64,000 nucleotides of DNA from Candidatus Sericytochromatia bacterium (GTDB lineage Bacteria > Cyanobacteriota > Sericytochromatia > UBA7694): positions 18,753 to 82,752 of the forward strand of contig JADMKE010000003.1 of the NCBI GenBank assembly GCA_018780035.1, read 5' to 3'. How positions within the stretch are numbered: the stretch's first letter is position 1; every line of letters begins with the position of its first letter. The position numbers and the translations under genes were made by a program. Shown here piece after piece: positions 1 through 64,000 of this stretch. The notes beneath the pieces were generated by a model, which was given only the letters and a program-made list of their open reading frames with translations, was not told the origin of the DNA and searched no databases.

Positions 1-189
1 GGGATCAAACAGTCCATTTTGGTTTAAAAAATGCCAATAGGCCTGTGAGGTGGTGGCAAATCCATCGGGCACCCGGATGCCCTGACGTGATAAATGTTGA
101 ACCATCTCACCGAGGGAGGCATTTTTGCCACCAACCTCTTCTATATCTTCAATGCAAATCTTTGAAAAGGGTTTAATAAAGCTGTTCAT
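1..189 (-). CDS. PEP synthase / pyruvate phosphate dikinase-family protein, N-terminal fragment (gene runs off the window to the left)
   Basis: Minus-strand translation from the ATG at 189..187 reads MNSFIKPFSKICIEDIEEVGGKNASLGEMVQHLSRQGIRVPDGFATTSQAYWHFLNQNGLFD. This matches the conserved PpsA N-terminus (VGGKNASLGEM...G..VP.GFATT). A GGAG Shine-Dalgarno sits upstream. It is not in the ORF track because it is truncated by the window edge. Confidence 0.7.
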   Translation of the reverse strand, partial: MNSFIKPFSKICIEDIEEVGGKNASLGEMVQHLSRQGIRVPDGFATTSQAYWHFLNQNGLFDP

Positions 190-227
190 ATCTAACTCTC
201 CATGCTCTCTTGATGTTCTCTGTCGGT

Positions 228-497
228 TTAATCTTCGTCTTCAACTTCAATGCGAATTAACAGGATTGATTGGGCATCGGGGGCGTTTGGATCGCTGTCC
301 TCTTCGATGATTAATTCTGCACCCTCGCAGCGGGTGCCCCTGACGGCATGTTCAAAGTGTTCGCGAAAATGGGAGCCTGAAATATGTGCCAAAGCCCCAA
401 TTTTGACCGAAACACTGACCACACGGCTGGCATTTTCGCGTTGCGCGGTGTCTTCAATTTTTCTGAGCAAATTGGCCAAAAGCGAAAATTCATGCAT
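228..497 (-). CDS. hypA: Hydrogenase nickel-incorporation protein HypA-like, short form lacking the CxxC...CxxC zinc finger
   Basis: Starts at the internal MHEFSLL (HypA MHE nickel-binding N-terminus). It aligns to HypA through ...AEGAELIIEE and ends with LLIRIEVEDED, the HypA C-terminal tail. The roughly 27 residues carrying both CxxC motifs are absent. It overlaps the upstream protease gene by 8 nt. Confidence 0.65.
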   Translation of the reverse strand: MHEFSLLANLLRKIEDTAQRENASRVVSVSVKIGALAHISGSHFREHFEHAVRGTRCEGAELIIEEDSDPNAPDAQSILLIRIEVEDED

Positions 498-981
498 GGG
501 GTATTTCTCCTTGAAATATTTGAAAATAGGCGGGGTAGCGGTTGTGGATTCGCAACAATAATTCTGGCAGGGCAGCAGTGACAATCGGGGAAAGCCCTGT
601 GCCTGAGCCAAAGTCGGCTCCTTCGATGCCAAACAGCGTTAGGGCTTGGGGCAATTCCCCCAAGGCCTTGGCCATTTCAATCGCTTCGGCCACACTGAAG
701 GCATGGGTGGAATAGTGAAAAAAACGTGAGGGAATGACCTGTTCTGAGGCCTCCAGCTCAAAGACCGTGCCAGGCAGCGCGCCAGAACAGACCGCGTCTA
801 CCAGCACAACCTGCTCATGCCCTTGCCAAGCCGCCATCAACGAACTGCCTTCGCCACTTTGGGTCTGCAGTTCGACTCCCTGCAAGTCTGACCTTTGCAG
901 CAGTTTGATGATGGCTGGGCCCAGGCCGTCGTCTTTGCGAAAGCCATTGCCAATGCCGAGGACCAAAAGCGGTTTTAACAT
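490..981 (-). CDS. [NiFe]-hydrogenase maturation endopeptidase (HyaD/HybD/HoxW family)
   Basis: N-terminal LVLGIGNGFRKDDGLG motif, about 160 aa. Sits in the hydrogenase operon and overlaps the pntB stop by 7 nt. Confidence 0.8.
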   Translation of the reverse strand: MLKPLLVLGIGNGFRKDDGLGPAIIKLLQRSDLQGVELQTQSGEGSSLMAAWQGHEQVVLVDAVCSGALPGTVFELEASEQVIPSRFFHYSTHAFSVAEAIEMAKALGELPQALTLFGIEGADFGSGTGLSPIVTAALPELLLRIHNRYPAYFQIFQGEIPHA

Positions 982-2414
982 GTTTTGAACTCCCGAATCA
1001 GGGTTTGCAGGGATTCTCGGGCGTCGCCAAAGAGCATGCGGCTGTTGTTTAAAAAGAAGAGCGGATTGTCGATGCCCGCAAACCCTTGGCCCATCGAGCG
1101 TTTGAGAATGATCACATTGTGCGCTTTTTCGGCATCCAAGATCGGCATGCCGTAAATCGGGCTGTGGGGATCGCTGTGGGCTGAAGGATTGACGATATCG
1201 TTGGCGCCAATTACCAAACAGACATCAACACGGGGCAGCCGGGTATTGGCCTCTTCCAATTCGAGCAATTGTTCATAAGGGACATTGGCCTCTGCCAACA
1301 GCACATTCATATGGCCGGGCATGCGTCCTGCTACCGGGTGAACCGCGTAAAAGACCTCTGTGCCGCGTTTGTTTAAAAGTTCGGCCAATTCAAACACGGC
1401 GTGTTGGGCCTGGGCCACAGCCATGCCATAACCGGGGATAAACATCACAGTTTCTGCGCTCTCCAGCAGGTAAAAGGCCTCTTCGCCGGTCAGGGGATGG
1501 GCGTGCAGGGCGGGCCCTGTGGCACCCGCTGCGGCAGCACTGGCGCCAAAATGGCCAAAGAGCACCTGGGCCAAGCTGCGGTTCATGGATTTACACATGA
1601 TCTGGGTCAGGATCAAACCACTGGCCCCCACCAAACAGCCCGTGACAATTAAGACCTTGTTGAGCAAAACAAAACCCACGGCACAGGCTGCCAGCCCAGA
1701 AAAGGCATTGAGCAGGGAAATCACCACGGGCATGTCGCCTCCGCCAATCGGCAAAACAGCCAAAACCCCCAAGAGCAGGGCCAAGCCCCCTGCGATCAGC
1801 AAAAGCGCAAAAGGGGGCGAGGGCAAAGCCAAGTAGAGCAATCCCAAGCCCAAGCTCAGACAAAAAAGCAGGAGATTGATCAGGCCCTGGCCGCGAAAGC
1901 GCAGGGGTTTGCCGCTGAGTTTTTCCGAGAGTTTGGCCCAGGCGATCAGGCTACCACTGAAGGTGATACCGCCAATCAAAACCGAGAGATAACCCGCTCC
2001 ACTGGATAAAACGCCGAGCGCCGGGCGAATCAGGGTCTCTGCCAGGGCCACCAAAACAGAGGCCAAGCCCCCCAAACCATTTAACAGGGCCACCATTTCG
2101 GGCATCCCCGTCATCGGCACCCGCAGGGCCAAAACCACCCCCAGGGCGGTGCCGATCAACAGCCCCAATAAGATCCACTGAAAATGCAGGCCCGTGCTCA
2201 ACAGCGTGGCCAAAATGGCCAATAACATTCCCCCCGCAGAGAGCAAATTGCCTTGGCGGGCAGAGGTTTGTTTGCCCAGCAATTTTATCCCCAAGACAAA
2301 GGCCACTGCAGAAAAAACATATAAAAACTCGCGGGCCAGATTCAGATCCAGGTTCAGATTCAGGTTCAGATTCTGGGCATTCAAGAAAGGTAGACTCAAG
2401 CCAAGCACACTCAT
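975..2414 (-). CDS. pntB: NAD(P) transhydrogenase subunit beta (PntB), with an N-terminal (NL)6 extension
   Basis: Multi-TM N-terminal region, then a C-terminal NADP(H)-binding dIII domain (GYGMAVAQAQH...VHPVAGRMPGHMNVLLAEA...LVIGANDIVNP...ILKRSMGQGFAGIDNPLFF). ATGA overlap with pntAA2. Confidence 0.9.
   Translation of the reverse strand: MSVLGLSLPFLNAQNLNLNLNLDLNLAREFLYVFSAVAFVLGIKLLGKQTSARQGNLLSAGGMLLAILATLLSTGLHFQWILLGLLIGTALGVVLALRVPMTGMPEMVALLNGLGGLASVLVALAETLIRPALGVLSSGAGYLSVLIGGITFSGSLIAWAKLSEKLSGKPLRFRGQGLINLLLFCLSLGLGLLYLALPSPPFALLLIAGGLALLLGVLAVLPIGGGDMPVVISLLNAFSGLAACAVGFVLLNKVLIVTGCLVGASGLILTQIMCKSMNRSLAQVLFGHFGASAAAAGATGPALHAHPLTGEEAFYLLESAETVMFIPGYGMAVAQAQHAVFELAELLNKRGTEVFYAVHPVAGRMPGHMNVLLAEANVPYEQLLELEEANTRLPRVDVCLVIGANDIVNPSAHSDPHSPIYGMPILDAEKAHNVIILKRSMGQGFAGIDNPLFFLNNSRMLFGDARESLQTLIREFKTC
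2337..2375 (-). repeat. Hexanucleotide tandem repeat (about 6 units) encoding (Asn-Leu)6 at the PntB N-terminus
   Basis: Plus strand cagattcagatccaggttcagattcaggttcagattctg. Minus-strand translation NLNLNLNLDLNL. Confidence 0.85.
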
Positions 2415-2701
2415 GAGGGCGGTCCCGCAGAATCGGATTTTTTCTCAAACATGTTTAACATGCGGTCGGTGACCACATAGCCCCCGACCACGTTGACCGT
2501 GGCAAAGATCACCGCAGCCGTGCCCAAGAGGGTCCCCCAGAGGGAATGCCCCGAACCCGCAGCCAAGATCGCCCCCACCACCGTGATCCCTGAAATGGCG
2601 TTGGAGCCCGACATCAGGGGGGTGTGCAATTGTGAAGGCACACGGGCAATGAGTTCAAAGCCCAAAAAAGCGGAGAGAATGAGGATCAACAGCAGTTCCA
2701 T
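2411..2701 (-). CDS. pntA: NAD(P) transhydrogenase alpha subunit part 2 (PntAA2, small membrane subunit)
   Basis: Start taken at MELLLILILSAF (ATG 2701..2699), which overlaps the stop of the upstream pntAA as ATGA. Hydrophobic 3-TM sequence typical of the split PntA membrane part. The ORF-track N-terminal extension overlaps the upstream gene and is rejected. Confidence 0.75.
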   Translation of the reverse strand: MELLLILILSAFLGFELIARVPSQLHTPLMSGSNAISGITVVGAILAAGSGHSLWGTLLGTAAVIFATVNVVGGYVVTDRMLNMFEKKSDSAGPPS

Positions 2702-3858
2702 CAGCCCAGCCTCCCTTGCCAAAAATTTTTGAGTTTGGCCTGTTGCCATTCGCCGTGAGAGGTCAGCAAAGCGGCCGTGTAGATTTCGTTGTGGGGATCC
2801 AAAACCCATGTTTTTGTTTCTGCTTGCGCTTGGCTATCTGCCAATTCTTTGAGCAAAAAATACAGATTGGCGGAATACATCCGACTGGCGTCGTGGGGCA
2901 CCCGGCCAGCCAAATTGCGGTAGCCGATCAATTTCACACCTTTGCGTTCGATCAGCTGATCAGCAACGATCCCTTCCACATTGCCGCCACTGTCCACGGC
3001 CCCATCGACCACAACCGAACCCGGTTTGAGCAGATCCAACAGGGCCTCTGTCAGAATCAGCGGCGCGGGTTTGCCAAAAACCTGTGCGCTGGTGATCACC
3101 ACGTCGCTGTGGGAGACAGCCTCGGCCAAACCTTCGGCCTGTCTTTTGAGTTGTTCTGAACTGACCGCTGTGACATAGCCTTCTGCATTGGTCTCGGTGG
3201 AGGAGAGGGCAATTTGAATGGCCCGCGCCCCCAGGGACAAAATTTGCTCTGAGGCTTCCGGGCGCAGATCATAGCCCTCGACCCGCGCCCCCAGTCGCCG
3301 GGCTGTGGCGATGGCCTGCAGGCCCGCAACCCCTGCGCCAATCACCAAGACCCGTGCTGGTTGCAGGGTTCCGGCTGGGGTGCTCATCATGGGAAAGACC
3401 CTGGGCAAATATTCTGCCGCCAACAAAACCGCCACATAACCTGCCAAACTGGCTTGAGAGGTCAGGGCATCCATGGCTTGGGCCCGGCTAATGCGGGGAA
3501 TCCACTCCATGCTCAGGGCCCTGATTTTGTTGGCGAGGCAGACTTGCAAAAGGGCCTGATTCTGAAAGGGATTCAAATAGCTAATATGCAGGGCCTTGGG
3601 GGAGACTCCCGCCATTTCTTCGGGTGGGGGTGGATTGAGGCGCAAAATGAGATCCGATTCTGCCAAGATCTGCCGCCGGTCTGTTAACACCGTGGCACCC
3701 ATCTCCAGATAGGCACTGTCGGGAATCTTCAGGCTTGCTGCCAGATCCGCTTCGATCTGCACCGCTAAGCCCAGGGCCTTGAGTTTGTTGACCTCAGCGG
3801 GCAAAAGTGGCACACGGGCCTCTTCGCGCTGACTTTCACGGGGGACCCCCACGATCAT
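2701..3858 (-). CDS. pntA: NAD(P) transhydrogenase alpha subunit part 1 (PntAA, dI NAD(H)-binding, alanine-dehydrogenase fold)
   Basis: [18 protein letters not shown] start and Rossmann VLVIGAGVAGLQAIATARRLGARV, typical of PntAA. The ATG overlaps the hydrogenase large-subunit stop (ATGA). Confidence 0.9.
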   Translation of the reverse strand: MIVGVPRESQREEARVPLLPAEVNKLKALGLAVQIEADLAASLKIPDSAYLEMGATVLTDRRQILAESDLILRLNPPPPEEMAGVSPKALHISYLNPFQNQALLQVCLANKIRALSMEWIPRISRAQAMDALTSQASLAGYVAVLLAAEYLPRVFPMMSTPAGTLQPARVLVIGAGVAGLQAIATARRLGARVEGYDLRPEASEQILSLGARAIQIALSSTETNAEGYVTAVSSEQLKRQAEGLAEAVSHSDVVITSAQVFGKPAPLILTEALLDLLKPGSVVVDGAVDSGGNVEGIVADQLIERKGVKLIGYRNLAGRVPHDASRMYSANLYFLLKELADSQAQAETKTWVLDPHNEIYTAALLTSHGEWQQAKLKNFWQGRLG

Positions 3859-5153
3859 GCGCGCGCCACCTCCAATTTGAGGAAATGGGTCGAGCAGGAG
3901 ATGCAGGGGTCGTAATTGCGAATGGCCTGTTCGCAGAGATGTTGCAATTCGGGGTCGGCTTTGTCCAAATACAAGGGCAATAAATGCCGCAAATCTGCTT
4001 CGATGGTCTTCTGGTTCTGCGAGGTCGGCGGCACAATTTTGGCATTAAGAATCAGCCCATTGGCATCAATCTCGTAGCGGTGATAACAGATGCCCCTGGG
4101 GGCTTCGGTACAGCCATGGCCTTTTCCCGCTTTAAGAGGCCCAGACACAAACGCCGTATCGGGCTTTTGGTAAAGTTCAATCAGGCGCAGGGCTTCTTCC
4201 AGTGCGTAGAGGGTTTCCAGGCTGCGCACCAAAATGCTTTTAAACGGGTTGTGGCAATGTTCAGCAATCCCCACTTCTTCGGCGAGGGCTTTGACACTGG
4301 GGCTGAGTTGCTCAAAATTGAGGTTGTACCGTGCCATGGGCCCGACAAAATAGGCCCCATGGCCAGTGTGGATGGAATGCAATGCCGTCGAGCGGGCCAC
4401 GTGTTCTTCTTCAAAATGTCTTTCGTATTCAGAGATGGGAATATCCAGGCCCAAATTGGAGACCAAGCGGCCTTCGTGAATGGCGTATTCGCTCGGGTGT
4501 TTGAGGGCCACATATTCATATTCCCGCTCAAAGGCTGGGAATTCAAATCCTGCCACCCAGCGCAGGGTTTCTATTGCCGCTTCCCGCGCCCATTCCAATT
4601 CGGGTTTCAGCGCAAGCAATTCTGTTTTTTCGGGCAGGCGGTAAAAGCCCCCCACCTGTAAATTGATCGGGTGGATTTCCCGGCCACCCAAAAGGGTCAT
4701 CAGGGTATTGCCAATTTTTTTTAAACGCAAACCGCGTTTGACGGCTTCTGGCGCGACTTTGGCCAGGGCCACCGCATCTGGAAAACCGAGAAAATCTGGG
4801 GCGTGTAACATGTAAATATGCAAAACATGGCTTTCGATCCACTCGCCGCAGTAGATCAGCCTGCGCAAACTGCGCAAAGGTTCGGGGACTTCAAGTCCGA
4901 GAATCGCTTCCATGGCCTGCACGGCCCCCATTTGGTAGGCAATCGGGCAAATGCCGCAGATCCGCGAGGTGATGTCTGGCGCTTCGCGGTAGTCGCGGCC
5001 CCGCAAAAAGGCCTCGAAGAAGCGGGGTGGCTCAAAAATTTTCAGTTGGACTTCTTCCAATGTGCTGCCGTTCATTTGGATATACAGCGCCCCTTCCCCC
5101 TCGACCCGGGCCAGGTAGTCCACAGATATGATCCGGCGTTTTTTCTCACTCAT
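3855..5153 (-). CDS. [NiFe]-hydrogenase large (alpha) subunit, group 3b sulfhydrogenase-like
   Basis: N-terminal [10 protein letters not shown] and C-terminal DPCISCSTH nickel-ligand motifs. Start chosen at [13 protein letters not shown] (ATG 5153), preceded by GAGGAG at -13. The longer ORF-track start overlaps the small-subunit gene. Confidence 0.85.
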
Positions 5154-5910
5154 GCTGCAGGCTCTCCTCTCGAAAGGCGGGGGCATTGCTATTAAAGCCC
5201 CGGTATAATCGGACCAATTCGGCTTCACTGACCCCCAAAGATTTAAACGCTTGGCTCAATGCCGCCGGATGGGGGGAATCCGAGGGGCCAAAACAGCCAT
5301 AACAGCCCCGTTGGTAGGCTGGGCAAATCGCGCCACAGCCCGCGTGGGTCACTGGGCCCAAACAGGGGATTCCCTGTGAGACCATGACACAGACCGTGCC
5401 CCTGAGTTTACATTCATGACAGACACTTTCGCTGGGCAAATGGGGCTTGCGCCGGTTTAAGAGGGCGTTGATCAGCTCCAGCAATTGGTTTTTATTGATC
5501 GGGCAGCCCCGCAATTCAAAATCGACTTTGATATGCTCGGAGATCGCCGTGGATTGGCTGAGGGTTTGAATGTATTCGGGCCGGGCGTAGACCATGCGCA
5601 TAAAATCTTCGACAGCCTGAAAATTGCGCAGGGCCTGAATCCCCCCAGCGGTGGCACAGGCCCCAATGCTGATCACCCAAGTTGATTGGGCCCGAATGGC
5701 TTCGATCCGCTCCAAATCGTGGGGGGTGGTGATGGAGCCCTCGACCAGAGAAATGTCATAGGGGCCCGCCACCACCGCCCGGCTGGCCTCTGGAAAATGG
5801 GCAATTTCAAGGGCCTCTGCCACCATCAGCAATTCGTCTTCACAGTCCAATAAACTGAGCTGGCAGCCATCACAGGAGGCAAATTTCCAAACAGCCAATT
5901 TGGGTTTCAT
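5146..5910 (-). CDS. [NiFe]-hydrogenase small (delta) subunit, group 3 type
   Basis: [22 protein letters not shown] Fe-S cluster-binding N-terminus and a C-terminal Cys cluster ([11 protein letters not shown]...[15 protein letters not shown]). Confidence 0.85.
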
Positions 5911-6750
5911 TTAGACCTCCCGGGTATTCAAAAGAGATTGGACCTTGTCATAGCGAAAGACAGGGCCGTCTTTGCAAATAAAGTGGGGGCCATATTGGCA
6001 GTGGCCACAGAACCCCACGGCACATTGCATATTGCGCTCCAAAGAGACATAGATCTGTTCGGGCTTAAGGCCTTTTTCCAAGAAGGTGTGGGCACTGTAG
6101 CGCATCATAATTTCGGGGCCGCAGATCAGGGCCAAAGTCCGATCGGCATCCAGGTCTTGGGCTTGGATCAGCGAAGTCACCACCCCTACCCGGCCCTGCC
6201 AGCTCTGTGTGGCTTGATCGAGGGTGATATGCACGGCGATCTCTGCACCTGTCTGCCAGGACAGCAATTCGTCGGCATAGAGGATTTCTGCATGTTGTCG
6301 GGCACCATAGAGCAAGGTCAGCGAACGGATTTCAGAGCGCATCGCCAGCGCGGCATAAATCACAGGCCGAACAGGGGCCAAACCCAGCCCCCCGGCCACA
6401 ATCACCAAATCTTTGCCTTTGGCTTTGTGTAAGGGCCAGGCGGAGCCAAAGGGCCCACGAATGCCCAGTGATTGCCCTGGTTTGAGTTCAGCCAAGGCGT
6501 TGGTCACAGCTCCCACTTTGCGAATGGTGTGGATTTGCGCCGAGGTGTTTTCGGGCGAGCCTGAGATTGAAATGGGCACTTCTCCCACCCCAAAGACATA
6601 GAGCATATTAAACTGCCCTGGCCGAAACGGATTGAGCGTCTGGACACGCGTTTGCACTTCAGGCTTTTCACAACTCAGGCTAAAGGTCTGAGGGGTTTCC
6701 CAGCGAAAATCGCTGATACGCCAGACCTCTGGCAAAAGCGCTGGGCTCAT
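5911..6750 (-). CDS. Hydrogenase gamma subunit, FAD/NAD(P)-binding oxidoreductase with C-terminal 2Fe-2S (AsrB/PyrK-like)
   Basis: FNR-like fold ([42 protein letters not shown]) and a C-terminal [17 protein letters not shown] cluster motif. Confidence 0.8.
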
Positions 6751-7208
6751 TTTTGATCTCCATAGAAATCCAATAATTGTAATCGCGTGGCCTGCAGTCG
6801 TTCTACCATCATTTGTCCAAAGCGGCGTTGGATCAAATACCCCATTTCATGGTCTGTTTCACATTGCTCCAAAAAGGCTTTGGCATCAAAGACCAGAATT
6901 TGGCTTTCTTCGAGGGCCTGGGCATCAAAATGCCATTTATACGGGGGATAGAGCCAAGACCAGCCCAGCAGATCCCCTTCATGCAGGGTTTGGATCCGCA
7001 CACTGCCCCGCTGTGAAGAAAACATTTCAATCGCCACCGTGCCCGATTGAATCAGGTAAAAGGCTTCCGCTTTGCCGCCCAATTTAAACACAAAATCGTG
7101 AGCGGCAAAGGTCTGAAGGTGTGCGCAGCGAATCAGGGCCTGCAGATAGGGGGTGGGTAAATCTTTAAAATGGCGTTGTTTGCGGATCGCGTCCTCTTTA
7201 ATTTCCAT
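6747..7208 (-). CDS. Stand-alone cyclic-nucleotide-binding (CAP effector) domain protein embedded in the hydrogenase operon
   Basis: 153 aa with the full cNMP-binding beta-roll pattern (FVFKLGGKAEAFYLIQSGTVAIE...GSVRIQTLHEGDLLGWSWL...ALEESQILVFDAKAF) and no HTH. AGGAGA Shine-Dalgarno 6 nt upstream of the ATG. ATGA overlap with the gamma subunit. Confidence 0.7.
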   Translation of the reverse strand: MEIKEDAIRKQRHFKDLPTPYLQALIRCAHLQTFAAHDFVFKLGGKAEAFYLIQSGTVAIEMFSSQRGSVRIQTLHEGDLLGWSWLYPPYKWHFDAQALEESQILVFDAKAFLEQCETDHEMGYLIQRRFGQMMVERLQATRLQLLDFYGDQK

Positions 7209-7219
7209 GGGGGTTCTCC

Positions 7220-8392
7220 TTATGTTTTTGTTTGTAATGCGTTCAAAGCTTCAATTTCTGAGGTGAGATCGATTCCCACCGGGCACCAGGTAATACAGCG
7301 GCCACAGCCGACACAGCCCGATTGGTCAAATTGGTCCTGCCAAAAGGCCAGTTTGTGGCTGATCCACTGTCGGTAGCGTGCGCCTGGGCTTTGGCGAATC
7401 GGCCGACCCGCAGTAAGTGTAAAATTCAATGAAAAACAGGAGTCCCACTCACGCCAGCGCTCACTGCTTGTGCCTGCCAAGTCGGTCACTTCTTGAACCC
7501 CCGAACAAAAACAGGTGGGGCAAACCAGGGTGCAATTGCTGCAACTCAGACAGCGCTCTCCCACGTCTTTCCAATGGGTGCTTTCATACCCACTTTTTAA
7601 GGCCGCGCTGGCCTGTTCGGGATTCAAACTGCGGCCCATCTGTGCTGCCGCCGCTGTCCACAACGCATTTTCTTTTTCCAGCAGTGTTGCTGGAGCATGG
7701 CTTGGGTTGCAGTGTTTGAGCAGCTCAGCCCCTTTGGCGCTGCCGGCACGGGCCAGATAACAGGGCTCTGCGGTTTCAAGCATTTCAGTGATGGCCAGAT
7801 CGTAACCGGGCCCGGCTGCTGGGCCTGCCTCCATCGAGACACAAAAGCAGGTATTGCCGGGCTCGGTGCAGTTCACAGCCAAAATAAAGATCTGTTCCCG
7901 TCTTTCCCGGTAAAAATCATCGCTGTAAGGGCCTTCGAGAAAGACCCTGTCTTGGATTTGAATCGCTTTGAGTTCACAGCCACGCACGCCAATCATGGCG
8001 TATTTGGGCACTTCCTGATCGGGGGCCGTGATCTGCAAACCACGGCTGTTTTGTTCCGCTCTCATCAACAATTGCCGGGGTGGGTAGAGGTATTTTTTCC
8101 AAGCTTGGGGGCCCACAACATAGCCAAACAAGGCTGCATCGTCTCGGGACCGCAAGCGGTAAGAGCCTTTTCCTTGAATATCGCCGATACCCATCGGCAG
8201 ATCCGCTGTACTCTGAATGCGGTCGTAGACAATGGCCTGATCCCTGACCACGGGGCCCACGGTCTGATACCCAGCGGCCTGTAATTGGCTGAGCAGCAGA
8301 TCCAAATGCAGGCGCTGAAGAAGTACGACTTCTGTTTGCATCTTCCCTGATTCCCCCGTTTCTCGGCTCCTTTGAGGAAACACGATCCTCAT
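7220..8392 (-). CDS. Hydrogenase beta subunit, 4Fe-4S ferredoxin-type (AsrA-like)
   Basis: CLSCSNCTLVCPTCFC and CVGCGRCITWCPVGI cluster motifs. The start may instead be the internal MQTEVV at 8341 (GGGGGA Shine-Dalgarno). Confidence 0.75.
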   Translation of the reverse strand: MRIVFPQRSRETGESGKMQTEVVLLQRLHLDLLLSQLQAAGYQTVGPVVRDQAIVYDRIQSTADLPMGIGDIQGKGSYRLRSRDDAALFGYVVGPQAWKKYLYPPRQLLMRAEQNSRGLQITAPDQEVPKYAMIGVRGCELKAIQIQDRVFLEGPYSDDFYRERREQIFILAVNCTEPGNTCFCVSMEAGPAAGPGYDLAITEMLETAEPCYLARAGSAKGAELLKHCNPSHAPATLLEKENALWTAAAAQMGRSLNPEQASAALKSGYESTHWKDVGERCLSCSNCTLVCPTCFCSGVQEVTDLAGTSSERWREWDSCFSLNFTLTAGRPIRQSPGARYRQWISHKLAFWQDQFDQSGCVGCGRCITWCPVGIDLTSEIEALNALQTKT

Positions 8393-8513
8393 CTACAGCA
8401 TGGCTGATTATCCCTTAATTATCTTTGATGGATCTGCAGTCTGAAATTGATCTTGATCAGGAAACTTCAAATACGCCAGATAAAATAGTAATAAAGCGTT
8501 AAACTGAGAATAC
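8393..8513. promoter_or_regulatory. Divergent promoter region between the hydrogenase operon and carAB
   Basis: 121 bp AT-rich spacer between divergently oriented first genes. No specific boxes assigned. Confidence 0.4.
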
Positions 8514-9566
8514 ATGAAACCCCAGCCACGAAATTCTGTCGGAGTACATACCAAAAATGCCCAATTTGCAGGCTTTTCTTGGGCTTATCCCCGCAATATT
8601 CGTGCAGAAATTGTCATTTATACAGGGCTGACGGGGTATCTTGAAGCCCTAACAGATCCGTCTTATCAGGGGCAAATTCTGGTGTTTACCTCTCCCCAAG
8701 TGGGCAATTATCTGCCTGATTTGACCCGGATGCAGTCCCCCCGGATTCAAGTCGCCGGTCTGGTGGTCAGGGCCTATAGCCCGCCTCCAGAGCGCCCAAA
8801 CCAAGTCACTTTGGCCCAGCTTTTGCACACAGCCCAGATCCCGGCCCTGATGGGGGTCGACACCCGCAGTTTGACTTTGGCGCTGCGCCAAGACACCCAA
8901 ACCAGGCGCGAAGTCGCGCTGATCACCGCGCCGGGAGCGCCGATTGAAAATCCCGCCTTGCCCCATCCCGCTCAGGTCGCAATTCGGGCCCCGTATTTGC
9001 ACAAGGGTGGCGAAAAAACAGTGGTCTTGGTGGATTGTGGCGTCAAAAAACAGCTTTTAGACCTGCTGCTGCAGGCAGGTTTAAGTGTTTGGCAGGTTCC
9101 CTGGGACTATGATTGGCGGGATTTGCCCCATCAGGGCCTGTTGCTTTCAAATGGCCCAGGCAATCCCGCTGAGTGTGAAACCACAATTTCGATTTTAAAA
9201 GCCGCTCTCAATCCGCAGATCCCTGTTTTGGGCATTTGTCTGGGGGCACAATTGCTCGGCCATGCGGTGGGAGCAAGCACCGCTCCCCTGCCTTTTGGCC
9301 ACCGGGGGGCCAATCATCCCTGCCGCGATCGTTTGAGTGGGGCCTGTTATATCACCGCCATGAATCATGGCTATGCGCTTGTTTCGGAGAGTTTGCCCCC
9401 GGAATGGCATCTTTGGTTTGAACATCTCCACGATGGCAGTTGTGCAGGCCTGAAACACCGTGTATTTCCTTGGCGGGGGGTGCAATTTCACCCGGAGGGC
9501 TGCCCTGGCCCCACAGACACGGCATTTATCCTTGAGGATTTTCTGAGCGAGGTTCTCGATGCCTGA
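8514..9566 (+). CDS. carA: Carbamoyl-phosphate synthase small (glutaminase) subunit
   Basis: CarA N-terminal domain plus class-I glutamine amidotransferase motifs (GICLGAQLL, GHRGANHP). Confidence 0.9.
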   Translation: MKPQPRNSVGVHTKNAQFAGFSWAYPRNIRAEIVIYTGLTGYLEALTDPSYQGQILVFTSPQVGNYLPDLTRMQSPRIQVAGLVVRAYSPPPERPNQVTLAQLLHTAQIPALMGVDTRSLTLALRQDTQTRREVALITAPGAPIENPALPHPAQVAIRAPYLHKGGEKTVVLVDCGVKKQLLDLLLQAGLSVWQVPWDYDWRDLPHQGLLLSNGPGNPAECETTISILKAALNPQIPVLGICLGAQLLGHAVGASTAPLPFGHRGANHPCRDRLSGACYITAMNHGYALVSESLPPEWHLWFEHLHDGSCAGLKHRVFPWRGVQFHPEGCPGPTDTAFILEDFLSEVLDA

Positions 9567-12237
9567 ATCCGTTTTGGTGCTGGGCTCGGGGCCGATTCAA
9601 ATTGGCCAAGCAGGGGAGTTTGACTATGCCGGGGCCCAGGCCCTCAAAGCGCTCAAAGAAAAGGGGTTCCGCACCCTTTTGTTAAATTCGAATCTGGCCA
9701 GTGCCCAGACGCTGGGGGTCTTTGCCGATCGCGTGTTTGCCCTGCCACTCTCACCCGCCTCGGTAGAAACTATTCTGGCAAGTGAAACCCCAATCGGGGT
9801 TTTGGCGGGATTTGGCGGCCAATCGGCCCTCAATTTGGCCTTGGAACTCGATCAAGCAGGGCTGTTAAAGCGCTTGCCCCTGCTCGGCACCGCTCTGGAG
9901 ACCCTGATGATCTGTGAAGATCGCTTGAAGTTTTTTAGATTTTGTCAGAATCTGGGTTTGCCAGTTCCCAAGACCTATGTTTTGTCGGATCTCTCGGCCT
10001 TTAATACTGAATTAAACGCAACAGACGTCTTTCCCTTGCTGCAGCGCAAAAGTTTTGCCTTGGGGGGCCAAGGCGCGGTCTTTTATCCCAACTTGGCGGC
10101 ATTGTGGGCAGATCCCGGCCTCAAAGATCGTTTGAACCCCGCAGCACTTTTAAACGCGCCACTTCTGCTCGAAGAAGATCTCAGGGGCTGGCAAGAAATC
10201 GAGTTTGAAGTTTTGGCAGATGCTGCGGGCAATCAATTGGTGGTCTGTGCCACTGAAAACATTGACCCAATGGGCATCCACACGGGGGACAGCTATGTGG
10301 TCACGCCGCCGATGACATTGAGTGATACCAGCTATTTTGAGCTGCGGGCGGCAGCCTTGAAATTGGTCTCCGCCCTGAAATTGGTCGGGGAATGCAATGT
10401 GCAATTTGCTTACCATCCCAAATGCGGCGACTACCGCCTGATCGAATTGAACCCCCGTTTGAGCCGCAGTTCTGCGCTGGCCTCCAAAGCCACGGGTTAT
10501 CCGATCGCCTATGTGGCCACCCAATTGGCCTTGGGTGCGCTTTTGCCAGACATCGCCCATCCGCTAACGGGGGGCACCTCCTGTTTCTTTGAACCGGCCC
10601 TGGACTATGTTGTGGTCAAAGCTCCCCGGTGGCAATTTGACAAATTTCCGGGGGCCGATCGGCATTTGGGGCCCGAGATGAAATCCATCGGTGAAAACAT
10701 GGGGATCGGGGAAGATTTTGCTTCTGCCTTTGCCAAAGCCTGGGCCATGACTCAAACATTGCCCCTGCCCCATTGGTCAAACAGCGCTTTGCGGCAAGAA
10801 TTGGCCTGTCCCACAGATTTGCGCATGTCGGCCCTGTTTTCGGCATTCGAACAGGGCCTGGATTTGGCTGAAATTGAGGCCTTAACAGGGTTCTCTGGCT
10901 GGTTTTTGCAGGCCTTTAAAGATCTGGCACCCTCGCTCAAAACGGGCCGACTTGGTTTTTGGGGCTTTCGCCAAATCGACACCTTGGCGGGCGAGTTTCA
11001 GGCCCAAACGGCTTATCTCTACGGTGGCCAAGCCCTTGAATACACCTTCGGGCCAGGGCCCTGGGTCTTGATTCTGGGCAGTGGGCCCTATGGGATTGGC
11101 AGCTCGGTTGAATTCGACTTTTGCTGTGTCAGCGCGATTTATGCCTTGCAAGCGGCGGGGTACAAGGTGGCTTTGCTGAATTCAAATCCAGAAACCCTGA
11201 GTACAGATTGTGATGTGGCGGATGCCTTGATCTTTGAGCCGCTGCTGCCTGAAAGCCTGAATGCGGTGGTGGCTGCACTCAGACCCGTGGGGATCTTGGC
11301 TTCGCTGGGGGGGCAAACACCCCAGAATTTATTGCAGGTCTTGCCCCGGCATTGGCCTTTTTGGGGCCCGCCGCTAGACCAGATTTTAAAAGCTGAAAAT
11401 CGCCTGGCATTTGCCCTGGCCCTGGATCAATTGCAGATCCCCCAGGCCCCTTGGGCCAAAGTGACATCTTTGGCTGACGCTTTGGCGTTTGGCCAAAAGG
11501 TCGGATACCCACTGATCTACCGTCCCGCGTTTGTCTTGGGGGGCGGGGGTATGCAAGTGATTAAAAATGCCCAAGCATTAGAAAAATGGGGCGATTTATT
11601 GCAGCTCCAGGGGCCTTTGCCCCGTACAGAGGGGGCCTTGCTGAACCGCTTTTTGGCGGAGGCCCAAGAGTTTGAACTCGATGGCATCGCCCGTTTGGGG
11701 CATTTGGAATATTATCTGTTTTCAGAAAATATTGAACCCTCAGGCATTCATTCCGGGGATTCTCACCATGTCTTCCCGGCCCAAAGCCTGTCCCCTGAGG
11801 TGCGCGCCCAGGCTTTGACTTATGCAATAACTTTGGCACAATCGTTTGAACTTCACGGTTTGTTTAATCTCCAGTTTTTTTACCATCAAGGTGCGGTTTT
11901 GCTGGTCGAAGCCAATTTGCGCGCTTCCCGCAATCTGCCTTTTTTGAGCCATGTTTCGGGCCAGAACCTGGTCAGTTTGGCGATTGAGCGCCTGCTTTCA
12001 GACGCCCCCTTGGCAGAAGCCCCTGTCGAAATCAGCGCAGATCAGGTTGGAATCCGTGTGCCGACGTTTTCTTGGGAGCGCATGTGCGGGGCCAAACGAG
12101 AATTGGGGGTGGAAATGAAGGCCACTGGCGAGTTTTGTCTGCTGGCGGACAGCTTTGAAAACGTGCTTCAGCTGTGTTATACTTTGCCAGATTTTTGTGC
12201 CTTCACACCGTCTTGGCGCCTCTCCAAAGGAGAATGA
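9559..12237 (+). CDS. carB: Carbamoyl-phosphate synthase large subunit, compact 892 aa form lacking the C-terminal MGS-like allosteric domain
   Basis: MPESVLVLGSGPIQIGQAGEFDYAG start. Two ATP-grasp halves, the second starting near WVLILGSGPYGIGSSVEFDF. The protein ends right after the second synthetase half. Overlaps carA by 8 nt. Confidence 0.85.
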   Translation: MPESVLVLGSGPIQIGQAGEFDYAGAQALKALKEKGFRTLLLNSNLASAQTLGVFADRVFALPLSPASVETILASETPIGVLAGFGGQSALNLALELDQAGLLKRLPLLGTALETLMICEDRLKFFRFCQNLGLPVPKTYVLSDLSAFNTELNATDVFPLLQRKSFALGGQGAVFYPNLAALWADPGLKDRLNPAALLNAPLLLEEDLRGWQEIEFEVLADAAGNQLVVCATENIDPMGIHTGDSYVVTPPMTLSDTSYFELRAAALKLVSALKLVGECNVQFAYHPKCGDYRLIELNPRLSRSSALASKATGYPIAYVATQLALGALLPDIAHPLTGGTSCFFEPALDYVVVKAPRWQFDKFPGADRHLGPEMKSIGENMGIGEDFASAFAKAWAMTQTLPLPHWSNSALRQELACPTDLRMSALFSAFEQGLDLAEIEALTGFSGWFLQAFKDLAPSLKTGRLGFWGFRQIDTLAGEFQAQTAYLYGGQALEYTFGPGPWVLILGSGPYGIGSSVEFDFCCVSAIYALQAAGYKVALLNSNPETLSTDCDVADALIFEPLLPESLNAVVAALRPVGILASLGGQTPQNLLQVLPRHWPFWGPPLDQILKAENRLAFALALDQLQIPQAPWAKVTSLADALAFGQKVGYPLIYRPAFVLGGGGMQVIKNAQALEKWGDLLQLQGPLPRTEGALLNRFLAEAQEFELDGIARLGHLEYYLFSENIEPSGIHSGDSHHVFPAQSLSPEVRAQALTYAITLAQSFELHGLFNLQFFYHQGAVLLVEANLRASRNLPFLSHVSGQNLVSLAIERLLSDAPLAEAPVEISADQVGIRVPTFSWERMCGAKRELGVEMKATGEFCLLADSFENVLQLCYTLPDFCAFTPSWRLSKGE

Positions 12238-14384
12238 GTTCAAACGTGGATTTTGAGCCCCCCCACAGCGATGATTGGATTGAATTGACCCAGTTGGAAG
12301 ACCTCCTGCCGCCAGCCAGTGTGGCGGACCCCGCGTCCCCACTTTTGCCGCCGGCCCCCGAGCGTTATACCTTTATGGGCACCGTCGGCAAAGGCGCCAT
12401 GGGTGAGGTTTTGCTGGCCCAAGATGTGCATTTGCGTCGCAAAGTGGCCTACAAAAAAATCCTGCCGCAGATGGCTGTCAGTCAGCAGGTGTTGAGCCGC
12501 TTTTTTGCCGAAGCGCAAATCACCGCCCAACTCGACCATCCGGCCATTATTCCGGTTTACAACCTGGAAGTCAGTCCCGAAGGCCAAATCGCCTATTCGA
12601 TGAAGCTGATTCAGGGCAAAACCCTCAAAGAGCTGATCAGCGAAGCCCGCGAGCAATACCAGGCCGGACAAAAGCCCGATCCCCAGCACAGTCTCGATGC
12701 CCTGCTCAGGCATTTCCTCAAAGTCTGTGATGCCCTCTATTTTGCCCATATCAAAGGGGTGATTCACCGCGATCTCAAACCCGCCAATATCATGGTGGGC
12801 ATGTACCACGAGGTCTATGTGATGGACTGGGGCATTGCCCGAATTATGGGTGGGGCCGAAGCCCGGATCGATGACGAGGTGGTCAGGTTGATTCATCCCG
12901 ATGCCGATGCGCCCCCGCTCGAACGCACCCAAATGGGCCAAATCATGGGCACACCGCGTTATCTTTCACCTGAGCAGGCTGCCGGGAAAAACGATTTGCT
13001 CGATGGCCGCAGCGATCTCTTTGCCCTGGGCCTGATCCTGTTTGAATTGGTGACGCTCAAACCGGCGTTTACAGCCAAGACCCAGATCGAACTCCTCAAA
13101 AAAATCCTCAAAGCCGAAAAAGAGCCGCTGGAACACAGCCAAGCGGGTGTCAAAATTGCCAAAGAATTAGAGGCGATTATTCACAAAGCCACCGCCCGGC
13201 GCAAAGAGCACCGTTATGCTGATGTGGCCGAATTGGCCGAAGATCTGCGCCGCTATTTGCGGGGCGAAGCGGTGCTTGCGCGCCCGGATCGTTTTTGGCA
13301 AAAGACCCGCCGTCAGATGATGCGACACCGGCAGGCCACGCTGTTGGGGCTGTCTCTGTTGGTTTTTCTCTCGCTCAGTGGTGCAGCAGGGTTATTGGCC
13401 TTGCGCAGCCAGGCCATGTTGGCGGCACGGGCCCACGAACAGCGTCTGGGGGACTTTCTCGAAACCGTGGCAGAGCGCAGCCGTTTGCTCGACCGGCAGT
13501 TTTTTCTGACGGAGATGGCGCTGGAAAGTCTGGCGGCGATTGTGACCGAGGCCCTGTTTCAGGGGGAACGCAGTGATCAACGCCTGTATCTGGACGGAGA
13601 TTATGCCCAAGTGCCTCCCCCAGATTTTGGCTTTGCGCCCCGCTATGGCAAAGCGATCAGCACGGCCTGGCCGGTGTTTAAATTGGCCCCTGGCAGTGAT
13701 TTAAACGCCCTGCGTGGGAAAATGCAGAAACTCAATCGCCTGCATTTGGATCTGGGCCGCCTCTTTTTGCGCGGGCAATTGGGCAATTTGCCTGTGCCGC
13801 CACCTGCGCAATTGCGCCAGAAGATTGTGAACGGGGAAGGCACCCTCTTGCGTTGGGTCTTTGCGGGGCTCAAAGAGGGCCTGATGTTTGCCTATCCCGG
13901 CAAAGGGGGCTATCCCGCTGATTACGATCCCAGGCAACGCCCCTGGTACAAACAAAGTGCTCAGACCCGGGGGTTGCACTGGCAAAAACCCTATTTGGAT
14001 GTGCAGGGCCAAGGCCTGATGTTGACCTGCACCCGTGCACTGTATGACTATAACGAGCGCTTTTTGGGCGTCGCAGGGGCAGAAATTGCCCTCAAAGACA
14101 TTCTCAAATTATTGCCCCTGCCCGATGCCCGCGCCCGCAAGGTCTATTTGCTGAATCAGGCCATGCAGGTGGTTGCCGAACAGAGCACAGGCCAAGCGGC
14201 CAAGACCATGGGCGCGGCGGGCCAACGTTTGGCTTTTCCCTGGCCCGAAGCCCTGCCCGCTTTGCGTGCCCGCGACAGTGGCTTTGTTAACCAGGGCCAA
14301 ACGCTGTTGGTCTTTTACCGCCTGGATATTCTCGGTTGGACCTATGTGGTCGAAGCCGATCAGGCTTTGGAGCTGCAGCCATGA
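12234..14384 (+). CDS. Receptor Ser/Thr protein kinase with periplasmic Cache-like sensor domain
   Basis: Start at MSSNV (AGGAG Shine-Dalgarno, ATGA overlap with carB). Gly loop GKGAMGEV, VAYK lysine, HRDLKPANIM catalytic loop, DWG in place of DFG, SPE motif. A TM helix (LLGLSLLVFLSLSGAAGLLAL) follows. The C-terminal extracytoplasmic domain carries a Cache signature (PWYKQS...W.KPYLDVQGQGLMLTCTRALYD...FLGVAGAEIAL). Confidence 0.8.
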   Translation: MSSNVDFEPPHSDDWIELTQLEDLLPPASVADPASPLLPPAPERYTFMGTVGKGAMGEVLLAQDVHLRRKVAYKKILPQMAVSQQVLSRFFAEAQITAQLDHPAIIPVYNLEVSPEGQIAYSMKLIQGKTLKELISEAREQYQAGQKPDPQHSLDALLRHFLKVCDALYFAHIKGVIHRDLKPANIMVGMYHEVYVMDWGIARIMGGAEARIDDEVVRLIHPDADAPPLERTQMGQIMGTPRYLSPEQAAGKNDLLDGRSDLFALGLILFELVTLKPAFTAKTQIELLKKILKAEKEPLEHSQAGVKIAKELEAIIHKATARRKEHRYADVAELAEDLRRYLRGEAVLARPDRFWQKTRRQMMRHRQATLLGLSLLVFLSLSGAAGLLALRSQAMLAARAHEQRLGDFLETVAERSRLLDRQFFLTEMALESLAAIVTEALFQGERSDQRLYLDGDYAQVPPPDFGFAPRYGKAISTAWPVFKLAPGSDLNALRGKMQKLNRLHLDLGRLFLRGQLGNLPVPPPAQLRQKIVNGEGTLLRWVFAGLKEGLMFAYPGKGGYPADYDPRQRPWYKQSAQTRGLHWQKPYLDVQGQGLMLTCTRALYDYNERFLGVAGAEIALKDILKLLPLPDARARKVYLLNQAMQVVAEQSTGQAAKTMGAAGQRLAFPWPEALPALRARDSGFVNQGQTLLVFYRLDILGWTYVVEADQALELQP

Positions 14385-16489
14385 GTTCCGAACAGATCTC
14401 CCCGCCCGATGAAATGGAAGAATTATTGCAGACGATCACGGCTGATTATAAACTCAGCTCAGAGCAACTCAGCACCCCGGGGCGTCAGTTTTACGCCCTG
14501 ATCGCACATTTGGCAGCCGGTGAAATGGGCCAGATAGATTTGGTCAAAGAGAGCGCCTTGCAGCGCAAAGTGGCGATGAAAATGGTGCGTCAGCAAGAAA
14601 AACCGGCCCGCATTCGGCGTTTTTTGTTGGAGGCACAAATCACCGCCCAACTCGACCATCCCCACATTGTGCCCGTTTACAGCCTCGAAAACACCCAAGC
14701 CGGTCTGGCCTATACCATGAAACGGGTCCAGGGACAGACCTTCCGAGAGCTGATCGATGCTTCACAATCGCAGGCCATGCCCGTGATGCCTTTGACCCAG
14801 CGTTTGGAAGTCTTTTTGGCTGTGTGTGATGCCCTGGAATATGCCCACAGCCGGGGCGTGATTCACCGCGAATTGGAGCCCAATAACCTGATGATCGGCC
14901 ATTTTCATGAGGTCTATGTGATGGATTGGGGCTTGGCCCGTGTTTTGCCTGACTCACCTTTAGAAGTGCGCATTCCGCCAGAATTGGCGCAAGATCATGA
15001 GGAAGACAGTCCGCTTGAAGGCAATCTCTGCTATTTTTCGCCCGAACAGGCCAAAGGACAATGGGCCGAACTGGATCAGCGCAGCGATCTCTATGTCCTC
15101 GGCCTGATCCTCTACGAATGGATTTGTCTGCGCCCCGCCCGCACGGGTGATTCTTACCTGGCGCTTTTGCAAATGGCTGAACAGGGCTGGGTCAACCCGC
15201 CCGCTTTGCCAGGCGCACAAAAACTCCCGAGTGAGCTGACTGCGATTTTGCACAAAGCCACGGCTTTGAAACCTGAGCAGCGCTACGCCAGTGCCAGCGC
15301 ATTGGCCGATGACCTGCGCCGCTATCTCAAGGGAGAGAGTGTCTCCGCCCAACGGGACACCCTGTTGCAGAGCACAAGTCGGTTGCTCGTCAGGCACCAG
15401 TTGTTGGCCCTCGGCACGGTCTTGACCTTGGTTCTGCTCTGCTCTCTGCTTGGGCTCTGGAGTCTTTGGAGCCAACAGCGTGAATTGGCGCGTTTGCGTG
15501 CCCGCGAGCAGGCCCTCAATCGCTATTTGGGTGCGGTTTACGCCCAAAGCCGCCTCATGAACCGCCAATTTCTCAAAGCCGAAATGCAACTCGAAGCGCT
15601 GTCTGCGGTGGCGGTCTCCCATCTGACCCAGCAAAATCCGGTCAGGGATCGCTATTATTTGCACAAAAAATTTAACCCCCCCGATCAAGTGGCCTCCCAG
15701 CAATACCACAGTCAGCTCAGTGTCAATTGGCCTCTTTCAGTCAAAACCTGGTCTTTGCCTGAATCTCAAGTGGCAAAAGAATTGGGCAGCTTGTCCAGTT
15801 TGCGCCATTTTCAAAAACGCCTCTTGATCGAGAGCAAAACCCCCGAACGCCTCAGCCCTTTGGAGAAACAAACCCTGATTGCCCAAAGTGGCACCCCTGT
15901 GAGTTATGCCACTTTGGTGCTCAAACAAGGTGCGGGGGCCTGGCTGCCGGGGGGCGATTTTGAGAGCCAAAACTACGATCCGGTGATCCGGCCCTTTTAC
16001 AAATTTGGGGCCTACCAACACGCCCGGCGCTGGGGCAATCCGTATATCGACGTCAGTGGGGCTGGCTTGCTCTTGATTGCTGCCACAGGTCTCTTTGATC
16101 ACCAGAACCAGTTTTTGGGCACCGCCAGCCTGGATGTTAAATTTGACACGATCATTCAGACCATGTTGGCCCTGCCACCGGCGTTGCGCACCTTAAAAGG
16201 GGGCTATTTATTGGACGATCAGGGCCGGATTGCGATTCGCTCGAATCAAAAGGGCCAGCAGTTTTCAGCCACCATTCACCCCGATTTAAAATTGCCCGAC
16301 TACCCCCACCCGGCTGTGGTGAAAGCGATCAAGGCCCAACAATCGGGTCACCAGATTTTGCCCGGCAAACAGCCGCTTTTGGTTGCCTATTACCGCATTC
16401 CCGCTTTGGGTTGGTATTATTTGGTCGAAAGCGATTTGGAAAAGGCCCTGTTAAATGAATTTACTCAGCAAAAAAATGAATTTAATTAA
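14381..16489 (+). CDS. Paralogous receptor Ser/Thr kinase-like protein with Cache-like sensor. Predicted pseudokinase (HRD to HRE, Lys to Glu in the catalytic loop, degenerate Gly loop)
   Basis: Same MSS start and ATGA coupling as its upstream neighbour. VAMK lysine kept, but the catalytic loop reads HRELEPNNLM and the Gly loop is AAGEMGQ. DWG motif. TM helix (LALGTVLTLVLLCSLLGL) and a C-terminal Cache signature (RPFYKFG...W.NPYIDVSGAGLLLIAATGLFD...FLGTASLDVKF). Confidence 0.75.
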   Translation: MSSEQISPPDEMEELLQTITADYKLSSEQLSTPGRQFYALIAHLAAGEMGQIDLVKESALQRKVAMKMVRQQEKPARIRRFLLEAQITAQLDHPHIVPVYSLENTQAGLAYTMKRVQGQTFRELIDASQSQAMPVMPLTQRLEVFLAVCDALEYAHSRGVIHRELEPNNLMIGHFHEVYVMDWGLARVLPDSPLEVRIPPELAQDHEEDSPLEGNLCYFSPEQAKGQWAELDQRSDLYVLGLILYEWICLRPARTGDSYLALLQMAEQGWVNPPALPGAQKLPSELTAILHKATALKPEQRYASASALADDLRRYLKGESVSAQRDTLLQSTSRLLVRHQLLALGTVLTLVLLCSLLGLWSLWSQQRELARLRAREQALNRYLGAVYAQSRLMNRQFLKAEMQLEALSAVAVSHLTQQNPVRDRYYLHKKFNPPDQVASQQYHSQLSVNWPLSVKTWSLPESQVAKELGSLSSLRHFQKRLLIESKTPERLSPLEKQTLIAQSGTPVSYATLVLKQGAGAWLPGGDFESQNYDPVIRPFYKFGAYQHARRWGNPYIDVSGAGLLLIAATGLFDHQNQFLGTASLDVKFDTIIQTMLALPPALRTLKGGYLLDDQGRIAIRSNQKGQQFSATIHPDLKLPDYPHPAVVKAIKAQQSGHQILPGKQPLLVAYYRIPALGWYYLVESDLEKALLNEFTQQKNEFN

Positions 16490-16604
16490 TGTTTTACTTA
16501 TTTCAATCGGCCCTTGCCCTTATCTTGTTAGAATGGACTACCCATGGTGAGAGATAGAGAACGAATTAACCCCCCCTATTTTTTTCTAAACACCAAACCA
16601 ATAC

Positions 16605-18536
16605 TTGAATTTCCAGGATAAAATAGTGAAGAAAAAAGCATTTTCGAGTCATTTCCGCTACCATTTTGACAATTTGATGTCTAAAGGAACGCCAGCAATG
16701 ATTGGCTTGCTGTTTGCGTTTACGGCTGTTGTCTTGTTTGTGATTGCCACTGTGCTGATCAACTCTCCGGCAGTTCCGATCGAAAACAACAAACCCATGG
16801 GACTGGGCAAAGCCCTTTACATTATTTTGTTGCGCACCCTTGATCCGGGCACCATGGCCGGAGACGTTGGCCCCTGGTCCTTTTTGTTTACCATGTTGGG
16901 CGTCACGCTCTTTGGTCTTTTTGTTGTCAGTATCTTAATTGGTTTGATCACCAGTGGTATCGAGAGCAAATTGGACGAATTGCGCAAAGGGCGCTCAGGT
17001 GTGATTGAAAGCAATCACACGGTGATCTTGGGCTGGTCCTCCCAGGTGTTTACAATTATCTCCGAATTGATGGTGGCCAATGAAAATGCCAAAAAGCCCG
17101 TCATTGCCATTTTGGCCGAAAAAGACAAAGTTGAGATGGAAGATGAGATCCGCGATCGACTTGGTTCAACCGGCAAAACCCGTGTGATCTGCCGCAGTGG
17201 CAATCCGATTGAAATGAGCGATTTGCAAATCATCAATCCCCAAGAATCCCGTTCGATTGTGATTCTGGCCCCCGAAGACTCCGATGATCCCGACTCCCAC
17301 GTGATCAAAACCATTTTGGCTTTAACCAACCACCCCGAGCGCAGACCCGAACCCTACCATATTGTTGCCGAAATTCACTCGCCACAAAATCTGGATGTGG
17401 CCAAAATGGTGGGCGGAGACGAAGTCGAATTGGTGTTGGGCGAAGATCTGATTGCGAGAATCTCGGTTCAGACCTGCCGCCAATCGGGTCTGTCGGTGGT
17501 CTATACCGAATTATTGGACTTTGATGGCGACGAAATTTACTTTCAAACAGAACCCGGTTTGGTCGGCAAAACCTTTGCCGAAGCGATCATGTCTTACGAA
17601 GAGTCGGCCCTGATGGGGCTGCGCAAAGCCAATGGCGAAATTTTGATCAATCCCCCGCTCGAAAGCCTGATCGCCACCGGAGATAAAGTGATCGCCATTG
17701 CCCGTGACGATGATGCGGTGGTGCTGTCCAAGACCACCGATTACCAGATCGACGAAACTGCGATTCAATTGCGCGCTCCCGAGGCCAAAGTCCCTGAGAA
17801 AACCCTGATTCTGGGCTGGAACCAGCGGGGCTTTATTATCATGTCGGAACTCGACAATTATGTCAGCCCGAACTCAGAATTGACGATTGTGGCCGATGTA
17901 GAAGAATCTGTCGAAATGGCGATTCGGGCCCTCGGTGAAAAAATGACAAACCAAAGTCTGAGTTTTACCCAGGCAGATACCACCGATCGCCAAGTGCTGG
18001 AAAGCCTTCCGCTTGAAAGCTTTGCACATATTATTACCCTGAGTTATTCCGACACACTTGAAATTCAAGCTGCAGATGCCAAAACCCTGGTGACCCTGCT
18101 GCACCTCAGAGATATCTCCGAAAAAAGCCAGGTCGGCTTTTCGATTGTCAGCGAGATGTTGGATACCCGCAACCGCGAGCTGGCCTCGGTGACCCAGGCC
18201 GACGATTTTATTGTCAGCGATAAATTGATCAGTTTGATGCTCTCGCAGCTCTCAGAAAACAAAGAGCTGGGCCGGGTCTTTGACGATCTCTTTCAATCCG
18301 AGGGCTCCGAAATCTACCTCAAACCGATCGACGAATATATCCGCTTGGATCAGCCTGTCAATTTTTATACCCTGCTCAAAGCGGCCAGCCAGCGGGGAGA
18401 GTTGGCGATTGGCTACCGCCTGCAGGCCCACGCTCAGGATCGGGAAAATGGCTTTGGCGTCAAAGTCAATCCGAAAAAATCTGAGCGGATCCAATTTGGC
18501 CCCTTGGACAAATTGATCGTCTTGGCCGAAGATTAA
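16605..18536 (+). CDS. Castor/Pollux-like ion channel with two cytoplasmic RCK (TrkA-N-like) domains
   Basis: Conserved N-terminus (RYHFDNLMSKGT), two or three TM helices with a pore-like loop (GTMAGDVGPW), then two Rossmann-like regions (HTVILGWSSQV...; KTLILGWNQRG...). Start codon uncertain (TTG or GTG, no clear Shine-Dalgarno). Confidence 0.6.
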   Translation: MNFQDKIVKKKAFSSHFRYHFDNLMSKGTPAMIGLLFAFTAVVLFVIATVLINSPAVPIENNKPMGLGKALYIILLRTLDPGTMAGDVGPWSFLFTMLGVTLFGLFVVSILIGLITSGIESKLDELRKGRSGVIESNHTVILGWSSQVFTIISELMVANENAKKPVIAILAEKDKVEMEDEIRDRLGSTGKTRVICRSGNPIEMSDLQIINPQESRSIVILAPEDSDDPDSHVIKTILALTNHPERRPEPYHIVAEIHSPQNLDVAKMVGGDEVELVLGEDLIARISVQTCRQSGLSVVYTELLDFDGDEIYFQTEPGLVGKTFAEAIMSYEESALMGLRKANGEILINPPLESLIATGDKVIAIARDDDAVVLSKTTDYQIDETAIQLRAPEAKVPEKTLILGWNQRGFIIMSELDNYVSPNSELTIVADVEESVEMAIRALGEKMTNQSLSFTQADTTDRQVLESLPLESFAHIITLSYSDTLEIQAADAKTLVTLLHLRDISEKSQVGFSIVSEMLDTRNRELASVTQADDFIVSDKLISLMLSQLSENKELGRVFDDLFQSEGSEIYLKPIDEYIRLDQPVNFYTLLKAASQRGELAIGYRLQAHAQDRENGFGVKVNPKKSERIQFGPLDKLIVLAED

Positions 18537-19396
18537 TTCGACGTATTTCGGGCCAATTCGGCAAAATAATCCTTGAGTTTTTGGCTGCCCACCGCCGGAG
18601 CAATGCAGTCGCTGCTGCTGACTTGGGCAGCAAAACGCATCAAGTCTCCCATACGCGGATCAAAGAGGCCCGCCAGGGTGGCCATGCCGGTCATCACAGG
18701 CAGGGGCAGATTGAGGAATTTGGGCTTTTTGCCCAAGGCATCAAAGGCCAATTCAAAGATCTGTTTGCGGCTGAAGACTTCGGGCCCCCCCAGACCGACC
18801 TCTGTGGGCCCCTGTTCTAAATAACCCAGCAAGGCCGTGGCCAAATCGGCCTGGTGGATCGGATTGGAGCGGCAATGCCCCCCGCCAGGCAGCGGAGCAA
18901 GGCCTTTGCGCGCCAGCTCAAAGAACTCAGCCATGGCTGAAAAAAAGCCGGTGGGCCGCATCACGGTCAGGGAAATCCCACTTTGTTTGAGCAAGGCCAC
19001 CACAGCCTCGTGGGCGGCGACATAGCCATTGTCGAGGTAGCCATTTTCGGTCCAAAGTGAGACATAGACCAGGCGTTTGACGCCCGCCTTTTGGGCCTCC
19101 CTGAGCAAATGGCGGTGGGCAACAAGATCAACCTCTTTGTAATTGCGGCGTTCTTTGGCCTGCATGCCCACACTGGCGCCCAAACAAGAGACCAAAACAT
19201 CAATATCTTCGCAGACCCCTTTGAGACTGTCAGCCTGGGTGGCATCGGCCAAAAAGACCTGATCGGCCTCTGCCGAGGGACGGCTGCGGGACAAGGTCCT
19301 GACCCAATGTCGGTTTTCCTGTGCAGGGGCTCGGGCCTGGGTCAATACCGCCTGTCCGAGTTGTCCCGATGCCCCAGCCAAGAGTATGCGTGCCAT
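18533..19396 (-). CDS. NAD(P)-binding NmrA-like / atypical SDR family protein
   Basis: MARILLAGASGQLGQAVL Rossmann motif, about 287 aa. Confidence 0.7.
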   Translation of the reverse strand: MARILLAGASGQLGQAVLTQARAPAQENRHWVRTLSRSRPSAEADQVFLADATQADSLKGVCEDIDVLVSCLGASVGMQAKERRNYKEVDLVAHRHLLREAQKAGVKRLVYVSLWTENGYLDNGYVAAHEAVVALLKQSGISLTVMRPTGFFSAMAEFFELARKGLAPLPGGGHCRSNPIHQADLATALLGYLEQGPTEVGLGGPEVFSRKQIFELAFDALGKKPKFLNLPLPVMTGMATLAGLFDPRMGDLMRFAAQVSSSDCIAPAVGSQKLKDYFAELARNTSN

Positions 19397-19410
19397 TTTT
19401 GCGGCTTTCT

Positions 19411-21315
19411 TTAATACAATTTTAGGTCTTTAAACACATCGTCGCGGTTGCGGACGGAGAGGTAATCCCCTTTTTGGCGTTTGGCCAGGTTGGGATCTGT
19501 GGGGGGGCCAAACGATTCCGTATATTTATACAGCCCAGGAAAATTCGCAGCGGTCATGCGGGGGGACTGTTTAAATGGATTGAAGTCCGACCATTGTGAG
19601 CTGTAATCGTCTTGCAAAGCGCTGAATTTTTGCACCTCGGCTGGGGACATCTCCACAACCTGCACCTGCTGATTATTAAAGGCATAGACGCGATCACCGA
19701 CTTTGGCCAGATTAAAGACATGGCCGGGTTGGTGAATCGGCAAAGAGAGATTTCCGGGAGCGAGGGTATCGAGCAGAATCTGAGAGAGTTTGGTAAAACC
19801 TTCACAATCGATCAGGGCCCGGCCATCGGGCAGGCGGTCCAAAGGGGGAGGGCTGCCAAAGAAAACCTTTTCCGACATGCCCAAACGCTCAGACAAATGG
19901 GCCAGGGCCGACCAAGAGGTGCCTTTGCCGGGATGTTCGTAATGGGCATTGAGGTAGAGTCCGATAAAGTTAACCTGATCCTCTGGCGTCTTGAGCTTGG
20001 CTTTGATTGCTTTGATGGCGTTGAAGTCGTGGGGGTTGGCGGGTTCAAATCCGTATTTCACGCGCAGCTCTTGGCGGGCACCCTCCGCTTTGCGGGACCC
20101 TTCACTCAGGTCAAAGTCTTTGAAGGTGTTTTTGCTGGGCTCTAAGATCCGCAAATTGTGACCCTGAACCTCTAAATTCCAGCCCCCACGCTCGATTAAA
20201 TCGGGATCTGAAAGGGTTTTTTCGATCTGCTTGAGATTGGCTTGAAAGGCTTCCAGGTCTGCTTTGGGCAATTTCAAGGGCTCAAAGCTGCGGGTCATAT
20301 AGGGCCTGGGCTGTTGGCCCTTTTCAAAGGCAAAGGAGGTATTGCCAAACATGTTCAGGCCTTCGGGCCGACTGAGCTGGGTGATGAGTTGAACCAGGCG
20401 TTGGGCATGGGGGGGATTGCCTGCCTGTTTGAGGGTTTGCAAAAGGGTTTTGACGGCTTGGGGAGAGGCTTTGGCCAAGTCCAAACTGGATAAATTGGCG
20501 GCGTTGCCGTCGGCGGCCATCCAGGCTTTGAGGGTCGTTTTGGCGGCTGCAGGCAATTGGTCTAAATCCGCCTGGCTAATACGGGTGGGCTGATTCAACA
20601 TCTGTTGCCAGGCCATGGCTTCTTGCAAAGCCGTTGCAAGTTGTTGCTCTTGGACAGTGGGCTGGTGTTTGAGCAGGCTATTAAACTCAGCCGCTTTGAG
20701 CTGAAACAGCCAATTCATGTCTTCGGGAGTGGGCTCGGGCGGAGGAGATTTTTTGTAATGGGCCAATTTGCCCGCTACATCCTGGTTTTTGAGGCCTTCA
20801 GCTAATTTTGCAGCTGCCGTTTGTTGCGCCTCGACAACTTTGGGCACGTCGATTTTCGCGGGGTCGTCCAAAAATGAGAGGCTCGGCGTGGCGTTGCCTT
20901 CGCTCTGAAACTTGGGCAAGATCGCAGGCAGGAGAATCACTTGGCCTGCTTGGAGCTGATGGGGAGAGGGGAGTTTATTGAGCTTGGTTGCGGCTTGTAC
21001 CCAAAGCTGAATCTCTTGGGGACTGCGGTTCTGAGGCGGCAATTTTTGCCTGGCGATCTTTTCCAGGCTCTCACCTTTTTCGACCTTGTGGGCAACCGGG
21101 CCAAACCCCATTCCCATGCCGATGCTGGCTATGCCCCCAAATAGGCCAAAATCTCCAGTCGGCTTCCCCGCTGATGCTTCAGGCAGACAGCCCGCGACAG
21201 GCGGGTTCGCAGGCTGACTTTGGGGCTGCGACTGCGGCAATTTTTGCGCCTGGATCTGACCTTTGGTAGATTCAGCGGGCGAATAAGTGGTGGGCTGAGG
21301 TTTTATACTTGTCAT
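19411..21315 (-). CDS. LysM-domain protein with low-complexity Q/P-rich region and a C-terminal putative papain-like (Cys...His...Asp) hydrolase module
   Basis: LysM-like segment (HKVEKGESLEKIARQKL...LQAGQVILLP). C-terminal IDCEGFTKL ... PGHVFNL ... VGDRVYAF is a candidate catalytic triad. No database check possible. Confidence 0.45.
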   Translation of the reverse strand: MTSIKPQPTTYSPAESTKGQIQAQKLPQSQPQSQPANPPVAGCLPEASAGKPTGDFGLFGGIASIGMGMGFGPVAHKVEKGESLEKIARQKLPPQNRSPQEIQLWVQAATKLNKLPSPHQLQAGQVILLPAILPKFQSEGNATPSLSFLDDPAKIDVPKVVEAQQTAAAKLAEGLKNQDVAGKLAHYKKSPPPEPTPEDMNWLFQLKAAEFNSLLKHQPTVQEQQLATALQEAMAWQQMLNQPTRISQADLDQLPAAAKTTLKAWMAADGNAANLSSLDLAKASPQAVKTLLQTLKQAGNPPHAQRLVQLITQLSRPEGLNMFGNTSFAFEKGQQPRPYMTRSFEPLKLPKADLEAFQANLKQIEKTLSDPDLIERGGWNLEVQGHNLRILEPSKNTFKDFDLSEGSRKAEGARQELRVKYGFEPANPHDFNAIKAIKAKLKTPEDQVNFIGLYLNAHYEHPGKGTSWSALAHLSERLGMSEKVFFGSPPPLDRLPDGRALIDCEGFTKLSQILLDTLAPGNLSLPIHQPGHVFNLAKVGDRVYAFNNQQVQVVEMSPAEVQKFSALQDDYSSQWSDFNPFKQSPRMTAANFPGLYKYTESFGPPTDPNLAKRQKGDYLSVRNRDDVFKDLKLY

Positions 21316-21359
21316 GGTGTCTTTTGTTTATTGTCGGTCAAAGGCCCAAAAACTTGTGT

Positions 21360-22475
21360 TCAGGGCTGACTCAGATTCAGTTTGGGAATTAACCCCCGCA
21401 GGATTTCCGCGCTAAAAGGGTAATCCCGTGGATCTGCGCCCAACCAGCCCAGTTCAAACCTGTAAAAATCTGCCCAGGCAAAGTCAAACAGCTCCCGCCA
21501 TTCGGCAATAATGGCTTTTGCCAAGCTGGGATTGCCCAAGGCCTGTGCCAAAGTGTCAAAGTACAGCTCTAAATAGCCAGGAATTGCGGCTGCGGCCTGC
21601 GTCTCGGAAAAACAGGCAGACAAAAAATAGGCCAGATCTTTCATGCCACAGCCCCTGCCAACGTATTGAAAGTCCACGGCGGCCACCTGAAGCGGGGCGG
21701 TCTTGTGGGTTGAAAAACAGAAATTGGCGGGTTTGGCATCCCCGTGAATCAGGGTTTGAAAATGGCAGGTCTTGAGTTTTGTTGCAATGGCCGGTGCGGA
21801 TGATTTGAGGGGCCCATGTGGCAGGGCCTGCCATTCGTCTGGACGCGTCTCCAGATGCCAATAACTGCCCTCTTCCCAGAGTTCGGGGGCGACTTGGCCG
21901 AGAAAGCTTGCATGAAAATGAGCCAGCCAGCTCACAACTGCTGCCATTTCGGCGCTGTTTAAGTGTCGCCTGCGCTCGGGGTAGCCGACTGGGTCGAGGT
22001 CTTCTAAGAGCAGCCAATCGCCGTCTTGGGACTGTCCTTGTGCGAGAAAACGCGGGACCCGGCATGTTTGATTCAGGCCGTTGCTGTAGAGACTGTACCA
22101 GGTCCGCTCGATCTGGTACGACCTGACCTTACGCTGGTGGGAAAGGCTCTTTCCAGAGGTGTCAGCGGGGGGAGCGATCTGTTTTAAAATCACAGAGCCC
22201 ATTGGCGCCCCTTCCAGTTGCAGTCGCAGGATCTGGCCATAGCCTTTCCAAAGGGTTTGCACGGTCTCTATTCGGCTCAGGCCTTTGGCCCCGATTGCGT
22301 CTACAATGGGCGTCAGCCAGGGGCGAGGAACATTATTTGCGTTTTTCAAGTTCGGCCAACAGATCCGCGTGTTTGATGGCATTTTCATACTGCACTTCTG
22401 CGGAAATGTGTTCCTGTTCGCGGGCCACCAACGAGGCTTCGTAGAAAAAACCTCCCAGCCCCTGCTGCTGTTCAC
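21360..22475 (-). CDS. Phosphotransferase-family kinase (APH / choline-ethanolamine kinase-like fold)
   Basis: Brenner motif LIHGDAKPANF and VDFQYVGRGCGMKDLAYFL (DFG-equivalent). Start uncertain; it could be the internal MKMPSNT. Confidence 0.65.
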   Translation of the reverse strand: MNSSRGWEVFSTKPRWWPANRNTFPQKCSMKMPSNTRICWPNLKNANNVPRPWLTPIVDAIGAKGLSRIETVQTLWKGYGQILRLQLEGAPMGSVILKQIAPPADTSGKSLSHQRKVRSYQIERTWYSLYSNGLNQTCRVPRFLAQGQSQDGDWLLLEDLDPVGYPERRRHLNSAEMAAVVSWLAHFHASFLGQVAPELWEEGSYWHLETRPDEWQALPHGPLKSSAPAIATKLKTCHFQTLIHGDAKPANFCFSTHKTAPLQVAAVDFQYVGRGCGMKDLAYFLSACFSETQAAAAIPGYLELYFDTLAQALGNPSLAKAIIAEWRELFDFAWADFYRFELGWLGADPRDYPFSAEILRGLIPKLNLSQP

Positions 22476-22514
22476 TCAAACTGGGGGAATTCAGGCTTTC
22501 AAATTCTTGCATTT

Positions 22515-23444
22515 TTACCTCTGCAGTTCGTGGCGCACGAGCGCTTCGTCGAGCAAATCGCGGTAGAGATCGAGTTGCAATTGGAATCGTTGCCATTGGG
22601 CTTCGGTGCGCAGGTCTTGCTGGTTTTGCAAGCGTAAATTTTCCAACTTAAGGCCATAGGCATCAGCGCGGTCGAGGTAATACTCCAGGCGTTTTTCGAG
22701 GAGGTCTATCGCTTCGGGTTGTACCGCTGTAAGTGTGGCGTGCATATCCAGATTGAGCAGCGAGATGTCTTCACTCAGCCATTTGTACATACTCGCAAAA
22801 CCTTTACACAGACGCAGACTGGCCTGAATATTTGAAATCAGGGTTTCAAGGGGCTGGAGGGTAAAGCTCAAGCTGGCATTGTTGTATCCCCAATCCAGGT
22901 CTTTGAGATGGGCCAAAAATGCCTGGTGTTGTTTTTGCAGTTTGGCCAGGTCTATTTCACAGCGGTTGATCAGCTCTGGATCGGATGTGACAAAGGGGAT
23001 GACCGTTTGTTGGGCTGCCTGCACCAAGCTTTGGATTTGGTTGTCAATCTCCGCGTATTGATCCAGATCTGAGACCGGAAGCCCTGTATCGTCCTCGCCC
23101 AGCAGATCCGCTTCGATGCGTTTGACAAAGGTCTGCGCCAAACGATCTTGGGGATTTTTTTCGAGCACCTGCAGGGCGTATTGGCGGGCCAAGGTGTGAT
23201 TTTCGAGCAAGAGTAAAATATAGGCAAAAGCCAAGCCTGGATTGGGGTTGTCGGGCGTAATTTGGTTGGCCCTTAAAAAAGCCTTGCCGGCCTCTTGTAA
23301 ATGCTCTGGATTCTGAAATTTTTTGCTGTGGGCCTGTTTTAAAAACAAAAGCCCTTGATTGTAAATGACTTGCGCGTGCTCAAACCTTTGGGCTGTGAGT
23401 TTGCGGTGATGTTCACTGAGTTGCTCTGAAGAGATAACACCCAT
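22515..23444 (-). CDS. Hypothetical TPR-like / coiled-coil protein
   Basis: 309 aa ORF with helical repeats. First gene of a four-gene minus-strand operon. No recognisable catalytic motif. Confidence 0.5.
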   Translation of the reverse strand: MGVISSEQLSEHHRKLTAQRFEHAQVIYNQGLLFLKQAHSKKFQNPEHLQEAGKAFLRANQITPDNPNPGLAFAYILLLLENHTLARQYALQVLEKNPQDRLAQTFVKRIEADLLGEDDTGLPVSDLDQYAEIDNQIQSLVQAAQQTVIPFVTSDPELINRCEIDLAKLQKQHQAFLAHLKDLDWGYNNASLSFTLQPLETLISNIQASLRLCKGFASMYKWLSEDISLLNLDMHATLTAVQPEAIDLLEKRLEYYLDRADAYGLKLENLRLQNQQDLRTEAQWQRFQLQLDLYRDLLDEALVRHELQR

Positions 23445-23815
23445 GTATCCCTCTGATGTTTAAAAGATATACCAGTATAGGGCTGTGAACCTGGGCAGGC
23501 AAGTTGGCAGATCTGGAAAGAATCTGGCACACAGCCAAAATCCGACGAAATAGCTCACAAGAATAAGATTGAATTTGCCGCTGCTCCTCTTACATGGCTT
23601 TGGTGGTTCTGGTCTAAACTGGCGTCCCTTTATCGCCACGGCACTGCGATTTCTTTAGTCCCACGATTAACGGACGGTTTTTTGCGATTATCTCAGAAGT
23701 GGATGGAGATTGGACCGGCCAGCGCAACTGATTTTGAGTGCCGTGAACCCAGTCTGTGAAAAAAATGCCTCGCTGAGCGTACCTCTGTTTATCCTGTTTT
23801 TCAGAGGTAATCGCC

Positions 23816-25747
23816 ATGACGGACTTTATCCCAAACAACGTGAATCGCTCGTTTCAAGCTGTCCCAGGTATTCCCAAAGAAACCACTGCCACCAGACAGG
23901 CCCCTTCCCTACCCCCAAAAGCCAATACCAGTCCCAATCTGTTTAAACAAAATGGGACCAAATATCTGCAGGCAAATGCGGATTCTCCCCCCACACAGGG
24001 CCTGGGCCTCCGCAACCTCCTCGGGTTGGGCCTGGGAAAAAAAAATGATGACTTTGCTGTTTTGAGTGCGGCTCAGCCATCACCCCAAACGACCTCTCAA
24101 AACCGGATTTCAGATGCATTTAACCCCGACTTATTGCCTGCGGTCAATCAAGCTGCACCCCTCAGCCCTCCCGCTGTCTGTACCGACCTCAATACTTGTG
24201 AGCCTGGCAGTGTCCGACCGCCCATCTATGCCTTTGATTTTGCGCCCAGTAAAATGAGGCCCTTTCCAGAAGCCCGCAGCTTAAAAGGCCCATTGGCCAC
24301 CCGCACAAGTTGGCTGAGTCAATTAGAAAAAAGTCACAGGGGTTATAATCTTGAGATTTTTCATAACGGTATTCCTTTTGGAGCGCTTAAATCTGCCTTG
24401 GGAAAATCCGACAAAAATCAGGATTCCCAACTCAATTTGGATGAGGCAAAACGGGCTGGTGTACTTAACTCGACTCAAGCAGATGCCCTAAAACAGCTTG
24501 CGCGCGCTCATCAGCTTATGCCAGCTGACCCAAAGAATATCGACGCGGTAGCGCTGGGCAAAGCCCTTGAAACACAGGGCGTCACAATTCCAGCAGAACT
24601 GGCTGATGCACTTTCTGATTTGGAAGTGTTGAATCACTATTTGGGTCAAGTGGATATTGCCCCAGAAGAAATAATCTTGCAAGCGGATCCCCAAGCCCGT
24701 GCAACGTCTAAAACCACCCTTACGATCAAAGACTATGCCGAAACGACGATTGAACAAAAGGCTGAAACCAAAGAGCAGTACCGTGCAGCCAAACTTGAAT
24801 ACCTGAAACTAAAAAGTGAGGTTCGATCATTGGAACAAAATGTGAAAACACTCACAGGAAAAATGGAAGCAGCAACAAAAGAGCGGGATCGCCTGATAGC
24901 AAGAAATCCGAGTCATTCTGGGATTCCGTCTCTGCAAGCAAAAATGGCAAGTCTGCAAACAGAGTTAACGCCTAAAATCGCGGAATTGGCCGCAAAGCAA
25001 GCTTTGCTTTCTGAAAAGGGAAATGCCACAGTAGAAGGGGTTTATGCGAAAGGGGGCACTGTGGTAGACAAATATTTATTTGGTCCCCAAACCCCTGAAC
25101 AGAAGGCCGTCCAGTTTGGGGATATTTTCGATCGCAGGGCTCAACAAGGCATTACCGATGGCTATAAACACGATAACGTGGGGTGTGCTGCTTTGACAGA
25201 CCTGTTGCATACCCTGGTGCTCGGCCGAGAAATCAATGTCCAAAAAATGTTAGAACTCACCCAAAGTTCAGATCATTATGGCTCCGTCCAAGTCACCCAT
25301 ACAGCAGGGACGCGGACAACGCCATTTGCCAAAGACAAACCCAATCCTGCAGATCCTGGAGCCAAACCACAGGAAGAAAATTTGCAGGCCCTGTTCGATC
25401 AAGGCGTGATCAAACCAGGAATGGTGTTGTTTATCAACACCGATTCTGATATGCGTCTGACCGGAGAAAGTGCAGAGATGGGCAGTAAACCATTTGGTTC
25501 AAGTGACCGGCACTGGTTTACCTATATGGGCAAATCAGGAGAAACCCCCCTGTTCTTGGATAATACGGGCACAAAGTATACGCTCCAGCAAATGATCAAC
25601 CACTTCCAGGTCGGCCGAGAGGACAATATCGGCTCTCCAACAGTATTACACACTGTCTTTGATTTTTACCCCACTGAAGCCGAACGCGAAAAATTTAAGG
25701 CCTTTGCCCAAAAACTGTTGGGAAATGCCCTCTCAGAAAACGGATGA
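23816..25747 (+). CDS. Hypothetical protein with low-complexity N-terminus, central coiled coil and a C-terminal Cys/His-containing globular domain
   Basis: 643 aa. Coiled-coil segment (EQKAETKEQYRAAKLEYLKLKSEVRSLEQNVKTLTGKMEAATKERDRL). The C-terminal domain has conserved-looking GYKHDNVGCAALTDLLH and SDRHWFTY. Divergent from the upstream operon. Confidence 0.5.
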   Translation: MTDFIPNNVNRSFQAVPGIPKETTATRQAPSLPPKANTSPNLFKQNGTKYLQANADSPPTQGLGLRNLLGLGLGKKNDDFAVLSAAQPSPQTTSQNRISDAFNPDLLPAVNQAAPLSPPAVCTDLNTCEPGSVRPPIYAFDFAPSKMRPFPEARSLKGPLATRTSWLSQLEKSHRGYNLEIFHNGIPFGALKSALGKSDKNQDSQLNLDEAKRAGVLNSTQADALKQLARAHQLMPADPKNIDAVALGKALETQGVTIPAELADALSDLEVLNHYLGQVDIAPEEIILQADPQARATSKTTLTIKDYAETTIEQKAETKEQYRAAKLEYLKLKSEVRSLEQNVKTLTGKMEAATKERDRLIARNPSHSGIPSLQAKMASLQTELTPKIAELAAKQALLSEKGNATVEGVYAKGGTVVDKYLFGPQTPEQKAVQFGDIFDRRAQQGITDGYKHDNVGCAALTDLLHTLVLGREINVQKMLELTQSSDHYGSVQVTHTAGTRTTPFAKDKPNPADPGAKPQEENLQALFDQGVIKPGMVLFINTDSDMRLTGESAEMGSKPFGSSDRHWFTYMGKSGETPLFLDNTGTKYTLQQMINHFQVGREDNIGSPTVLHTVFDFYPTEAEREKFKAFAQKLLGNALSENG

Positions 25748-26283
25748 ATTTTCATCTGGAGTCAATGCCATATCCCGAAATTCAATTATTACAGCGCAAG
25801 TCTAGCCAAATTTGGAATATATATTGTTGTTTTTATTGGAGTAAAAGTCTAATAATCAAATATATTGAAAAAATATTTCTAAGATAATTGTGTAAATTTT
25901 GAAAAAAAATTTAAATTTTTAAAATTAATATCTATTTGAGCAATCAAATTTTGAATCAAATTAATAATTCTTTATATTTCGGAACTATTATTTTATAGTC
26001 TCGTCTTAAATGTATGCTTGCTCATAGTTGACACTCTACTGTATTAAACTTTTGAATTTATTCATTCCGTCCAATGTCTGCTTGTGGAGGAAAAATAAAT
26101 TTTGTCGTCTTGCTGCAAATTTTTAAAAAACAATTTTTTTTATTTAATATTCATAAAAATAAATAAAGATATAACAAAAAATCTTTTTAAATTAAGGCAA
26201 AAATTGTGTTGTTTGAAAAATTCAAAACAAGATTATAGGGCTGTGTTTAAGTATAATTTTTTTCTATAAATGGAGATTATTAA
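25748..26283. other. Roughly 535 bp extremely AT-rich intergenic tract (about 20% GC against about 55% elsewhere) upstream of the large lipoprotein gene
   Basis: Compositional contrast visible by eye. Long A/T runs, no ORF, and a TGGAGA Shine-Dalgarno just before the 26284 ATG. Confidence 0.8.
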
Positions 26284-28893
26284 GTGAAAGTATTTGCGCG
26301 TAAATTCCGGGTCAATAAGACATCGCTGTTTTCGATGGTTTTGTTGATTTCCACAGTTGGATGTCAGCCAACATCTACTTCTGGACCTAATGTCCCCACC
26401 GCTCCGACTTCGAGCCCTGTCCATTCTGCGGCTCCGGCTGCGACACCCACTCCAGGCGCCTCTGCGACACCCGTTCCGACGAGTTCGGGTCTTTCGGGGC
26501 AGAACGACACGACCCCTCCCACAGTGTCGTTTACCAGTCCTATCAATGCCGAACTGGGTATTGCCGTTAACCGCAAAATTGTCGCCACCTTTAGTGAGGT
26601 CATGGACCCAACTAGTTTGTCTGAATCCACCTTCACGGTAACAGCTCCCGGACCTGTTGCTGTTGCTGGTAAGGTGACGTATATCGGTAGCGTGGCCACC
26701 TTTACACCCACCAGCAACCTGGCTGTTAGCACCAGCTATACAGCGACGATCAGCACCAAAGCCAAGGACTTGGCTGGCAATGCCATCGCACTTAAAAAAA
26801 GCTGGGTTTTTACCACGGATGCTTCGAGTGATACCACAGCCCCAAGTGAAAGTTACTCAAACCCAGCCAATGGCGCAACCAATGTCGCTACCAGTGGCAA
26901 TCTAGGCTTGACCTTCAGTGAAGTGATGGACCCCGCAACGGTCAACACAGACACGTTTATCCTGAGAGAGCAACCCGGTTCAAAGCCCGTTGCTGGCACG
27001 GTGACATATATTGGCAATATTGTCAGCTTCAATCCCAAAGAATCGCTCAAGCCCAATACAAGTTATACGGCAACGATTACAACCGGAGCCAAAGATCTGG
27101 CAGGCAACCCCTTTGCCGCAGATAAAACCTGGACCTTTATCACAGGCTCGTCTGACGGTGCTGGCAGTGGCAGCACTGGCGGTGGCGGTGGCGGTGGCGG
27201 TGGTGGAGGTGGCGGCGGCGGCGGAGGTGGCGGTGGTACTGTCGTCACCCCAGACACCTCCCCTCCAACCCTGAGCGCAAGCAACCCTGTCAATGCAGTC
27301 CTGAATGTCTTCACCAATGGCAAGTTGGCAGTGACTTTCAGCGAGGTGATGGATGCCTCAAGTATAAATTCAACCACTTTTTCTCTGGTCGGCCCCGGTC
27401 AGACCCCTGTCCCAGGGACGGTAACTTATGCGGGCACGACGGCGACCTTTACCCCCAACGCGAATCTCGCCGCCAATACCCAGTTTACGGCCACGATCAC
27501 CAATGGGGTCAAAGACCTGGCAGGCAATGCCCTGGCAGCCAATCAGACTTGGACCTTTACCACCGGGTCCGCCACCGATACAACCGCCCCAACAGTCAAC
27601 CTGAGTACACCAGCCAACGCGGCCATAGGCGTGGCTGTCAACGCAGCTGTTTCAAGCACCTTTAGCGAAGCGATGAATGCCTTGACCATCAGCACCAACA
27701 GCTTTCAGCTGACGGGGCCTGGTGCAACGCCCGTTTCTGGCGCTGTCACCTACGTTGGCAATATTGCGACCTTTACACCCACCAGCAACCTGGCTGCCAA
27801 TACCCTGTATACAGCCACTGTGAACATGGGCGTCTTGGACCTCGCTGGCAATCCGTTGGCGGCTAACAAAGTCTGGACGTTCACCACCGGTGCTGCTCCT
27901 GATACCACGGCGCCTTTGGTGAATGCAAGCAACCCTGCGAACCTGGGCGCCAGTGTCTTGACCACAAGTCTGAACACAGCCACCTTCAATGAGCCGATGA
28001 ATCCGCTCACGCTGACCACCGCCACGTTTACCCTGACTGGGCCTGGTCAGGTACCCGTTCCGGGCACTGTCAGCTATATCGGCAATGTGGCCACCTTTAC
28101 CCCCACAACCGAGCTTGCACGCAAGACCCTCTATACGGCGACCATTACCACGGGCGCTCAGGATCTCGCAGGCAATCCGCTGGTGGCCAACAAGGTCTGG
28201 ACATTTACCACCGCTTTGGGGCCTGCTGCTGTCAACCTCAGAACCGCCGCTGATTTTGCCGTCTTATCCAAATCCGGCATTTCGTCGGTTCCGGGTTCGG
28301 TGATCACCGGGGATATTGGGGTGAGCCCAATCGGGCTGACCGCCATTACCGGTTTCTCAGAGGTGATGGATGCTTCGACCACCTTTGCGACCTCGACTCA
28401 GGTCACTGGTCGGATTTATGCGGCCAATCTGACCGCGCCCACACCCACAAAAATGACGACGGCAATTGGGGATTTGGCCACTGCATACACAGATGCGGCC
28501 GGACGGGCCATTCCTGACTTCTCTGAGTTGGGCACAGGTCAAATCGGGGGGCAGACATTGGTGCCAGGTCTCTACAAATGGGGAACCAATGTTTTGGTCT
28601 CGACCGATGTCACCTTAAACGGGGGCCCCAACGATATCTGGATCTTTCAGATTTCGGGTGGTGTGATCCAGGCTTCTGATAAACGGGTGATCCTGTCCGG
28701 TGGGGCCCAGGCCAAAAATGTCTTCTGGCAGATTGCTGGCGATGTGAGCATCGGTGCTCGCGCCCATTTTGAGGGAATCATCATGTGTGAAACCGAGATC
28801 AATCTGGGTTCAGACGCCTCGATCAACGGCCGCCTTTTGGCCAATACGGCGATTAACCTGATCAAAAACACCGTGACGCAACCGGCTCTCTAA
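26284..28893 (+). CDS. Surface lipoprotein with about 5 tandem Ig-like (SbsA/BIG-type) repeats, a Gly27 linker and a C-terminal DUF3494 ice-binding-protein-like domain
   Basis: Lipobox LLISTVGC. Repeated roughly 95 aa units (TxTYxGNxATFTPxxNLAANTxYTATIxxGAKDLAGNxLAANKxWTFTT). Run of 27 Gly. The C-terminal domain starts AADFAVLSKSGISSVPGSVITGDIGVSPIGLTAITGF and ends with a beta-helix-like G/N-rich region. Confidence 0.8.
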   Translation: MKVFARKFRVNKTSLFSMVLLISTVGCQPTSTSGPNVPTAPTSSPVHSAAPAATPTPGASATPVPTSSGLSGQNDTTPPTVSFTSPINAELGIAVNRKIVATFSEVMDPTSLSESTFTVTAPGPVAVAGKVTYIGSVATFTPTSNLAVSTSYTATISTKAKDLAGNAIALKKSWVFTTDASSDTTAPSESYSNPANGATNVATSGNLGLTFSEVMDPATVNTDTFILREQPGSKPVAGTVTYIGNIVSFNPKESLKPNTSYTATITTGAKDLAGNPFAADKTWTFITGSSDGAGSGSTGGGGGGGGGGGGGGGGGGGGTVVTPDTSPPTLSASNPVNAVLNVFTNGKLAVTFSEVMDASSINSTTFSLVGPGQTPVPGTVTYAGTTATFTPNANLAANTQFTATITNGVKDLAGNALAANQTWTFTTGSATDTTAPTVNLSTPANAAIGVAVNAAVSSTFSEAMNALTISTNSFQLTGPGATPVSGAVTYVGNIATFTPTSNLAANTLYTATVNMGVLDLAGNPLAANKVWTFTTGAAPDTTAPLVNASNPANLGASVLTTSLNTATFNEPMNPLTLTTATFTLTGPGQVPVPGTVSYIGNVATFTPTTELARKTLYTATITTGAQDLAGNPLVANKVWTFTTALGPAAVNLRTAADFAVLSKSGISSVPGSVITGDIGVSPIGLTAITGFSEVMDASTTFATSTQVTGRIYAANLTAPTPTKMTTAIGDLATAYTDAAGRAIPDFSELGTGQIGGQTLVPGLYKWGTNVLVSTDVTLNGGPNDIWIFQISGGVIQASDKRVILSGGAQAKNVFWQIAGDVSIGARAHFEGIIMCETEINLGSDASINGRLLANTAINLIKNTVTQPAL
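27160..27237 (+). repeat. (GGN)n microsatellite encoding the poly-Gly linker
   Basis: ggtgctggcagtggcagcactggc(ggtggc...)n, about 26 consecutive GGN codons. Confidence 0.9.
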
Positions 28894-28920
28894 ACATCCG
28901 GCGGCGAAACAAGCTTGACT

Positions 28921-28953
28921 GAATGCCCCGACTGTCTGACAGCCGGGGCATTC
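28921..28953 (+). terminator. Stem-loop downstream of the lipoprotein gene (putative intrinsic terminator)
   Basis: gaatgccccgactgtc-tga-cagccggggcattc is a 14 bp stem with one mismatch, followed by a T-rich ttcttgtt tract and a duplicated cattcttgttggg. Confidence 0.4.
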
Positions 28954-29074
28954 TTGTTGGGCATTCTTGTTGGGCTGGGTGTCTAAATGGAGTTTGACCT
29001 TTTGTCGTCTCTTGCACCGGAAAGTCAGGTGTAAAATAGAGGACAGATTCTAAAAAAAGAACTTTCAAAAAAAC

Positions 29075-29713
29075 ATGATTACGATTCAGGCTTTTGAGCA
29101 TACCCAGCAAACCCACTTGGAACGCTACGACCAGATCCCGATGGTTGTAGACGTGCGCAGTGAATACAAACTGGAAAAAATCCAGGCGGGTTTGGGAGGG
29201 ATTCGTCTGGTAGAAACCCCTGTAGAACCTTACCTCAAGGATTTGGGGCAATATTCCCGCATGACCGAATTGGCTCAGCAATTTGATCTGAGCCAGTGGG
29301 GCTTTTGGTTGGCCAGCGACGCCCACACGCCTGTTGGTGGAGCTGCTGTGCTGTGTAAATCTCCCCAAATCCAGATGCTGGCTGGGCGAGAAGATTTGGG
29401 CGTGTTGTGGGATATTCGGGTGGCCGATAGCCACCAGGGCCAGGGTGTGGGGCAATTGCTGTTTGAACAGGTCAAAATCTGGTGCCAAGCCAGAGGGCTG
29501 AAACAGTTAAAAATTGAGTGTCAAAACAACAATCTTGCTGCTTGCAGGTTTTATCACAAACAGGGGGCTGTTTTGGGGGAGATCAACAGCTATGCGTATT
29601 ATCTGGATCCAGATTGTGCGCATGAAACCCAGCTGATCTGGTATTTGGATTTAACCAATGGGCTTGAAATTGCCCCTCAGGGTCATAGCGCTGGGCCTGG
29701 CCTTCGGGATTAA
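29075..29713 (+). CDS. GNAT family N-acetyltransferase
   Basis: Acetyl-CoA motif A (QGQGVGQLLFEQVKIWCQARG) and C-terminal ACRFYHKQGA. The 3' end overlaps the convergent photolyase gene by 131 bp. Confidence 0.75.
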   Translation: MITIQAFEHTQQTHLERYDQIPMVVDVRSEYKLEKIQAGLGGIRLVETPVEPYLKDLGQYSRMTELAQQFDLSQWGFWLASDAHTPVGGAAVLCKSPQIQMLAGREDLGVLWDIRVADSHQGQGVGQLLFEQVKIWCQARGLKQLKIECQNNNLAACRFYHKQGAVLGEINSYAYYLDPDCAHETQLIWYLDLTNGLEIAPQGHSAGPGLRD

Positions 29714-30938
29714 AGCGGCGCATGGGGCGGGGATCATTGCCCACCCCTGCCAAATACATCCAATTGCCCCAATTGCTACAGGGATCGTAGTCAATCAAGC
29801 AATGTTCAAACCAAGCCGCTCCCCAGGTCCAGGGCAAATTTAAATCATGAATGAGATAACTGGCCACATTCTGGCGTCCCCGATTGGACATCCAGCCCGA
29901 GAGCGCCAATTCGCGCAAATTCGCGTCGATAAAGCTCTGGCCGGTTTGCCCCCGACACCAAGCCGCAAAAAGCGTTTGGTCGACTTTTGCGGGCGGTACT
30001 TTGCCCCGCAGCCCCCCCGACAGAAAAATCTGTTTGCCTGCTTGGAGTGCCACCAGCCGAAAATATTCCCGCCAGAGCAGTTCAAAGATCATCCAATAGG
30101 TGGAATCATTGGCCCCGCACTGGTTTTCATATTTGCGTACCTGCCTGTAAATCTGCCTGGCAGAGAGGGCCCCATTGGCCAACCAAGGCGAAAATTTGGA
30201 GGAATAAGCCTCTCCAAGCAGGCCATTGCGGGTCTCTTTGTATGTGCGGATCAGACCGCGTTGCCAGATGTAATCATCTAAACGCGCCAAGGCAGCACGT
30301 TCTCCACCCCCAAAGCGCAGTACGGCACGTGGGTCATCTTGGGGCGGATCCTGAAACAGATCTTGCATGCTGGGGAGGGCCGGACAGTCGGGGCTCAATT
30401 CTGGCAATTGAGGCAGGTGTTGGGGGGGCGGCAGTGGGGGTGGAACTTGTAGATCGGGTTCGATCAGTTTGCGAAAAGCCGTGAAGTTCTTCGGCAAGTC
30501 TTTGAGGTCAAAAGGCAGATTTTCGAGGGGCAATAAACCTTCGCTGGGATGAAGCAAAAAAGGCAACCCCCCTTCTGCCAGCGTTCTTTGAAGGGCATCT
30601 GCTTCGGCTTTTTCTTCGGGCAAGAATGCTCCCAAGCCGTAGACTGCGTCGGCTTGAATCTGCCTGGCCAAGGCAGGAATGATCTGTTGGGGATGGCCCA
30701 GATACACATACAGATCGCTGCCCAATTGCCTCAACTGGGTCTGTAACGCTTTTAGACTTTCCAGCAAAAAACGCGTTCGCCATGGCCCTGTTTTGGCAAA
30801 GCCCAAAGTGAGTCTGCGAAACAGATCTGGGTTAAGGCAATAGACTGGCAGGAGAGTATCGGCACTTTCACAGAGTTGACTGAGCAGGGCCTGATCATGC
30901 AGACGCAGATCTTGACGGAACCAATAAATAACATTCAT
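29583..30938 (-). CDS. Cryptochrome-DASH / DNA photolyase family protein
   Basis: MNVIYWFRQDLRLHDQ N-terminus, FAD-binding C-terminal domain (W..GQTG....DANLREL..SGWMSNRGRQNVASYL). Confidence 0.85.
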   Translation of the reverse strand: MNVIYWFRQDLRLHDQALLSQLCESADTLLPVYCLNPDLFRRLTLGFAKTGPWRTRFLLESLKALQTQLRQLGSDLYVYLGHPQQIIPALARQIQADAVYGLGAFLPEEKAEADALQRTLAEGGLPFLLHPSEGLLPLENLPFDLKDLPKNFTAFRKLIEPDLQVPPPLPPPQHLPQLPELSPDCPALPSMQDLFQDPPQDDPRAVLRFGGGERAALARLDDYIWQRGLIRTYKETRNGLLGEAYSSKFSPWLANGALSARQIYRQVRKYENQCGANDSTYWMIFELLWREYFRLVALQAGKQIFLSGGLRGKVPPAKVDQTLFAAWCRGQTGQSFIDANLRELALSGWMSNRGRQNVASYLIHDLNLPWTWGAAWFEHCLIDYDPCSNWGNWMYLAGVGNDPRPMRRFNPEGQAQRYDPEGQFQAHWLNPNTRSAGFHAHNLDPDNTHSC

Positions 30939-31009
30939 GTTCTTCAGAAAAACATGTGACAGAGGCTGCTTGCAATTTTGGGCGGGCTTACGGCGGGCTC
31001 ACCGTGTGT

Positions 31010-33118
31010 TCAGGTCATAAACTCCCAGCCGCTGCGCCAGGCGTCGAGTCCTTCACAATACTCCTGAAAGGCGTGGTAAAAGCGGTGATTGGCCAAGGTG
31101 GCGCTGTCGCCAATCACCACCAGTTTTTTGCGTGCGCGGGTCAGGGCCACATTCATGCGCCGGGTGTCTTTGAGAAAGCCCAATTCACCTTCGCCATTGG
31201 AGCGCACCAGCGAGATATACATAATATCCCGCTCTTGGCCTTGAAAGCCATCGACGGTATCCACGCTGAAACTGCCCAGCTTTAACACGAGTGGGTCTGT
31301 CCGCAAAAGATCTTTAAGCAGATTGACCTGCTGGCGATAGGGCGAAATGATCCCCAGGCTCAAGGTGCTGAGATCCAGACCTGCAGACTGGAGGCCCACC
31401 AGCAATTGTGTCAGGTGGATTTGTAAGAGGCCTGCTTCGCCCGGATTGCCTGTGCTTTTGCTTTCGGGGTTGAGTTCTTCTTCATGGCCACAGCCTGCGG
31501 TGTCGATAAACTCCAGGGGCCGGTTCAGCCAGGGATCGTCGCTCCCGAGATTATGACTGGGATCATGACTGAGCACCTCACGGTCCAAGAGTCTGTGTTC
31601 GGCCACCGAAGCATGTGCCAAGAGCCGATCTTGGTAAAATTCATGGCTGGAAAAGCCCATGATTTGCTGATTCATGCGGTACTGGGTATCCAGCAATGTT
31701 GCGGCTTCGGGCTGGGCCTCTGCACAAATTTCAAACAGGGTTTTGTTCAGGCCTCCAGCCAAGGCCTGGGGAGATTTGACCGTGGGGGGCAATTGGCAAT
31801 GATCTCCCGCCAGAATCACCCGTTTGGCTTTGAGAATCGGGATCAAGGTGCCGCCCAACAATGCCTGGGCCGCTTCGTCGATAAAGACCGTTTCAAATTT
31901 GCGCTTGTGCATGATCTCCTGCGAGGCCCCCACCAAGGTGCAGAGAATGACCCTGGCGCGGTCGAGAATATGTTCCAGCATCTGGTTTTCCATCTCACGG
32001 GCCATCGCCAACATGCGTTTGACCTCTGCCATTTCTTCGCGGCGTTGGGCCCGTTCTGCGGGCCCAAAATTGCGTTTAAACCGCAGGGCCTTGCTGCGCG
32101 TGTCGCGGGCCTCGCGGCGCAAATTCTGGAGCACCTGAAAATTGGGATGTTGGCTCAATTGTTCGTCGAGGGTATAAGGCAAGATTTTTTCGGACATGCG
32201 TGCAGGATGACCCAACCGCACCACGGGCAGACCCGATTCGGCCAATTTTTCGCAAAGCAAATCTGTGGCGGCATTGCTCGGGGCCGAAACCAAGACCTGA
32301 TTTTCGTGTTGCAAGACAGCCTGAATGGCCGCAACCAGCGTGGTGGTTTTGCCTGTGCCGGGTGGGCCGTGTATCATGGCCAATTCCTGGGCCTGTAAGA
32401 CCTGTGAGACCGCCCGGTTCTGGGAATCGTTTAAATGGGGCAAGGGCTGAAAGGGAAAGGCCAAGAATTTAACGGGCGCTTCGCCAAAGAGTTTTTCTCG
32501 CAAACTCAGCAGAGGGCCTTGTTGAAGGCCTTTAAAAATCTCCACGGCCCGGCGCATCTCGCGGTAGGTGGTCTCGTCATAACAGAGATCGAGACCCAGT
32601 TTGCCCTCGTCGAGCCAATCGGGCAATTCGTCGCGTTGCATCACCAATTTGAGGCTGTTGCGGCTCACATGTGTGGCCACGCCGGTTAAAGGCGCCTCTT
32701 GCGGGAAGGCCATGCTGAAGATCGCCAAAATCTGGCCATTTTGAAAGAGGTGGTGTTGATCCAGTTCACTTGTGCGCTCCAACTCCAGAATCAGCTTCTG
32801 GCCCAGACCCAAATCTGTCTGTTTGAGTACCACCGGATACCAGCAAATTCCTTGGGCCTTGCGGGTTTTTAAGGGGGTTTCCAAGACCTGGGTGCGGTAG
32901 AGTTCTTCTTCCGCTTTTTCTTCGAGCTTGAGCAATTGCAACCACTGTTCCAGCTGAGCTGAACTGTTCACACCTTGTATCTCCCTGTTCTGATTGTTGC
33001 CCAGTATACCAGAGGCGAAGCGAAGAGAAATTCCAATGTCGGATCTGACTTGTTGAATCGGGCGATTGCGTCTATGCTTAGGGAAGAATAAGAGCGAAAA
33101 TTCAAGAATCAATCCCAC
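31010..33118 (-). CDS. Superfamily 1B helicase, Upf1/Smubp2/Dna2-like (AAA_11/AAA_12)
   Basis: Walker A GPPGTGKT, DEAAQ box, C-terminal VDGFQGQERD and VALTRARKKLVVIGD. Confidence 0.8.
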   Translation of the reverse strand: MGLILEFSLLFFPKHRRNRPIQQVRSDIGISLRFASGILGNNQNREIQGVNSSAQLEQWLQLLKLEEKAEEELYRTQVLETPLKTRKAQGICWYPVVLKQTDLGLGQKLILELERTSELDQHHLFQNGQILAIFSMAFPQEAPLTGVATHVSRNSLKLVMQRDELPDWLDEGKLGLDLCYDETTYREMRRAVEIFKGLQQGPLLSLREKLFGEAPVKFLAFPFQPLPHLNDSQNRAVSQVLQAQELAMIHGPPGTGKTTTLVAAIQAVLQHENQVLVSAPSNAATDLLCEKLAESGLPVVRLGHPARMSEKILPYTLDEQLSQHPNFQVLQNLRREARDTRSKALRFKRNFGPAERAQRREEMAEVKRMLAMAREMENQMLEHILDRARVILCTLVGASQEIMHKRKFETVFIDEAAQALLGGTLIPILKAKRVILAGDHCQLPPTVKSPQALAGGLNKTLFEICAEAQPEAATLLDTQYRMNQQIMGFSSHEFYQDRLLAHASVAEHRLLDREVLSHDPSHNLGSDDPWLNRPLEFIDTAGCGHEEELNPESKSTGNPGEAGLLQIHLTQLLVGLQSAGLDLSTLSLGIISPYRQQVNLLKDLLRTDPLVLKLGSFSVDTVDGFQGQERDIMYISLVRSNGEGELGFLKDTRRMNVALTRARKKLVVIGDSATLANHRFYHAFQEYCEGLDAWRSGWEFMT

Positions 33119-33144
33119 TTAAATTCAAAGCAGGTATTGCTATT

Positions 33145-34794
33145 ATGGGTTCCATTGGTGGTTTAGGTTCTTCACCTATCATGCCGATTTCTCAAGTGTC
33201 GACCGCTCCCGATTCTGCCAACAAAGTTGCCCCCGTTCAGACGGTCACTGCGACCCAATCCCCGTCCACTTCTTCTGTCACCCAGGCGCCCGAAAGCCAA
33301 GAAACAGCCCAATTGGTCAGAGCTGCCAAAATAGGATCCGAGTCTGGCCCAACGGTTGAGGCAACCACTCAGCTTGGCACCGATCTTGAAAGCCAACCGA
33401 TCACGGAGCCCAAGGGATTCCCGCTGACGCGCATGGATGGCTCTACTGCCAGCCCTGCACCGCTCACATCGGGCTATACCGCTTACGTGGTTCTTTCTGA
33501 ACAACCACAGGCAACGACAACCCGTCAATCTCAAACTGCGCCAAGCTATGAAGCTGTAACAAAAACCCCGGAATCCAGTTATGCAAGCAGTTTGACACCC
33601 TCAGCACCCAGTTCACAACCGACCTCACCCACCCACCATACGGGGTACGCATCCAGCTTGACGCAAACTTCCCCAAGCTCTGTTCAGGCTTCGCAGATTT
33701 CGCATTCTCCTTCGTCTGTCACCCCAACCCATTCCTCCCCGTCAGACAGTCTGGCTCCTATCTCTCTGCCCAAAACCTACCACGGTGAAGATACCCGTGT
33801 GGCCTGGCGAGCGACCTTTGGCGCAGAAGACCTGAAAACCTCGGATCCAGAAGAATACAAGCGAAGGGAGGATTTTGGAAAAAACAGTGCTCAAATTGTG
33901 ACCGAGTACTTTAGCAAAGACCAGATCACTGAACATACCTTGACTCCCAAAGATGGCAAATTGGTTACCCATGACGGCCAGACGGCCTCCTCTGTCTCTA
34001 ACCATTCTATTTATGCCATGAGCCCAGATGGCAAGATCGTTTCGCAACAGAGTAAACCCTTTCAGACCGTTATTAAAGATGCCGATGGCAACGAGATCCA
34101 AAAAAGGAATGTCCATCACTCCTCTATGCTGGCCGGCGGTGATGTGGCCCATGCTGGGCATATCGGAACGGATACCCAAGGCAAAGTCAATTATCTCGAT
34201 GACGACAGTGGCCATTATCGCCCAGACGAAAAACACACCCACAACGCTTTCCAGCGCATGGCCAAAGACAAGATTGTCGATACCAACTCCACCAGTGGAC
34301 GCGTCAAACTGGTCGATAAGCAAACCCGCAAAGGTCTAGAGGAAAGAGACAAAGATGGCAAGATCATCGACAAGACGATCTCCGTGCATTTCTCGGGTTA
34401 TCAACAGTCCCAGGGAAATGAAAAAGGCATTCGTGCCAAAGCGGATGTCATGAAAGAACTGCTCGCCAAAAAATCTGAAAGCGAAAAAAAACCATCGGTC
34501 CCTCTCACCGTCGTTTCAGTGGAGGGCTATGAGTCTTATTCACAAAGCGATGCAAAACCCCTTCAGACCTCCGTTCCCCAGGAACAAGTCTCATCATCTC
34601 TGTCAGATCAGCACAGCAGTTCATCTGTCAGTGCGACACAGCCCTCGGCGCCAGTCACCTTTGTTTCCATGGAGGGCTATGAGTCTTATTCGCGCAGTGA
34701 TGCAAAACCCCTTCAGACACCGCAGAACCCAGAACCCTCATCATCGGCTCCGCCAGAACAGCCCAGCAATCCGGTTCCTGAGCTTAAACCCTGA
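33145..34794 (+). CDS. Hypothetical S/T/P/Q-rich low-complexity protein with a central globular region and two C-terminal repeats of about 55 aa
   Basis: 549 aa. Repeats ...VSVEGYESYSQSDAKPLQT... and ...VSMEGYESYSRSDAKPLQT.... No signal peptide seen. Confidence 0.5.
   Translation: MGSIGGLGSSPIMPISQVSTAPDSANKVAPVQTVTATQSPSTSSVTQAPESQETAQLVRAAKIGSESGPTVEATTQLGTDLESQPITEPKGFPLTRMDGSTASPAPLTSGYTAYVVLSEQPQATTTRQSQTAPSYEAVTKTPESSYASSLTPSAPSSQPTSPTHHTGYASSLTQTSPSSVQASQISHSPSSVTPTHSSPSDSLAPISLPKTYHGEDTRVAWRATFGAEDLKTSDPEEYKRREDFGKNSAQIVTEYFSKDQITEHTLTPKDGKLVTHDGQTASSVSNHSIYAMSPDGKIVSQQSKPFQTVIKDADGNEIQKRNVHHSSMLAGGDVAHAGHIGTDTQGKVNYLDDDSGHYRPDEKHTHNAFQRMAKDKIVDTNSTSGRVKLVDKQTRKGLEERDKDGKIIDKTISVHFSGYQQSQGNEKGIRAKADVMKELLAKKSESEKKPSVPLTVVSVEGYESYSQSDAKPLQTSVPQEQVSSSLSDQHSSSSVSATQPSAPVTFVSMEGYESYSRSDAKPLQTPQNPEPSSSAPPEQPSNPVPELKP
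34504..34720 (+). repeat. Direct repeat (about 50 bp, 2 copies about 150 bp apart) inside the 33145-34794 CDS
   Basis: ggagggctatgagtcttattc(a/g)c(a/g)(a/c)agcgatgcaaaaccccttcagac occurs at about 34521 and about 34671. Confidence 0.8.
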
Positions 34795-34926
34795 TTTTCT
34801 CCTTCGAAAAGTAGATATCAACCCACCACTGCGTGAAGGCCTGCTGCTGGCTTTCACGGTTTTTTCTCACTCCCAAGAGTGGGAACAAAAAATTGCCAAT
34901 CCAGCGCAATTGAAGGAGAAAAAAGG

Positions 34927-35913
34927 ATGGATCTCAGCCAACTCTCACGCATCCAGAGCAAAAAAGCGAAACTGGTCCAAGAGCGCAGCCAAAACGCAAG
35001 TGCGGCCTGCGATTTGGGCTTTCAATGCCTGGCAAATGCCTTTCAGCCAGAAAACAGGGTTCAATCGCGTCAACTGCTGATCCAAGCCTATGATGCCTTT
35101 CAACAGGCCCTCGAACAGCAGCGCACCAACCCCGAACCCTATGTCGGCCTCAGTTATCTGTTGACGTCGATGGAACAATACGACAATGCCCTGGTTTATC
35201 TCGAAGAAGCCAATCGGCTCTGCCCCAGTTATCCCAATCTTCAGGCCATGTTCAGGTCAATCACAGAAGCTCAGCAGCACAAAGCCAAACTCCGCCGTCA
35301 GCAGTCTGGGGCCGCAAAAGTAGACAGGTCAAAACCACCTGTTCCCCCATTCAAGCCCAGCGAACCCCAACCGATCGATTACGATGCGCTTTACGATCAG
35401 ACCCTAAACCTGATAGTCCAGCGTGTGCATAAGATCATGGGTGAAAACCGCCTGCCACACCATCCGACCCTGAACAGCAAAGAATTGGAATTGCTCTCAA
35501 TTCAACGCAAAAACTGGCGCAAATGGCACAAAGAGGTTCAATCCAACCTCGACATCCTGGATCAGGAAATCGACGTTTCGCCGCTCCAATTACAGCTCAA
35601 ACCCTTTGAGCTGCTCCTCAAACGCTATAGCGATTTCATTGTTGCCTCCCAACTGCTCATCGAGCTCAAACTGCGTATTCGCGACGAATCAGTGCTGGTG
35701 CTGGCACAAATCCGCGAAGGCCAAGGTGTTGTCGATCCCAGCGATGTGGCCATCCTGCAAGAAAACCTCGAATCGATCCTCGATCAATGCGATAAAATGG
35801 CCGATCAATTGGATCAGATTGAAGCCCTGGGCTTTGACAACAGCGTGGTGCTGGCCGATTACGAAAAGTTAATCCGCTATGTTGAGGCCCTGCAGGAAGC
35901 GATCGACACCTAA
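34927..35913 (+). CDS. Hypothetical TPR-like / coiled-coil protein
   Basis: Start taken at MDLSQL, preceded by AAGGAG. 329 aa, helical and Q/E-rich. Confidence 0.5.
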   Translation: MDLSQLSRIQSKKAKLVQERSQNASAACDLGFQCLANAFQPENRVQSRQLLIQAYDAFQQALEQQRTNPEPYVGLSYLLTSMEQYDNALVYLEEANRLCPSYPNLQAMFRSITEAQQHKAKLRRQQSGAAKVDRSKPPVPPFKPSEPQPIDYDALYDQTLNLIVQRVHKIMGENRLPHHPTLNSKELELLSIQRKNWRKWHKEVQSNLDILDQEIDVSPLQLQLKPFELLLKRYSDFIVASQLLIELKLRIRDESVLVLAQIREGQGVVDPSDVAILQENLESILDQCDKMADQLDQIEALGFDNSVVLADYEKLIRYVEALQEAIDT

Positions 35914-36002
35914 ACCTCAACCCCTCCTTTGCCAAATGTGTCGAATGCACATCTCTCGCGCTTATGCCTGTGTTAGGCTTAAAGTAACCGCTATACCTAG
36001 GT

Positions 36003-36314
36003 TTGGTCAAAAAAATGAAAAAAAAACACATCATGGTTGCCGCCGCTTTTCTCTATCTGGTTGGCAATCTCGTCAATTTAATTACCCAAGAGTTTCGTCT
36101 GCAGAAATACCATGCCTTGCTTGAACAAGACCTGCAAGTTGCGCAAAAAGAACAAGAAAGTCTCAAAGGTGCGATCAAACGTTTTGAGACCAAACAAGGG
36201 GTCGAAGAATTGGCCCGCAAACGCCTGGGGTATTACCAAAACAACGAAGTGCCTGTGCGTGTGATTGAATCCAATCCTGCTCAGGTGAATGATCCGGCAT
36301 TAACCAGCCCTTGA
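36003..36314 (+). CDS. Septum formation initiator family protein (FtsB/DivIC-like)
   Basis: About 100 aa. N-terminal TM (IMVAAAFLYLVGNLVNLI), coiled coil, then ARKRLGYYQNNEV. Confidence 0.6.
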   Translation: MVKKMKKKHIMVAAAFLYLVGNLVNLITQEFRLQKYHALLEQDLQVAQKEQESLKGAIKRFETKQGVEELARKRLGYYQNNEVPVRVIESNPAQVNDPALTSP

Positions 36315-36369
36315 TTCTGGCCAAGCAGTGGTATACTGAACCAGAGGCTATTGGCAGAAAGGGAGAAGC

Positions 36370-37206
36370 ATGGATACCCGCGAAATGATTCAGACCATGA
36401 TTGGGTTTGGAGGCAAGTGGGAGAGCGAACACCGTTTTCGCGTCGATCCCCTGACCTATGGGTATCTCACCCCGATTGAAAAGGTAGAGATCGAATTTGG
36501 GGGCTTGGTACTCAGCTCCAGCCCTCTGACCAATACTGAATGGTGGCACCATTTGATGCCCGCCATGGGTTTGCCCCCGCATATCAAAGTCGATGAATCC
36601 GAAATTGAAGATGGCTTTGTTGAATTGAGCGCAGGCAAATTGAGTCTGCTCGATGATGCCGAATTTATCGAAAACCACTTTATCCGCTTATACACCTACC
36701 TCTCTCGTGCCATGTCGATGATCGAAAAGACCAATACGGTTTTGACCATGGGCATTGGTCTGGATTTAAGTGGTTCGGTCATGCGTTTGCAATCCCGTGT
36801 TGTCACCGACCAGGATTTGTTTATTCGCAATTGTGAGGCCTTCAAAAAGCTCTATTCTAAAATTACGGATATTCACGGCAAAGTTGATACCTCCATTCTG
36901 CCCCAGCCTTCCGACTTCAATGGGCAGGATATCGAAGACATTATCCGCGAATCGAAGTTTTATGCCCTGATGGAAGCGGTTCGCTTGGAGAGCATGGATA
37001 TTCTCTCGTACATCATGTCCAAAAAAGGCGGTCAGGTGGACGGGTTCGAATACCAATTGCCCAAAGAGCGCATGGTCTACCGCGTGCACCCCAACCGGAT
37101 CGAAGCCCACCGCGCCGGGAATTATATGGGTATGATTGGCTTTGACAAAGGCATCAAACAGATGCAGCAATTCTTTGCCACCACACTCGGCGGCGGTCGC
37201 TGGTAA
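36370..37206 (+). CDS. Hypothetical protein
   Basis: 278 aa ORF sitting in the gene gap. No motif recognised. Confidence 0.45.
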   Translation: MDTREMIQTMIGFGGKWESEHRFRVDPLTYGYLTPIEKVEIEFGGLVLSSSPLTNTEWWHHLMPAMGLPPHIKVDESEIEDGFVELSAGKLSLLDDAEFIENHFIRLYTYLSRAMSMIEKTNTVLTMGIGLDLSGSVMRLQSRVVTDQDLFIRNCEAFKKLYSKITDIHGKVDTSILPQPSDFNGQDIEDIIRESKFYALMEAVRLESMDILSYIMSKKGGQVDGFEYQLPKERMVYRVHPNRIEAHRAGNYMGMIGFDKGIKQMQQFFATTLGGGRW

Positions 37207-37227
37207 AACGCTAAATTAGAAACATCT

Positions 37228-37998
37228 ATGGAAACCCTTCAGACCGAACGCCCCGACGAATACAATCAGGCGCGCCTCGTTATTTCCCTCAACCGGGGCA
37301 AAGCCAACCCGATCAATATGCAAATGGTCACAGAGTTGCGCGCAGCCGTGAAAACGCTGCGTGAAGACGAGACCCTCCAAGGTGGCATTTTAACCGGCCA
37401 GCCCCGCTATTTTTCTGCCGGACTTGATGTGGTTGAACTCTACGGCTACGACGAAGCCACCATGCGCGAATTTTGGGTTCAGTTTTCGGCTTTGATTGTC
37501 GAGTTGGTCAGTTTGCCCAAGCCGCTTGTGGCTGCAATTTCTGGCCACAGTCCAGCAGGGGGCTGTGTTTTGGCTCTGTGCTGTGATCAGCGCCTGATGG
37601 CTGAAGGGCCCTACCGGATTGGTTTAAACGAAGTTCCTGTGGGCATTGTGGTCCCGCCCACCATTTATTATCTCTATGCCGCAGTGATCGGTGAAGGCAA
37701 AGCCTACCACCACCTGCTCAATGGCTCATTGATGCTGCCCGAAGAGGCCCTGGCCGAAGGGCTGGTGCATCAGGTCTTGCCTGCTGAGTCGCTGATGGAA
37801 GTGGCCCAGGGGAGACTGACCCATTATTTGGGCATGAATCCCACTGCCTGGGGTACCAGCAAAGGGCTGTTGCACAAACAGCTCTTGGGCCAATTGCAAG
37901 GCGATTTTGAAGACCTCTTTGGCCCTGTGCTCAAACATTGGTGGTCGCCTGAGTTTCGTGCTCAGCTCGCAGCCATGATTCAAAAATTAAAAAAATAA
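37228..37998 (+). CDS. Enoyl-CoA hydratase/isomerase (crotonase) family protein
   Basis: Crotonase fold pattern (NRGKANPINMQMVTEL...YFSAGLDVVELY...). Confidence 0.7.
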   Translation: METLQTERPDEYNQARLVISLNRGKANPINMQMVTELRAAVKTLREDETLQGGILTGQPRYFSAGLDVVELYGYDEATMREFWVQFSALIVELVSLPKPLVAAISGHSPAGGCVLALCCDQRLMAEGPYRIGLNEVPVGIVVPPTIYYLYAAVIGEGKAYHHLLNGSLMLPEEALAEGLVHQVLPAESLMEVAQGRLTHYLGMNPTAWGTSKGLLHKQLLGQLQGDFEDLFGPVLKHWWSPEFRAQLAAMIQKLKK

Positions 37999-38025
37999 CC
38001 CGCTTTTGCTCTTGAAGGAGTTCTT

Positions 38026-39891
38026 ATGGTGTTAATTCCCGGCAATATGCATGTCGAAAACGTGCCCGATCTCTATTACGAAACTGCCGACCGCGTGCGC
38101 CAGTATTTACAGGTTCGCTCAGCTTGGTTCTGCGACTGGCACCCCGATGGCCAACGCATGTTGATCGCCACGCGTTTTGCCGATACCATGCAATTGCATC
38201 TGCTCGAACGGCCCGGTGGGGCACGCAAACAATTGACCTTTCTGCGTGAACCTGTCTCCAGTGGGGCTTTTTGCAGTGCCCCCGGCGAAAATGGCTTTCT
38301 CTACAGCATGGACCAAGGCGGTGGCGAAAATTACCAGCTCTTTTATTTCGACAAAGACAATGGCCAGCGCAAATGTCTGACCGACGGCCTTTCCAAAAAT
38401 GGCTCGCCACTCTGGGCCCGTGGCACAACCGCTTTTGCCTATAGCAGCACGGCCCGCAATGGCCGTGACCACGATATTCACCTCAGTGATATTAAACGGC
38501 CCGAAGCCTCTCGGCTGATCTGCCAAGTCCAGGGCCTTTGGGCCCCTTTGAGCTGGTCGCCGGATTCCAGCCAATTGCTGCTGCTCGACTATATCTCTGC
38601 CACCGAATCGTATCTGTATATTCTCGACGTCGAAAGCGGCGATACAAAATTGCTCTTTGCAAAAACAGGACAAGCTGTGGCTTACGGCGATGCCTATTGG
38701 AGCCGTGACGGCAAAGGAATTTATTTTATTGCCGACCGCGATGGCGAGTTTCAACAGCTCTATTATGTTGATCTCGACACCCACAAAGTGGAGGCCCTGA
38801 GCCAACATATCCCTTGGAATATCACAGAGATTGAACTCTCTCCTGACGGCAATTTGCTGGCAGTGGTGGCCAATGAAGATGGGGTTAGCAAACTCTACCT
38901 GATGGACACCCAAAACAACCAAATGGAGCCGCTGGAAATGGGCATGGGCCTGATCTCCAGCCCGCGATTCAGTCCCGATGGGCAATTGTTGGCCTTTACC
39001 TTTAACCGGCCCCACAGTCCGGCGGATATCTATACCCTCACCCTCGAAAGTGGTGAAGTGATCCGCTGGACCGAGAGCGAAGTCGGGGGCTTAAACACCC
39101 GTCATTTTGCCATTCCCGAGCTGATCCGCTATCGATCTTTTGACGATCTCGAAATCCCAGCTTTTTATTACCGGCCCAAGCTCAATTCCGACCGCCCCCT
39201 GCCGGTTTTGATTCATATCCATGGTGGCCCTGAGAGCCAGTTTCAGCCCGGTTTTTCGTCGATGTTCCAGTATTGGATCAACGAATTGGATCTGGCTGTG
39301 ATCGCGCCCAATGTGCGCGGTTCAACCGGGTACGGCAAGACGTATATTAAACTCGACAATGGCTATCTGCGCGAAGACTCAGTCAAAGACATTGGCGCAT
39401 TGCTCGATTGGATCGAACAACAGCCCGAACTTGACCAAAAGCGCGTCTGCGTCTACGGTGGTTCGTATGGCGGCTATATGGTGTTGGCCTCATTGATTCA
39501 CTATTCACACCGCTTGCGGGCTGGGATCGACATCGTCGGTATCAGCAATTTTGTCACCTTTCTCAAAAACACCAAGGCCTACCGCCGCGACCTGCGCCGG
39601 GTCGAATATGGCGATGAGCGCGATCCTGAGATGTGCGCCTTTTTGGAGAAGATCTCCCCCACCACCAACGCCCACCAGATCAAGGTGCCGCTGATGGTGG
39701 CCCAGGGCTTGAACGACCCACGTGTTCCCGCTTCCGAGGCCGAGCAGATTGTCAAAACCGTGCGCGAAAATGGCAAAGAGGTCTGGTATATTCTGGCCAA
39801 AGACGAGGGCCACGGCTTTCAGAAACAGGTCAATTTGGAATATTATTACACCGCTGTATCCGAGTTTTTAGAGACCCATCTCTTGGATTGA
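38026..39891 (+). CDS. S9 family serine peptidase (prolyl oligopeptidase / acylaminoacyl-peptidase-like) with N-terminal beta-propeller
   Basis: Nucleophile elbow GGSYGGYM. Asp (AQGLNDPRV) and His (DEGHGF) of the catalytic triad. WD-like propeller repeats at the N-terminus. Confidence 0.8.
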   Translation: MVLIPGNMHVENVPDLYYETADRVRQYLQVRSAWFCDWHPDGQRMLIATRFADTMQLHLLERPGGARKQLTFLREPVSSGAFCSAPGENGFLYSMDQGGGENYQLFYFDKDNGQRKCLTDGLSKNGSPLWARGTTAFAYSSTARNGRDHDIHLSDIKRPEASRLICQVQGLWAPLSWSPDSSQLLLLDYISATESYLYILDVESGDTKLLFAKTGQAVAYGDAYWSRDGKGIYFIADRDGEFQQLYYVDLDTHKVEALSQHIPWNITEIELSPDGNLLAVVANEDGVSKLYLMDTQNNQMEPLEMGMGLISSPRFSPDGQLLAFTFNRPHSPADIYTLTLESGEVIRWTESEVGGLNTRHFAIPELIRYRSFDDLEIPAFYYRPKLNSDRPLPVLIHIHGGPESQFQPGFSSMFQYWINELDLAVIAPNVRGSTGYGKTYIKLDNGYLREDSVKDIGALLDWIEQQPELDQKRVCVYGGSYGGYMVLASLIHYSHRLRAGIDIVGISNFVTFLKNTKAYRRDLRRVEYGDERDPEMCAFLEKISPTTNAHQIKVPLMVAQGLNDPRVPASEAEQIVKTVRENGKEVWYILAKDEGHGFQKQVNLEYYYTAVSEFLETHLLD

Positions 39892-40007
39892 GTCGAAACT
39901 TAAAATTAGCATAAAATTCCGAGTTAAACTGAAAAGAGCGCTTGAATAGCGGCATTTCTGAGAGTATGCTTTTTTGAGTTCTGATTGAGCCAAAGGAAAT
40001 TGCCTAC

Positions 40008-43000
40008 ATGACAGAGAGCCCCAAACACAGTGCGCCGCGTCAGGTGTTTCCTGCGTCGGACCCCATTTTGTTTGAGGGGTCCCATTCGCTGATCTACCTC
40101 TCACACGCAGCTGAAACTGGCAAACCTGTCATTATTAAGGTCTTAAAAAAAGAACAGCCCTCGCTGCAAGAAATTGCCCAATTTAACAACGAATTTGAAT
40201 TTACCCACGATCTCGCGATTGTGGGCATTCGCAGCGCCCGCCAAAAAACCCATTACATGCACCAATCGGCTCTGGTACTGGACTATATCGAAGGCAAAAC
40301 CCTCAAGCAGCATTTGGCAGAAATGCCCATGTCTTTACAAACGGGGCTTCATTTGGCCATCCAATTGGCGCAACTCTTGGGCGAAATTCATCAATTGGGG
40401 ATCATCCACAAAGACCTCAATCCGGCCAATATTCTGATTGAAGCGGGTACACAACAGCCCTGGTTGATTGATTTTGGCCTGTCTTGCAAATGGGACATGA
40501 AAGTCCCCCATCTCAACCCACCCCATACCCTGGAAGGCACGCTGGCTTACCTCTCTCCCGAACAAAGTGGCCGCATGAACCGGTGGGTGGATTACCGCAG
40601 CGATCTCTATTCTTTGGGAATCAGTCTGTATGAGCTTTTCACGGGGCAATTGCCTTTTGTCGCTGAAGACAGTTTGGGCTGGGTACACGCCCATATTGCC
40701 AGGCCTCCCAAGCCCCCCCATGAAGTCAATCCCAAGATGCCTGTCAGCCTTTCTGAGCTCATTTTAAAACTGATCTCTAAAAATGCCGAAGACCGTTACA
40801 AATCGGCCTTTGGCTTAAAAAAAGACCTCGAAAAATTGGCCCAGGGGCAGACCCAATTTGAATTGGCCCAAGACGATCATTCTGCCCGGTTGCAAATTCC
40901 GCAAAAGCTCTATGGCCGTGAACAAGAAATGGCCATTCTTTCAGGGGCTTTTGAGCGCATTTGCCAAGGAAAATGTGAATTGATGTTGATCGCAGGTTAT
41001 TCGGGGGTGGGCAAAACAGCCTTGGTTTACCAATTGCACAAACCCATTACCGAAAAACAAGGCTATTTTATTTCGGGCAAATTTGATCAGTTTCAACGCA
41101 ATATTCCCTATTCTGTGTTTACCCAGGCCTTTAACCAACTCTGTGAATATCTGCTGACCGAAAGTGAAGACAAGCTGGCCGATTGGCGACAGCGCATTCT
41201 CACTGCGGTGGGTCAAAATGGTCAGGTCCTGTTGGACATCATCCCCAAGTTGGTTTGGATCATCGGTGAACAGCCCGAAATTCCCAGTTTGGCACCGCTT
41301 GAAGCCCAAAACCGCTTTAACCTCTATTTTGGCTATTTTATTGATGCGCTTTGCAGCCCAGATCACCCCTTGGTGATCTTTATTGATGACTTACAATGGG
41401 CCGATTTGGCCTCGTTGGAATTGTTAAAATTGCTCTTTTCGGAATCCCATTCCCATCTGCTTTTGGTGGGGGCCTACCGCAATAACGAGGTCTCACCCCG
41501 TCATCCCATGATGTTGACCCTGGCTGAAATTCAAAAATTGGGAAACCCCATCAATCAGGTTCAGCTCGAAAACCTCAGCAAAGCCGATCTGGCCGTTTTA
41601 TTGCAAGAAACGCTTCACCATTCCCCAGAACTGCCTGCCTTATTGGATCTGATCTATGAAAAAACCCTGGGCAATGCCTTTTTTGTCAGCCAGTTTCTGA
41701 CGTCGCTCAACGAATCAGATTGGCTGACCTTTCATTTTCAGACCAGGAAATGGCAATGGGATATTGAGGTGATTAAAAGAAAAGAGATCACAGACAATGT
41801 GATTACTTTTATGTCGAATAAAATTCAAAAACTGCCCCAAAACACCCAAGAAATCTTAAAACTGGCTGCATGTATTGGCAATCAATTTGACTTGGCCCTG
41901 CTGAGTCGTCTGGCAGAAGGGCCTGTCCAAGAAACCGCCAGAGCTGTCCAAGCCTGTTTGGTTGAAGGGCTGATCAGTCCTTTGCAGGATATTTACCAAC
42001 TCCGGGTAAAGGTGATGGAGGACCCTCGCAGCCAGAATACCGCGCCTCAGATGGCCGAGTATTATAAATTTATCCATGACCGGGTTCAACAGGCGGCTTA
42101 TGCCCTGCTGTCTGAGTCCGAGCGCGAAATTCTGCATTTGCGCGTGGGTAAACTGCTTTTGGCAGAGGTGCAAACGCAGACCAGAGACCCCGAAAGCCAT
42201 CTCTTTGACCTGGTTGAACATCTCCATTTGGCTTTAAATTTGGTGCAAACGCCTGCCGAGCGCCTGCAAATTGCCCAACTCAGTTTGCAGGCGGGCAAAC
42301 GGGCCAAATTATCCGCAGCGTATGAATCGGCGTTTAAATACCTTAAAACCGGTCTGAGCTGTTTGCCCGAGCAGGCTTGGGCCAGTGATTATGATTTGAC
42401 CTTTGAGATCTATTTAAATGCCATTGAAACAGCGCTGCTGAGCGGCAATTTTGAGCAAATGACTGCGTGGTCTGATCTCGTTTTGGCCTCCACCGATCGG
42501 CTGCTCGACCGCACCCGCGTTTACGAATTGCAAATCACCTTTCACCATGCCCAATACCGCTTGGAAGAATCGGTCAAAACGGGTTTATTTGTCTTGGGAA
42601 CATTGGGCATTGCCATTCCCGAAGATCCCTGTCCTGCAGATTTGCAAAAGGCCTTGGCGGAAACCCATTCTAAGTTGGCGGGCCGCAGCCCCGCAGATTT
42701 ACAAGCGCTTCCCCTGATGGAAGATGCCGCGATGAAAGCCGCGATCCGGATTATGTACAATATCAACCTCTCGGCTTTTTTCTTTCGCCCTTTGCTCTAT
42801 CCTCTATTGGTTGCCAAAGAAGTGGGCCTGATTGCCCAATTTGGCAATGTGCCAGAATCGGCTTTTGTCTATGCCACCTTTGCGATGATTCTCTCAGGGG
42901 TGTTGGGGGAGATTGATTTGGGCTATCAATTTGGCCAAGTCAGCAAAAATCTGCTGGCCTTGCCCCGCTCAAAACAGGTTGAAACGCGCACCCTTTTGGT

Positions 43001-45986
43001 TTTGGGCAATGGGGTTTTGCACTGGAAAGAATCGATCCACGCTTATTTGGACATTTATCCCGAGGCCTATAAAAAGGGGCTGGAGACCGGCGACCATGAA
43101 TGGGCCGCTCAATCGGCGCAGGCCATTTGTTTTATGGCTTTTTACGCTGGGGTTGAATTGCGTTCGATCTCCCAGAATATGGCCCATTATATGGAGGTGA
43201 TCGCCAAGCTCAAATCAGCCATCACCCTGCAATACCAATCGATTTATTATCAATCGGCTTTAAATCTGTTCACCCCGACAGAGAACCCAGGTTTGCTCAA
43301 AGGCCAGATTTACGACGAAACAGAGATGCTGCCCGTACATGAAGCAGCGAAAGACTATACCGGCATCTGTGTGATGTATTTTAGCAAATTGGTCCTGGCT
43401 TACCTTTTTGAGGACTATCAAGCGGCTTATGCCAATACCCTCAAAGCCGCAGAGACCTTGGATTCGATTGTCTGTGTGGTGCATATTGTCCTTTATCACC
43501 ACTATGATTCTCTCTGTCGCTTGGCCCTCTATCCCAACTGGTCCGAGCAGGAACAGGCTTTACAATGGGCCAAAATAGAAGCCAATCAAGCCAAAATGAA
43601 GCTGTGGTCCGAACATGCCCCCGGCAATCACCGCCAGAAATACCAATTGGTCGAAGCTGAAATGGCCCGCATCTTGGGGCAAACAGAGCGGGCCATGGCC
43701 GCTTACGAACAGGCCATTGCAAGCGCACAAGCGAATAAATACCTCAATGATGAGGCCCAGAGCAATGAGTTGTACGGCAAGTTTTGGCTCAACCGGGGTC
43801 AGCCCAAAATTGCAGGATTATACCTGCAAGAAGCGCTCAGGCTTTACCGCTACTGGGGAGCCACAGAAAAGGCCAAACAGCTCGAAAAAAAATATCCAGC
43901 CTTGCTTCATGGCTATCCTCAGATTCCCTCGGCAGCCCTCACCACCCAGACCACCTCTCAAAACGAATCTCAATTTGAATTGGATTATTTTACGATCTTA
44001 AAATCGACCCGCGCCATTTCACAAGAGATCGATCTCAAGCTGCTCTTAAAACAGCTTTTGGAAATACTGTTAGAAAATACCGGGGCCGAAAAAGGGGGAC
44101 TTTTATTGCCTTTGGGGCAAGCTTGGTTTCTCGAAGCTTACCGCGAGTTTCAAGGCAAGTCAGAGATTCTCCAACACACGCCTTTGGAACAAGCGACCGG
44201 CATCCCCCATGTGATCATTCAATATGTCTTGCGCTCGGGGGAAAATCTGGTGATCGAAGATGCCCAAAATGATGAGCGCTTTCGCCTGGATGAACAAATC
44301 AACGCCAGCGGCATCAAATCCATCCTCTGTCTGCCTGTCTCGCACCAGGGCAAAACGGCCCTGGTGCTGTATCTCGAAAACCGACTCTTGGCAGGGGCCT
44401 TTACCCCCAGTCGCCTGGAATTGTTAAACATCCTGCTCAATCAAGCGGTGATCTCTTTGGAAAATGCCCGTCTCTACCATTCGCTCGAAGAAGAGGTCAA
44501 AGTGCGCACCCGCGAATTGCAAGAGGCCAAAGAAGCGGCGGAATGGGCCAAAGAAGCAGCAGAACAAGCCAATCAGGCCAAGAGTCTCTTCTTTGCCAAT
44601 TTAAACCATGAGATCCGCACGCCTTTAAACGCCATTATTGGCTTTTCCAGATTGGTGAGCAGAGAGCCAGAATTGACCCCCGAGCAGAGCAATAAACTGC
44701 ATATTGTTGTCCGCAGTGGCGAACATTTGCTGGACCTGATCAACGACACTTTGGAAATGTCCAGGATCGAAACGGGCAAATTGCAATTGCAAAATTCGGT
44801 GTTTGAACTCAGTGGGTTTCTGGCTGAAATTGAGTATATTTTACGCTTGAAGGCTGCCGTTAAAGGGCTGGAGCTGAATTTTCAGATAGACAAAGAGGTG
44901 CCCCGCTCGATCGAGGCAGATCAAGGCAAATTGCGACAGGTCTTGATCAATTTTATCAGCAACGCCCTTAAATACACCTTAGAGGGACGGGTCGACTTGC
45001 GGGTCAGTTGCAAAGCCCAAGGGGCTGACAGCAGTTTGGAGGGAGCAGTACTCGATTTTAAGATTGAAGATACCGGCATCGGCATTTCAGAGCGGGATTT
45101 GGCCACTATTTTTCAACCTTTTGTCCAATTGGAAACAGGCTCTCTTTCTCAAGGGGGCGTAGGCCTGGGGCTGGCTATCAGTCAGCGTTTTATTGAATTG
45201 ATGGGGGGGGCCTTGACGGTGGAAAGCCAACAGGGGAAAGGTTCGCGTTTCCAATTTTCTCTGCCTGTTGGGAATGTCCGTACACCAGTGGCCGTGACGG
45301 CACAGCCGGCTGCTCTTGTGATAGGTCTGGCCCCCGGACAGGCCCGTTACAAAATCTGTATTGTTGACAATGATCCTTCTAATCTCAGCCTGATTGCCCA
45401 TTATTTAAAACCACTCGATCTGGAGTTGCATTTGGCGGAAAACGGCCAAGCAGCGCTCGACATTTGGCGACGTTGGCAACCCGATTTGATCTTTATGGAT
45501 ATCCAAATGCCAGGTTTAAATGGCTATCAAGTCACTGAGCAGATCCGGGCCGCTGAGACCGAAAAAAGGACGGTGATTATCGCCGTTACGGCCTCTGCCT
45601 TTGCTGAAGAACGGGCGATTGCCCTGCAAAAAGGCTGCGATGACTTTGTGCTCAAACCCCTGCTGGAAGAAGAAATTTTTGCAACTTTGCAAACACACCT
45701 GAAACTCGAATACCTGTATCAAGCGCTCCCGAGGGGGGAACAGCCGCCCGTATTTCAGATTCAGACACCCGATAAATTGCAGGCAGAGATTATGCAATTG
45801 CCTTTAGAATTGCATTCTCAATTGGCGCTTGCCACAGAATTTGGCTCGATTGAAAAAATCGAGTGGGTGATTCAGAAAATAAAGGCCCGCAGTCCCGTCT
45901 TGGGCAATCATCTCGAAGCTCTTTCCGAGCAATTTGACTATGACGGTATCTTATCTCTGCTTGAGGCCGCTGAAAAAAAACGTTAG
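40008..45986 (+). CDS. Multi-sensor signal-transduction multi-kinase: Ser/Thr kinase, STAND/AAA ATPase, TPR, GAF, histidine kinase, receiver
   Basis: 1992 aa. Ser/Thr kinase ([25 protein letters not shown]). P-loop [13 protein letters not shown]. Long helical repeat region. GAF. HisKA H-box ([16 protein letters not shown]). HATPase ([19 protein letters not shown]). Receiver (KICIVDND...[15 protein letters not shown]). Confidence 0.85.
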
Positions 45987-46646
45987 CTACAGCGGCACAA
46001 ACGCAATTTGATCAATCCATTGGCCGGTGCCTGCGGTATCAAAAACGTAAAAGGACTGGGTCTGCCGCTGGCTGGCAGGCAAAACACTCAGGGCATGGCT
46101 TTTGTTTTTGGTGCGGCCCGAGTTTAAGCTGCGGTTGAGATCGAGGCCAAAGTGTTCGCGGCGATAGGCAGGGCGTTTGTGAGACAGTTCCTGGTAAATT
46201 TCGCTCAGCAAGACCGGCTCACCCTCTGCGCTACAGAGCAATTGGACTTGTTCAAAGAGCTGGTTTAAAAAGGCCGTGGGGTCACTTTTCCAGGCGGCAG
46301 CTTGGGCCAGATCTGCTGCGATTTGCATCTGCAAGCCATCCAGGGTCAGTGGATCCAACGCCGTATGTGAACGGGCGTTTACGATCCGGCAAAACCCTTT
46401 GTTTTTCAGGCTCAGCGTGACCTCCACTTGGTTTTGCACAAAGAAGCGGGGATATTCACCACTGAGTTTCCACTTTTTTAATTCACAGGCCTTGCGCAAA
46501 AGAAACAGTTCGGGATTTTGGCCCTGTTCCATTTCCAGGTCCAGGCCGTCAAAGCCCAGGAGATTGTGAATCAGGTCTTGCGACTGGGCATAGGGTATCT
46601 CCTGATCTTCAGGATGATCAACGGCTTGAAAAATTAAATGGTGCAT
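45987..46646 (-). CDS. Hypothetical protein
   Basis: 219 aa ORF that exactly fills the gap between the convergent multi-kinase and ccdA. Last gene of the minus-strand operon. Confidence 0.4.
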   Translation of the reverse strand: MHHLIFQAVDHPEDQEIPYAQSQDLIHNLLGFDGLDLEMEQGQNPELFLLRKACELKKWKLSGEYPRFFVQNQVEVTLSLKNKGFCRIVNARSHTALDPLTLDGLQMQIAADLAQAAAWKSDPTAFLNQLFEQVQLLCSAEGEPVLLSEIYQELSHKRPAYRREHFGLDLNRSLNSGRTKNKSHALSVLPASQRQTQSFYVFDTAGTGQWIDQIAFVPL

Positions 46647-46658
46647 ATGGTCTCCCCC

Positions 46659-47462
46659 TCAGGAAATTGGCAGGCTGGGCGCCTGTAGGAAATTGGAAAG
46701 TGTCTGTAAAAAATTGGTAAAGATCAAAATCCCGACCAAAATCAAAAATGCCCCACTGGCCACCGAAATGGCCTGCATATGTTTTTGCAATTTGCGAAAA
46801 TAGACAAAGATCTTGTCCATTAACAGGGCTGTGATAAAAAAGGGAATGGCCAATCCCAGCGAAAAGACAGCCAAGAGGCGTATACCTTCGACCACCGAGG
46901 TTTTGGTGCTGGCAATGGCCAGGATTGTGCCCAATTGCGGGCCAATACAGGGTGTCCAACCCAAGGCAAAACTCAAGCCGATCAAAAAAGCCCCCAGATA
47001 ACCCGGCGGGCGGGCCTTGAGATGAACCCGTTTTTCGTAGAGCAGGGCATTGATCTGAATCAGGCCCATCATATGCAGGCCCATCACAATCACCACCCCC
47101 CCCCCGATTTTGCGCAGCAGATCTTGGTGGGCCTTGAGCATGGCGCCCAGCCCTGTGGCTGTTGCACCCAGGGCGATAAACACCAACGAAAAACCGAGAA
47201 TAAAACAGAGGGAACTGAGAATGATCTGGCGCTGGGTTTTTTGCTTTTCTTGGGCTTTTTCGTCAGCCTTGCTGTCTGAACGGGCATCTGCTTGGGCATC
47301 CGACCCTGCTTCTGACTCATTTGCTTTTAAAGCAGCGGCTGAAGTGCCTGAGATAAAAAACATATACGAGGGAATGATCGGCAAGATGCACGGTGAGGCA
47401 AACGAAAAAACGCCGGCCCCAAAAGCAGTCCAGAGATCAATCGAACGGACAAATGGATCCAT
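46659..47462 (-). CDS. ccdA: Cytochrome c biogenesis / thiol-disulfide transporter CcdA (DsbD transmembrane-domain family)
   Basis: Cys pair in TM1 (FASPCILPIIP) and multiple TM helices. Acidic/basic insertion loop. Confidence 0.65.
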   Translation of the reverse strand: MDPFVRSIDLWTAFGAGVFSFASPCILPIIPSYMFFISGTSAAALKANESEAGSDAQADARSDSKADEKAQEKQKTQRQIILSSLCFILGFSLVFIALGATATGLGAMLKAHQDLLRKIGGGVVIVMGLHMMGLIQINALLYEKRVHLKARPPGYLGAFLIGLSFALGWTPCIGPQLGTILAIASTKTSVVEGIRLLAVFSLGLAIPFFITALLMDKIFVYFRKLQKHMQAISVASGAFLILVGILIFTNFLQTLSNFLQAPSLPIS

Positions 47463-47465
47463 TCT

Positions 47466-48158
47466 TTACCAGGCAATCGGCGGATTGGGCGTGGGCAGGG
47501 GGGGCAACGGCGGTGGCGTGGGACCCGGAGGCAGGGGCTCAGGATAGCGCCGCCGCTTGATATCGTCAATCAGGGCCTTAAACACGTCTTTTTTGTAAAC
47601 CGAGACTTCCATGCCGCCTTTGTGAAACCCGACCTTATAGCCATAGAGATCTCCCAAATAATAGGCGTAACCGTCGTAACCTTTGGGAATCAGAGATTTT
47701 TCTGAACCTTCATAGGTTGCCATTTCCATTTTGTATTTATTGAGATGCTTTTTATCTTTGGCGTCTTTAAAGTCTTTCACAATTTGTGAACCCGAATTGC
47801 TTTCGGAATAGACCAACTCAACCAATTTTAAGGCACGGGCAAAAGTGGCATCTTTGGGGGTGGCTGGAGTGACATAGAGAACCACTTCATCGACAATCGG
47901 GGGTGCGCTCTCGACATACATCCAGATCATCAATTTGCGGCCATTGTCCAGGCGGTATTGGGCATGGTAATTGCCCACACCCAATTTGTCAAAAGAGGGA
48001 AGATCGCTGACCCTGCGGTGTTTAAATTCATTGCCCACAGGTGTGGGCTTGCGACTGAGCAGGGTATTTTTGGCGCTGGTAATTTCCATTCCGGGCAGGG
48101 CCCAGGCCGGGGCTGACAGGCACAGCAATGCGGCAGACAGTAATAGGGGATGTTTCAT
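47466..48158 (-). CDS. Secreted hypothetical protein with Pro-rich C-terminus
   Basis: Signal peptide MKHPLLLSAALLCLSAPAWA. C-terminal PEPLPPGPTPPPLPPLPTPNPP. Confidence 0.55.
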   Translation of the reverse strand: MKHPLLLSAALLCLSAPAWALPGMEITSAKNTLLSRKPTPVGNEFKHRRVSDLPSFDKLGVGNYHAQYRLDNGRKLMIWMYVESAPPIVDEVVLYVTPATPKDATFARALKLVELVYSESNSGSQIVKDFKDAKDKKHLNKYKMEMATYEGSEKSLIPKGYDGYAYYLGDLYGYKVGFHKGGMEVSVYKKDVFKALIDDIKRRRYPEPLPPGPTPPPLPPLPTPNPPIAW

Positions 48159-48161
48159 CGT

Positions 48162-49460
48162 TTATTCAATCAGAGGGGGCGCACCCACTCCGTTGAAAAC
48201 CTCCTTTGAGCTGGATATTGCTCCCGTTTGATCAAAACGGGAGGGGTATTTATAAACTTCGGTTTCGACATCGCTGATCATGCGGTAGTAAATCTGCCGC
48301 CAGACAAAGCGATCGGTAAAGGCAGAAGCAAAGAGCGTCAGCCAGACAAAGACGTAAGCAAACGGGGACCAGAGCGCCCAGTATACCTTGCCACCGAGCG
48401 GATCGGAATCCGGGCGGCGATCGCGAATCATGTTTAAGGCCCGAATAAACAGGGCCGATTGTACCATCCCTGCCGGAAAAATGCTCAACATGCCCCAGGT
48501 TGTTGCCGCAATCGGCGCACCTGTTTGCAGGGAGACAAAGAATTGCCAGAGCCCGACAGCCCCAGCGATATGGATCGCGGTGAGCATGGTGACTGTGGCA
48601 TACCAAACCTCTTTGAGGGTGTGTTTGCCGATCACACATTGGCGTACAGCAAAGATCAAAATATCTTTGAGGCTGTATTCACTCGACAGGCTGGTCATCG
48701 AGGCCGTGACAAACTCCACACGGTAACCGCCCCTGCGCACACATTCGTTGAGCACACAATCGTCAGACAGGGCATTGTCCCACTCTTTGCGAATATTTAA
48801 TTCTTCAAAGCGCTTGCGTGTAATGGCCATGGTACCGCCCCAGGTGACCACATAGCGGTTGAGGTAAAAATTGCTGAATTGGAAACCGGTCCAGAGGGCC
48901 AACGCATAGGTGATCGCACGGCCTGGCTCGGGTCGGTACCAGCGATAAGAGGTGGTGGCCCCCACTTTTTCTTGGGCCAAAGGTGCGACCAGATTGCGCA
49001 GCCAATCCGTTGAAACCCGTGCATCGCTATCGACAAAGGCATAAATATCCACACTGTCGTCGAGGGCGTCCATCGCTGCCATGATATTGTCTAATTTTTG
49101 GCAGCGCTTTTTGCTGAATCCGCCCAAGAGCAAACGAGCCGGTACTTTGGACTCGGCCACCATGCGCTTGAGAACGGGATAGCTGTCATCCTGCTCATCC
49201 AGCGTGACAAAGAGGATCTCGTAATTGGGGTAATCCTGATGCAGCAACATGCGCATATTGTCTTCAAAATCAGGGTCGAGATCTTTGCAGGGGGAAATCA
49301 GGGCTACACGGGGCCACTCACTGGCAGGTTTGTCTCCGGGTTGGGCCACTTTTTTATTCAGCTCAGCTTTAAAAAAGCGGAGGGTCATCAGGCCGCCAAA
49401 AATGATAAAAGCTGAAAAAAAGCTTGCCAAGACTGATAATAGCAAAAACAGGAGCGCCAT
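48162..49460 (-). CDS. Family-2/21 glycosyltransferase (ceramide glucosyltransferase-like), membrane-anchored
   Basis: N-terminal TM, then ISPCKDLD, D.D (FVDSDARV), and C-terminal TM helices typical of GT21/HpnI-like enzymes. Confidence 0.6.
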   Translation of the reverse strand: MALLFLLLSVLASFFSAFIIFGGLMTLRFFKAELNKKVAQPGDKPASEWPRVALISPCKDLDPDFEDNMRMLLHQDYPNYEILFVTLDEQDDSYPVLKRMVAESKVPARLLLGGFSKKRCQKLDNIMAAMDALDDSVDIYAFVDSDARVSTDWLRNLVAPLAQEKVGATTSYRWYRPEPGRAITYALALWTGFQFSNFYLNRYVVTWGGTMAITRKRFEELNIRKEWDNALSDDCVLNECVRRGGYRVEFVTASMTSLSSEYSLKDILIFAVRQCVIGKHTLKEVWYATVTMLTAIHIAGAVGLWQFFVSLQTGAPIAATTWGMLSIFPAGMVQSALFIRALNMIRDRRPDSDPLGGKVYWALWSPFAYVFVWLTLFASAFTDRFVWRQIYYRMISDVETEVYKYPSRFDQTGAISSSKEVFNGVGAPPLIE

Positions 49461-49517
49461 GATTCCCCACTTTTTTTATCAATTATAGCAGGGGCAAGGC
49501 GTGACTCGGAACACCTG

Positions 49518-50120
49518 TCAGTCATTCTCTGAGAGTTGTAAACATTCCCGAATCCAGTCCGCTGGTTGATTGGAGACCGTGGCAAAGGCATGAATTTCGA
49601 ACAAATCTGTCATTGCAATCACTTTGCGCCATTCAAAGCCCGCTGCTTTTAAGACCTTTTTCAAGAGCTTGGGGCTGAAGCCAAATTTATGCGCATAGGG
49701 CTCCCCTTTGCGGGCAATTTGGGGGCCATGGCCAAAAATCAGATCCAAATATCGCACTGGTCCGGCAGAAGAGAGATAAAGAACCGCATCGGGTTCAGCC
49801 ATGCGCACCGCCATATGGCCCATGGCCTGTTGTAAATTGGGCACGATAATATGCACAAAACCCGTGGGACTGAGCATATGTTTAAAACCCGCCAATACCT
49901 GGGGAATTTCGTGTTCGTAATAATGCTCGAGATTGTGAGAGCAAAACAGGGCATCATAGTCTGCGCGGGGCTGTTCGGTCAGTAAACGGGCATCTGAACA
50001 CAGGTCCACATCTGGGCCCGGTAAAATATCGAGCAGGTGGTGTTCCATGCCTGCAAAATGCGCTGGCAGCTCACCGCGTTTACTGCTGCCACCCACATTG
50101 AGAAATTTACGTTGAATCAT
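49518..50120 (-). CDS. Class I SAM-dependent methyltransferase
   Basis: Motif I LNVGGSSK and about 200 aa of methyltransferase fold. Confidence 0.55.
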   Translation of the reverse strand: MIQRKFLNVGGSSKRGELPAHFAGMEHHLLDILPGPDVDLCSDARLLTEQPRADYDALFCSHNLEHYYEHEIPQVLAGFKHMLSPTGFVHIIVPNLQQAMGHMAVRMAEPDAVLYLSSAGPVRYLDLIFGHGPQIARKGEPYAHKFGFSPKLLKKVLKAAGFEWRKVIAMTDLFEIHAFATVSNQPADWIRECLQLSEND

Positions 50121-50197
50121 GAGAGCAGTTTAACAATTTTTCTCAGCTCTCCCAAGAAAGCTGAGAAAGTGCCAAACAAACGTTAAAATAAAAGCAG

Positions 50198-50578
50198 TTG
50201 GCCGAGGAGTTCCATATGATTCATACACCGCCTTATGTCAGTCTGATTCAAAGTGGGAATATTCAACTCTATTCGCTTGACCGTGCAACTGTAAAAAAAA
50301 TGCGTCAAAGCGGTCTCAACCCCGGATGGGTGTGGTTTGGCAATGGGGATTTGGCTTATCCAGAATCCGACGATTTTAGCCACCCGCCCGAATTCATTGC
50401 TACCCTAAAACGACTCGCGGAAGCAGGGATTTGTTTTTCGGAAGATTATAAACAGCAATGTTCACCGGCAGATCTGATGCGGGAACTGCGTGAAGCGGGC
50501 CAACTCAAGATTGAATTTAACAGTATCTCCTGGAAAGGGCCCGGCCAATGTCAATTACACCCCCATCCCCCCGATTGA
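50198..50578 (+). CDS. Hypothetical protein
   Basis: 126 aa ORF. Its start may be the internal MIHTP. It overlaps the next gene by 31 nt. Confidence 0.35.
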   Translation: MAEEFHMIHTPPYVSLIQSGNIQLYSLDRATVKKMRQSGLNPGWVWFGNGDLAYPESDDFSHPPEFIATLKRLAEAGICFSEDYKQQCSPADLMRELREAGQLKIEFNSISWKGPGQCQLHPHPPD

Positions 50579-51378
50579 ACCTGTGTTTGGGGGGGCTCCT
50601 TGGCTCGCTGCTTTTGCTGGCCTGTAGCCCTGCTCCGCCAGTCCCGCTGGATCTGCCAGAGCTCAATCAATCCATTCACCGCTTAACCAATGCGCTGCGG
50701 GTCGAAAAGGGCCTACCGCCATTGGCTGAACTTGAAAGTTTAAATGCGCTTTCAACGCGCCACAGCTTGGATATGGCACGGCAGAATTTTTTCGACCATA
50801 CCAATCCCCAGGGACAAGATCCGATTGCCCGCATGCGTTCCCAGCAAAAGGGCTTGCTTGTCAGCCACTCGGGTGAAAATATCGCCATGCGCAGCACCGC
50901 AGGCGAAAAGGCGACCGAATTTGCCCAGGTTTTACTTGAGCTTTGGAAAAATTCGCCCGAACACTATGCCCATTTGGTCGAACCCAAGTTTCGGCATTTG
51001 GGGGTGGGTGTGGCCCAGGCCGAAGATCGGATCTATGCCACCCAAACCTTTGCCTCCGCTGTGGCTGAATTGGAAGCCCCGCTGCCTGAAACGGTTTCAA
51101 CAGGAGAGACTGTCAACCTCTCCTTCCGCTTTCATGCCGAATTTCCGCCAGCGGAACTCAGTGCCTTTATGAGTGCCCCCGATGGCACTGCCCGGATTCC
51201 CAGCGGCGACGGGCGCTATTATATCGGCAAAGGCCCGATCGGTATTCAATGGAGCGATAGCCTGCATTTTCAGATTCAGATTCCCACCCTTTACGGTTTG
51301 GGCAATTACAGGCTGAGTTTGGGACAAAAATCCCAGTATTATGATCATCCCTTTGTGTTTAAAGCCCTGGCCAAATAA
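50548..51378 (+). CDS. CAP (SCP/PR-1-like) domain lipoprotein
   Basis: Lipobox LLLACSP. CAP domain motifs (LTNALRVEKGLPPL...HSGENIAMRS...HYAHLVEPKFRHLGVGVA). Confidence 0.7.
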   Translation: MSITPPSPRLNLCLGGLLGSLLLLACSPAPPVPLDLPELNQSIHRLTNALRVEKGLPPLAELESLNALSTRHSLDMARQNFFDHTNPQGQDPIARMRSQQKGLLVSHSGENIAMRSTAGEKATEFAQVLLELWKNSPEHYAHLVEPKFRHLGVGVAQAEDRIYATQTFASAVAELEAPLPETVSTGETVNLSFRFHAEFPPAELSAFMSAPDGTARIPSGDGRYYIGKGPIGIQWSDSLHFQIQIPTLYGLGNYRLSLGQKSQYYDHPFVFKALAK

Positions 51379-51528
51379 CCCATCAAGGCATAGGCGGTGC
51401 ACCAGCAGGGCCCCTCTCAAACGGCAAAAGCAAACCTGCTAATTGGTTATAATGGTAAACAGCCCCAATCACTTAGCTCTTTTACGATCAGAGCCAGTTT
51501 ACTATTCAGAGTCAGGAGTTCGCATTCC

Positions 51529-53172
51529 ATGTCTATTGAACCCATATCCGAAGCCGAAACTGAGGATACGCTCGAGCGCTTTCTTGCGACAGAAACCACA
51601 ACCGAAAGTTTAGAGACCCCCACAGAGAGCTACCTTTCTCCTTTTGCAGGCTTGAGCCTGTATGCCGAAGAGGATGAATACCAAGAGGAAGATGAAGATC
51701 TTCCGCCATTTATGCGGGCCCAAGCCCAAAAAGCCGAAACAAAACCAGAGCCTGTTGCCCATTCGGTGCCAGAAACAACCCAGGCCAAGGCGGCTCCAAC
51801 TGCACCAGCCGTTCCGGTTGCGCCCCCCATTCCCCAACGGGCCGCGGCTGAATTGGCCCCTGAAGAGCTGCAAGAGACCTTGATTGTGGGGGGATTCAGT
51901 TTAAATTCAGGCGATAGTCAATACAAACAAGAAGAGAGCATGCTCAATTACCTGATCAAAAATGCCTTGGTTGATCAGGTTTCTGCGATCCACATTGAAC
52001 CGATGGACCGGTATATTCGTGTGCGCTACAGAATTGGCGGTGTTTTACAACAAAAAACGGCCTTGCCCCCCAATTTGGGAATGCCCATGCTTGCACGTTT
52101 AAAACAACTCTGCGCCTTAAATGCAGAAATGGTTACCACACCTCAGCAGAACCGGGTTCATGCCAGTTTTAACGAGCAAGAATTTGAATTGGGTTTGGCC
52201 ACCTATCCCACCGCCTGGGGTGAGAATATGGTCATGAGTTTGCGTCAGAAACAGAAATCCGCCAATGATGTACTCCGACTCGACAGTATTGGGCTCTCAC
52301 CCCTGAATCTTTGGCGCTTGCAAAAATTATTGGGGCAGCCCGGCGGTCTCACCATTGTGACCGGCCCCGCCCGTTCAGGCAAAACAACCACCCTTTACGC
52401 GGCCTTAAATGCCTTAAATTTGCTCAGCCGTTCGATTGTGACAGCCGAAAATCCGCTCGAACACCTGATCATGGGCATTACCCAGGGCAATTGGAGCCCC
52501 GAAAATGGCGAATCTTACCCAGATTTGATCCGCGCCATGTCTCATTTGGATCCCGATGTTTTGATGGTCAGCCAATTGGATTCACCCGAAACTGTTGAAG
52601 CCACTGTGGATCAAGCACTTACTGGTGCCAAGGTGCTCACTTCGTATCACAGCTTTGATACCATGGGGGCCTTGCTGCGTTTGGGGGTGCAGGGGCTGGA
52701 ATCGTATTTGATCGCCTCCAGCAATGTGACCCTGATTTCTCAGCGATTGGTTCGCAAGCTCTGCCCCCATTGCCGCCATGCAGATTCGCCTCCCAAAGAA
52801 TTCCTCGATGTCTTGGGACTCAAAGGCGTTCATCCCAAATCTTTTCAGGTGTATTGGGCCCGTGGCTGCAGTGAATGCAATCAAATGGGCTATTTGGGCC
52901 AGACCACATTGCAAGAGATGTTGGTCTTAAACGAATCCATGCGTGAGGCCATTTTGGAACATCAACCCGCCGCCCGGATTCGCGAGTTGGCGAGACAAGA
53001 AGGCAAATTGGTGACCATGGCTGAAGATGGCTATTTTAAAGCCACCGAAGGGATCACCTCGCTCTCAGAAGTGCAGCGGGTGGCTTTTGTGAACGAATTT
53101 GATGCCAAATCACCCTGGGAAGCTGAAAAAATCCTCAAGGTGTGTAAAGGCGAAGATCAGAGCTATTTGTAA
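51529..53172 (+). CDS. GspE/PilB-family secretion ATPase paralogue with a degenerate catalytic core (predicted non-hydrolysing)
   Basis: Start at MSIEPISEAE. Acidic low-complexity N-terminus. Walker A GPARSGKTTT. The Asp box is ENPLEH (not EDPIE). The Walker B region is DVLMVSQLD (not D..MVGE.RD). His box TSYHSFD. Tetracysteine CPHC...CSEC. Confidence 0.75.
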   Translation: MSIEPISEAETEDTLERFLATETTTESLETPTESYLSPFAGLSLYAEEDEYQEEDEDLPPFMRAQAQKAETKPEPVAHSVPETTQAKAAPTAPAVPVAPPIPQRAAAELAPEELQETLIVGGFSLNSGDSQYKQEESMLNYLIKNALVDQVSAIHIEPMDRYIRVRYRIGGVLQQKTALPPNLGMPMLARLKQLCALNAEMVTTPQQNRVHASFNEQEFELGLATYPTAWGENMVMSLRQKQKSANDVLRLDSIGLSPLNLWRLQKLLGQPGGLTIVTGPARSGKTTTLYAALNALNLLSRSIVTAENPLEHLIMGITQGNWSPENGESYPDLIRAMSHLDPDVLMVSQLDSPETVEATVDQALTGAKVLTSYHSFDTMGALLRLGVQGLESYLIASSNVTLISQRLVRKLCPHCRHADSPPKEFLDVLGLKGVHPKSFQVYWARGCSECNQMGYLGQTTLQEMLVLNESMREAILEHQPAARIRELARQEGKLVTMAEDGYFKATEGITSLSEVQRVAFVNEFDAKSPWEAEKILKVCKGEDQSYL

Positions 53173-53191
53173 TACGCTTAGGTGTGCAAAG

Positions 53192-53218
53192 AAAAAACGG
53201 CGGGTGAAAGCCCGCCGC
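53192..53218 (-). terminator. Rho-independent terminator for the glycine-zipper gene (hairpin plus T6 on the minus strand)
   Basis: Plus strand aaaaaa-cggcgggtgaaagcccgccg. The minus strand reads hairpin followed by TTTTTT. It may also terminate the convergent ATPase gene. Confidence 0.7.
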
Positions 53219-53249
53219 TTGAGAGAGATACAAATACGAGAATCGAAGT

Positions 53250-53966
53250 TTACTTGTCGGTATTGAGCAAACCAATACCTGCGCCAATCGCAGCACCGAT
53301 AACAAAGGCAACTGGAGAGGCATGAGTCAGGCGATCGGCGGCCATTGAGGCGATCGCAGAGCCCGCAATACCGACAGCAGAGCCGCCGATTAATGCGCCA
53401 GCAACGGTATTTTTAATCGCGTTGGTATTTTTGTCGCCGGTGTCGAGGTTAACCAATCCAATGCCGGTGCCCAGAGCGATACCGATGCCCACACCCAGAC
53501 CACTGGGGCCAGAAAGCTGATCAAATCCTATGGAACGGACGGCGCTGTTGGCAATTGCCATGGCTGAACCGCCAATTAAGGCGCCTGCAGCGGTATTTTT
53601 AATTTGATTGGTGGTTTCGTCGCCGGTTTCGAGATTGAGCAGGCCAATGCCAGCGCCCATCGAAACACCGATGCCAACACCTGTCAGGGTGGGAGCGGTC
53701 AGACGGTCGGCAGCAATGGAGTTGACGATGCCATTGGCCAGAGTGCCTGCACCCCCGCCGATTAAAACGCCACCTGCAATTTTTTTTGCGATGTCTAAGG
53801 GATCAGAGGTTTGTTTTTTAAATTCTACAGCGTCACCCTGGTCAAGGGGGCTGGGCGCAGGCGGCGCGGGAGGCAGGGGTTGCTGCTGGGGTTCTGCGGC
53901 GCGGGCGGTAATCCGGGTTTCAACCGTCACTTGAACATTGGAGCCAGAAACTTGAAAACTTCCCAT
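53250..53966 (-). CDS. Hypothetical protein with three tandem repeats of about 60 aa carrying glycine-zipper motifs (GxxxGxxxG)
   Basis: Repeat unit D..TN.IKNT.AGALIGG.A..IANS.V.SI..D.L..P..LGVGIG...G.GIGL.NL(E/D)TGD occurs three times. Pro-rich N-terminus. No signal peptide. Confidence 0.6.
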   Translation of the reverse strand: MGSFQVSGSNVQVTVETRITARAAEPQQQPLPPAPPAPSPLDQGDAVEFKKQTSDPLDIAKKIAGGVLIGGGAGTLANGIVNSIAADRLTAPTLTGVGIGVSMGAGIGLLNLETGDETTNQIKNTAAGALIGGSAMAIANSAVRSIGFDQLSGPSGLGVGIGIALGTGIGLVNLDTGDKNTNAIKNTVAGALIGGSAVGIAGSAIASMAADRLTHASPVAFVIGAAIGAGIGLLNTDK

Positions 53967-54112
53967 TTTTCGAATTCTCTCTTTTCAATTAATCTCTCTT
54001 GATAATAAAGTTATACCCCAAAAAAGACGCTTTCTGACCTTAAGAAAAACAAGACCAATTTAAGCTTGGGTTAGATTTGATTAATCCTTTTTGAATCTGG
54101 GGGAAAGCCACT

Positions 54113-55315
54113 TTAAAGATCTGCAGGGGCCTTGCGGCGCCGGGAGATTTCCCGAATAATCAGATCCAATTCCCGGCCCACCTGCCCAGCCACAGAGGTA
54201 TTTTCCTCGGCCCGGCGAATCAGATAGGGCACAATTTCTTTGACTGGGGCATAGGGCACGTATTTGACCACATGGTACCCCGCCCGTGCCAGATTGAAGC
54301 TGAGATGATCACTCATGCCCAGCAATTGGGCAAACCAAATGTGGGGGTGCTCAGCAGGCAAATTGCGTTTTTGCATTTCTGCCACAAGGTGGTAATTGCT
54401 CTCTTCGTTGTGGCTGCCTGCGCAAAAGGACACACGCTCCAAATGATCCAAACAGAGGCTGACAGCGGCATTAAAATCACGGTCAGTGGCCGCTTTATTG
54501 GGCTGAATTGGGTCGGGATAACCTTTGCGGGCAGCACGGTCACGCTCTTTCTCCATATAGGCACCGCGTACCAATTTTAAGCCCAATTGAAACCCCTCTT
54601 GCTCAGCCAGGTGCAGGCTGTCTTTGAGATAGCTCAGGCGATCACTGCGGTACATCTGCAGTGTATTCCAGACCCAGGCCTGTTTGCGGTTGAATTTGCG
54701 CATCATATTGAGGGCAAAGCGGTCTATAGCTGGTTGAATCCAACTCTCTTCGGCATCCAAAAAAACCGGTGTCTCGGCCTCTGCGGCTGCGGCACAAATG
54801 CGCTCAATTCGGGCTTCCACCCGTTCCAATTCAGCTTTTTCGCTTTGGCTCAGCCCGCCCCATTGGCTGACTTTTTCCAAAAGCTCAAAGCGGGCCAGGC
54901 CCGTGACTTTAAAGACGGCAAAGGGAATATGTGCATCCCCTTTGGCCCGGGCTATTCCGTGCAAAAGTTCAGTGGTGGTATTTTCAAAACTGCTTTCGGA
55001 AGATTTGCCTTCAGCAGAATAGTCCAAAATGGTGCCAATATTGTACTTGGCCAATTGGCTGATCGTCTCAGCACAGGCTTCAATATTTTCACCCCCGACA
55101 AATTGGCGAAACAGCGTTGCTTTGATCAGGGGGCCAATTGGCAAATGCAAGGCAAAACTGGCCTGGGTGACATATTTTCCCATTTCGACCAGCTTGCGGT
55201 TACCAAGTGTCTTAAACAGCAAATAGGCCCTGCGTAAATCCAAATTGCTGCGGGATTCAAAGGCGATTTGGGTGTTGTCAAAGGAGAGTGGGGTCGGCAT
55301 AAACGGTTCTTTCAC
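54113..55315 (-). CDS. Proline dehydrogenase (monofunctional PRODH)
   Basis: PRODH barrel motifs including C-terminal VVKYVPYAPVKEIVPYLIRRAEENTS. Confidence 0.75.
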   Translation of the reverse strand: MKEPFMPTPLSFDNTQIAFESRSNLDLRRAYLLFKTLGNRKLVEMGKYVTQASFALHLPIGPLIKATLFRQFVGGENIEACAETISQLAKYNIGTILDYSAEGKSSESSFENTTTELLHGIARAKGDAHIPFAVFKVTGLARFELLEKVSQWGGLSQSEKAELERVEARIERICAAAAEAETPVFLDAEESWIQPAIDRFALNMMRKFNRKQAWVWNTLQMYRSDRLSYLKDSLHLAEQEGFQLGLKLVRGAYMEKERDRAARKGYPDPIQPNKAATDRDFNAAVSLCLDHLERVSFCAGSHNEESNYHLVAEMQKRNLPAEHPHIWFAQLLGMSDHLSFNLARAGYHVVKYVPYAPVKEIVPYLIRRAEENTSVAGQVGRELDLIIREISRRRKAPADL

Positions 55316-55393
55316 ATCTTCAAGATAGAATTCCCTGGTATCTTAACCCCAGAATGGGGGCTTCCCCAAGTAAAAGCCCTGTAAAAGCCAAAG

Positions 55394-55421
55394 AAAAAAC
55401 CTGCCCCGGGGGAGAGGCAGG
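55394..55421 (-). terminator. Candidate intrinsic terminator (hairpin cctgcc...ggcagg followed by T6 on the minus strand)
   Basis: aaaaaacctgccccgggggagaggcaggctt lies about 110 bp downstream of the nucleotidyltransferase stop. Confidence 0.35.
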
Positions 55422-55531
55422 CTTCGGGCCACTTGCTGAAGACAAGCATTTGAAGGGACAGAGTCAAATCCTGAACTCTTTTATTATATAAAGAATTGTA
55501 AACTTTTGTCAACCATTGTTAATATCTTTTT

Positions 55532-56293
55532 TTAATCTGCGTTTTCGCTCGCTAAAAGCGAGGGCTGAAACATCAGAGAATTGGCGTAATACCAAGAATC
55601 AAAGGTGCCGGCATCGGTCCACCAGCCGGGCATCACCTCGTGCTGCAAAAGCGCTGCGTGTAAATAGGCCCGGTTGACCTCGGTGATCTCCAATTCGTTG
55701 CGGGTCGAAGGCTTGAGGCCGCGGATGATCTCAAAGACCTCGGCATCATAGCCATAAATGCCCGTCACGGCATAATCCGAAGGGGCTTGCTCTGGTTTTT
55801 CAAGAATATCGCTGATCACGTGGCTGGTTTGACCGTCTTTGCTGACCTCTTGAAAGGCCACCACCCCGTAGCGCGTGGGGTCGGGCACCTGTTTGAGTAA
55901 AATTCGCGCTCCGCTTCCCTGTTTTTCGAAGCGCCGAATAAAACCCTTGAGATCGCTTTGAAAAATATTGTCACCGAGGATCACCGTCATCAGATCGTGA
56001 GCGGCGAAGTGTTCTGCCAGAGCCAGGGCCTGGGCAATGCCACCCGGTTGATCTTGGACCCGGTAGGTCAAACGGCAGCCAAGTTCATAGCCGCTCCCCA
56101 GCAAGCCAATCACAGCGCCCATATGTTCGACCCCCGTGACAATCAAAATTTCTTCGATCCCCGCTTCGATCAATTTGCGCAAAGGGTGAAAAATCATGGG
56201 CTCTTTGCCCACAGGCAAGAGATGTTTGTTGGTGACTTTGGTCAGCGGAAAAAGACGGGAGCCTGTGCCACCGGCCAAGATAATACCTTTCAC
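55532..56293 (-). CDS. Sugar-phosphate nucleotidyltransferase (glucose-1-phosphate thymidylyl/cytidylyl-transferase-like)
   Basis: MKGIILAGGTGSRLFPLT signature, about 250 aa. Confidence 0.75.
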   Translation of the reverse strand: MKGIILAGGTGSRLFPLTKVTNKHLLPVGKEPMIFHPLRKLIEAGIEEILIVTGVEHMGAVIGLLGSGYELGCRLTYRVQDQPGGIAQALALAEHFAAHDLMTVILGDNIFQSDLKGFIRRFEKQGSGARILLKQVPDPTRYGVVAFQEVSKDGQTSHVISDILEKPEQAPSDYAVTGIYGYDAEVFEIIRGLKPSTRNELEITEVNRAYLHAALLQHEVMPGWWTDAGTFDSWYYANSLMFQPSLLASENAD

Positions 56294-57609
56294 TGTTGAA
56301 TATGCTCCTGAATTTGATGCAAGTGACTTTCCCAGGCGGCATAGCCAGCAGGTTCAGACGGATAGCTTTTAAAATGTTTGTGCAAATCCCCTGCCCAGTT
56401 CAGACGGTGATTAAAGCGCAGCAAGAGCGAGGGGTTTGAGGCGCCCCGCAACCCTTTTTGTAGTTTTTGCATGGTGCTGAAATCCAAAATTTTGCCCCCC
56501 AGCGCACTGCGGATATCGTCAGCGGTGATAATATCGCGTTCAAAGGCAAATTCCATATTTTCAACGCTTTCGTTCATCAAAATCATGCGCATCACGTCTT
56601 GATAGGCCAATTGGGCACCGACATCACGCTGATAGTTCAAATTATACTCCCAAAGCCGCTCCTGGCTTAGATCCTGCTCGGCCAAAGCGACTTTGGCCAC
56701 CTCTGCCAGGGCCTTTGCGCCTTTGAGACCCGCAGAAATGCCCCCACCGCGCACCGAATTCACCATAAATGCGGCATCGCCCACGGTTGCAAAGCCATTG
56801 GTTACCATATTTGTGAGTGGGTAACGCAGGGGGATCTTGCCCAAGGCCTCTTGGCTGATTTCCCCCACTTCCCAGCCAAATTGTTCAATCGCCTGATCCA
56901 GGATCATTTTGACCTGCTCAGGCTCCACCCGCGACATCATGCCCACGCCGATATCATTGGGAGAGCGCCAGACATAACCCCCTTCAACCGAAAAATAAAT
57001 ATGCAATTCAGAGTCACCCGTTTGGCTCTGACACATGCGGCGATAGGCAATGCCATATTCACTTTCGAGGGTCAGTGGGTGTTCGGACAGTGGCAGCCCC
57101 AAAGCGGCCAATTGACTGCTGAGGACCTGATGCATCCCCGAGGCATCGATGATTAACCGGGCTTTGAGTTGCTCGCCAGTCTTGAGTTCGACTCCGCTCA
57201 CCCGCCTATCGGCTCCGACTCCGCTCACCCGGTTATTTTCCACCAAGGGCCCTTTAACTTCGGCTTGGAGATAGCTGAGATTGTTTTCCAGCGCTTCGTG
57301 AAAGAGGCGCTGTAAAAGGGCATACCCATTCACCAAAATGGAGGAGAAATCGATCGGCTTTTTGATCCGGGCCGAAGGTGAATAGGCATAAAATTGATCG
57401 AGCAAATGCAGGAGTTCGTCTCCCTGCGGGCGTTCCATCGCGGTTTTGGAAAAGGTATCGACATCGAGCATCACACTTTCAAAGCGGGATCCCAATTCGG
57501 TTTCGGGGTGGCGGTCGATCAGCAGGACTTTGTAGCCTGCTGCGCTCAGGATCTTTGCGCAAAAAACACCGCTAAATCCGCCGCCTGTAATAATGACATC
57601 CAAGCTCAT
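56290..57609 (-). CDS. FAD-dependent oxidoreductase (geranylgeranyl-reductase-like family)
   Basis: N-terminal dinucleotide fold DVIITGGGFSGVFCAKIL...LIDR and a GD motif (TVGDAAFMVN). Internal duplicated RVSGV segment. Overlaps the downstream gene by 4 nt. Confidence 0.65.
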   Translation of the reverse strand: MSLDVIITGGGFSGVFCAKILSAAGYKVLLIDRHPETELGSRFESVMLDVDTFSKTAMERPQGDELLHLLDQFYAYSPSARIKKPIDFSSILVNGYALLQRLFHEALENNLSYLQAEVKGPLVENNRVSGVGADRRVSGVELKTGEQLKARLIIDASGMHQVLSSQLAALGLPLSEHPLTLESEYGIAYRRMCQSQTGDSELHIYFSVEGGYVWRSPNDIGVGMMSRVEPEQVKMILDQAIEQFGWEVGEISQEALGKIPLRYPLTNMVTNGFATVGDAAFMVNSVRGGGISAGLKGAKALAEVAKVALAEQDLSQERLWEYNLNYQRDVGAQLAYQDVMRMILMNESVENMEFAFERDIITADDIRSALGGKILDFSTMQKLQKGLRGASNPSLLLRFNHRLNWAGDLHKHFKSYPSEPAGYAAWESHLHQIQEHIQQ

Positions 57610-57623
57610 GACTCAAGTTTCCT

Positions 57624-60299
57624 TTAATCTGTGGTGAGTGTGGTTGGGGCCCCGGCCACCACCAAGGTGCAGGCCGCAGGCATAAGATGTTTTTGGGCCG
57701 CAGCTTGAATCGACTCAGGGGTGAGTGATTCCAAGCGCTGCCAATGGTCTTCTAAATGTTTCTCGGGCCAGGCGTAGATTTCACGCTGCAGCAAAAAACC
57801 GACACGCTGGTCGTTGGTTTCAAAGCGGAAAGGCAATCGCCCGCTGAGATAGGCACGGGACCGGTCCAATTCCAATTGGCTAATTCCGTCATTTAAGAGC
57901 TTTTCGACTTCTTCGCGCATGGCTTTGAGGCCGGGGGCCACCCCTTCTGGACGGGTTTCCATCCAGGCCATAAAGACGCCGGGGTAAAGACCGGCGCTGC
58001 CCGTAATTGACGCTCCTGCACTGTAAGCCAGGCCCTCTTGCTCGCGCAAACGAGCTGGCAAGCGTGAGGTAAAACCAGGGCCTGCTCCCAAGACCAAGTC
58101 GAGAATCTGCAAGGCGGCAAAATCGCTGTGGCGACGATCCACCCCCAAATGGCCCCAATAGACTTGGCATTGTTCTTTGCCTGGCAAATGAATTTGCTGA
58201 TACGAAGGGGTCTTTTGGCGCTGGGGCAGGGGATAGAGGGGGGCGATGCCTTTGGCCGGAGAAAAATCGTGCCAAATTTCGGCGAGTTGGGCCAGGGTCT
58301 CTTTGGCAGAAACTGCGCCCGACAGGGCCAAAATTGCCCCCTGAGAGCCGTACCAGGTCTGGTAAAACTGGCGCACATCTTTTGCCTGCAGCGGTTTGAC
58401 ACTGCTGATCATACCACTTTCGGGTCTTGAGGCCGGAAAATCGCCATAGATTGACTTGTAAAAGGCCCGACTGGCCAAATACGAGGCCTGTTCTTCAGCG
58501 GCTTCGAGGTCGGTCAAGATCAGGCGTTTTTCACGCAAGATTTCGACTTCGTCCAAAGCCGGTGAGCCCAAAATTTCGCGCATCAAATGCAAAGCTGTGT
58601 CTTGATGTTTGGCCAAAATTTCGAAACTCAAAAAACTGCCACTCAGGCCAGTTGCCACACTCAAGCTGCCGCCCAATGATTCCAAATAGCGTGAGAGGGC
58701 CACACCGGGTTTGGCTTGGGTGCCTTTGATCAGGACCGAGGCGGTCAGATTGGCCAGTCCCTGCTGTTTGATGGGGTCGTGCAGGCTTCCGGCGGGCCAA
58801 AAGACCTCCATAGACAGGGTGGGAATGCGTATGTTTTCGTGCACCAAAAGCGTCATACCATTGGGCAAAGACAGCCTTTCGGCATGTAAGCTCGGAAACC
58901 AGAGATGGGGGGCGGGCAGGGGTCTTTCGGTAAAATTCATGCTGCGATGGGCCTGGGGCCGGGAGTGGGTACGATCGGCCAGGGGCGCTGCCGAGGATTC
59001 CCCTGCTTGATCGGGGTCAGAATGTTCGGGCAAGAGCCAACCCACAGTGCGGCGCTCTGCTGCCAACCAGCTTGAGGCCACGCGGGTGATATCTTCCACT
59101 TTAACAGCCTGAATCTGGGGCACAAAATCATGAATCAATTGCCAACGGGCCAAACTTGCCAACTCACCCAGCACCTCGGCCTGATCTTCAGCGGTTTCTT
59201 GACTGAGATAAAAGTCGGTCAACATCTGGTTTTGGGCCTTGGTTAAATGGGAAAAATCCCACTCTCCGTTTTGGACTTGGGCCAAGGCCTTAAAAAGTGC
59301 GGCTTCGGTCTGGGCCAAGGGAATGCCTGTATGGCCATCCACTGCAATCCAAAACAGATAGGGCTGTTCGGTTTCAAAACAAGCGGCGTCGATATCCGTG
59401 GCGACTTGCTCCTCTTCCACCAAGGTTTGATAAAGCAGTGAGCTGAGGCCTTCGGCCAGGATGTACTGCAACAAACTCAGGGCATAATAATCGGGATGGG
59501 TCAAGGCTGGCGCGGGCCAAGCGACGACCAAACGCGGCAGGGTCACATCGGCCTGGGTCAAACTGACCCGGCGTTCAGCATTTTGCAGCGGTTCCGCTTG
59601 GTATTGGCGCGGCGGCAATTTACCTGCGGGCAGGGCCTCAAAATAGTGTTTGACCCGTTCAAGCGCCAACTCGGGTTGAATATCGCCGACGATCACCAGG
59701 GTCGCATTGTTGGGGTGGTACCAGTTTTGGTAATAGCTCCGCAATTCTTCGGGGCTGAGGTTTTGAATATCTTTGACCCAGCCCAACACCGGATTGCGGT
59801 AGGCGTGTGTGGTTAAGGCGGCCTGGGTCACGGCCTCCCAGAGGTTTTCTTCGGGATCGTCTTTGGACGTGCGCCACTCTTCGAGAATCACCTGGCGCTC
59901 AGCTTCGATCTCGATCGGATCAAGCAGGCAATTTAACATGCGGTCGGCTTCAATTTCGAGTGCAATTTCCCAGCGGTCCGAGGCAAAATTAAAATAATAT
60001 GCGGTATTGTCAATCCAGGTATAGGCGTTGTTTTCGCCCCCACCTGAAAGGGTCAGTCGGTCGATTTCGCCCCGTGGAAAAAGCCGGGTGCCTTTAAACA
60101 GCATATGCTCCAAAAAATGAGAGACCCCGGTGGGCGAGCCCGCTTCATTGCCTGAACCCGTGTGATACCAAATCATGACCGTGACGACAGGCAGGGCTGA
60201 GTCGGCTTTGAGTAAAACACGCAAACCGTTGTCCAGGTGGCTTTCTTGGACATCGGCAAAAAGGTCAGTAGGAGAAGGGGATTCAGGCATTAGACTCAT
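57624..60299 (-). CDS. M16 family zinc metallopeptidase (pitrilysin/insulinase-like, two tandem M16 units)
   Basis: Inverted zinc motif HFLEHMLFKGT. Roughly 890 aa spanning two halves. Start taken at MSLMPESP; the ORF-track GTG start at 60347 is an alternative. Confidence 0.75.
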   Translation of the reverse strand: MSLMPESPSPTDLFADVQESHLDNGLRVLLKADSALPVVTVMIWYHTGSGNEAGSPTGVSHFLEHMLFKGTRLFPRGEIDRLTLSGGGENNAYTWIDNTAYYFNFASDRWEIALEIEADRMLNCLLDPIEIEAERQVILEEWRTSKDDPEENLWEAVTQAALTTHAYRNPVLGWVKDIQNLSPEELRSYYQNWYHPNNATLVIVGDIQPELALERVKHYFEALPAGKLPPRQYQAEPLQNAERRVSLTQADVTLPRLVVAWPAPALTHPDYYALSLLQYILAEGLSSLLYQTLVEEEQVATDIDAACFETEQPYLFWIAVDGHTGIPLAQTEAALFKALAQVQNGEWDFSHLTKAQNQMLTDFYLSQETAEDQAEVLGELASLARWQLIHDFVPQIQAVKVEDITRVASSWLAAERRTVGWLLPEHSDPDQAGESSAAPLADRTHSRPQAHRSMNFTERPLPAPHLWFPSLHAERLSLPNGMTLLVHENIRIPTLSMEVFWPAGSLHDPIKQQGLANLTASVLIKGTQAKPGVALSRYLESLGGSLSVATGLSGSFLSFEILAKHQDTALHLMREILGSPALDEVEILREKRLILTDLEAAEEQASYLASRAFYKSIYGDFPASRPESGMISSVKPLQAKDVRQFYQTWYGSQGAILALSGAVSAKETLAQLAEIWHDFSPAKGIAPLYPLPQRQKTPSYQQIHLPGKEQCQVYWGHLGVDRRHSDFAALQILDLVLGAGPGFTSRLPARLREQEGLAYSAGASITGSAGLYPGVFMAWMETRPEGVAPGLKAMREEVEKLLNDGISQLELDRSRAYLSGRLPFRFETNDQRVGFLLQREIYAWPEKHLEDHWQRLESLTPESIQAAAQKHLMPAACTLVVAGAPTTLTTD

Positions 60300-60414
60300 G
60301 ATTGCAACAGTATACCGCAATTGGAGGGGGCGGGCCTGTGATCGCACTTTTGCGCATTTTTGGATTTAGCGGGTACAATGAAGTAATTTCACAGAATCAA
60401 GAGGGTGCCTTTTT

Positions 60415-62402
60415 ATGAGTCAAACGCAGCCATCCAGACAAGGACAGGCCGGTTTCCGCATTGGTGAACTGCTGGTACGCGAAGGCTATCTCACCATGGA
60501 TGCCCTGAACAAAGTCCTGGCGATTCAAAAGCAGCAAAAAGAGGCCCTGAGCGGTGAATACAAGCCCTTCGGACAGATTTGTCTGGAGCTGAAACTGATC
60601 ACCCGTGAAGAGTTACAGCGCTTTCTGAAAAAATACAATAAACGCATTTACCTGGGTGAATTGCTCGTGAATATGGGACTGATCACGATCAAACACGTGG
60701 ACCTGATTCTCAACCAACAAAAACAAAGTGGCAAACGCTTTGGTGAGCTTTTGGTGGAACAGAAAATCATCACCGAATCCCAATTGACCGACGCCCTTTC
60801 GACCCAATTGGATGTGCCCAAAATTATCCCTTCGCTGCAATTGATGGATCGCTCTCTGATGGACGGTATGTCTGAGCAATTTGTGCGCTCCAATCAGTTT
60901 TTGCCAGTCTACAAAGAGGGTGACCAACTCACGGTTGTGATGGCCGACCCTGCCAATCAGGATCTGGTCAAAGAACTGGAACACCAATTGCAATTGCGGA
61001 TTGCCCCCGCCATTGCCCCTGCCTCTGAAATTTCCCGCACGATCAACGAGTATTATCACAGTTCGACCTCGATCGACAAAAAAATGGATCCGAATTTGGA
61101 GCAGGTCAAACTCGAAGGCATTCAGCCCGAAGCAGAAGACAAAGTCAGTTCTCAAGACAATTCAGCGGCCATTGCCAATTTCTTGATCTCCAATGCCATG
61201 AAAGACCGGGCCTCGGATATTCACGTCGAACCCCAAGAAAAATATATCCGCATCCGCTACCGCATCGACGGCGTTTTGCACCACAAAACCGACCTGCCCA
61301 GCAATTTGGGCCCGGCCCTGGTCACCCGCCTGAAAAAGGTCTGCCGCCTCAATCCCGACGATGTCAAAGCCTATCAAGATGGGCGTGTGGTCGGAGATAT
61401 TGCTGGCAGCAAGATCGAAATCCGGGTCTCGACCTATCCCAGCATCTGGGGCGAAAACGTCGTGATTCAACTGCAGGACAAAGAGAGCACCTTCCAAGAT
61501 CTGCTCTTAAATATGGACCGCACAGGCTTTTCGCCGCTGTATATCCAGCGCTACCAAAAGATCCTCAACCAACCCGGTGGAATTGTGATTGTGACCGGCC
61601 CTGCCAATACCGGCAAAACCACCACACTCTACGCTTCAATCAATTATCTCAATCAGCAAAACCGCTCGATTATCACGGCCGAAGACCCAATTGAACGTCC
61701 CGTGCCAGGCACCGTTCAAGGGGCTTATAACCCCGAATCGGGCATCAGCTACGCAGAGATGATTCTGGCCATGTTGAAACAGGATCCAGATATTCTCGTG
61801 GTGGGTGAAGTCAAAGACAAAGCCACCATGGGTGCGGTGGTTGAAGCGGCACTTTCGGGCTCCAAGGTGCTCACCACCTACCCGGCCTTTGACGCCACCG
61901 GCGCGCTTTTGCGCCTGATGAATCTGGGCCTGGAAGACTATTTGATCGCCTCCAGCAATATCACAGTCATGAACCAGCGTTTGGTACGCCGCCTCTGTGA
62001 TTCTTGTAAAGCCACTTACACCCCCAAGAAAGAAACCTTTAATCTCTTGGGACTGGTCGATGTCGATCCCTCTTCTTATGAGTTTTACCGGCCAGTGGGT
62101 TGCCCCGAGTGCAGCCAACACGGCTTTAAAGGCCAGACCGCGATTCATGAATTGCTGCAGATCAACGAAGCGATTCGTGAGGCCCTGATCGAGCGCAAGC
62201 CCGCCGCCACCATTCGCGGGATTGCCCGAACCGAAGCCAAATTGGTGAGCATGGCCGAAGACGGGCTCTATAAAGCAATCGAAGGCATGACCTCGGTCGA
62301 AGAAGTCCAGCGCGTGGCCTTTGTCAATGAATACGACTCTCAAACCCCTTGGGAAGCTGAAGAGATCTACCAGATCTGTTCTGGCCTGGAACCCGAATAC
62401 CT

Positions 62403-62406
<4 letters not shown>
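60415..62406 (+). CDS. GspE/PilB-family ATPase with N-terminal tandem MshEN-type (c-di-GMP-binding) motifs
   Basis: N-terminal RIGELLVREGYLTMDALNKVLAIQ, YLGELLVNMGLITIKHVDLILNQQ and RFGELLVEQKIITESQLTDALSTQ match the MshEN consensus RLGxxLVxxGLIxxxxLxxxLxxQ. Walker A GPANTGKTTT, EDPIER, Walker B DILVVGEVKD. The His-box position reads TTYPAFD, so the His is absent. Tetracysteine CDSC...CPEC. Confidence 0.8.

Positions 62407-64000
<1,594 letters not shown>

Follow-up and report, generated by a model that had tools for sequence, protein, structure and literature searches.

Transhydrogenase genes inserted into a group 3b-type [NiFe]-hydrogenase operon in a Blackallbacteria/Sericytochromatia clade

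A hydrogenase operon in the studied DNA of Candidatus Sericytochromatia bacterium (a stretch of 64,000 nucleotides, hereafter the window) carries the genes of a PntAB transhydrogenase. These genes are the unusual part of the operon; the remainder is ordinary. We hold with moderate confidence that pnt was inserted once into a group 3b operon, and that the whole is now a single translationally coupled unit under FNR/CRP-type control that provides a route from NADH to H2 assisted by the proton-motive force (pmf).

All ten open reading frames were found on the minus strand, from 8392 to 228, and every assignment is backed by Pfam and NCBIfam profiles, which bears out the gene order given in an earlier note made from the sequence. 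The operon begins with hydB (7220-8392, with an alternative ATG at 8341), which encodes the beta subunit, an AsrA-like 4Fe-4S protein. It is followed by a gene for a cNMP-binding domain without a DNA-binding domain (6747-7208, 153 aa), by hydG (5911-6750) for the gamma subunit, a diaphorase with FAD/NAD(P)-binding regions and a 2Fe-2S cluster, by hydD (5146-5910) for the delta (small) subunit, and by hydA (3855-5153) for the [NiFe] large subunit. Then come pntAA (2701-3858; transhydrogenase alpha-1, i.e., dI, the NAD(H)-binding domain), pntA2 (2411-2701; alpha-2, four transmembrane helices) and pntB (975-2414; beta, with the dII membrane domain and the NADP(H)-binding domain dIII). The last two genes encode a maturation endopeptidase of the HycI/HybD type (490-981) and a short HypA (228-497, 89 aa) with an MHE nickel-binding N-terminus. 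The earlier naming of this last protein as HypA stands as to family, but it is only an N-terminal-domain form.

The genes had been described as overlapping or abutting throughout. This is so at eight of the nine junctions, three of which are ATGA (cNMP/hydG, hydA/pntAA with zero spacer, and pntA2/pntB), but hydB and the cNMP gene are separated by an 11-nt spacer containing AGGAG. The other junctions are TAAATG (hydG/hydD, abutting), ATGAGTGA (hydD/hydA, overlap of 8 nt), TGATG (pntAA/pntA2, 1 nt), ATGTTAA (pntB/protease, 7 nt) and ATGCATGA (protease/hypA, 8 nt). GGAG or GGAGG lies 6-10 nt 5' of every internal start, and the Shine-Dalgarno sequence of pntAA sits within the tail codons of hydA. 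The ten genes appear to be co-transcribed. Since the protease and hypA genes lie 3' of pnt, their expression needs read-through or reinitiation across pnt.

The assignment of the hydrogenase to group 3b, which the earlier note had also made, is supported by the nearest characterised large subunits and by the four-subunit architecture. HydA scores 223-229 bits against characterised 3b enzymes, compared with 182 for 3c, 136 for 3d and about 135 for 3a, and its best solved relatives are the group 3b enzymes 5yxy, 9nez and 9e15. The metal ligands RICGIC and DPCISCSTH are present, and the protease is predicted to cut off a C-terminal tail of 9 residues (FLKLEVARA). HydB matches Fer4_22 of Pfam (2.1e-32) and, among NCBIfam profiles, sulfhydrogenase ShyB/HydB best; HydD matches Oxidored_q6 (Pfam, 2e-24) and ShyD/HydD. 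HydG contains NAD_binding_1 and DHODB_Fe-S_bind (Pfam), and its NCBIfam matches are hydrogenase gamma, AsrB and ShyC/HydG. HydG may be specific for NADPH; the scores are far under the NCBIfam equivalog cut-offs set for the archaeal NADPH enzymes.

The cNMP gene, the protease and the short HypA are not novel: they are stock parts of bacterial 3b operons across many phyla. The order HydB-cNMP-HydG-HydD-HydA is kept in 57 of 58 loci from other phyla, and the cNMP gene has already been noted in the 3b clusters of Frankia and R. equi. Its product (PF00027, 5.8e-14) carries a conserved non-canonical motif, GWSWL.PPY.WHFDA. The protease (TIGR00072, 110.4 bits against a cut-off of 47.45; also PF01750) is encoded immediately 3' of hydA in 57 of 67 other-phylum loci. 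The HypA profile covers the short HypA only over profile positions 1-66 of 112, and the zinc CxxC domain is absent from it; such CxxC-less proteins of 86-91 aa occur in all loci of the clade described below and in 23 loci from other phyla.

PntAA, PntA2 and PntB are all full length. PntAA contains AlaDh_PNT_N and AlaDh_PNT_C (Pfam) and matches NCBIfam PntA at positions 1-345; PntA2 matches PNTB_4TM (1.3e-33) and T. thermophilus alpha-2 (4o9p, 6.8e-24); PntB matches PNTB of Pfam from end to end (4e-176) and can be aligned with 4o9u and 9l76 along its entire length. The motifs of the NADP(H) site in dIII (AGRMPGHMN, GANDIVNP, KRSMGQGFAG) are conserved relative to T. thermophilus and E. coli. Both known proton-relay histidines are missing (Asn at the position of E. 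coli betaHis91, Ser at that of T. thermophilus alpha2His42), as they are in a subset of ordinary unlinked relatives. A hexanucleotide repeat at 2337-2373 codes for an (NL)n stretch at the N-terminus of PntB; an N-terminal extension of PntB occurs in some lineages of the clade but not in all.

We inspected the contexts of the 80 best hydA loci and of a few pnt genes. Among these loci, pntAB is missing from 77, all from other phyla, and only one Blackallbacteria/Sericytochromatia clade has the insertion; there, pnt occupies the matching position in at least five diverged lineages. The ten-gene order and the overlaps recur in L001, L002, L091/92, L093/94, L095 and L099/100 (PntAA identity 93-50%). 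The flanking genes differ in L095 and L099, so the synteny that the earlier note wanted checked in relatives is conserved down to 50% PntAA identity despite different flanks. The arrangement is neither chance nor an assembly artefact, because independent assemblies (NCBI, JGI, ENA, Logan) show the same gene order and the same types of overlap. The earlier note knew of no description of such a unit, and none was found in the literature that we searched.

In a tree of the 120 best PntAA homologues, the hydrogenase-linked proteins group together to the exclusion of all others (neighbor-joining bootstrap 200/200), and the HydA proteins give a matching clade (200/200). Its earliest branch is P0124/L102, a canonical operon without pnt. 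At the level of these sequence comparisons, the insertion is shown to have a single origin and to have been conserved afterwards. PntB is 70-73% identical within the clade, compared with 53-59% outside it; for PntAA, identity within the clade (50-56%) equals that to other phyla. The adjacency is not obligatory: in L097 and L101 (one contig) the operon is split exactly at hydA|pntAA, with about 20 kb between hydBGDA and pnt and with pnt kept together with the protease and hypA, and the clade member L003 has no pnt within 23 kb.

A putative FNR/CRP-type operator, TTGATCTTGATCAG (8447..8460, not assigned to a strand; one mismatch to TTGAT-N4-ATCAA), lies in the 121-nt divergent intergenic region between carA and hydB. 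Matches to this consensus number 9 in the whole window, where 2.96 would be expected. L001, L091, L093 and L002 all carry the block TTTCCTGATCAAGATCAATTTCA unchanged, although the intergenic DNA around it has diverged. Equivalent boxes precede hydB in L095, L099, L101 and L102 and the split-off pntAA in L097, so that both operons of the split lineage carry one. Altogether, all 10 clade promoters examined have the box, as against 2 of 58 control loci from other phyla. Upstream of the operon, the minus strand has a single promoter-like match, TTCAGA-16-GATAAT (8418..8445), a consensus match only. The computed distance from the box centre to its -10 hexamer is about 30.5 nt, and this predicted spacing matches the class II FNR/CRP geometry (about -41.5). 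The possibility that pnt has its own promoter, which would have told against a joint unit, finds no favour in the promoter scan, which gave no promoter-like site near pnt or at the hydA/pntAA junction; nor is there a spacer at this junction. CRP/FNR-family proteins sense many signals; oxygen may be the one used here, and the operon is probably co-regulated and induced at low oxygen.

The events that we propose are as follows. The ancestral operon would have been hydB-cNMP-hydG-hydD-hydA-protease-short hypA, an ordinary bacterial Hyh-type operon for a cytosolic NAD(P)-linked enzyme. In an ancestor of one Blackallbacteria/Sericytochromatia clade, pntAA-pntA2-pntB would have been inserted once between hydA and the maturation protease. 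A single FNR/CRP-type-controlled promoter 5' of hydB would transcribe all ten genes, and with coupled translation the hydrogenase and the transhydrogenase would be made together and draw on a common NADP(H) pool. PntAB is normally pmf-driven and reduces NADP+ to NADPH with NADH. The standard potential E0' is lower for H+/H2 (-414 mV) than for NAD(P)H (-320 mV); by our own reasoning, raising NADPH/NADP+ across this gap favours H2 evolution. When oxygen is limiting, PntAB would spend pmf on moving hydride from catabolic NADH to NADP+, and NADPH/NADP+ would be held high enough for HydBGDA to shed electrons as H2. Synteny and co-regulation point to such a dedicated H2/NADPH/NADH/pmf module, presumably with flux from NADH to H2, although each step is reversible in principle. 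The pmf outlay is costly during oxygen limitation, which is a counterpoint to this explanation. The arrangement suggests that these non-photosynthetic relatives of cyanobacteria couple their hydrogen metabolism to the membrane potential via the NADPH pool.

Synteny and co-regulation would equally fit the opposite direction, since both enzymes are reversible. HydBGDA would then oxidise H2 to yield NADPH, and PntAB running in reverse (NADPH + NAD+ to NADP+ + NADH) would export protons, so that H2 would feed biosynthetic NADPH and respiratory NADH and add to the pmf. The aerobic respiratory chains of Sericytochromatia could reoxidise this NADH (PMC6349859). We regard uptake as rather unlikely: among bacterial 3b enzymes only Hyh of M. 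smegmatis has been studied well, and it is induced by hypoxia and releases H2 as a way of getting rid of reductant (bioRxiv 10.1101/2023.09.11.557286); a PFOR gene adjoining hydB in L003, L101 and L104 points to fermentative electron disposal; and an FNR-type box suggests that the operon is induced under a shortage of respiratory acceptors, when NADH is already in excess.

Two further readings concern the link itself. It seems quite unlikely that pntAB is kept merely for NADPH supply under the same conditions (e.g., for lipid or storage synthesis or stress defence) and does not serve the hydrogenase. Hypoxic M. smegmatis with active Hyh does need NADPH to make triacylglycerols (bioRxiv 10.1101/2023.09.11.557286), the operon could be split with neither part lost, and the Pnt proteins bear no extra domains. 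However, the insertion is inside the structural and maturation unit of the hydrogenase rather than at its end, its position has been held over PntAA divergence to 50% and changed neighbourhoods, and after the split pnt stayed beside the HydA-specific protease and HypA instead of standing free. Conversely, HydBGDA might dock on membrane-bound PntAB as a proton-translocating H2:NAD(P)+ oxidoreductase that channels NADP(H); an energy-converting hydrogenase of this kind would be new. Translational coupling would result in fixed stoichiometry, the unusually fast divergence of PntAA (dI) but not PntB could reflect a new interaction surface, and some lineages have the PntB extension. We consider such a supercomplex highly improbable, since Pfam searches revealed neither fusions or linkers nor additional domains, the extension is not universal, and the split in L097/L101 indicates that separate expression is tolerated.

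The proposed pmf-assisted module can be compared with several known systems. Electron-confurcating HydABC/HydABCSL, Nfn with ferredoxin hydrogenases, and group 4 Ech/Mbh would solve the same problem, the gap of about 100 mV between NAD(P)H and H+/H2, by ferredoxin and flavin-based bifurcation or by a membrane-integral hydrogenase, whereas the input proposed here is pmf acting on NADPH/NADP+ via a separate transhydrogenase. The three-polypeptide, proton-translocating transhydrogenases of Thermus thermophilus (alpha1/alpha2/beta, 4o9u) and Rhodospirillum rubrum (PntAA/PntAB/PntB) are likewise split into a soluble dI and a 4-TM alpha2, with a full-length beta and common dIII motifs; the present one differs in lying within an operon for a hydrogenase. 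Among solved large subunits, those of Pyrococcus furiosus SHI/SHII and the Thermococcus kodakarensis cytosolic NiFe-hydrogenase (9nez, 9e15, 5yxy) are nearest. These archaeal enzymes align end to end with HydA at about 225-229 bits and share the alpha-beta-gamma-delta set and the metal-ligand motifs, but equivalog cut-offs are far from reached (ShyA, 270 against 700), so HydA is not their ortholog. The archaeal operons are not known to contain the cNMP gene or pnt.

With bacterial 3b operons (Hyh of M. smegmatis, 'synton-4' of Frankia, the Rhodococcus equi 3b cluster) the locus shares a core of the 4Fe-4S beta gene, a cNMP gene between the diaphorase genes, the FAD/NAD(P) gamma gene, the small and large subunit genes and then the protease. 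It differs in having pntAA-pntA2-pntB between hydA and the protease, while all 77 of the inspected loci from other phyla lack pnt, and, from M. smegmatis Hyh, in control apparently by an FNR-type box and not by DosR. Downstream, the 5' end of a PEP-synthase-like gene (1..187, minus strand; ATG and N-terminal sequence) is cut by the window edge. This ppsA-like gene lies 40 nt from hypA and probably belongs to the same cluster, which would extend past the left edge of the window. A PEP-synthase gene, MSMEG_3934, is also near M. smegmatis Hyh (bioRxiv 10.1101/2023.09.11.557286). In the near-identical locus L001, the ppsA-like gene is followed by hypFCD(E), judged by open reading frames whose sizes and order match L091, where a full-length PPDK_N/PEP-utilizers gene in the corresponding place is followed by hypF-hypC-hypD-hypE.

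The minus strand at 228-8392 carries ten successive ORFs. As judged from sequence comparison, they join a group 3b hydrogenase and a PntAB transhydrogenase in a tightly coupled, co-regulated arrangement that arose once and has long been kept. The operon begins with HydB (Fer4_22 domain; closest families ShyB, HydB and AsrA in Pfam and NCBIfam), followed by a 153-aa protein with a cNMP-binding domain alone (6747-7208), HydG (NAD_binding_1 and a DHODB 2Fe-2S domain, DHODB_Fe-S_bind), HydD (Oxidored_q6) and HydA (NiFeSe_Hases). Next come PntAA (2701-3858; AlaDh_PNT_N at 8.9e-56 and AlaDh_PNT_C at 1.1e-34), PntA2 (96 aa; PNTB_4TM at 1.3e-33) and PntB (587 bits, 4e-176, profile positions 2-455 of 456). 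The last two products are a HycI/HybD-type maturation endopeptidase, which scores above the cut-off of its family profile (TIGR00072, 110.4 bits versus 47.45), and an 89-aa HypA-like protein (228-497). The ten gene identities that an earlier note had proposed are each borne out by Pfam and NCBIfam. The gene order and overlaps in that note also stand, while the junction types, now read from the sequence, and the nature of “HypA” needed small corrections. An Rfam scan of positions 1-9000 matched no RNA family. The sequences are publicly deposited and automatically annotated.

The hydB and cNMP genes are separated by an 11-nt spacer with AGGAG, and hydG abuts hydD (TAAATG). The other genes overlap: by ATGA at three junctions (cNMP/hydG, hydA/pntAA and pntA2/pntB), by 8 nt at hydD/hydA (ATGAGTGA) and protease/hypA (ATGCATGA), by 7 nt at pntB/protease (ATGTTAA) and by 1 nt at pntAA/pntA2 (TGATG). 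GGAG or GGAGG lies 6-10 nt 5' of each internal start, within the preceding gene. The GGAGG Shine-Dalgarno sequence of pntAA (3859-3885, minus) coincides with Leu-Glu-Val codons of the HydA C-terminal tail and is conserved in the homologous locus L002; the tail that carries these codons is the peptide cut off by the maturation protease.

The translated HydA has the metal ligands RICGIC and DPCISCSTH, both of which align with the structure 5yxy, and then a nine-residue tail, FLKLEVARA, for the protease. Its closest solved structures in a phmmer search of the PDB belong to group 3b (223-229 bits), namely T. kodakarensis 5yxy with 229 bits and P. furiosus SHI 9nez/9e15 with about 225. Other groups score lower: 182 bits for 3c Mvh, 165 for HydABCSL, 136 for 3d, about 135 or less for 3a and at most 107 for groups 1 and 2. 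Sulfhydrogenase families are the first NCBIfam match for all four subunits, with ShyA/HydA on top for HydA. The four-subunit 3b set is complete and consists of alpha, delta, an AsrA-like 4Fe-4S beta and an AsrB-like FAD/NAD(P)/2Fe-2S gamma subunit. The equivalog cut-offs of NCBIfam are not reached by HydA (269.9 versus 700 for ShyA, 249 versus 880 for HydA), and beta, gamma and delta are also far below theirs, which argues for a bacterial 3b relative and not an ortholog of archaeal SHI or SHII. By similarity scores and subunit set, HydBGDA is thus classified as a bacterial group 3b relative, in agreement with the class that the earlier note had assigned.

The pnt genes encode consecutively dI, a 4-TM alpha2 subunit and a beta subunit with dII and dIII, i.e., the split alpha1/alpha2/beta type of PntAB (Pfam). 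Alignments with the enzymes of T. thermophilus and E. coli cover the whole of PntB and PntA2. The NADP(H)-site motifs of PntB dIII (AGRMPGHMN, GANDIVNP and KRSMGQGFAG) are conserved in alignment with 4o9u and 9l76 and correspond to the regions of E. coli beta R350, D392, K424 and R425. Pfam gathering scores are far exceeded by the Pnt proteins, and NCBIfam equivalog cut-offs are missed by PntAA (335.7 versus 383, the model being a fused 510-aa alpha subunit) and by PntB (453.5 versus 689).

The proton-relay histidines are absent from the Pnt of the window (975-2701, minus), with Asn at the position of E. coli betaHis91 and Ser at that of T. thermophilus alpha2His42. The same Asn/Ser state is found in homologues that are not linked to hydrogenase genes (L082, L086-L089 and L096). 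Therefore, the absence neither distinguishes this Pnt nor proves that pumping was lost, and we rejected it as a specific mark of a specialised or uncoupled enzyme. The alignments imply a putative third proton-path arrangement in a Pnt subfamily in which both described relay histidines are missing. The N-terminal extension of PntB contains an (Asn-Leu)n stretch encoded by about six copies of the hexanucleotide tandem repeat CAGATT/CAGGTT (2337-2373, minus). In the 97%-identical L001 this stretch is four residues shorter, which suggests slippage-prone length variation. Comparison of the window with L095 and L099 gives 50-56% identity for PntAA (dI) inside the hydrogenase-linked clade versus 47-54% to other phyla; for PntB the values are 70-73% inside versus 53-59% outside. 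From these values, PntAA, the subunit that binds NAD(H), seems to evolve unusually fast in this clade.

A HydA scan with one genome per species found at least 570 relatives. We inspected the best 80 and compared all ten window proteins with those hydA loci by tblastn. Other phyla (Ignavibacteria, Zixibacteria, Nitrospinota, Planctomycetota, Acidobacteriota, Chloroflexota and others) account for 77 of the 80 loci, with HydA 60-67% identical. Among these best 80 of at least 570, the order HydB-cNMP-HydG-HydD-HydA is present in 57 of the 58 other-phylum loci whose sequence reaches far enough upstream, the protease lies within 700 nt 3' of hydA in 57 of 67 (the short HypA being next in 18 of those 57), and tblastn detected pnt in none of the 77. 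Earlier papers on Frankia and Rhodococcus equi had pointed out a cNMP gene in the 3b cluster (PMC11879354, PMC13332983). Since the cNMP gene, the hyd genes, the protease and HypA recur elsewhere, these seven make up a stock operon into which pntAA-pntA2-pntB was inserted. A PntAA scan of metagenome contigs, which serves as a negative control only, gave 10 loci of at most 50% identity, none with hyd genes.

Two of the stock genes differ from their usual descriptions. The short HypA starts with MHEFSL and so has the N-terminal MHE nickel site; it has no CxxC and hence no zinc domain, and matches its profile only at positions 1-66 of 112. We class it, by these features, as a HypA-like N-domain protein. 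In a form of 86-91 aa it follows the protease in all loci of the clade, as it does in 23 from other phyla (L010, L014-L016, L018, L019, L022 and others), which makes it a conserved variant that goes with bacterial 3b operons rather than a truncated protein. The cNMP protein matches only PF00027 (residues 32-119 of 153), and Pfam gives no HTH match, thus no DNA-binding domain. In 78 loci its phosphate-binding cassette is replaced by an almost invariant GWSWL.PPY.WHFDA. Both features make the literature label “transcriptional regulator” doubtful. Its ligand may not be a cyclic nucleotide, and its target may be the enzyme instead of DNA.

The nearest loci are in metagenome-assembled genomes labelled Candidatus Blackallbacteria or Candidatus Sericytochromatia. 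The same ten-gene order with the same kinds of overlap is found in L001, L091/L092, L093/L094, L002, L095 and L099/L100, where PntAA is 93%, 86%, 71%, 70%, 56% and 50% identical to that of the window, respectively (the last from NCBI GCA_002781665.1). The linkage of hydA and pntA, which the earlier note had proposed to look for in relatives, is thus kept down to 50% PntAA identity. These loci come from NCBI, JGI, ENA and Logan assemblies; the agreement of independent assemblies from four sources rules out an assembly chimera. Flanking genes are wholly different in L095 and L099, so the ten genes are conserved as a unit.

In a neighbor-joining (NJ) tree of the window PntAA and its 120 best homologues, the nine hydrogenase-linked PntAA form an exclusive clade (bootstrap 200/200). 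The next-best homologues, a handful of whose pnt contexts were inspected, are in ordinary pntAB contexts (L096 and L081-L089). The NJ tree of HydA has a matching clade of 11 members (200/200). Its earliest branch is P0124, the HydA of L102/L103, with a canonical hydA-protease-hypA order without pnt. The simplest history consistent with both trees is a single pnt insertion after the split of P0124. Among the best 80 of at least 570 hydA loci, the arrangement is so far confined to one clade.

In one lineage the operon has been split. L097 and L101 share a single 37.8-kb contig, where pntAA-pntA2-pntB-protease-hypA-ppsA lies about 20 kb from hydB-cNMP-hydG-hydD-hydA. The break is exactly at hydA|pntAA, and the HydA-specific maturation genes are kept with pnt. 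We had considered L097/L098 as a hydrogenase-less derivative and dropped this, because hydBGDA is about 20 kb off on the same contig. The hydB operon of L101 is divergent to an adjoining PFOR gene. L003 clusters with this split lineage; PFOR adjoins its hydB, and no pnt is present 3' of its hydA within 23 kb. PFOR is directly beside hydB in three lineages without pnt after hydA (L003 3016-6705, L101 3058-6618 and L104 815-5517), with a DHO_dh-like gene adjoining in L101 and L104. This hints at a recurrent association of pyruvate oxidation with 3b hydrogenases.

A PEP-synthase-like gene (1-187, minus) starts 40 nt 3' of hypA in the window. In L091 (12655-19146) it is followed by overlapping hypF-hypC-hypD-hypE, and L001 (14972-21046) has ORFs of equal sizes and order, so the cluster probably includes at least 15 genes. 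In L104 a PEP synthase gene follows hydA. The PEP synthase MSMEG_3934 adjoins Hyh of M. smegmatis (bioRxiv 10.1101/2023.09.11.557286).

carA and hydB are divergent, and the 121 nt that separate them contain TTGATCTTGATCAG at 8447-8460, with one mismatch to the FNR/CRP-type consensus TTGAT-N4-ATCAA. A GATAAT -10-like hexamer (8418-8423) follows the centre of this box at a distance of about 30.5 nt, which would match the geometry of class II activation. Around the box, the window sequence recurs unchanged in L001, L091, L093 and L002, whereas the adjoining intergenic DNA has diverged. Boxes with at most one mismatch are also 5' of hydB in L095, L099, L101 and L102, and L097 has a perfect TTGATTTGCATCAA upstream of its split-off pntAA. 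Boxes before both hydB and the separated pntAA point to a common regulator of hyd and pnt even when they are apart. A box within 300 nt of hydB is present in just 2 of 58 other-phylum loci. A sigma-70 consensus scan gave three promoter-like sites versus 5.0 expected, none of them near pnt, which is weak evidence against a separate pnt promoter; a terminator consensus scan of the operon strand found no terminator-like site between the genes. Near-consensus TTGAT-N4-ATCAA sites number nine in the window versus about three expected by chance. The eight additional ones (15824, 39208, 41083, 43408, 46714, 47050, 60679 and 62152) may belong to further genes of this regulon.

Maturation of HydA requires the protease and HypA, whose genes are downstream of pnt. 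The hydrogenase and PntAB would share one NADP(H) pool. E0' of H+/H2 is -414 mV, below the -320 mV of NAD(P)H, and PntAB can raise NADPH/NADP+ well above NADH/NAD+ using proton-motive force (pmf). Given this gap and the pmf-driven rise, the module would discharge catabolic NADH as H2 when oxygen is scarce. Such a role would fit the recurrent PFOR and PEP-synthase neighbours. By analogy, it would also fit the behaviour of M. smegmatis Hyh, the sole well-studied bacterial 3b enzyme, which is induced by hypoxia and evolves H2 (bioRxiv 10.1101/2023.09.11.557286).

The flow may instead be the reverse, from H2 to NADPH and then NADH with proton export; or co-regulation may be all that joins the two enzymes, the hydrogenase and Pnt being metabolically uncoupled. 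We regard as very improbable a membrane-associated HydBGDA-PntAB complex, in which NADP(H) would shuttle or be held between HydG and Pnt dIII, making a reversible proton-translocating H2:NAD+ oxidoreductase. If true, the sister lineage of Cyanobacteria would have a previously unknown build of energy-converting hydrogenase, in which a transhydrogenase is joined to a soluble group 3b enzyme.

Group 3b hydrogenases are common in aerobes and facultative anaerobes, and how they overcome the unfavourable midpoint potential when evolving H2 from NAD(P)H is an open problem. With discharge of NADH as H2 as the preferred reading, a pmf-driven transhydrogenase within the structural and maturation unit of a hydrogenase gives a testable idea: pmf lifts NADPH/NADP+ and pushes H2 evolution or, conversely, H2 contributes to pmf via Pnt. 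The arrangement also provides a defined hydrogen-metabolism trait for Blackallbacteria/Sericytochromatia, which are used in reasoning on the metabolism of cyanobacterial ancestors, and a putative natural NADH-to-H2 design without ferredoxin for engineering. What is new is the arrangement, as both component systems were already known. The suggestion of the earlier note that it is not a described unit agrees with the literature searched, where we found no description of the linkage; Pnt is not mentioned in the principal study that covers hydrogenases of the sibling lineages of Cyanobacteria (PMC6349859).

At 12-31 kb the window encodes kinases, a channel, a photolyase and an ice-binding-like protein, none of which is related to hydrogen metabolism. 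The kinases include two Ser/Thr enzymes encoded in tandem downstream of carB (12174-16489, plus strand), both with Cache sensor domains at the C-terminus; the ice-binding-like domain belongs to a protein of 869 aa that also has five Big_5 repeats (26284-28893, plus strand).

Follow-up and report, generated by a model that had tools for sequence, protein, structure and literature searches.

Cooperation between receptor kinases and pseudokinases is well known in animals and plants, and in the ErbB2/ErbB3 pair one paralogue has a substituted catalytic Asp, retains a ligand-binding ectodomain and works together with the active paralogue. Bacterial receptor kinases of the PknB/PknD type are activated via dimerisation and phosphorylation of a Thr in the activation loop. 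Ser/Thr kinases with a dCache_1 sensor are counted among the major receptor classes by Gumerov et al. (2022, PMC8915833), who describe one that binds amino acids, with ligand binding by a kinase sensor of this kind demonstrated by calorimetry. Bacterial pseudokinases have been catalogued, with the families ActPs1-3 (MviN), CP1, GLW, DYD and DLHK (PMC12599244; bioRxiv 10.1101/2025.01.12.632604), and very few of them have been studied. The known families stand alone and have mostly lost ATP binding; in all seven the VAIK Lys is missing in at least part of the members, 34-100% by family (bioRxiv 10.1101/2025.01.12.632604). Cache domains and the DWG motif go unmentioned in both of these papers.

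The locus described here lies in a 64,000-nucleotide stretch of DNA (the window; GCA_018780035.1, JADMKE010000003.1:18753-82752) from a Candidatus Sericytochromatia MAG, that is, from an uncultured, cyanobacteria-related organism. It holds two paralogous receptors in tandem, K1 and K2, within a run of genes on one strand:

8514..9566, + strand: carA-like gene (carbamoyl-phosphate synthase small subunit), with Pfam CPSase_sm_chain and GATase
9559..12237, + strand: carB-like gene of less than the usual length, 892 aa (NCBIfam NF003671 828, cut-off 599)
12155..12183, + strand: match to a sigma-70-like promoter with extended TG, TTGAAA-17-TATACT, by consensus only
12234..14384, + strand: K1, receptor Ser/Thr kinase, 716 aa, an open reading frame with all catalytic motifs intact
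14381..16489, + strand: K2, paralogous receptor of 702 aa, predicted to carry a pseudokinase domain, an open reading frame whose ATG overlaps the K1 TGA

K1 and K2 are 36% identical across their full length (E = 2e-116). A sequence-only reading of this DNA had pointed to a common MSS start and to translational coupling of the pair, and both hold: each gene opens with ATGAGTTC (M-S-S), and the K2 start overlaps the K1 stop in an ATGA at 14381-14384. The MSS start is limited to close relatives, other orthologues having MSD or MKN. K1 is also coupled to the upstream carB-like gene, whose TGA stop overlaps the K1 ATG in an ATGA at 12234-12237, a junction absent from that reading. ATGA is the commonest overlap type in prokaryotic operons, so these overlaps are unremarkable by themselves. 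Both start codons are backed by equally long database proteins, P0001 for K1 (716 aa, 98% identity) and P0121 for K2 (702 aa, 100% identity). The carA-like gene (NCBIfam TIGR01368 313.7, cut-off 307) opens the same-strand run and shares 8 nt with the carB-like gene; in the carB-like product, a Pfam search gave no match to an allosteric domain at the C-terminus, and CPSase_L_D3 was matched only in part. The promoter match sits in the 3' end of carB, ~50 nt ahead of the K1 start. We considered the carAB-like coupling as a link between the kinases and amino-acid or nitrogen metabolism and rejected it, as it is conserved no further than the closest relative, L001, where the carAB-like and kinase genes are 70 nt apart. 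The gene upstream of the pair encodes a 2OG-Fe(II) oxygenase in L006 and RecG in L091.

The two proteins share one domain order:

12354..13268, + strand: K1 Hanks-type kinase domain, aa 41-345 (Pkinase 114.5 bits)
12765..12788, + strand: K1 catalytic loop, the canonical motif HRDLKPAN
13332..13409, + strand: K1 single TM helix, aa 367-392 (hydropathy peak 2.17)
13410..14381, + strand: K1 extracytoplasmic dCache_1 sensor, aa 393-716 (AF2 pLDDT 94.2)
14486..15355, + strand: K2 kinase-like domain, a predicted pseudokinase, aa 36-325 (Pkinase 97.8 bits)
15383..15475, + strand: K2 single TM helix, aa 335-365 (hydropathy peak 2.51)
15476..16486, + strand: K2 extracytoplasmic dCache_1 sensor, aa 366-702 (AF2 pLDDT 93.9)

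An N-terminal kinase, one TM helix and a C-terminal Cache module had been read from the sequence, and this is indeed the architecture of both proteins, with both sensors being double-Cache (dCache_1) by fold. Both kinase domains score above the Pfam Pkinase (PF00069) cut-off of 31.7, which makes K1 and K2 members of the Hanks-type (eukaryote-like) superfamily, and the solved structure nearest to the K1 kinase is the kinase domain of M. tuberculosis PknB (1mru, E = 1e-41). Neither protein reaches the cut-offs of the NCBIfam equivalogs for PknB/Stk1 PASTA/PknD kinases (NF033483: K1 224.6, K2 180.7, cut-off 450; NF009651: K1 225.8, K2 174.6, cut-off 839). By hydropathy there is no second TM segment in K1 or K2. 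The TM helix of K1 is preceded by the basic stretch RFWQKTRRQMMRHRQ, which places its kinase inside the cell and its sensor outside.

The AF2 models of both sensors show a 50-residue helix followed by two alpha/beta modules, which is the dCache_1 fold of a long stalk helix and two PAS-like modules, one membrane-distal and one membrane-proximal, and every top Foldseek match in the PDB is a dCache_1 sensor domain (probability 1.00, E from 1e-9 to 1e-12). The best matches are PctA, Tlp3, Mlp24, CtaA and alpha2delta-1 for K1 (E down to 2e-12) and PctA, Mlp24/37 and CtaA for K2 (E down to 2e-11); TM-scores against chemoreceptor dCache_1 domains are only 0.4-0.6. With phmmer, PctA (5ltx) is matched by the K1 sensor with E = 7e-11 and by the K2 sensor with E = 5e-6, the latter spanning both modules. 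Pfam dCache_1 (PF02743) gives 37.6 for K1 and 35.0 for K2, both under its cut-off of 45, and MCP-like_PDC_1 (cut-off 27) gives 44.1 for K1, above it, and 21.5 for K2, below it; precomputed PF02743 matches exist on most homologues. Classical dCache receptors, as outlined in PMC8915833, hold the domain between two TM helices and pass the signal out via the C-terminal one. K1 and K2 depart from this layout, as both terminate 0-16 residues past the proximal module and have their output domain at the N-terminus.

At the positions of the PctA amino-acid motif (AA_motif), K1 has Y564, R569, W571, Y572, Y587 and E617 (YRWYYE) and K2 has Y532, R537, F539, Y540, Y555 and D585 (YRFYYD). The dCache_1AA motif is given in PMC8915833 as Y121, R126, W128, Y144 and D173 in PctA numbering, and the same source reports that D173A and D173N abolish ligand binding in PctA. 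The full motif is thus absent from both sensors, K1 reading Y, R, W, Y, E with E at the D173 position and K2 reading Y, R, F, Y, D with F at the W128 position, and each pocket is one residue off. These signatures are kept within each clade and differ between the clades (YRWYYE vs YRFYYD, with further Y-to-L and R-to-V changes in K2). It is plausible from these residues that the K1 and K2 sensors bind two different ligands; that the ligand class is amino-acid-like for both is a guess.

K1 looks like a catalytically intact kinase, much as the earlier reading of its catalytic loop had it. Its motifs are VGKGAMGEV, VAYK, FFAEAQ, HRDLKPAN, DWG and GTPRYLSPEQ, so that every catalytic motif is retained, and all five residues of a competence test (VAIK Lys, αC Glu, HRD Asp, catalytic-loop Asn and the Asp of the DFG position) are present. 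The motifs of K2 are LAAGEMGQI, VAMK, HRELEPNN and DWG. Three features that had been singled out in the pair turn out to say less about it. DWG in place of DFG does occur in both proteins; it is family-wide (217/219) and present in active CK2 as well, and we have ruled it out as a special feature of the pair. The Gly loop of K2 is degenerate as claimed, and it is no marker of inactivity, G-to-A or G-to-D also occurring in relatives with an intact HRD. Cache domains had been called rare on Ser/Thr kinases, which is not so: dCache_1 Ser/Thr kinases are a published major class, and the family to which K1 and K2 belong is a large bacterial group of DWG-type Hanks kinases with >150 full-length representatives at 50% identity.

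Within this family the K2 clade is small, with one cluster at 50% identity and eight at 90% identity. In all seven lineages compared for pairing (the window, L001, L093, L006, L094, L003 and L091), down to 52% identity, a K1-type gene is found immediately upstream of a K2-type gene with an overlap of 4-11 nt, and this adjacency stays while the flanking genes vary between lineages. The K1 clade and the K2 clade are each monophyletic and show the same branching order in an NJ tree without bootstrap values. A pair with HRD intact in both members, L087, branches outside both clades, and the duplication therefore predates the loss of catalytic residues. Fusions of K1 and K2 of the 'Rosetta stone' kind are found in none of 150 representatives, and the multi-kinase proteins P0219, P0273, P0309, P0319 and P0320 were rejected as candidates since they are not of the K1/K2 type. 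A contig scan with the K2 alignment, which picks up generic kinase patterns, gave ~9 family members among the 80 loci listed, and the window's own lineage was absent from that listing.

These observations bear on the possibility that K1 and K2 are two independent receptors, each forming homodimers without interacting. K2 could then be a K1 substrate, or else a non-catalytic scaffold or decoy with a ligand of its own, recruiting or sequestering other proteins, and the adjacency would reflect duplication history and shared transcription. The wider family lends this some support, as it contains further tandem pairs with HRD intact in both members (L088, L089 and L016 in addition to L087) and as members sampled without bias are mostly single genes (L007-L013); the family in general thus has no need of a partner, and adjacency need not mean a heteromer. 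Of the residues of the PknB back-to-back dimer, read by eye from alignments, Leu33 alone is conserved in both proteins, a comparison that favours neither side. The lack of the N-lobe salt bridge fits independence: Asp76 lines up with Asn in K1 and with Ser in K2, and Arg10 is conserved in K1 and lines up with Phe in K2. Because the N-lobe salt-bridge residues are not conserved, the PknB dimer geometry is not transferable to K1/K2. What argues against independence is the overlapping adjacency in 7/7 lineages with all flanking genes changing, the same branching order in both clades, and the finding of no solitary K2-type gene among the lineages examined; such retention of the pair exceeds expectation for unrelated functions. 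We consider two independent receptors unlikely.

The case for K2 as a non-catalytic protein is found in two segments of its kinase-like domain:

14864..14887, + strand: K2 catalytic loop HRELEPNN, with Glu in place of both the catalytic Asp and the catalytic-loop Lys
15020..15049, + strand: K2 P+1 loop GNLCYFSPEQ, the family version being GTPxYxSPEQ; upstream of it, Glu takes the place of the activation-loop Thr

In the five-residue competence test K2 has Glu for the HRD Asp, together with Glu for the loop Lys and GN for the P+1 GT, and it retains VAIK Lys67, αC Glu84, Asn169 and DWG Asp182. HRELEPxN and GN(L/I) are found in K2 and its seven orthologue clusters, in a family that otherwise has near-invariant HRDLKPxN and GTP. 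The altered positions (catalytic Asp, loop Lys, P+1 Thr-Pro) are 98-100% conserved in ~210 relatives, the replacements (E, E, N, L) are each strictly kept in 7-8 of the eight clade members, and very few other conserved family positions are altered. The activation-loop Thr is T in 164/210 relatives and Glu in four of the eight K2-clade members, K2 included. VAIK Lys and αC Glu are present in 8/8 members and the DWG Asp in 7/8; one orthologue carries NWG and has thereby lost the metal-binding Asp too. A pseudokinase is defined by sequence as being without at least one of VAIK-Lys, HRD-Asp and DFG-Asp (bioRxiv 10.1101/2025.01.12.632604), and K2 and all seven orthologue clusters, being without the HRD Asp, fall under this definition. 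The sequence-only reading had called the second protein a pseudokinase, and the joint replacement of D by E, K by E and TP by NL across the K2 clade makes a stronger case than it had offered.

K2 is under purifying selection and is not decaying. Its dN/dS is 0.09-0.22 in the kinase-like domain and 0.11-0.16 in the sensor, values that are rough as dS is near saturation (0.6-2.1), and its reading frame is unbroken in the eight clusters formed at 90% identity, the most divergent of which is 52% identical. The ratio of kinase-domain dN in K2 to that in K1 is 2.7 for L001 and 1.7 for L006, which fits a relaxation of catalytic constraint only: identity is 79% for K2 vs 91% for K1 in the kinase domain and 84% vs 78% in the sensor. 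Because the catalytic replacements are clade-wide, most nucleotide-binding residues are kept and dN/dS is low, we conclude that K2 is a conserved predicted pseudokinase, and we infer that it has lost catalytic activity.

Alternatively, K2 might be an active kinase of atypical kind, with Glu164 as base and a remodelled substrate site, so that the pair would comprise two active kinases with different substrates. A Glu is in principle usable as a general base and the ATP-binding residues are retained (the Lys of VAIK, the Glu of αC, the Asn of the catalytic loop and the Asp of DWG), which leaves some room for residual or atypical activity, and strict conservation of the remodelled residues fits a new specificity as well as it fits loss. 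On the other hand, the catalytic Asp, the loop Lys and the P+1 Thr, which we take to correspond to the interacting D166, K168 and T201 of PKA, are replaced together, two negative charges now stand at the gamma-phosphate site, and the NWG of one orthologue, a kinase-domain dN above that of K1 and the standard sequence definition all count against activity. We therefore regard an active K2 as improbable.

A further proposal concerns the output of the pair and is compatible with each explanation discussed here. It names as phosphorylation target the product of the neighbouring gene:

16605..18536, + strand: Castor/Pollux-like RCK channel gene (Pfam Castor_Poll_mid, TrkA_N, Slo-like_RCK), context only

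The channel gene, which the sequence-only reading had placed next door, is on the same strand ~115 nt downstream of K2 in the window, and it also adjoins the pair in L001/L002 and L093; in addition, L089, an unrelated pair of the same family, adjoins TrkH and TrkA potassium-uptake genes. The neighbourhood does not extend to relatives at 64% and 52% K2 identity, where the orthologous pairs instead adjoin an unknown 301-aa gene (L006) or a CsgG-like gene (L003, L091). The link is seen only where K2 identity is 77% or more, a pattern that fits residual synteny, the G+C content of the channel gene is 0.49 vs 0.56 for the kinase genes, and the channel gene is not translationally coupled. We give the channel little credence as a target. 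The remaining alternative, that K2 is a functionless duplicate decaying into a pseudogene, can point to the faster evolution of its kinase domain relative to K1 and is close to refuted by the intact frame, the low dN/dS, a sensor conserved as well as or better than that of K1 and the catalytic substitutions fixed across the clade.

As a whole, the data are best explained by a coupled receptor kinase, K1, with a pseudokinase partner, K2, and two sensors, an explanation that we hold with confidence just sufficient to prefer belief over disbelief. K2 is probably a non-catalytic partner of K1. Both are bitopic proteins, in which a cytoplasmic kinase is followed by a single TM helix and, at the C-terminus, by a periplasmic dCache_1 sensor. 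According to this model, the gene pair would stem from an old tandem duplication, and K1 and K2 would be made together through coupled translation. K1 would be the catalytic subunit. K2 keeps the kinase fold and most nucleotide-binding residues and would be a pseudokinase because the residues that orient the substrate hydroxyl and take up its proton have been replaced (HRD Asp to Glu, loop Lys to Glu, Thr-Pro to Asn-Leu, activation-loop Thr to Glu). Each sensor would bind its own small ligand, probably amino-acid-like because both pockets are one residue from the amino-acid motif and yet differ from each other. K2 would pair with K1 in the membrane and relay its ligand state allosterically, thereby tuning K1 autophosphorylation and output. 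Heterodimerisation is plausible from the conserved adjacency and the co-divergence of the two genes, which the data show along with architecture, fold, motif states and purifying selection; the physical interaction, the ligand class and the direction of regulation are what we infer. A bolder version, possible and offered tentatively, is that the heteromer is obligate, with a ligand-binding pseudokinase co-receptor allosterically gating its active paralogue so that two different periplasmic metabolites converge on one kinase output; the arrangement would have arisen independently in cyanobacterial sister lineages, and the signal would exit dCache_1 via the N-terminal stalk helix and not, as is usual, via a TM helix on the C-terminal side.

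What would be new in K2 is a pseudokinase that has its own extracellular sensor, keeps most ATP-binding residues and is genetically locked to an active paralogue. The pair offers a simple two-gene system for testing receptor kinase/pseudokinase cooperation in bacteria, and it also poses the question of how dCache_1 signals with its sole membrane helix on the N-terminal side. Both sensor domains fold confidently in silico and could each be produced separately for ligand screening; as the K2 clade is small and the organisms are uncultured, practical importance is limited.

Of the systems described so far, the dCache_1(AA) Ser/Thr kinases, such as that of Enhygromyxa salina (WP_106093935.1; Gumerov et al. 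2022, PMC8915833), resemble K1 and K2 in joining a Hanks kinase to an extracytoplasmic dCache_1 domain, and the closest solved relatives of the K1 and K2 sensors are amino-acid-binding dCache_1 domains. Judged by its published description, the E. salina kinase has the full AA_motif, unlike K1 (D173E) and K2 (W128F), and neither a pseudokinase partner nor a tandem arrangement is described for it (PMC8915833). The sensors of the chemoreceptors PctA, Tlp3 and Mlp24 match those of K1 and K2 in fold and ligand-pocket positions. K1 and K2 differ from these receptors in having their sole TM helix ahead of the stalk helix and in terminating behind the sensor. Their sensors are also larger by ~70-80 residues and have three additional strands and three additional helices past the stalk helix. 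M. tuberculosis PknB and PknD have the same order of N-terminal cytoplasmic kinase, one TM helix and C-terminal extracytoplasmic sensor; they differ in having a PASTA or beta-propeller sensor and DFG where K1 and K2 have dCache_1 and DWG, and of the PknB dimer residues Asp76 is in neither K1 nor K2 and Arg10 in K1 only.

Like the catalogued pseudokinase families, K2 keeps the Hanks fold and has lost a residue of the catalytic triad, a change that is evolutionarily conserved. Unlike those seven families, it keeps the VAIK Lys and the Asp of the DFG position and loses the HRD Asp only, and it forms a small clade nested in an otherwise active family, with its own ligand-binding sensor. It shares with ErbB2/ErbB3 the character of a catalytic-Asp-substituted paralogous receptor with an ectodomain, the partnership being in the present case a proposed one; homology is limited to the kinase fold, and the ectodomains and the topology differ, the kinase being N-terminal in K1 and K2. 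If the heteromer should prove obligate, the pair would be the prokaryotic equivalent of co-receptor signalling as in plants or of the ErbB2/ErbB3 type.

Our data best support a two-subunit receptor made of K1 and K2, the paralogous kinase-like genes in the window, in which K1 would be the enzyme and K2 a ligand-binding, probably nucleotide-binding, non-catalytic paralogue, produced in step with K1 and acting on it. The simplest route would be heterodimerisation of the two proteins with allosteric control of K1 autophosphorylation by K2. Architecture and fold, motif states, purifying selection, the conserved coupling of the genes, clade co-divergence and the unlike pockets are established by the analysis; K2 inactivity, K1-K2 binding, the ligands, the direction of regulation and any downstream targets are inferred. 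The genes and the promoter match concerned are as follows.

8514-9566, + strand: carA-like gene, overlapped by the carB-like gene
9559-12237, + strand: carB-like gene, immediate upstream partner of K1
12155-12183, + strand: sigma-70-like match TTGAAA-17-TATACT, within the 3' end of carB, ~50 nt upstream of the K1 start
12234-14384, + strand: K1, ORF of 716 aa
14381-16489, + strand: K2, ORF of 702 aa

The K1 and K2 starts alike form an ATGA overlap with the preceding stop codon, the two N-termini are identical (ATGAGTTC, Met-Ser-Ser), and the products share 36% identity over their whole length (E = 2e-116). Both start codons are supported by database proteins of equal lengths, P0001 (716 aa, 98% identical to K1) and P0121 (702 aa, 100% identical to K2; NCBI label Candidatus Sericytochromatia MAG, 406-kb contig). 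Since the carA-like and carB-like genes overlap as well, all four genes form one tightly packed run. The sigma-70-like match (10/12 plus an extended-10 TG) is strong, yet a consensus match only, and suggests that the kinase pair may also have its own transcription. The carB-like product (892 aa vs ~1,050-1,060 positions in the NCBIfam carB models) clears the NCBIfam carB cut-off (828 vs 599); in profile searches the MGS-like (allosteric) domain of the C-terminus had no match and the oligomerisation domain matched over a 44-residue piece only. In the closest relative, locus L001 (5154-7793), the gene is called as two ORFs of 317 and 560 aa. The product may be a carbamoyl-phosphate synthase in trimmed form that lacks regulation.

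The Pfam Pkinase profile matches K1 with 114.5 bits and K2 with 97.8 bits, and Cache-type profiles match the C-terminal parts of both; MCP-like_PDC_1 is over its cut-off in K1 only, and dCache_1 is under its cut-off in both. Hydropathy gave a single hydrophobic segment in each (K1 residues 367-392, preceded by a strongly basic stretch; K2 residues 335-365) and no second transmembrane (TM) segment C-terminal to either sensor, which places the kinase in the cytoplasm and the final 324-337 residues on the extracytoplasmic side. The C-terminal regions were modelled confidently with AlphaFold2 (pLDDT 94.2 for K1 and 93.9 for K2; pTM 0.91 and 0.90); each model has a stalk helix of 50 residues and, after it, two alpha/beta modules. 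[quoted passage not shown] PctA (5ltx) was also found by sequence search (E = 7e-11 for K1, 5e-6 for K2). TM-scores to known dCache_1 structures are low (0.4-0.6), and the K1 and K2 sensors exceed classical dCache_1 domains by 70-80 residues, with an extra block, made up of three helices and three short strands, that separates stalk helix and distal module (13410-14381; 15476-16486). When normalised to the query, TM-scores were higher for eukaryotic alpha2delta-1 (0.64-0.69) than for bacterial sensor domains (0.4-0.5). On these models both sensors are double-Cache domains. Two coupled same-strand ORFs with a common MSS start, each with one TM helix and a C-terminal Cache sensor, are thus what we find, as the sequence-only reading had proposed. 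In classical dCache receptors, as described in PMC8915833, the sensor sits between two TM helices and the signal exits via the C-terminal one, whereas K1 and K2 have a single TM helix, ahead of the stalk helix, and carry the output domain at the N-terminus.

The pair is a conserved unit, while the flanking genes vary. In every lineage with upstream DNA available, a K1-type gene lies immediately upstream of the K2-type gene with stop and start overlapping (4 nt in the window, L001/L002, L093, L003-L005 and L091/L092; 8 nt in L094; 11 nt in L006), and the paired K1-type genes encode a pocket that ends in Glu and, in all cases where this part of the gene is covered, HRD. Upstream, carAB-like genes occur in the window and L001 only, with a 2OG-Fe(II) oxygenase in L006 and RecG in L091; downstream, L006 has an uncharacterised gene and L003 and L091 a CsgG-like gene. 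A neighbour-joining tree, indicative only as it has no support values, recovers the K1-type and K2-type genes as two monophyletic clades whose internal branching orders match. The L087 pair, whose two members keep HRD, attaches immediately outside each of these clades, which argues that the genes duplicated before the catalytic Asp was lost. The family has further tandem pairs, made up of two intact kinases (L087, L088, L089, L016); by unbiased sampling from species-representative genomes, family members are mostly single genes (L007-L013). K1 and K2 could alternatively be independent receptors, with K2 as scaffold or decoy. No FHA or PP2C gene adjoins the pair.

The sister group of the K2 clade (P0129, P0130 and P0132, the last being L089 8001-10133) keeps HRD, but its Gly-rich loop is badly degraded (LSSGPSAEV, LTSSPQGEI); a degenerate partner may have evolved here a second time, independently, within the same family. 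In L089 the gene comes first in a further tandem pair and adjoins TrkH and TrkA genes. Extra N-terminal kinase-like domains in two family proteins indicate that pairing of kinase domains also occurs within single proteins: P0219 (1349 aa) has an HGGLRPSN, pseudokinase-like domain, a DFG kinase and then a DWG kinase with TM helix, and P0273 (1092 aa) a DFG kinase followed by a DWG kinase, TM helix and Cache sensor.

That the Castor-like channel gene is a target of the pair is a suggestion from synteny, in close relatives only (the channel gene is downstream of the pair in the window, L001/L002 and L093, with K2 at least 77% identical), with a faint echo in the unrelated L089 pair next to TrkH and TrkA. 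At 16001-18000 the G+C content of this Castor/Pollux-like gene is 0.49, clearly below that of the kinase genes (0.56-0.57). The window also has, three genes downstream of K2, an EcKL/APH-type small-molecule kinase gene, which is found again near the pair in L001/L002 and L093. Other genes of the window include a soluble four-subunit NiFe hydrogenase cluster (975-8392, -), divergent from the carA-like gene and followed by transhydrogenase genes; the L001 copy of the cluster contains a cNMP-binding protein.

975-2414, - strand: PntB transhydrogenase gene
2701-3858, - strand: PntA transhydrogenase gene
3855-5228, - strand: NiFe hydrogenase large subunit
5146-5910, - strand: NiFe hydrogenase small subunit
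5911-6750, - strand: hydrogenase NAD-binding/FeS subunit
7220-8392, - strand: hydrogenase Fer4_22 subunit
21360-22475, - strand: EcKL/APH-type small-molecule kinase
26284-28893, + strand: 869-aa protein, five Big_5 Ig-like repeats and a C-terminal ice-binding-like domain (239.9 bits)
40008-45986, + strand: 1,992-aa fusion of Ser/Thr kinase and hybrid histidine kinase (Pkinase, AAA_16, GAF, HisKA, HATPase_c, response-regulator receiver)

The dCache_1 amino-acid motif, as defined in PMC8915833, comprises Y121, R126, W128, (Y129), Y144 and D173 in PctA numbering, and D173A and D173N abolish binding by PctA. K1 reads Y-R-W-Y-Y-E and K2 Y-R-F-Y-Y-D, each one residue off the motif at different positions, and each pattern is kept within its own clade; the K2 clade has further sensor changes of its own (Y-to-L, and R-to-V in the YDPRxR segment). 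Partners differ in pocket type in every pair examined. This fits two different ligands, probably amino-acid-like or amine/carboxylate small compounds, although the ligand class is a guess.

In an alignment of 219 sequences (K1, K2 and 217 homologues), every K1 motif is canonical (VGKGAMGEV, VAYK, FFAEAQ, HRDLKPAN, DWG, GTPRYLSPEQ), so the intact catalytic loop first read in K1 stands. K2 reads LAAGEMGQI, VAMK, FLLEAQ, HRELEPNN, DWG and GNLCYFSPEQ and, with its HRD Asp replaced, is a pseudokinase by the sequence definition, under which any one of VAIK-Lys, HRD-Asp or DFG-Asp is missing. Two features first cited alongside carry less weight: the first-Gly change of the Gly loop occurs in many relatives with intact HRD and is not diagnostic of inactivity, and DWG in place of DFG, though present in both proteins, is a family hallmark (217/219) that constitutively active CK2 shares. 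A screen for positions with 85% or higher conservation across the family yet altered in the K2 clade recovered few: HRD Asp to Glu and catalytic-loop Lys to Glu (each 100% in the rest of the family), P+1-loop Thr-Pro to Asn-Leu (99% and 98%), a P+1-loop Met, an N-lobe Asp to Glu, an activation-loop Gly, a Pro right after the kinase domain and three sensor positions. The replaced Asp, Lys and Thr form an interacting triad in PKA (D166, K168, T201). The activation-loop Thr aligned to PknB Thr171 is Thr in 164/210 relatives and Glu in K2 and three other clade members. VAIK Lys, αC Glu and catalytic-loop Asn are each retained in 8/8 clade members and the DWG Asp in 7/8, the remaining member having NWG. 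It looks as if phosphotransfer and substrate positioning were lost in a targeted way while the nucleotide-binding residues stayed, from which we infer that K2 is inactive; a rival is that it retains residual atypical activity with Glu as base.

HRELEPxN occurs only in eight 90%-identity clusters (P0121-P0128, 52-100% identical to K2). When 1.84 billion representatives were searched exhaustively with HMMER, this clade yielded one 50%-identity representative (P0128), and the HRE motif was absent from all 116 further representatives inspected; the K2 clade is therefore small. We compared the window domain by domain with the two relatives L001 and L006, which carry both genes.

Identity to the window by domain
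L001 K1: kinase domain 91%, sensor 78%
L001 K2: kinase domain 79%, sensor 84%
L006 K1: kinase domain 75%, sensor 65%
L006 K2: kinase domain 60%, sensor 69%

Constraint on the K2 sensor equals or exceeds that on the K1 sensor. Purifying selection also acts on the K2 kinase-like domain but is more relaxed (dN 2.7x that of K1 for L001, 1.7x for L006), as expected if the domain no longer catalyses phosphotransfer and still serves structurally. A decaying K2 gene is essentially excluded by intact reading frames throughout the clade, by this sensor constraint and by dN/dS of 0.06-0.22 in every domain (Nei-Gojobori; rough, as dS is near saturation).

The sequence-only reading held Cache domains to be rare on Ser/Thr kinases. 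This does not hold: PMC8915833 already counts dCache_1 kinases among the major receptor classes and reports one myxobacterial member that binds amino acids by calorimetry, and the DWG/Cache family itself has >150 full-length representatives at 50% identity, so rarity is no sound ground for interest. The reach of the K1-K2 pair is limited by a small clade in uncultured bacteria and by a central claim, heteromeric signalling, that is still proposed; the pair is nonetheless a tidy, testable system. Within the literature collection searched, no paper combines 'pseudokinase' and 'dCache'. Seven bacterial pseudokinase families have been catalogued; in each, a share of the members (34-100%, depending on the family) lacks the VAIK Lys, and Cache or DWG is reported for none of them (PMC12599244; bioRxiv 10.1101/2025.01.12.632604). 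What is new here is the combination: a pseudokinase with its own sensor, nested in an active family and translationally coupled to an active paralogue.

Follow-up and report, generated by a model that had tools for sequence, protein, structure and literature searches.

The architecture pfam13205_pfam13205_pfam11999 has been described as a 'tethering' ice-binding architecture from Arctic sea-ice and Arctic Ocean metagenomes (PMC9957290). According to that paper, which cites Vance 2018, tandem BIg domains act as a tether for ice adhesion. It also presents SfIBP_1 of Shewanella frigidimarina (Vance et al. 2018 FEBS J; PDB 6BG8) as a BIg-DUF3494 'ice adhesin' for which attachment to ice or shaping of ice is proposed (PMC9957290). 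The same concept underlies MpIBP of Marinomonas primoryensis, a 1.5-MDa RTX ice adhesin in which a long array of Ig-like extenders distances the ice-binding module from the cell (PMC5550230, PMC5014055). In addition, the DUF3494 fold is represented by solved structures of single-domain, secreted proteins of about 25 kDa, namely FfIBP/mFfIBP (4NU2/4NU3), TisAFP6/7/8 (3VN3/7DC5/5B5H), LeIBP (3UYU) and the ice-binding proteins of Ca. Cryosericum odellii (9LHN/9LHS).

The gene studied here lies at positions 26284–28893 on the + strand of the window, by which we mean the entire 64,000-nucleotide stretch of DNA that was analysed, and encodes a lipoprotein-type precursor of 869 aa. This protein is an ordinary member of an already described and very common class. 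More than 7,600 homologues combining several Big_5 domains with DUF3494 were found in many phyla, where they are annotated as 'Ig-like domain-containing protein'. In the best non-orthologous ones, the aligned part covers more than 90% of the length at 50–62% identity, and about half of the top 120 homologues have a lipobox-like N-terminus. The exact 869-aa protein was absent from a collection of 15 billion proteins. Although the Pfam architecture of the class is the same, its members mostly have 7–12 Big_5 domains with a uniform spacing of 107–108 aa and are hingeless, whereas the protein from the window has five domains and a hinge. Like SfIBP_1, it has an Ig-like extender and a C-terminal DUF3494 domain, and its putative lipoprotein signal would correspond to the N-terminal membrane-association signal of that protein (PMC9957290). 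However, the two DUF3494 domains are only 28% identical (TM 0.87) and the proteins are not orthologues. Furthermore, the stalk consists of Big_5 domains here, whereas 6BG8 bears the name 'Ig domain protein, group 2'. Our protein also stands apart by its one long poly-Gly hinge, and its host is a relative of Blackallbacteria rather than an Antarctic gammaproteobacterium. MpIBP is still more distant, as it has an unrelated fold (a Ca-dependent RTX solenoid), type I secretion and more than 100 extenders and is devoid of a lipoprotein anchor.

Gene, precursor and stalk

All features described below are located on the + strand unless stated otherwise. The reading frame was found exactly where the initial annotation had placed it, and gene-wide dN/dS values against orthologues are 0.06–0.10. 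The start codon is GTG and is preceded at a distance of 8 nt by a ribosome-binding site, GGAG (26272–26275), which was read from the sequence and is kept in the orthologous loci L001 and L081. The 17 codons that precede an internal ATG specify an unchanged protein sequence in L081 despite a dS of 0.40, so the GTG start is real. The upstream region is AT-rich and is the gene's own. Past the stop codon, a strong hairpin with a weak U tail follows after 28 nt (28921–28953); the fold of 28894–28980 has a free energy of -42.2 kcal/mol (z -4.4). This hairpin, located by eye and by folding, is kept in L001 and is probably a transcription terminator. A scan for consensus promoters and terminators gave counts no higher than those in shuffled sequence and missed the hairpin because its T-run is short. 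Scanning the window for Rfam families and tRNAs returned no matches, and a second copy of Big_5 or DUF3494 was not found there, so the gene is single-copy within the window.

From N- to C-terminus, a signal peptide ending at Cys27 is followed by a disordered tether rich in Pro and Thr, then by five Big_5 domains and finally by the DUF3494 domain. The signal peptide and lipobox (MKVFARKFRVNKTSLFSMVLLISTVG, directly followed by C27; 26284–26364) show a K/R-rich n-region (K2/R6/K7), a hydrophobic core and the residues LISTVG in front of C27, with positions 17–22 being uncharged. This fits the pattern of a lipoprotein signal, in which Cys27 would be the lipobox cysteine, and agrees with the earlier designation as a lipoprotein. 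A lipobox is also present in the orthologues P0122 and P0042. The mature protein has a single cysteine besides that of the lipobox. Residues 28–74 (26365–26505) form a tether of about 47 residues that is rich in Pro, Thr, Ser and Ala and is predicted to be disordered (AF2 pLDDT below 30); constraint is relaxed in this segment (dN/dS 0.11–0.48).

The stalk is built from five Big_5 domains (PF13205, E 4.9e-124), each of which was found by Pfam, was delimited as a repeat and is modelled by AF2 as an 8-strand beta-sandwich with pLDDT 80–95. Domain 1 (pLDDT 82–93) covers residues 75–178 (26506–26817), domain 2 residues 183–287 (26830–27144), domain 3 residues 324–427 (27253–27564), domain 4 residues 432–535 (27577–27888) and domain 5 residues 540–643 (27901–28212). 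Linkers are 4 residues long, save for the 36-residue hinge between domains 2 and 3. As self-BLASTP of the protein yielded the identity match alone, repeat boundaries were set by motif. The resulting unit is 104–105 aa with a period of 108 aa (324 nt), instead of the roughly 95 aa proposed initially. The count of five given at that time was correct, but the description of the copies as near-identical has to be abandoned, because neither TRF nor a repeat finder detected a high-identity 324-nt array. The copies share 49–62% identity at the protein level and 59–68% at the DNA level, and their longest common exact word is usually no longer than 14 nt.

The glycine hinge and its variation

The hinge comprises residues 288–323 (27145–27252) with the sequence GSSDGAGSGST-G20-TVVTP and is predicted to be flexible (AF2 pLDDT about 30 for residues 291–322). 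At its core is a (GGN)20 tract encoding Gly299–Gly318 (27178–27237), for which TRF reports a period of 6 with the unit TGGCGG in 10.5 copies. The initial annotation had located a glycine homopolymer between repeats 2 and 3, which is its true position, but had counted 27 residues from a pure (GGN)26 microsatellite. The tract in fact holds 20 codons that are a mix of GGC, GGT and GGA, and the longest perfect sub-repeat is (GGCGGT)4. At the background glycine frequency of the protein, the chance expectation of G20 is about 3e-19; it is thus not a chance feature. PDB sequence matches to scFv antibodies were discarded, as they align the hinge with engineered (G4S)n linkers and do not signify homology. 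An opposite-strand ORF of 104 aa (27063–27377) with a P20 run was likewise dismissed as a mirror image of the GGN tract and not a gene.

Among the homologues, a Gly/Ser hinge after domain 2 occurs only in the nearest clade (P0003, P0121, P0005, P0008, P0027 and P0122), which includes two proteins of 59–62% identity that keep it at the same site (P0005 and P0008). The longest glycine run in the top 120 homologues is 10 residues as opposed to 20 here. The window shares about 93% nucleotide identity with the Candidatus Blackallbacteria MAG JBPXJQ01. Four orthologues have the hinge at the same site but with differing lengths, such that it spans 28–38 residues across five orthologues and the glycine runs of close strains are G20, G13, G9 and G7. 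When the window, L001, L080 and L081 were compared, all internal indels fell within the hinge and all were multiples of 3 (6, 9, 15 and 21 nt), as had been anticipated for an in-frame tract. Between the genes of L080 and L081, which share 99.2% identity, the sole indel is one GGCGGT unit. Taken together, the position and phase of the indels and this one-unit difference support the view, from sequence comparison, that hinge length changes between strains through in-frame slippage of GGY codons. A scan of JGI metagenome contigs recovered no orthologue above 55% identity and hence no further hinge alleles.

Could the tract be an assembly or sequencing artefact, with low-complexity reads having been collapsed or expanded? 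The window probably stems from a metagenome assembly, and exact homopolymer-codon lengths are error-prone. However, the tract is 60 nt long and therewith shorter than one short read and than the k-mer of 141 indicated by the k141 contig names of related assemblies, a Gly/Ser tract is found at exactly the same site in the four independently assembled orthologues, the reading frame is intact and the flanking residues are conserved, which makes an artefact highly improbable. The initial annotation had instead read the repeats and the tract as features of a variable surface adhesin. Such an adhesin or antigen would change its repeat number by recombination, and its glycine microsatellite would serve as a contingency locus for adaptive heterogeneity within the population. 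The differing tract lengths in close strains agree with this idea, and so does the range of Big_5 numbers, from about 5 to 12, that is seen across long evolutionary distances. Nevertheless, exactly five repeats are present in five out of five orthologues (window included), the DNA identity among repeats offers no long identical stretches, and dN/dS values of 0.02–0.13 in every folded domain (Nei-Gojobori) point to strong purifying rather than diversifying selection. Neither can the tract be an on/off switch, since its repeat unit consists of whole codons and all indels stay in frame. With divergent repeats, a constant repeat number and strong purifying selection, a recombinationally variable, diversifying adhesin does not fit, and we regard this explanation as quite unlikely. 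It also appears unlikely that the hinge is a conserved slippage-prone microsatellite that tunes the reach or flexibility of the tether or, alternatively, a cleavage site for Gly-Gly endopeptidases. In the former case a population would gain a spread of tether lengths, and in the latter a soluble three-domain ice-binding protein would be released.

The DUF3494 domain and its possible ligand

The C-terminal beta-solenoid with its bracing helix (residues 720–739) extends from residue 646 to 867 (28219–28884) and was identified by Pfam, PDB matches, AF2 and Foldseek. The Pfam scan that recovered the five PF13205 domains also recovered PF11999 in full (residues 660–865, profile positions 1–208 of 208, E 2.9e-71, 239.9 bits compared with a cut-off of 28.7). 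The DUF3494 and Ig-like assignments of the initial annotation therefore hold, and the motif quoted for the C-terminus, AADFAVLSKSGISSVPGSVITGDIGVSP...ITGF, is present. PDB sequence matches have E values of 1e-57 to 1e-76. The AF2 model of the domain (pLDDT 91–98) superimposes with 9LHN, 4NU3, 5B5H, 7DC5 and 3VN3 at TM 0.96–0.98 and rmsd 0.6–0.9 A in Foldseek, and the fold matches are ice-binding proteins of Ca. Cryosericum odellii, Flavobacterium frigoris, Typhula and Leucosporidium. The domain thus resembles the single-domain proteins in its gapless 47–57% identity and in the same combination of bracing alpha-helix and beta-solenoid, but it forms the tip of an 869-aa lipoprotein-type protein. 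It is 57% identical to mFfIBP 4nu3 (124/219 residues) and 52% identical to the hyperactive TisAFP8 5b5h (116/221), without gaps in either case. Since the mature protein has only one cysteine besides that of the lipobox, the cap has no disulfide, unlike in those proteins, and it resembles the LeIBP type because the best match is the cap-swapped mFfIBP. The DUF3494 domain is also the best-conserved part of the protein; three orthologues match it at 99%, 94% and 84% identity, and dN/dS values are 0.02–0.07.

Genuine ice-binding proteins from different phyla show 47–60% mutual identity (PMC7783341), and the identity of our domain to crystallised ice-binding proteins falls inside this range. In TisAFP7, substitution of the ice-binding-site residues T20 and A214 by Tyr lowers activity (PMC7966756); the aligned residues here are the small polar S664 and N858. 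Activity is unreadable from sequence, however, because ice-binding proteins have no conserved ice-binding-site motif (PMC7966756).

Our preferred reading is that of a cell-envelope lipoprotein in which an ice-binding module is tethered on a stalk and anchored at Cys27, and we see the chances of its being correct as evenly balanced. Lipidation of Cys27 would anchor the protein in the membrane, and the stalk would project the solenoid some tens of nanometres off the anchor. The glycine hinge may then allow free orientation of the distal three Big_5 domains and the solenoid, and the flat face of the latter would bind ice, so that the cell could attach to ice or shape ice at its surface, as has been proposed for SfIBP_1 (PMC9957290). 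In a diderm, such a lipoprotein could face the periplasm instead of the surface.

Alternatively, the same lipid-anchored stalk could present a solenoid whose ligand is not ice but a mineral, the surface of another cell, or a polysaccharide or exopolymer. The protein would in that case serve an organism living free of ice as a general adhesin for surfaces or biofilms. DUF3494 proteins occur in the tropics and in hot springs, and binding of other periodic substrates has been suggested (PMC7783341). Proteins with Big_5 domains and PF11999 number in the thousands and come from many phyla and habitats. Domains that are 50–58% identical to ours are found in MAGs that carry the labels Oscillospiraceae, Victivallis, Cloacimonetes and Patescibacteria, none of which is known to be associated with ice. 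The known Blackallbacteria genomes in the NCBI taxonomy, which are MAGs from Crystal Geyser groundwater, speak for a ligand other than ice as well. Moreover, the NCBIfam equivalog NF045625 (IBP_CFB) matches at 241.3 bits and over model positions 63–275 only, below its cut-off of 400. On the other hand, all solved structures of the subgroup with 47–57% identity are annotated as ice-binding or antifreeze proteins, several of them with published activity (PMC7966756), and the literature that we surveyed contains no demonstration of a non-ice ligand for any DUF3494 protein. A ligand other than ice is, hence, a serious possibility but on balance a rather doubtful one. A literature search on the sample and assembly accessions and on ice-binding proteins from Cryosericum yielded no usable information about habitat.

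If the domain does not bind ice, the protein would be one more of the very common, uncharacterised Big_5 plus DUF3494 lipoproteins, and would show that a Pfam 'Ice_binding' match alone is insufficient to assign an ice-related function. If it does bind ice, the known range of tethered ice-binding proteins would come to include the Blackallbacteria/Sericytochromatia lineage, and the locus would provide a natural hinge series of G7, G9, G13 and G20 in which linker flexibility can be related to adhesion to ice or to surfaces. Were the hinge in fact tuned in length or cleaved, no ice adhesin would have been described before this one from the non-photosynthetic sister lineage of Cyanobacteria.

Architecture and predicted fold of a probable ice-binding-like lipoprotein

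The initial annotation had placed a lipoprotein gene at 26284-28893, and this position proved exact in the ORF listing, which has one long reading frame there on the + strand (869 aa, GTG start with GGAG 8 nt upstream). The Pfam check proposed there recovered both claimed domain types: Ice_binding/DUF3494 (PF11999) is complete at residues 660-865 (profile positions 1-208/208, E 2.9e-71), and five stretches match the Ig-like Big_5 domain (PF13205, E 4.9e-124). At the N-terminus, MKVFARKFRVNKTSLFSMVLLISTVG directly precedes C27-Q; the n-region is basic, the hydrophobic core uncharged and the cysteine set in a lipobox, consistent with a lipoprotein signal. Since there is just one further cysteine besides C27, the protein has no disulfide.

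The start codon is supported by comparison with the orthologue on contig L081, in which the stretch of 17 codons preceding the annotated ATG encodes the same protein as in the window despite a dS of 0.40. This establishes both the GTG start and the complete signal peptide, and the public calls for orthologues P0003 (contig L080, 905-3451) and P0121 (L081, 6001-8553) are N-terminally truncated. As called, both begin at an internal ATG (MVLLISTVGC...), 17 codons short, and miss the signal peptide's basic n-region, which is conserved and starts at the upstream GTG.

An AlphaFold2 model built on a 24-sequence alignment had a mean pLDDT of 82. Its only disordered segments are residues 1-73 (signal peptide and Pro/Thr tether) and 291-322, a hinge between Big_5 domains 2 and 3; linkers of four residues connect the five repeats, each modelled with confidence as an 8-strand beta-sandwich. 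The C-terminal domain (pLDDT 91-98) contains the long helix, 720-739, typical of the DUF3494 fold. Foldseek searches of the PDB paired it, at TM 0.96-0.98 (rmsd 0.6-0.9 A), with Ca. Cryosericum odellii ice-binding proteins (9LHN, 9LI0, 9LHS), with mFfIBP, a Flavobacterium frigoris protein with a swapped cap (4NU3), and with Typhula TisAFP6/7/8 and LeIBP. The domain aligns without gaps to mFfIBP (57% identity, 124/219) and TisAFP8 (52%, 116/221), but is merely 28% identical to SfIBP_1 (6BG8). With the NCBIfam ice-binding-protein equivalog model the protein scored 241 bits, below the cut-off of 400.

Stalk, glycine hinge and selection among orthologues

Blocks over ~22 kb of contig L001 (JBPXJQ010000049, a 'Candidatus Blackallbacteria bacterium' MAG) are 90-95% identical to the window, and the window therefore belongs to that lineage as a related strain or species. 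Four orthologues were found, encoding 872 aa on L001 (96% amino acid identity to the window protein), 848 aa as called for P0003 and 850 aa as called for P0121 (92% each) and 862 aa for P0122 on contig L082 (73%). A JGI metagenome scan yielded no closer relatives.

The Big_5 repeats, 104-105 aa each with a period of 324 nt, had been described as near-identical, which is incorrect. The copies share only 49-62% protein and 59-68% DNA identity, the longest exact words shared between copies run to 8-14 nt (28 nt in one case), and TRF found no long-period array. The glycine run, reported as 27 residues encoded by a pure microsatellite, counts 20 (residues 299-318; nt 27178-27237) and is impure at DNA level, its codons being GGC, GGT and GGA; TRF resolves the tract into a 6-nt unit repeated ~10.5 times (80% match). 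With an expectation of ~3e-19 the run is far beyond chance. That it is a product of read collapse is unlikely, because the tract spans only 60 nt and its position is confirmed by four independent assemblies. A 104-aa reading frame with a P20 run on the opposite strand, 27063-27377 (-), is the reverse-complement image of this (GGN)20 tract and not a gene.

All orthologues carry a Gly/Ser-rich hinge at the same site, reading G20 in the window (35 aa), G13-SS-G4-SS-G3 in L001 (38 aa), G7-SS-G3-STAGGSG in L080 (31 aa), G9-SS-G3-STAGGSG in L081 (33 aa) and GS-rich sequence in L082 (28 aa). When the four close sequences were aligned as DNA over the whole gene, all internal indels fell within the hinge and had lengths divisible by three. 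Between L080 and L081, 99.2% identical, the sole indel is one GGCGGT unit, the signature of replication slippage. Homologues P0005 (G10) and P0008 (G8), 59-62% identical, also have a hinge after domain 2. Across 121 proteins, 862 of 874 domain-to-domain spacings were below 125 aa (mode 107-108 aa), and hinges of this Gly/Ser-rich type made up seven of the 12 above that length. The clade has thus conserved the hinge as such, with drift in its sequence and length. The G20 run is the longest in the set, the other 120 proteins reaching at most 10; its length and purity are the only slightly unusual feature of the protein and are explained as one state of a slippage-prone linker.

By the Nei-Gojobori method, applied per domain to the window and its orthologues, dN/dS was 0.02-0.13 in each Big_5 domain and the DUF3494 domain and 0.1-0.5 in the two disordered linkers, with no sign of diversifying selection. 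The DUF3494 domain is best conserved (99%, 94% and 84% identity). The suggested comparison of strains bore out variation in glycine length but not in repeat number, as every orthologue has five repeats. Because neither diversifying selection nor repeat-number variation showed, the notion of a variable surface adhesin holds for hinge length only. The initial annotation was essentially right in its observations save for glycine count and repeat identity, and partly right in its interpretation.

Flanking sequences and gene neighbourhood

The intergenic region upstream (25748-26283, 536 nt) has 22.6% GC, versus 52% for the window, and can be aligned with L001 and L081. It gave no Rfam match and could be the site of a promoter and long leader. 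A strong hairpin (28921-28953), kept in L001, lies 28 nt past the stop codon; the fold of 28894-28980 reaches -42 kcal/mol (z -4.4). The hairpin points to a monocistronic unit. The window contains no other Big_5 or DUF3494 gene. The neighbours are functionally unrelated (a 643-aa ORF without Pfam hits, a GNAT acetyltransferase, a photolyase/cryptochrome and an SF1 helicase); their content differs among the window, L001 and L081 and is wholly different in L082. No conserved partner gene is apparent across these four, the 643-aa ORF possibly excepted. This ORF (23816-25747), directly upstream on the same strand, matches no Pfam or NCBIfam family and adjoins the gene in L001 and L081 (647 aa), though not in L082. 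Its middle is coiled-coil-like, and its C-terminal region includes a '...NVGCAALTDLLH...' stretch.

A perfect 13-nt tandem duplication (GGGCATTCTTGTT x2.3, 28946-28975) overlaps the 3' arm of the hairpin and coincides with the left breakpoint of a segment of ~690 bp (28962-29653) that corresponds to 38 bp in L001, where the 13-mer is single-copy. The segment holds most of the GNAT gene (29075-29713), also found in L081 (88% amino acid identity). GNAT (+) and photolyase/cryptochrome (-, 29583-30938) genes converge and overlap by 131 nt (29583-29713). Homology to L001 restarts at ~29653, so the insertion contains the final ~23 codons of the photolyase ORF; in L081 there is no photolyase gene at all. 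A 287-aa NAD(P)-binding gene (NAD_binding_10/NmrA-like; 18536-19411, -) is present in L081 and precisely missing from L001, where its flanks are contiguous, a gene-sized presence/absence polymorphism. Without counterpart in L081 are 21166-23625 (an EcKL/APH-like kinase and a 309-aa ORF) and 33008-35937 (ORFs of 549 aa, with no Pfam hit, and 344 aa). L081 has an extra 324-aa gene between the Big_5/DUF3494 and GNAT genes. The neighbourhood is a region whose gene content is in flux between strains 88-93% identical. The 643-aa product of 16605-18536 (Castor_Poll_mid and RCK/TrkA-N domains) is a bacterial CASTOR/POLLUX-like ion channel.

A proposed ice-binding tether, or another ligand

Anatomy, fold, pattern of selection and polymorphism of the hinge are shown by the analyses above. 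In the mechanism proposed on top of these, lipidated Cys27 would anchor the protein and the stalk would hold the solenoid away from the membrane. By our own estimate the five domains would contribute ~4 nm each and, fully extended, the tether up to ~16 nm and the hinge ~12 nm. The flat face of the solenoid may then bind ice, serving to attach to it or to control its growth locally, a role that Vance 2018, as cited in PMC9957290, proposed for BIg-DUF3494 proteins. An Arctic sea ice catalogue lists the Big_5 plus DUF3494 architecture as 'tethering' (PMC9957290). Ice binding by this domain is not readable from sequence, and the same machine may instead hold a different ligand. Ice-binding sites share no conserved motif (PMC7966756), DUF3494 proteins are also known from habitats that never freeze (PMC7783341), and domains 50-58% identical to the present one are found in MAGs labelled Oscillospiraceae, Victivallis, Cloacimonetes and Patescibacteria. 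Weighing these points, we give an ice-binding tether about an even chance and regard the same machine with another ligand as possible, at a lower probability.

More than 7,600 homologues were found by protein search, in many phyla and usually named 'Ig-like domain-containing protein'. Nearly all of the best 120 combine several Big_5 domains with PF11999, and about half of them have a lipobox-like N-terminus. The protein belongs to a class that is already described and extremely common.

Follow-up and report, generated by a model that had tools for sequence, protein, structure and literature searches.

ATPases of the PilB/GspE type are treated as obligate motors in which the catalytic glutamate, the arginine fingers and the His box are held invariant, and the catalytic glutamate, the two arginine fingers and the glutamate of the Asp box have been described as completely conserved across the family (McCallum et al. 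2017; PMC5424180). A stretch of 64,000 nucleotides from a Candidatus Sericytochromatia bacterium, called here the window, encodes a 547-amino acid protein of this type in which most of these residues are replaced. The question raised by the locus is whether such a protein is a decayed copy, a motor with a rewired site or a family member adapted to another task.

The coding sequence occupies positions 51529..53172 of the + strand (547 amino acids plus stop). The open reading frame offers two candidate starts, a GTG at 51397 and an ATG at 51529, and ends at 53172. The ATG is the likely start, since the 547-aa product matches a Candidatus Sericytochromatia MAG protein in NCBI (100% identical) and an AGGAG ribosome-binding site, read from the sequence (51514..51518, + strand), lies 10 nt upstream. 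A TATAAT hexamer (51448..51453, + strand), also read from the sequence, lies inside the longer GTG reading frame and within the 150-bp gap 3´ of the neighbouring CAP gene. The hexamer may be the −10 element of a promoter belonging to this gene; a consensus promoter scan did not call it, as a −35 match is lacking. Downstream, a GC-rich hairpin with a 10-bp stem, seen solely in the consensus scan and without strand assignment (53195..53220), lies between convergent stop codons. This hairpin is likely a bidirectional terminator, in which case the PilB-like gene would be monocistronic.

The fold of the protein is that of the family. The Pfam T2SSE profile (PF00437) matches with E = 1.7e-76 and 257.8 bits (cut-off 24.9) over profile positions 9–370 of 370, and a phmmer search against the PDB retrieved T. 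thermophilus PilF at 6e-68. Pfam, the AF2 model (core pLDDT >90) and Foldseek (TM 0.90 and rmsd 2.8 Å against the N2D+CTD core of PilF) agree on an architecture of N2 domain, RecA-like C-domain and four-cysteine zinc site. The preliminary description of this DNA had denied the protein both N1 and N2 domains. The N2 domain is present at approximately aa 136–250 (51934..52278, + strand), as placed by alignments, the AF2 model and Foldseek. The N1/GSPII (MshEN) domain is indeed missing: PF05157 gives no match and its 24-residue motif is absent from the 547-aa protein and its nearest relatives. The tetracysteine zinc-binding insert, comprising C412, C415, C447 and C450 by alignment (52762..52878, + strand), keeps all four cysteines invariant across the alignment. 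This insert is a feature of PilB/GspE and of the BfpD/TcpT clade (PMC5424180).

Both termini set the protein apart. The MshEN module of most relatives is replaced by the acidic disordered N-terminal region that had been predicted earlier (aa 1–135; 51529..51933, + strand). Its net charge is −19 over residues 1–115, and as far as about residue 110 the pLDDT values are mostly under 55. A split MshEN encoded upstream was ruled out, as the MshEN motifs of the window are confined to a paralogue at 60415–62406. Alignment reveals a short motif in this region, SPFAGLSLY (aa 37–45; 51637..51663, + strand), followed by an acidic run; the motif is conserved and also occurs in the linker of the longer relatives that have MshEN. 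At the other end, alignment and the AF2 model define a clade-specific C-terminal extension (aa 516–547; 53074..53169, + strand) with the pattern QRVAFxNExD..PW.AEKI...C.GE, modelled as helices with pLDDT >90. Canonical PilB/GspE proteins stop near alignment residue 520 and do not carry it.

The nucleotide site was compared residue by residue, using G. metallireducens PilB as the reference numbering. The phmmer alignments were direct for T. thermophilus PilF and GspE and passed through the paralogue for Geobacter PilB. Each motif region is gap-free, and the published positions T327, E357, E395, H413, H420, R271, R286 and R455 fall on the expected residues, which rules out a misalignment of the catalytic residues. 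The two substitutions first reported for this protein, EDP to ENP in the Asp box and GE-hR-D to SQLD in Walker B, are borne out against the PilB, PilF and GspE structures, and the conserved Asp and Glu are not displaced to other positions. The site turned out to be more degenerate than these two changes implied.

Walker A reads GPARSGKT (aa 279–286; 52363..52386, + strand) instead of the canonical GPTGSGKT. The lysine and threonine are kept as K285 and T286 (PilB K331 and T332), and AR replaces TG at positions 3–4, with R282 at the place of PilB Gly328. In the Asp box, TAENPLEH (aa 305–312; 52441..52464, + strand) stands for the canonical T(I/A)EDPVE(Y/F). The aspartate is changed to asparagine at position 308, and both E307 (PilB E353) and E311 (PilB E357) are kept, the equivalent of E311 being invariant in the Q-type subclade to which the protein belongs. 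In PilB, E357 coordinates Mg, and R286 and H420 touch the gamma-phosphate (McCallum et al. 2017; PMC5424180). Since the Mg ligand is this last glutamate of EDPxE, retained here as E311, the Asp-box substitution highlighted in the preliminary description is not the decisive one.

The atypical Walker B and pore loop 1, DPDVLMVSQLDSPET (aa 341–355; 52549..52593, + strand), departs further from the canonical DPDIIM(V/I)GEIRDxET. VGEIRD has become VSQLDS, so that glycine is replaced by S348, the catalytic E395 by Q349, R397 by D351 and the aspartate by S352; the acid of the pore loop is kept as E354 (PilB E400). The CAA codon of Q349 is conserved across four orthologues. A change from glutamate to glutamine at the catalytic position is the classical block of hydrolysis in ASCE ATPases. 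For the PilT type, the results of Adams et al. (2019; PMC6762196) on Walker B variants indicate that this glutamate is required for hydrolysis and that PilT is disabled by a natural R206S substitution, which falls on the residue corresponding to R397.

Further losses surround the site. All fold landmarks had been listed as present, which holds for Walker A, the Asp box, Walker B and the four cysteines; the His box, in contrast, is degenerate. In its sequence, LTGAKVLTSYHSFD (aa 364–377; 52618..52659, + strand), alignment shows the first histidine (H413) replaced by A367 and the second (H420) kept as H374, a residue confined to the five nearest clusters of relatives and replaced by P, T, S, Q or L elsewhere in the clade. 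GYLGQ (aa 454–458; 52888..52902, + strand) takes the place of the canonical GYxGR, where alignment shows PilB R504 changed to glutamine; this arginine occurs in every canonical sequence aligned. Both N2 arginine fingers, which sense the gamma-phosphate, are gone at the aligned positions, R271 being G222 and R286 being S237. An arginine, R239, lies two residues downstream of S237, and R209 (PilB R257) and R409 are kept, PilB R455 being retained. The earlier proposal of an ATP-binding but hydrolysis-dead pseudo-ATPase thus draws support from E395Q together with the loss of R271, R286, R397, H413 and R504, and not from the Asp box.

The degenerate PilB-like gene is under very strong purifying selection. 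The omega of its core is 0.012 and 0.027 at dS of about 0.35, compared with 0.03–0.08 for neighbouring metabolic genes and 0.20–0.28 for its own N-terminal region, and these core values rule out a pseudogene or relic. Together with its paralogue, it is among the two most constrained genes locally (omega 0.010–0.027). The substituted site residues persist in orthologues at dS from 0.35 to about 2, among which the codons of N308, S348 and R282 have changed synonymously (CGT/CGC for the last), so the substitutions are not due to chance. The same substitutions are also found in intact ORFs of independent MAGs from different studies.

The protein is not the isolated oddity that it first seemed. Its clade comprises 52 clusters, seen solely in Sericytochromatia, Blackallbacteria and MAGs labelled 'Melainabacteria', and all members have a remodelled site. 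Among the nearest canonical relatives, the few that are named come from Desulfobacteria and Syntrophaceae MAGs and not from cyanobacteria. K331, T/S332, E353 and R455 are kept in 52/52 clusters and E357 in 51/52. H413 and G328 are kept in none of the 52, R286 is absent in 50/52, and the R504 position holds glutamine in 51 clusters and methionine in the remaining one. The catalytic E395 is replaced in 12/52 clusters, and the NJ tree spreads these replacements over at least five separate branches (Q/H; D; A/G; A; Q). This repeated replacement indicates that hydrolysis would be dispensable in the Sericytochromatia clade. Most members keep the lysine, the Mg-binding glutamate and the catalytic glutamate, and the clade overall may hydrolyse ATP slowly.

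A second member of the clade is encoded 7 kb away. This 663-aa paralogue (60415..62406, + strand), characterized through Pfam, alignments and motif search, shares 52% identity with the 547-aa protein over the core. It keeps EDP, GE, E395 and R271 and lacks both His-box histidines, R286 (R286Q) and R504 (R504Q). The MshEN motif RLGxx(L/V/I)(L/V/I)xxG(L/V/I)(L/V/I)xxxxLxxxLxxQ was searched in the N-terminal domain. One strict and two looser copies were found in most clade members, including the paralogue, which has them at aa 15, 80 and 109. The MshEN domain is the c-di-GMP receptor of MshE-type ATPases, according to Wang et al. (2016) as presented in PMC10333796.

The machinery that such an ATPase might serve was sought by a Pfam scan of the 48 ORFs of the window (greedy call, at least 70 aa), combined with a prepilin-motif regular expression. 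The search was extended by Logan contigs sharing the end genes, which added about 5 kb on the 3´ side and about 3 kb on the 5´ side. Neither the 64-kb window nor these extensions contained T2SSF/PilC, PilM/N/O, a secretin or a prepilin motif, in keeping with the earlier remark that platform, pilin and secretin genes are not adjacent. The two neighbours named at that time are also confirmed: one is a lipoprotein with a CAP domain (PF00188) and an LLLLAC lipobox, the other a protein of 238 aa that carries three glycine-zipper repeats. No platform protein, pilin or secretin was found around the genes of 12 relatives, and a comparison of 13 loci, taking in every ORF up to 7 kb from the gene, gave no conserved neighbour or functional partner. 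The 238-aa glycine-zipper gene and a proline dehydrogenase gene, on the opposite strand, are adjacent in close relatives alone (69–97% identity). Membership of an anti-phage defence system is not indicated: PADLOC models did not match the 547-aa protein, the paralogue or either neighbour.

The explanation that we favour, with moderate confidence, is that the protein is a functional, lineage-specific PilB/GspE paralogue whose nucleotide site has been turned from a catalytic into a binding site. By homology, it would bind Mg-ATP and hydrolyse it very slowly or not at all, although D351, R239 or R282 could stand in to a degree for the lost residues. Binding with little or no hydrolysis would suit a nucleotide-dependent switch, a scaffold or a non-catalytic ring subunit, and from the sequence we infer that the role of the 547-aa protein would be regulatory. 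The MshEN module has been lost and the acidic disordered tail has taken its place. The target would most likely be a machine of type IV pilus-like or secretion type whose genes lie elsewhere in the genome, a link suggested by family membership and the retained pore-loop acid and by nothing else. The protein could also act jointly, or compete, with the c-di-GMP-sensing paralogue 7 kb away.

A broader version of this idea, which is tentative, extends the change to the whole group. The entire clade (the 547-aa protein, the paralogue and about 50 other clusters) would have been exapted from a pilus or secretion motor to a sensor of c-di-GMP, through MshEN, and of ATP, through a non-hydrolysing or slowly hydrolysing site. 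The subclade of the 547-aa protein would then have shed both MshEN and the catalytic glutamate to become a pure ATP-bound scaffold, or possibly to join the paralogue in a mixed ring as the non-catalytic subunit.

It is unlikely that the protein is instead a working motor with a rewired site, in which R282 and R239 replace the arginine fingers and D351 or H374 activates water. The retained pore-loop glutamate fits a motor, as does the very strong purifying selection, which covers the nucleotide site along with the rest of the core. So do three patterns in the clade: G328R and the loss of R271 fall on one branch, the arginine two residues past the R286 position hardly varies within the Q-type subclade, and P420H appears together with E395Q. 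However, each of these co-variations comes from a single branch and therefore carries little statistical weight. D351 is no specific compensation, being found clade-wide and in members with E395 as well. Furthermore, glutamine at the catalytic position is itself the classical block, and that position varies freely among clade members (E, Q, H, D, A, G), which would be unexpected if it were essential.

Still more doubtful is a mixed ring in which the protein is the non-catalytic subunit and the paralogue contributes the catalytic glutamate and the c-di-GMP sensor, by analogy with the alternating catalytic and non-catalytic subunits of other ring ATPases. The paralogue keeps E395 and R271, both absent from the 547-aa protein, and the two belong to one clade, with the core identity given above and the strongest local constraint. 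The two types, Q-type and PAR-type (the paralogue type), co-occur in at least two lineages: they lie 7 kb apart in the window and in loci L004 and L005, and the HGW-Melainabacteria-1 MAG carries one protein of each. However, this linkage is limited to close relatives, no PAR-type gene being found within 10 kb of the Q-type gene in loci L001, L002, L007, L009 and L027. The paralogue, lacking R286 and both His-box histidines, would not be a normal active partner, and the literature searched contained no such natural hetero-hexamer.

Lower again in probability is a departure from pilus and secretion biology altogether, with the PilB fold reused elsewhere as an ATP-sensing signalling or scaffold module. 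The gene is always an orphan with varying neighbours, and machinery genes are absent from the window and from the recovered end extensions. SPFAGLSLY and the 30-aa C-terminal extension are both new in comparison with canonical PilB/GspE. However, an orphan position is nothing unusual for a true pilus ATPase, T. thermophilus PilF being an example, and the pore-loop acid, the zinc site and the N2D/CTD architecture are all kept. Finally, decay of the gene copy, or an artefact of alignment or assembly, which the missing catalytic residues and the lost N-terminal sensor domain might suggest, is extremely improbable, being already refuted by the selection on the core and the recurrence of an intact ORF with the same substitutions in independent assemblies, besides the gap-free motif alignments and the confident AF2 model.

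The known systems help to place the pseudo-ATPase that we favour. PilB (G. metallireducens 5TSG/5TSH; T. thermophilus PilF 5OIU/5IT5) has in common with it the N2 domain, the RecA-like C-domain and the tetracysteine insert, with about 32–33% identity and Foldseek TM of 0.83–0.90. The Walker A lysine and threonine, E353/E357, E400, R257 and R455 are retained from PilB, whereas E395, R271, R286, R397, H413 and R504 are replaced and GPTG has become GPAR. Unlike PilB, the protein lacks N1/MshEN, has added conserved C-terminal helices and has no pilC, pilM or pilin genes nearby, and its score against the PilB equivalog TIGR02538 (287.6 bits) does not reach the cut-off of 675.65. GspE/EpsE (V. cholerae 1P9R, 4KSR) provides the best NCBIfam match, TIGR02533, again short of the cut-off (310.8 bits against 630.25). 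The core fold and zinc site are shared with GspE/EpsE, but the 547-aa protein has no GspL-binding N1 and no gsp operon, and its catalytic residues are degenerate. It also differs from the MshE-type c-di-GMP ATPases, whose motif most clade members carry, in having the acidic disordered region instead. The identical NCBI protein bears a TadA/CpaF-type name, which appears to be generic, as the GspE and PilB models head the NCBIfam matches and TIGR03819 (TadA family) gives no match. The PilT/PilU retraction ATPases are more distant still (TIGR01420, 62.9 bits against a cut-off of 319.1).

An archaeal parallel exists in ArlH/FlaH of the archaellum, a nucleotide-binding, hydrolysis-poor partner that modulates the PilT-like motor ArlI/FlaI. 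Its role would resemble the one proposed here, but ArlH is KaiC/RecA-like and outside the PilB/GspE family and, to our knowledge, unrelated in sequence to the 547-aa protein. Within the family, PilT–PilU may be considered the nearest functional precedent, by analogy, for a non-catalytic member working with a second ATPase. In V. cholerae, PilT K136A/E204A and the natural R206S variant likewise have a disabled Walker B glutamate or adjacent arginine, and the PilT–PilU phenotypes given by Adams et al. (2019; PMC6762196) for inactivated PilT variants are intermediate and PilU-dependent. However, the PilT variants differ from a retraction ATPase by single mutations, engineered or recent, whereas the changes described here are ancient, multi-residue and selected, and occur in the PilB/GspE branch. 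The literature searched contained no relevant account of a degenerate PilB/GspE paralogue or of pili in Sericytochromatia or Melainabacteria, and nothing specific on Sericytochromatia.

Against the view of these ATPases as obligate motors, the clade represents a natural PilB/GspE branch, under strong selection, that has repeatedly discarded catalytic residues and kept the ATP/Mg-binding set. If the favoured explanation is true, the clade shows that the PilB fold can be reused as a nucleotide switch or scaffold. With E, Q, H, D, A or G at the catalytic position, its members also form a natural 'mutant series' that could separate ATP binding from hydrolysis in ring conformations and platform engagement. 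Caution is needed with automatic annotation, which labels the protein 'TadA' or 'PilB' as though it were an active motor. A protein of this kind would add a regulatory layer to the pilus and secretion biology of Sericytochromatia, an uncultured, non-photosynthetic sister lineage of the cyanobacteria.

The degenerate ATPase is encoded on the + strand by an ORF running from 51397 (GTG) or 51529 (ATG) to 53172. The ATG is the better start, because its 547-aa product is 100% identical to an NCBI Candidatus Sericytochromatia MAG protein (P0001), an AGGAG sequence lies 10 nt upstream on the + strand, and a TATAAT hexamer (51448-51453, + strand) falls inside the longer GTG frame. A 10-bp GC-rich hairpin (53195-53220), probably a bidirectional terminator, lies between the convergent stops of this gene and a glycine-zipper gene, so the ATPase gene looks monocistronic.

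Residues 136-517 match the Pfam T2SSE family (E = 1.7e-76; profile positions 9-370 of 370). The AlphaFold2 model (60 input sequences) exceeds pLDDT 90 across most of aa 121-547 and leaves aa 1 to ~110 unstructured; Foldseek superposes it on the N2D+CTD core of PilF (T. thermophilus) and PilB (Geobacter), with TM 0.83-0.90 and rmsd 2.8-4 Å. The preliminary description had denied the protein both N1 and N2 domains; N1/MshEN is indeed missing, but the Pfam span and the modelled core show that N2 is retained. By fold and zinc site, the protein belongs to the T2SSE superfamily and its PilB/GspE branch. It lacks the defining catalytic features of PilB/GspE and scores below both NCBIfam equivalog cut-offs (GspE, 310.8 vs 630.25 bits; PilB, 287.6 vs 675.65 bits). 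TadA/CpaF (the label used by NCBI) and PilT/PilU identities were rejected by membership tests, and an MshE-type receptor by the missing MshEN motif. No clade-specific NCBIfam or Pfam model exists.

Residue equivalence was established from phmmer alignments of the degenerate ATPase to PilF and GspE, and of its paralogue (60415-62406(+), 663 aa) to G. metallireducens PilB, with zero gaps around any motif. The PilB sequence was rebuilt from the alignment and the numbering of McCallum et al. 2017 (PMC5424180) verified on it, with T327, K331, E357, E395, H413, H420, R257, R271, R286 and R455 all matching the published amino acids. The EDP to ENP and GE to SQ substitutions described earlier are therefore real and do not stem from misalignment with PilB-family proteins. 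Relative to PilB, the degenerate ATPase keeps R257 (R209), K331 (K285), T332 (T286), E353 (E307), E357 (E311), E400 (E354), H420 (H374), R455 (R409) and all four zinc-site cysteines. T327 (A281), G328 (R282), D354 (N308), G394 (S348) and D398 (S352) are changed, while R271 (G222), R286 (S237, with an arginine, R239, two residues on), E395 (Q349), R397 (D351), H413 (A367) and R504 of the GYxGR motif (Q458) are lost. Beyond the substitutions first noticed, the protein thus lacks both arginine fingers, the Arg beside Walker B and one of the two His-box histidines; of the fold landmarks listed earlier, the zinc cysteines are intact, and the His box is recognisable but degenerate.

PilT-like ATPases show complete conservation of the Walker motifs, of the catalytic Glu, of a pair of arginine fingers and of one Glu in the Asp box; in PilB, E357 is the Mg ligand, the gamma-phosphate is contacted by R286 and H420, and E395 is the residue poised for hydrolysis (PMC5424180). 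The Asp-box D-to-N exchange, initially weighted as a key change, is the least informative one, since the Mg ligand (E311) is kept. Adams et al. 2019 (PMC6762196) give the Walker-B Glu as the catalytic residue and show V. cholerae PilT to be disabled by a natural R206S change at the position equivalent to PilB R397.

The degenerate ATPase is a member of a clade and not a one-off. A database search found its peculiarities in 52 clusters (90% identity; P0001-P0052), whose named members are Sericytochromatia, Blackallbacteria or 'Melainabacteria' MAGs; all more distant hits have the canonical GPTGSGKT / EDP / VGE / TGH..H set. A narrow distribution is supported by two clade-specific peptides, found only in seven Sericytochromatia/Blackallbacteria species representatives (one genome per GTDB species), and by a profile search in which 1.84 billion representatives at 50% identity yielded just five from the clade before canonical sequences followed. 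In an NJ tree, the clade splits into a Q-type group containing the degenerate ATPase, an intermediate group and a PAR-type group containing the paralogue, which shares 52% identity with it over the core.

Across the 52 clusters, K331, T/S332, E353 and R455 are always kept and E357 is kept in 51. G328 is lost and H413 absent in all, R286 persists in only two, R504 in none (Gln in 51, Met in one), and H420 occurs only in P0001-P0005. R271 is retained only by most PAR-type members, these with G328N, while the Q-type and intermediate groups carry G328R without R271. By analogy with Ras G12/G13, a bulky side chain at position four of the P-loop would obstruct an incoming arginine finger, and the joint appearance of G328R and R271 loss would fit this. 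The catalytic Glu, E395, is replaced in 12 of the 52 clusters, on at least five separate branches of the NJ tree: by Q or H in the subclade of the degenerate ATPase, by D in P0007/8, by A or G on a third branch (P0021/23 and P0032, respectively), by A in P0022 and by Q in P0044.

Outside the clade, only ~9 ATPase domains in the 144 closest representatives depart from the canonical state at one or more of six key positions; degenerate T2SSE proteins elsewhere are therefore scattered and rare. In P0128, P0140, P0141, P0177, P0179 and P0233, positions of Walker A, the Asp box, the catalytic Glu or the His box are degenerate, so that catalytic-residue loss recurs sporadically in the family. The ~1000-aa Patescibacteria proteins P0053-P0111 and P0124-P0152 carry two tandem T2SSE modules per chain, the second Walker B often being NPN, not DPD. 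In Blackallbacteria (L002/L003, 6772-9048(-)), the Q-type orthologue P0009 has as a divergent neighbour, beyond a TPR protein, a 758-aa protein with a ParA/MinD-like N-terminus fused to a TadA-like T2SSE domain.

Clade members are mostly 650-880 aa long and have an MshEN domain, in which the 24-residue c-di-GMP-binding motif (Wang et al. 2016, cited in PMC10333796) occurs once in strict and twice in looser form. A motif scan found no MshEN motif in the degenerate ATPase and its nearest relatives, and no separate MshEN ORF was found in the window. Instead, the N-terminal tail is acidic, with a net charge of -19 across aa 1-115, which agrees with the acidic, disordered N-terminus previously reported. 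Also conserved are a SPFAGLSLY motif and a lead-in to N2, LEETLIVGG...YKQEE(S/G)MLNY. A ~30-aa C-terminal extension, QRVAFxNExD..PW.AEKI...C.GE, is conserved clade-wide and modelled as confident helices.

The degenerate ATPase thus combines a PilB/GspE fold, an intact phosphate/Mg-binding set and very strong constraint with loss of the water-activating and gamma-phosphate-sensing/stabilising residues and of the c-di-GMP sensor. On this sequence evidence, ATP hydrolysis is probably abolished or strongly reduced. The protein would bind Mg-ATP, turn it over very slowly or never, and act through conformation or occupancy rather than work. A rewired but active motor is unlikely.

The paralogue keeps EDP, GE and R271; neither His-box histidine is present, and R286 and R504 are each replaced by Gln. 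It has MshEN-type motifs at aa 15, 80 and 109 and matches NF053729 (6e-24), and no gene nearby is under tighter constraint (99.1-99.5% aa identity to its counterparts in the collinear MAGs L004/L005). An obligate hetero-ring of the degenerate ATPase with this paralogue is unlikely, slightly less probable than an active motor. The paralogue may form an operon with 62403-63509(+), whose start overlaps its stop by 4 nt and which encodes a 368-aa secreted-looking protein with a faint DUF4424 match. In L031, a 3-dehydroquinate synthase gene follows the DUF4424-like gene, also overlapping; the PAR-type genes of L026 and L030 lack this arrangement.

The neighbours named in the preliminary description were confirmed by Pfam and sequence: a CAP-domain lipoprotein gene upstream and, downstream and convergent, a 238-aa three-glycine-zipper-repeat protein (53250-53966(-)). 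Proline dehydrogenase lies beyond it. The glycine-zipper and proline dehydrogenase genes adjoin the orthologue in L001 and L006 (69-80% identity), not further out. The glycine-zipper protein belongs to no Pfam family and is strongly constrained (omega 0.018-0.025). The reported lack of adjacent platform, pilin and secretin genes extends further: no such gene, nor PilM/N/O, was found within 7-10 kb at 13 loci spanning all three subclades, in the 64-kb window, or in the sequence that look-ups from its ends recovered ~5 kb past the 3' and ~3 kb past the 5' end. PADLOC gave zero matches for the degenerate ATPase, the paralogue and both neighbours. The genomic context gives no functional lead, and the orphan position is compatible with a pilus role, since pilF of T. 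thermophilus is also unlinked. A function outside pilus and secretion biology, to which such isolation might point, is unlikely, marginally less probable than the hetero-ring.

Elsewhere in the window, 40008-45986(+) encodes a 1992-aa protein with Ser/Thr kinase, AAA_16 (STAND-like), GAF, HisKA/HATPase and receiver domains; its absence from the otherwise collinear L004 and L005 indicates lineage-specific insertion or loss. In an 869-aa protein (26284-28893(+)), five Ig-like domains of the Big_5 family are combined with an ice-binding-like domain at the C-terminus (PF11999, 2.9e-71). The cluster at 490-8392(-) encodes a [NiFe]-hydrogenase large subunit with its HycI maturation protease, both NAD(P) transhydrogenase subunits (alpha and beta), a cNMP-binding protein and an oxidoreductase that binds Fe-S and NAD. 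This would suit a Sericytochromatia lifestyle with hydrogen metabolism and without photosynthesis.

Selection was estimated against L004 (97% aa identity) and L005 (95%), two collinear Sericytochromatia/Blackallbacteria MAGs. The dN/dS of the ATPase core is 0.012 and 0.027 (dS ~0.35), that of the disordered N-terminus 0.28 and 0.20, that of the paralogue 0.010-0.016, and that of neighbouring metabolic genes 0.03-0.08. Against the 80%-identical L001 orthologue, core omega is 0.05, with dS saturated. A relic is ruled out by the core values of 0.012-0.027, and a relic or artefact together has a negligible probability. Orthologues encode N308, S348 and R282 by differing synonymous codons, and the Q349 codon is CAA in 4/4; the non-canonical residues, too, are maintained. 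E395Q (GAA to CAA) and P420H (CCC to CAC) arise jointly in one small subclade. Regaining a gamma-phosphate contact as the catalytic base was lost might favour a stable ATP-bound state, which is only a suggestion because the coupling is a single evolutionary event.

Pseudo-enzymes within a motor ATPase family are a familiar idea from other ring ATPases. Conceptually, the degenerate ATPase resembles ArlH/FlaH, which acts beside ArlI/FlaI; in working, its closest likeness is an engineered Walker-B Glu mutant of PilB/PilT. The nearest functional precedent is inactive V. cholerae PilT, whose inactivated variants give PilU-dependent phenotypes (PMC6762196). No description of a naturally degenerate PilB/GspE paralogue, or of this clade, was found in the literature searched, and the host organism is uncultured. 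The full statement, a hydrolysis-impaired protein with a regulatory or scaffold role, is slightly favoured; such a protein might serve as a switch or scaffold, compete for a platform protein, or sit in a ring as its non-catalytic subunit. That hydrolysis is dispensable here is best argued, on comparative grounds, from how often this tightly constrained clade has lost the catalytic Glu.
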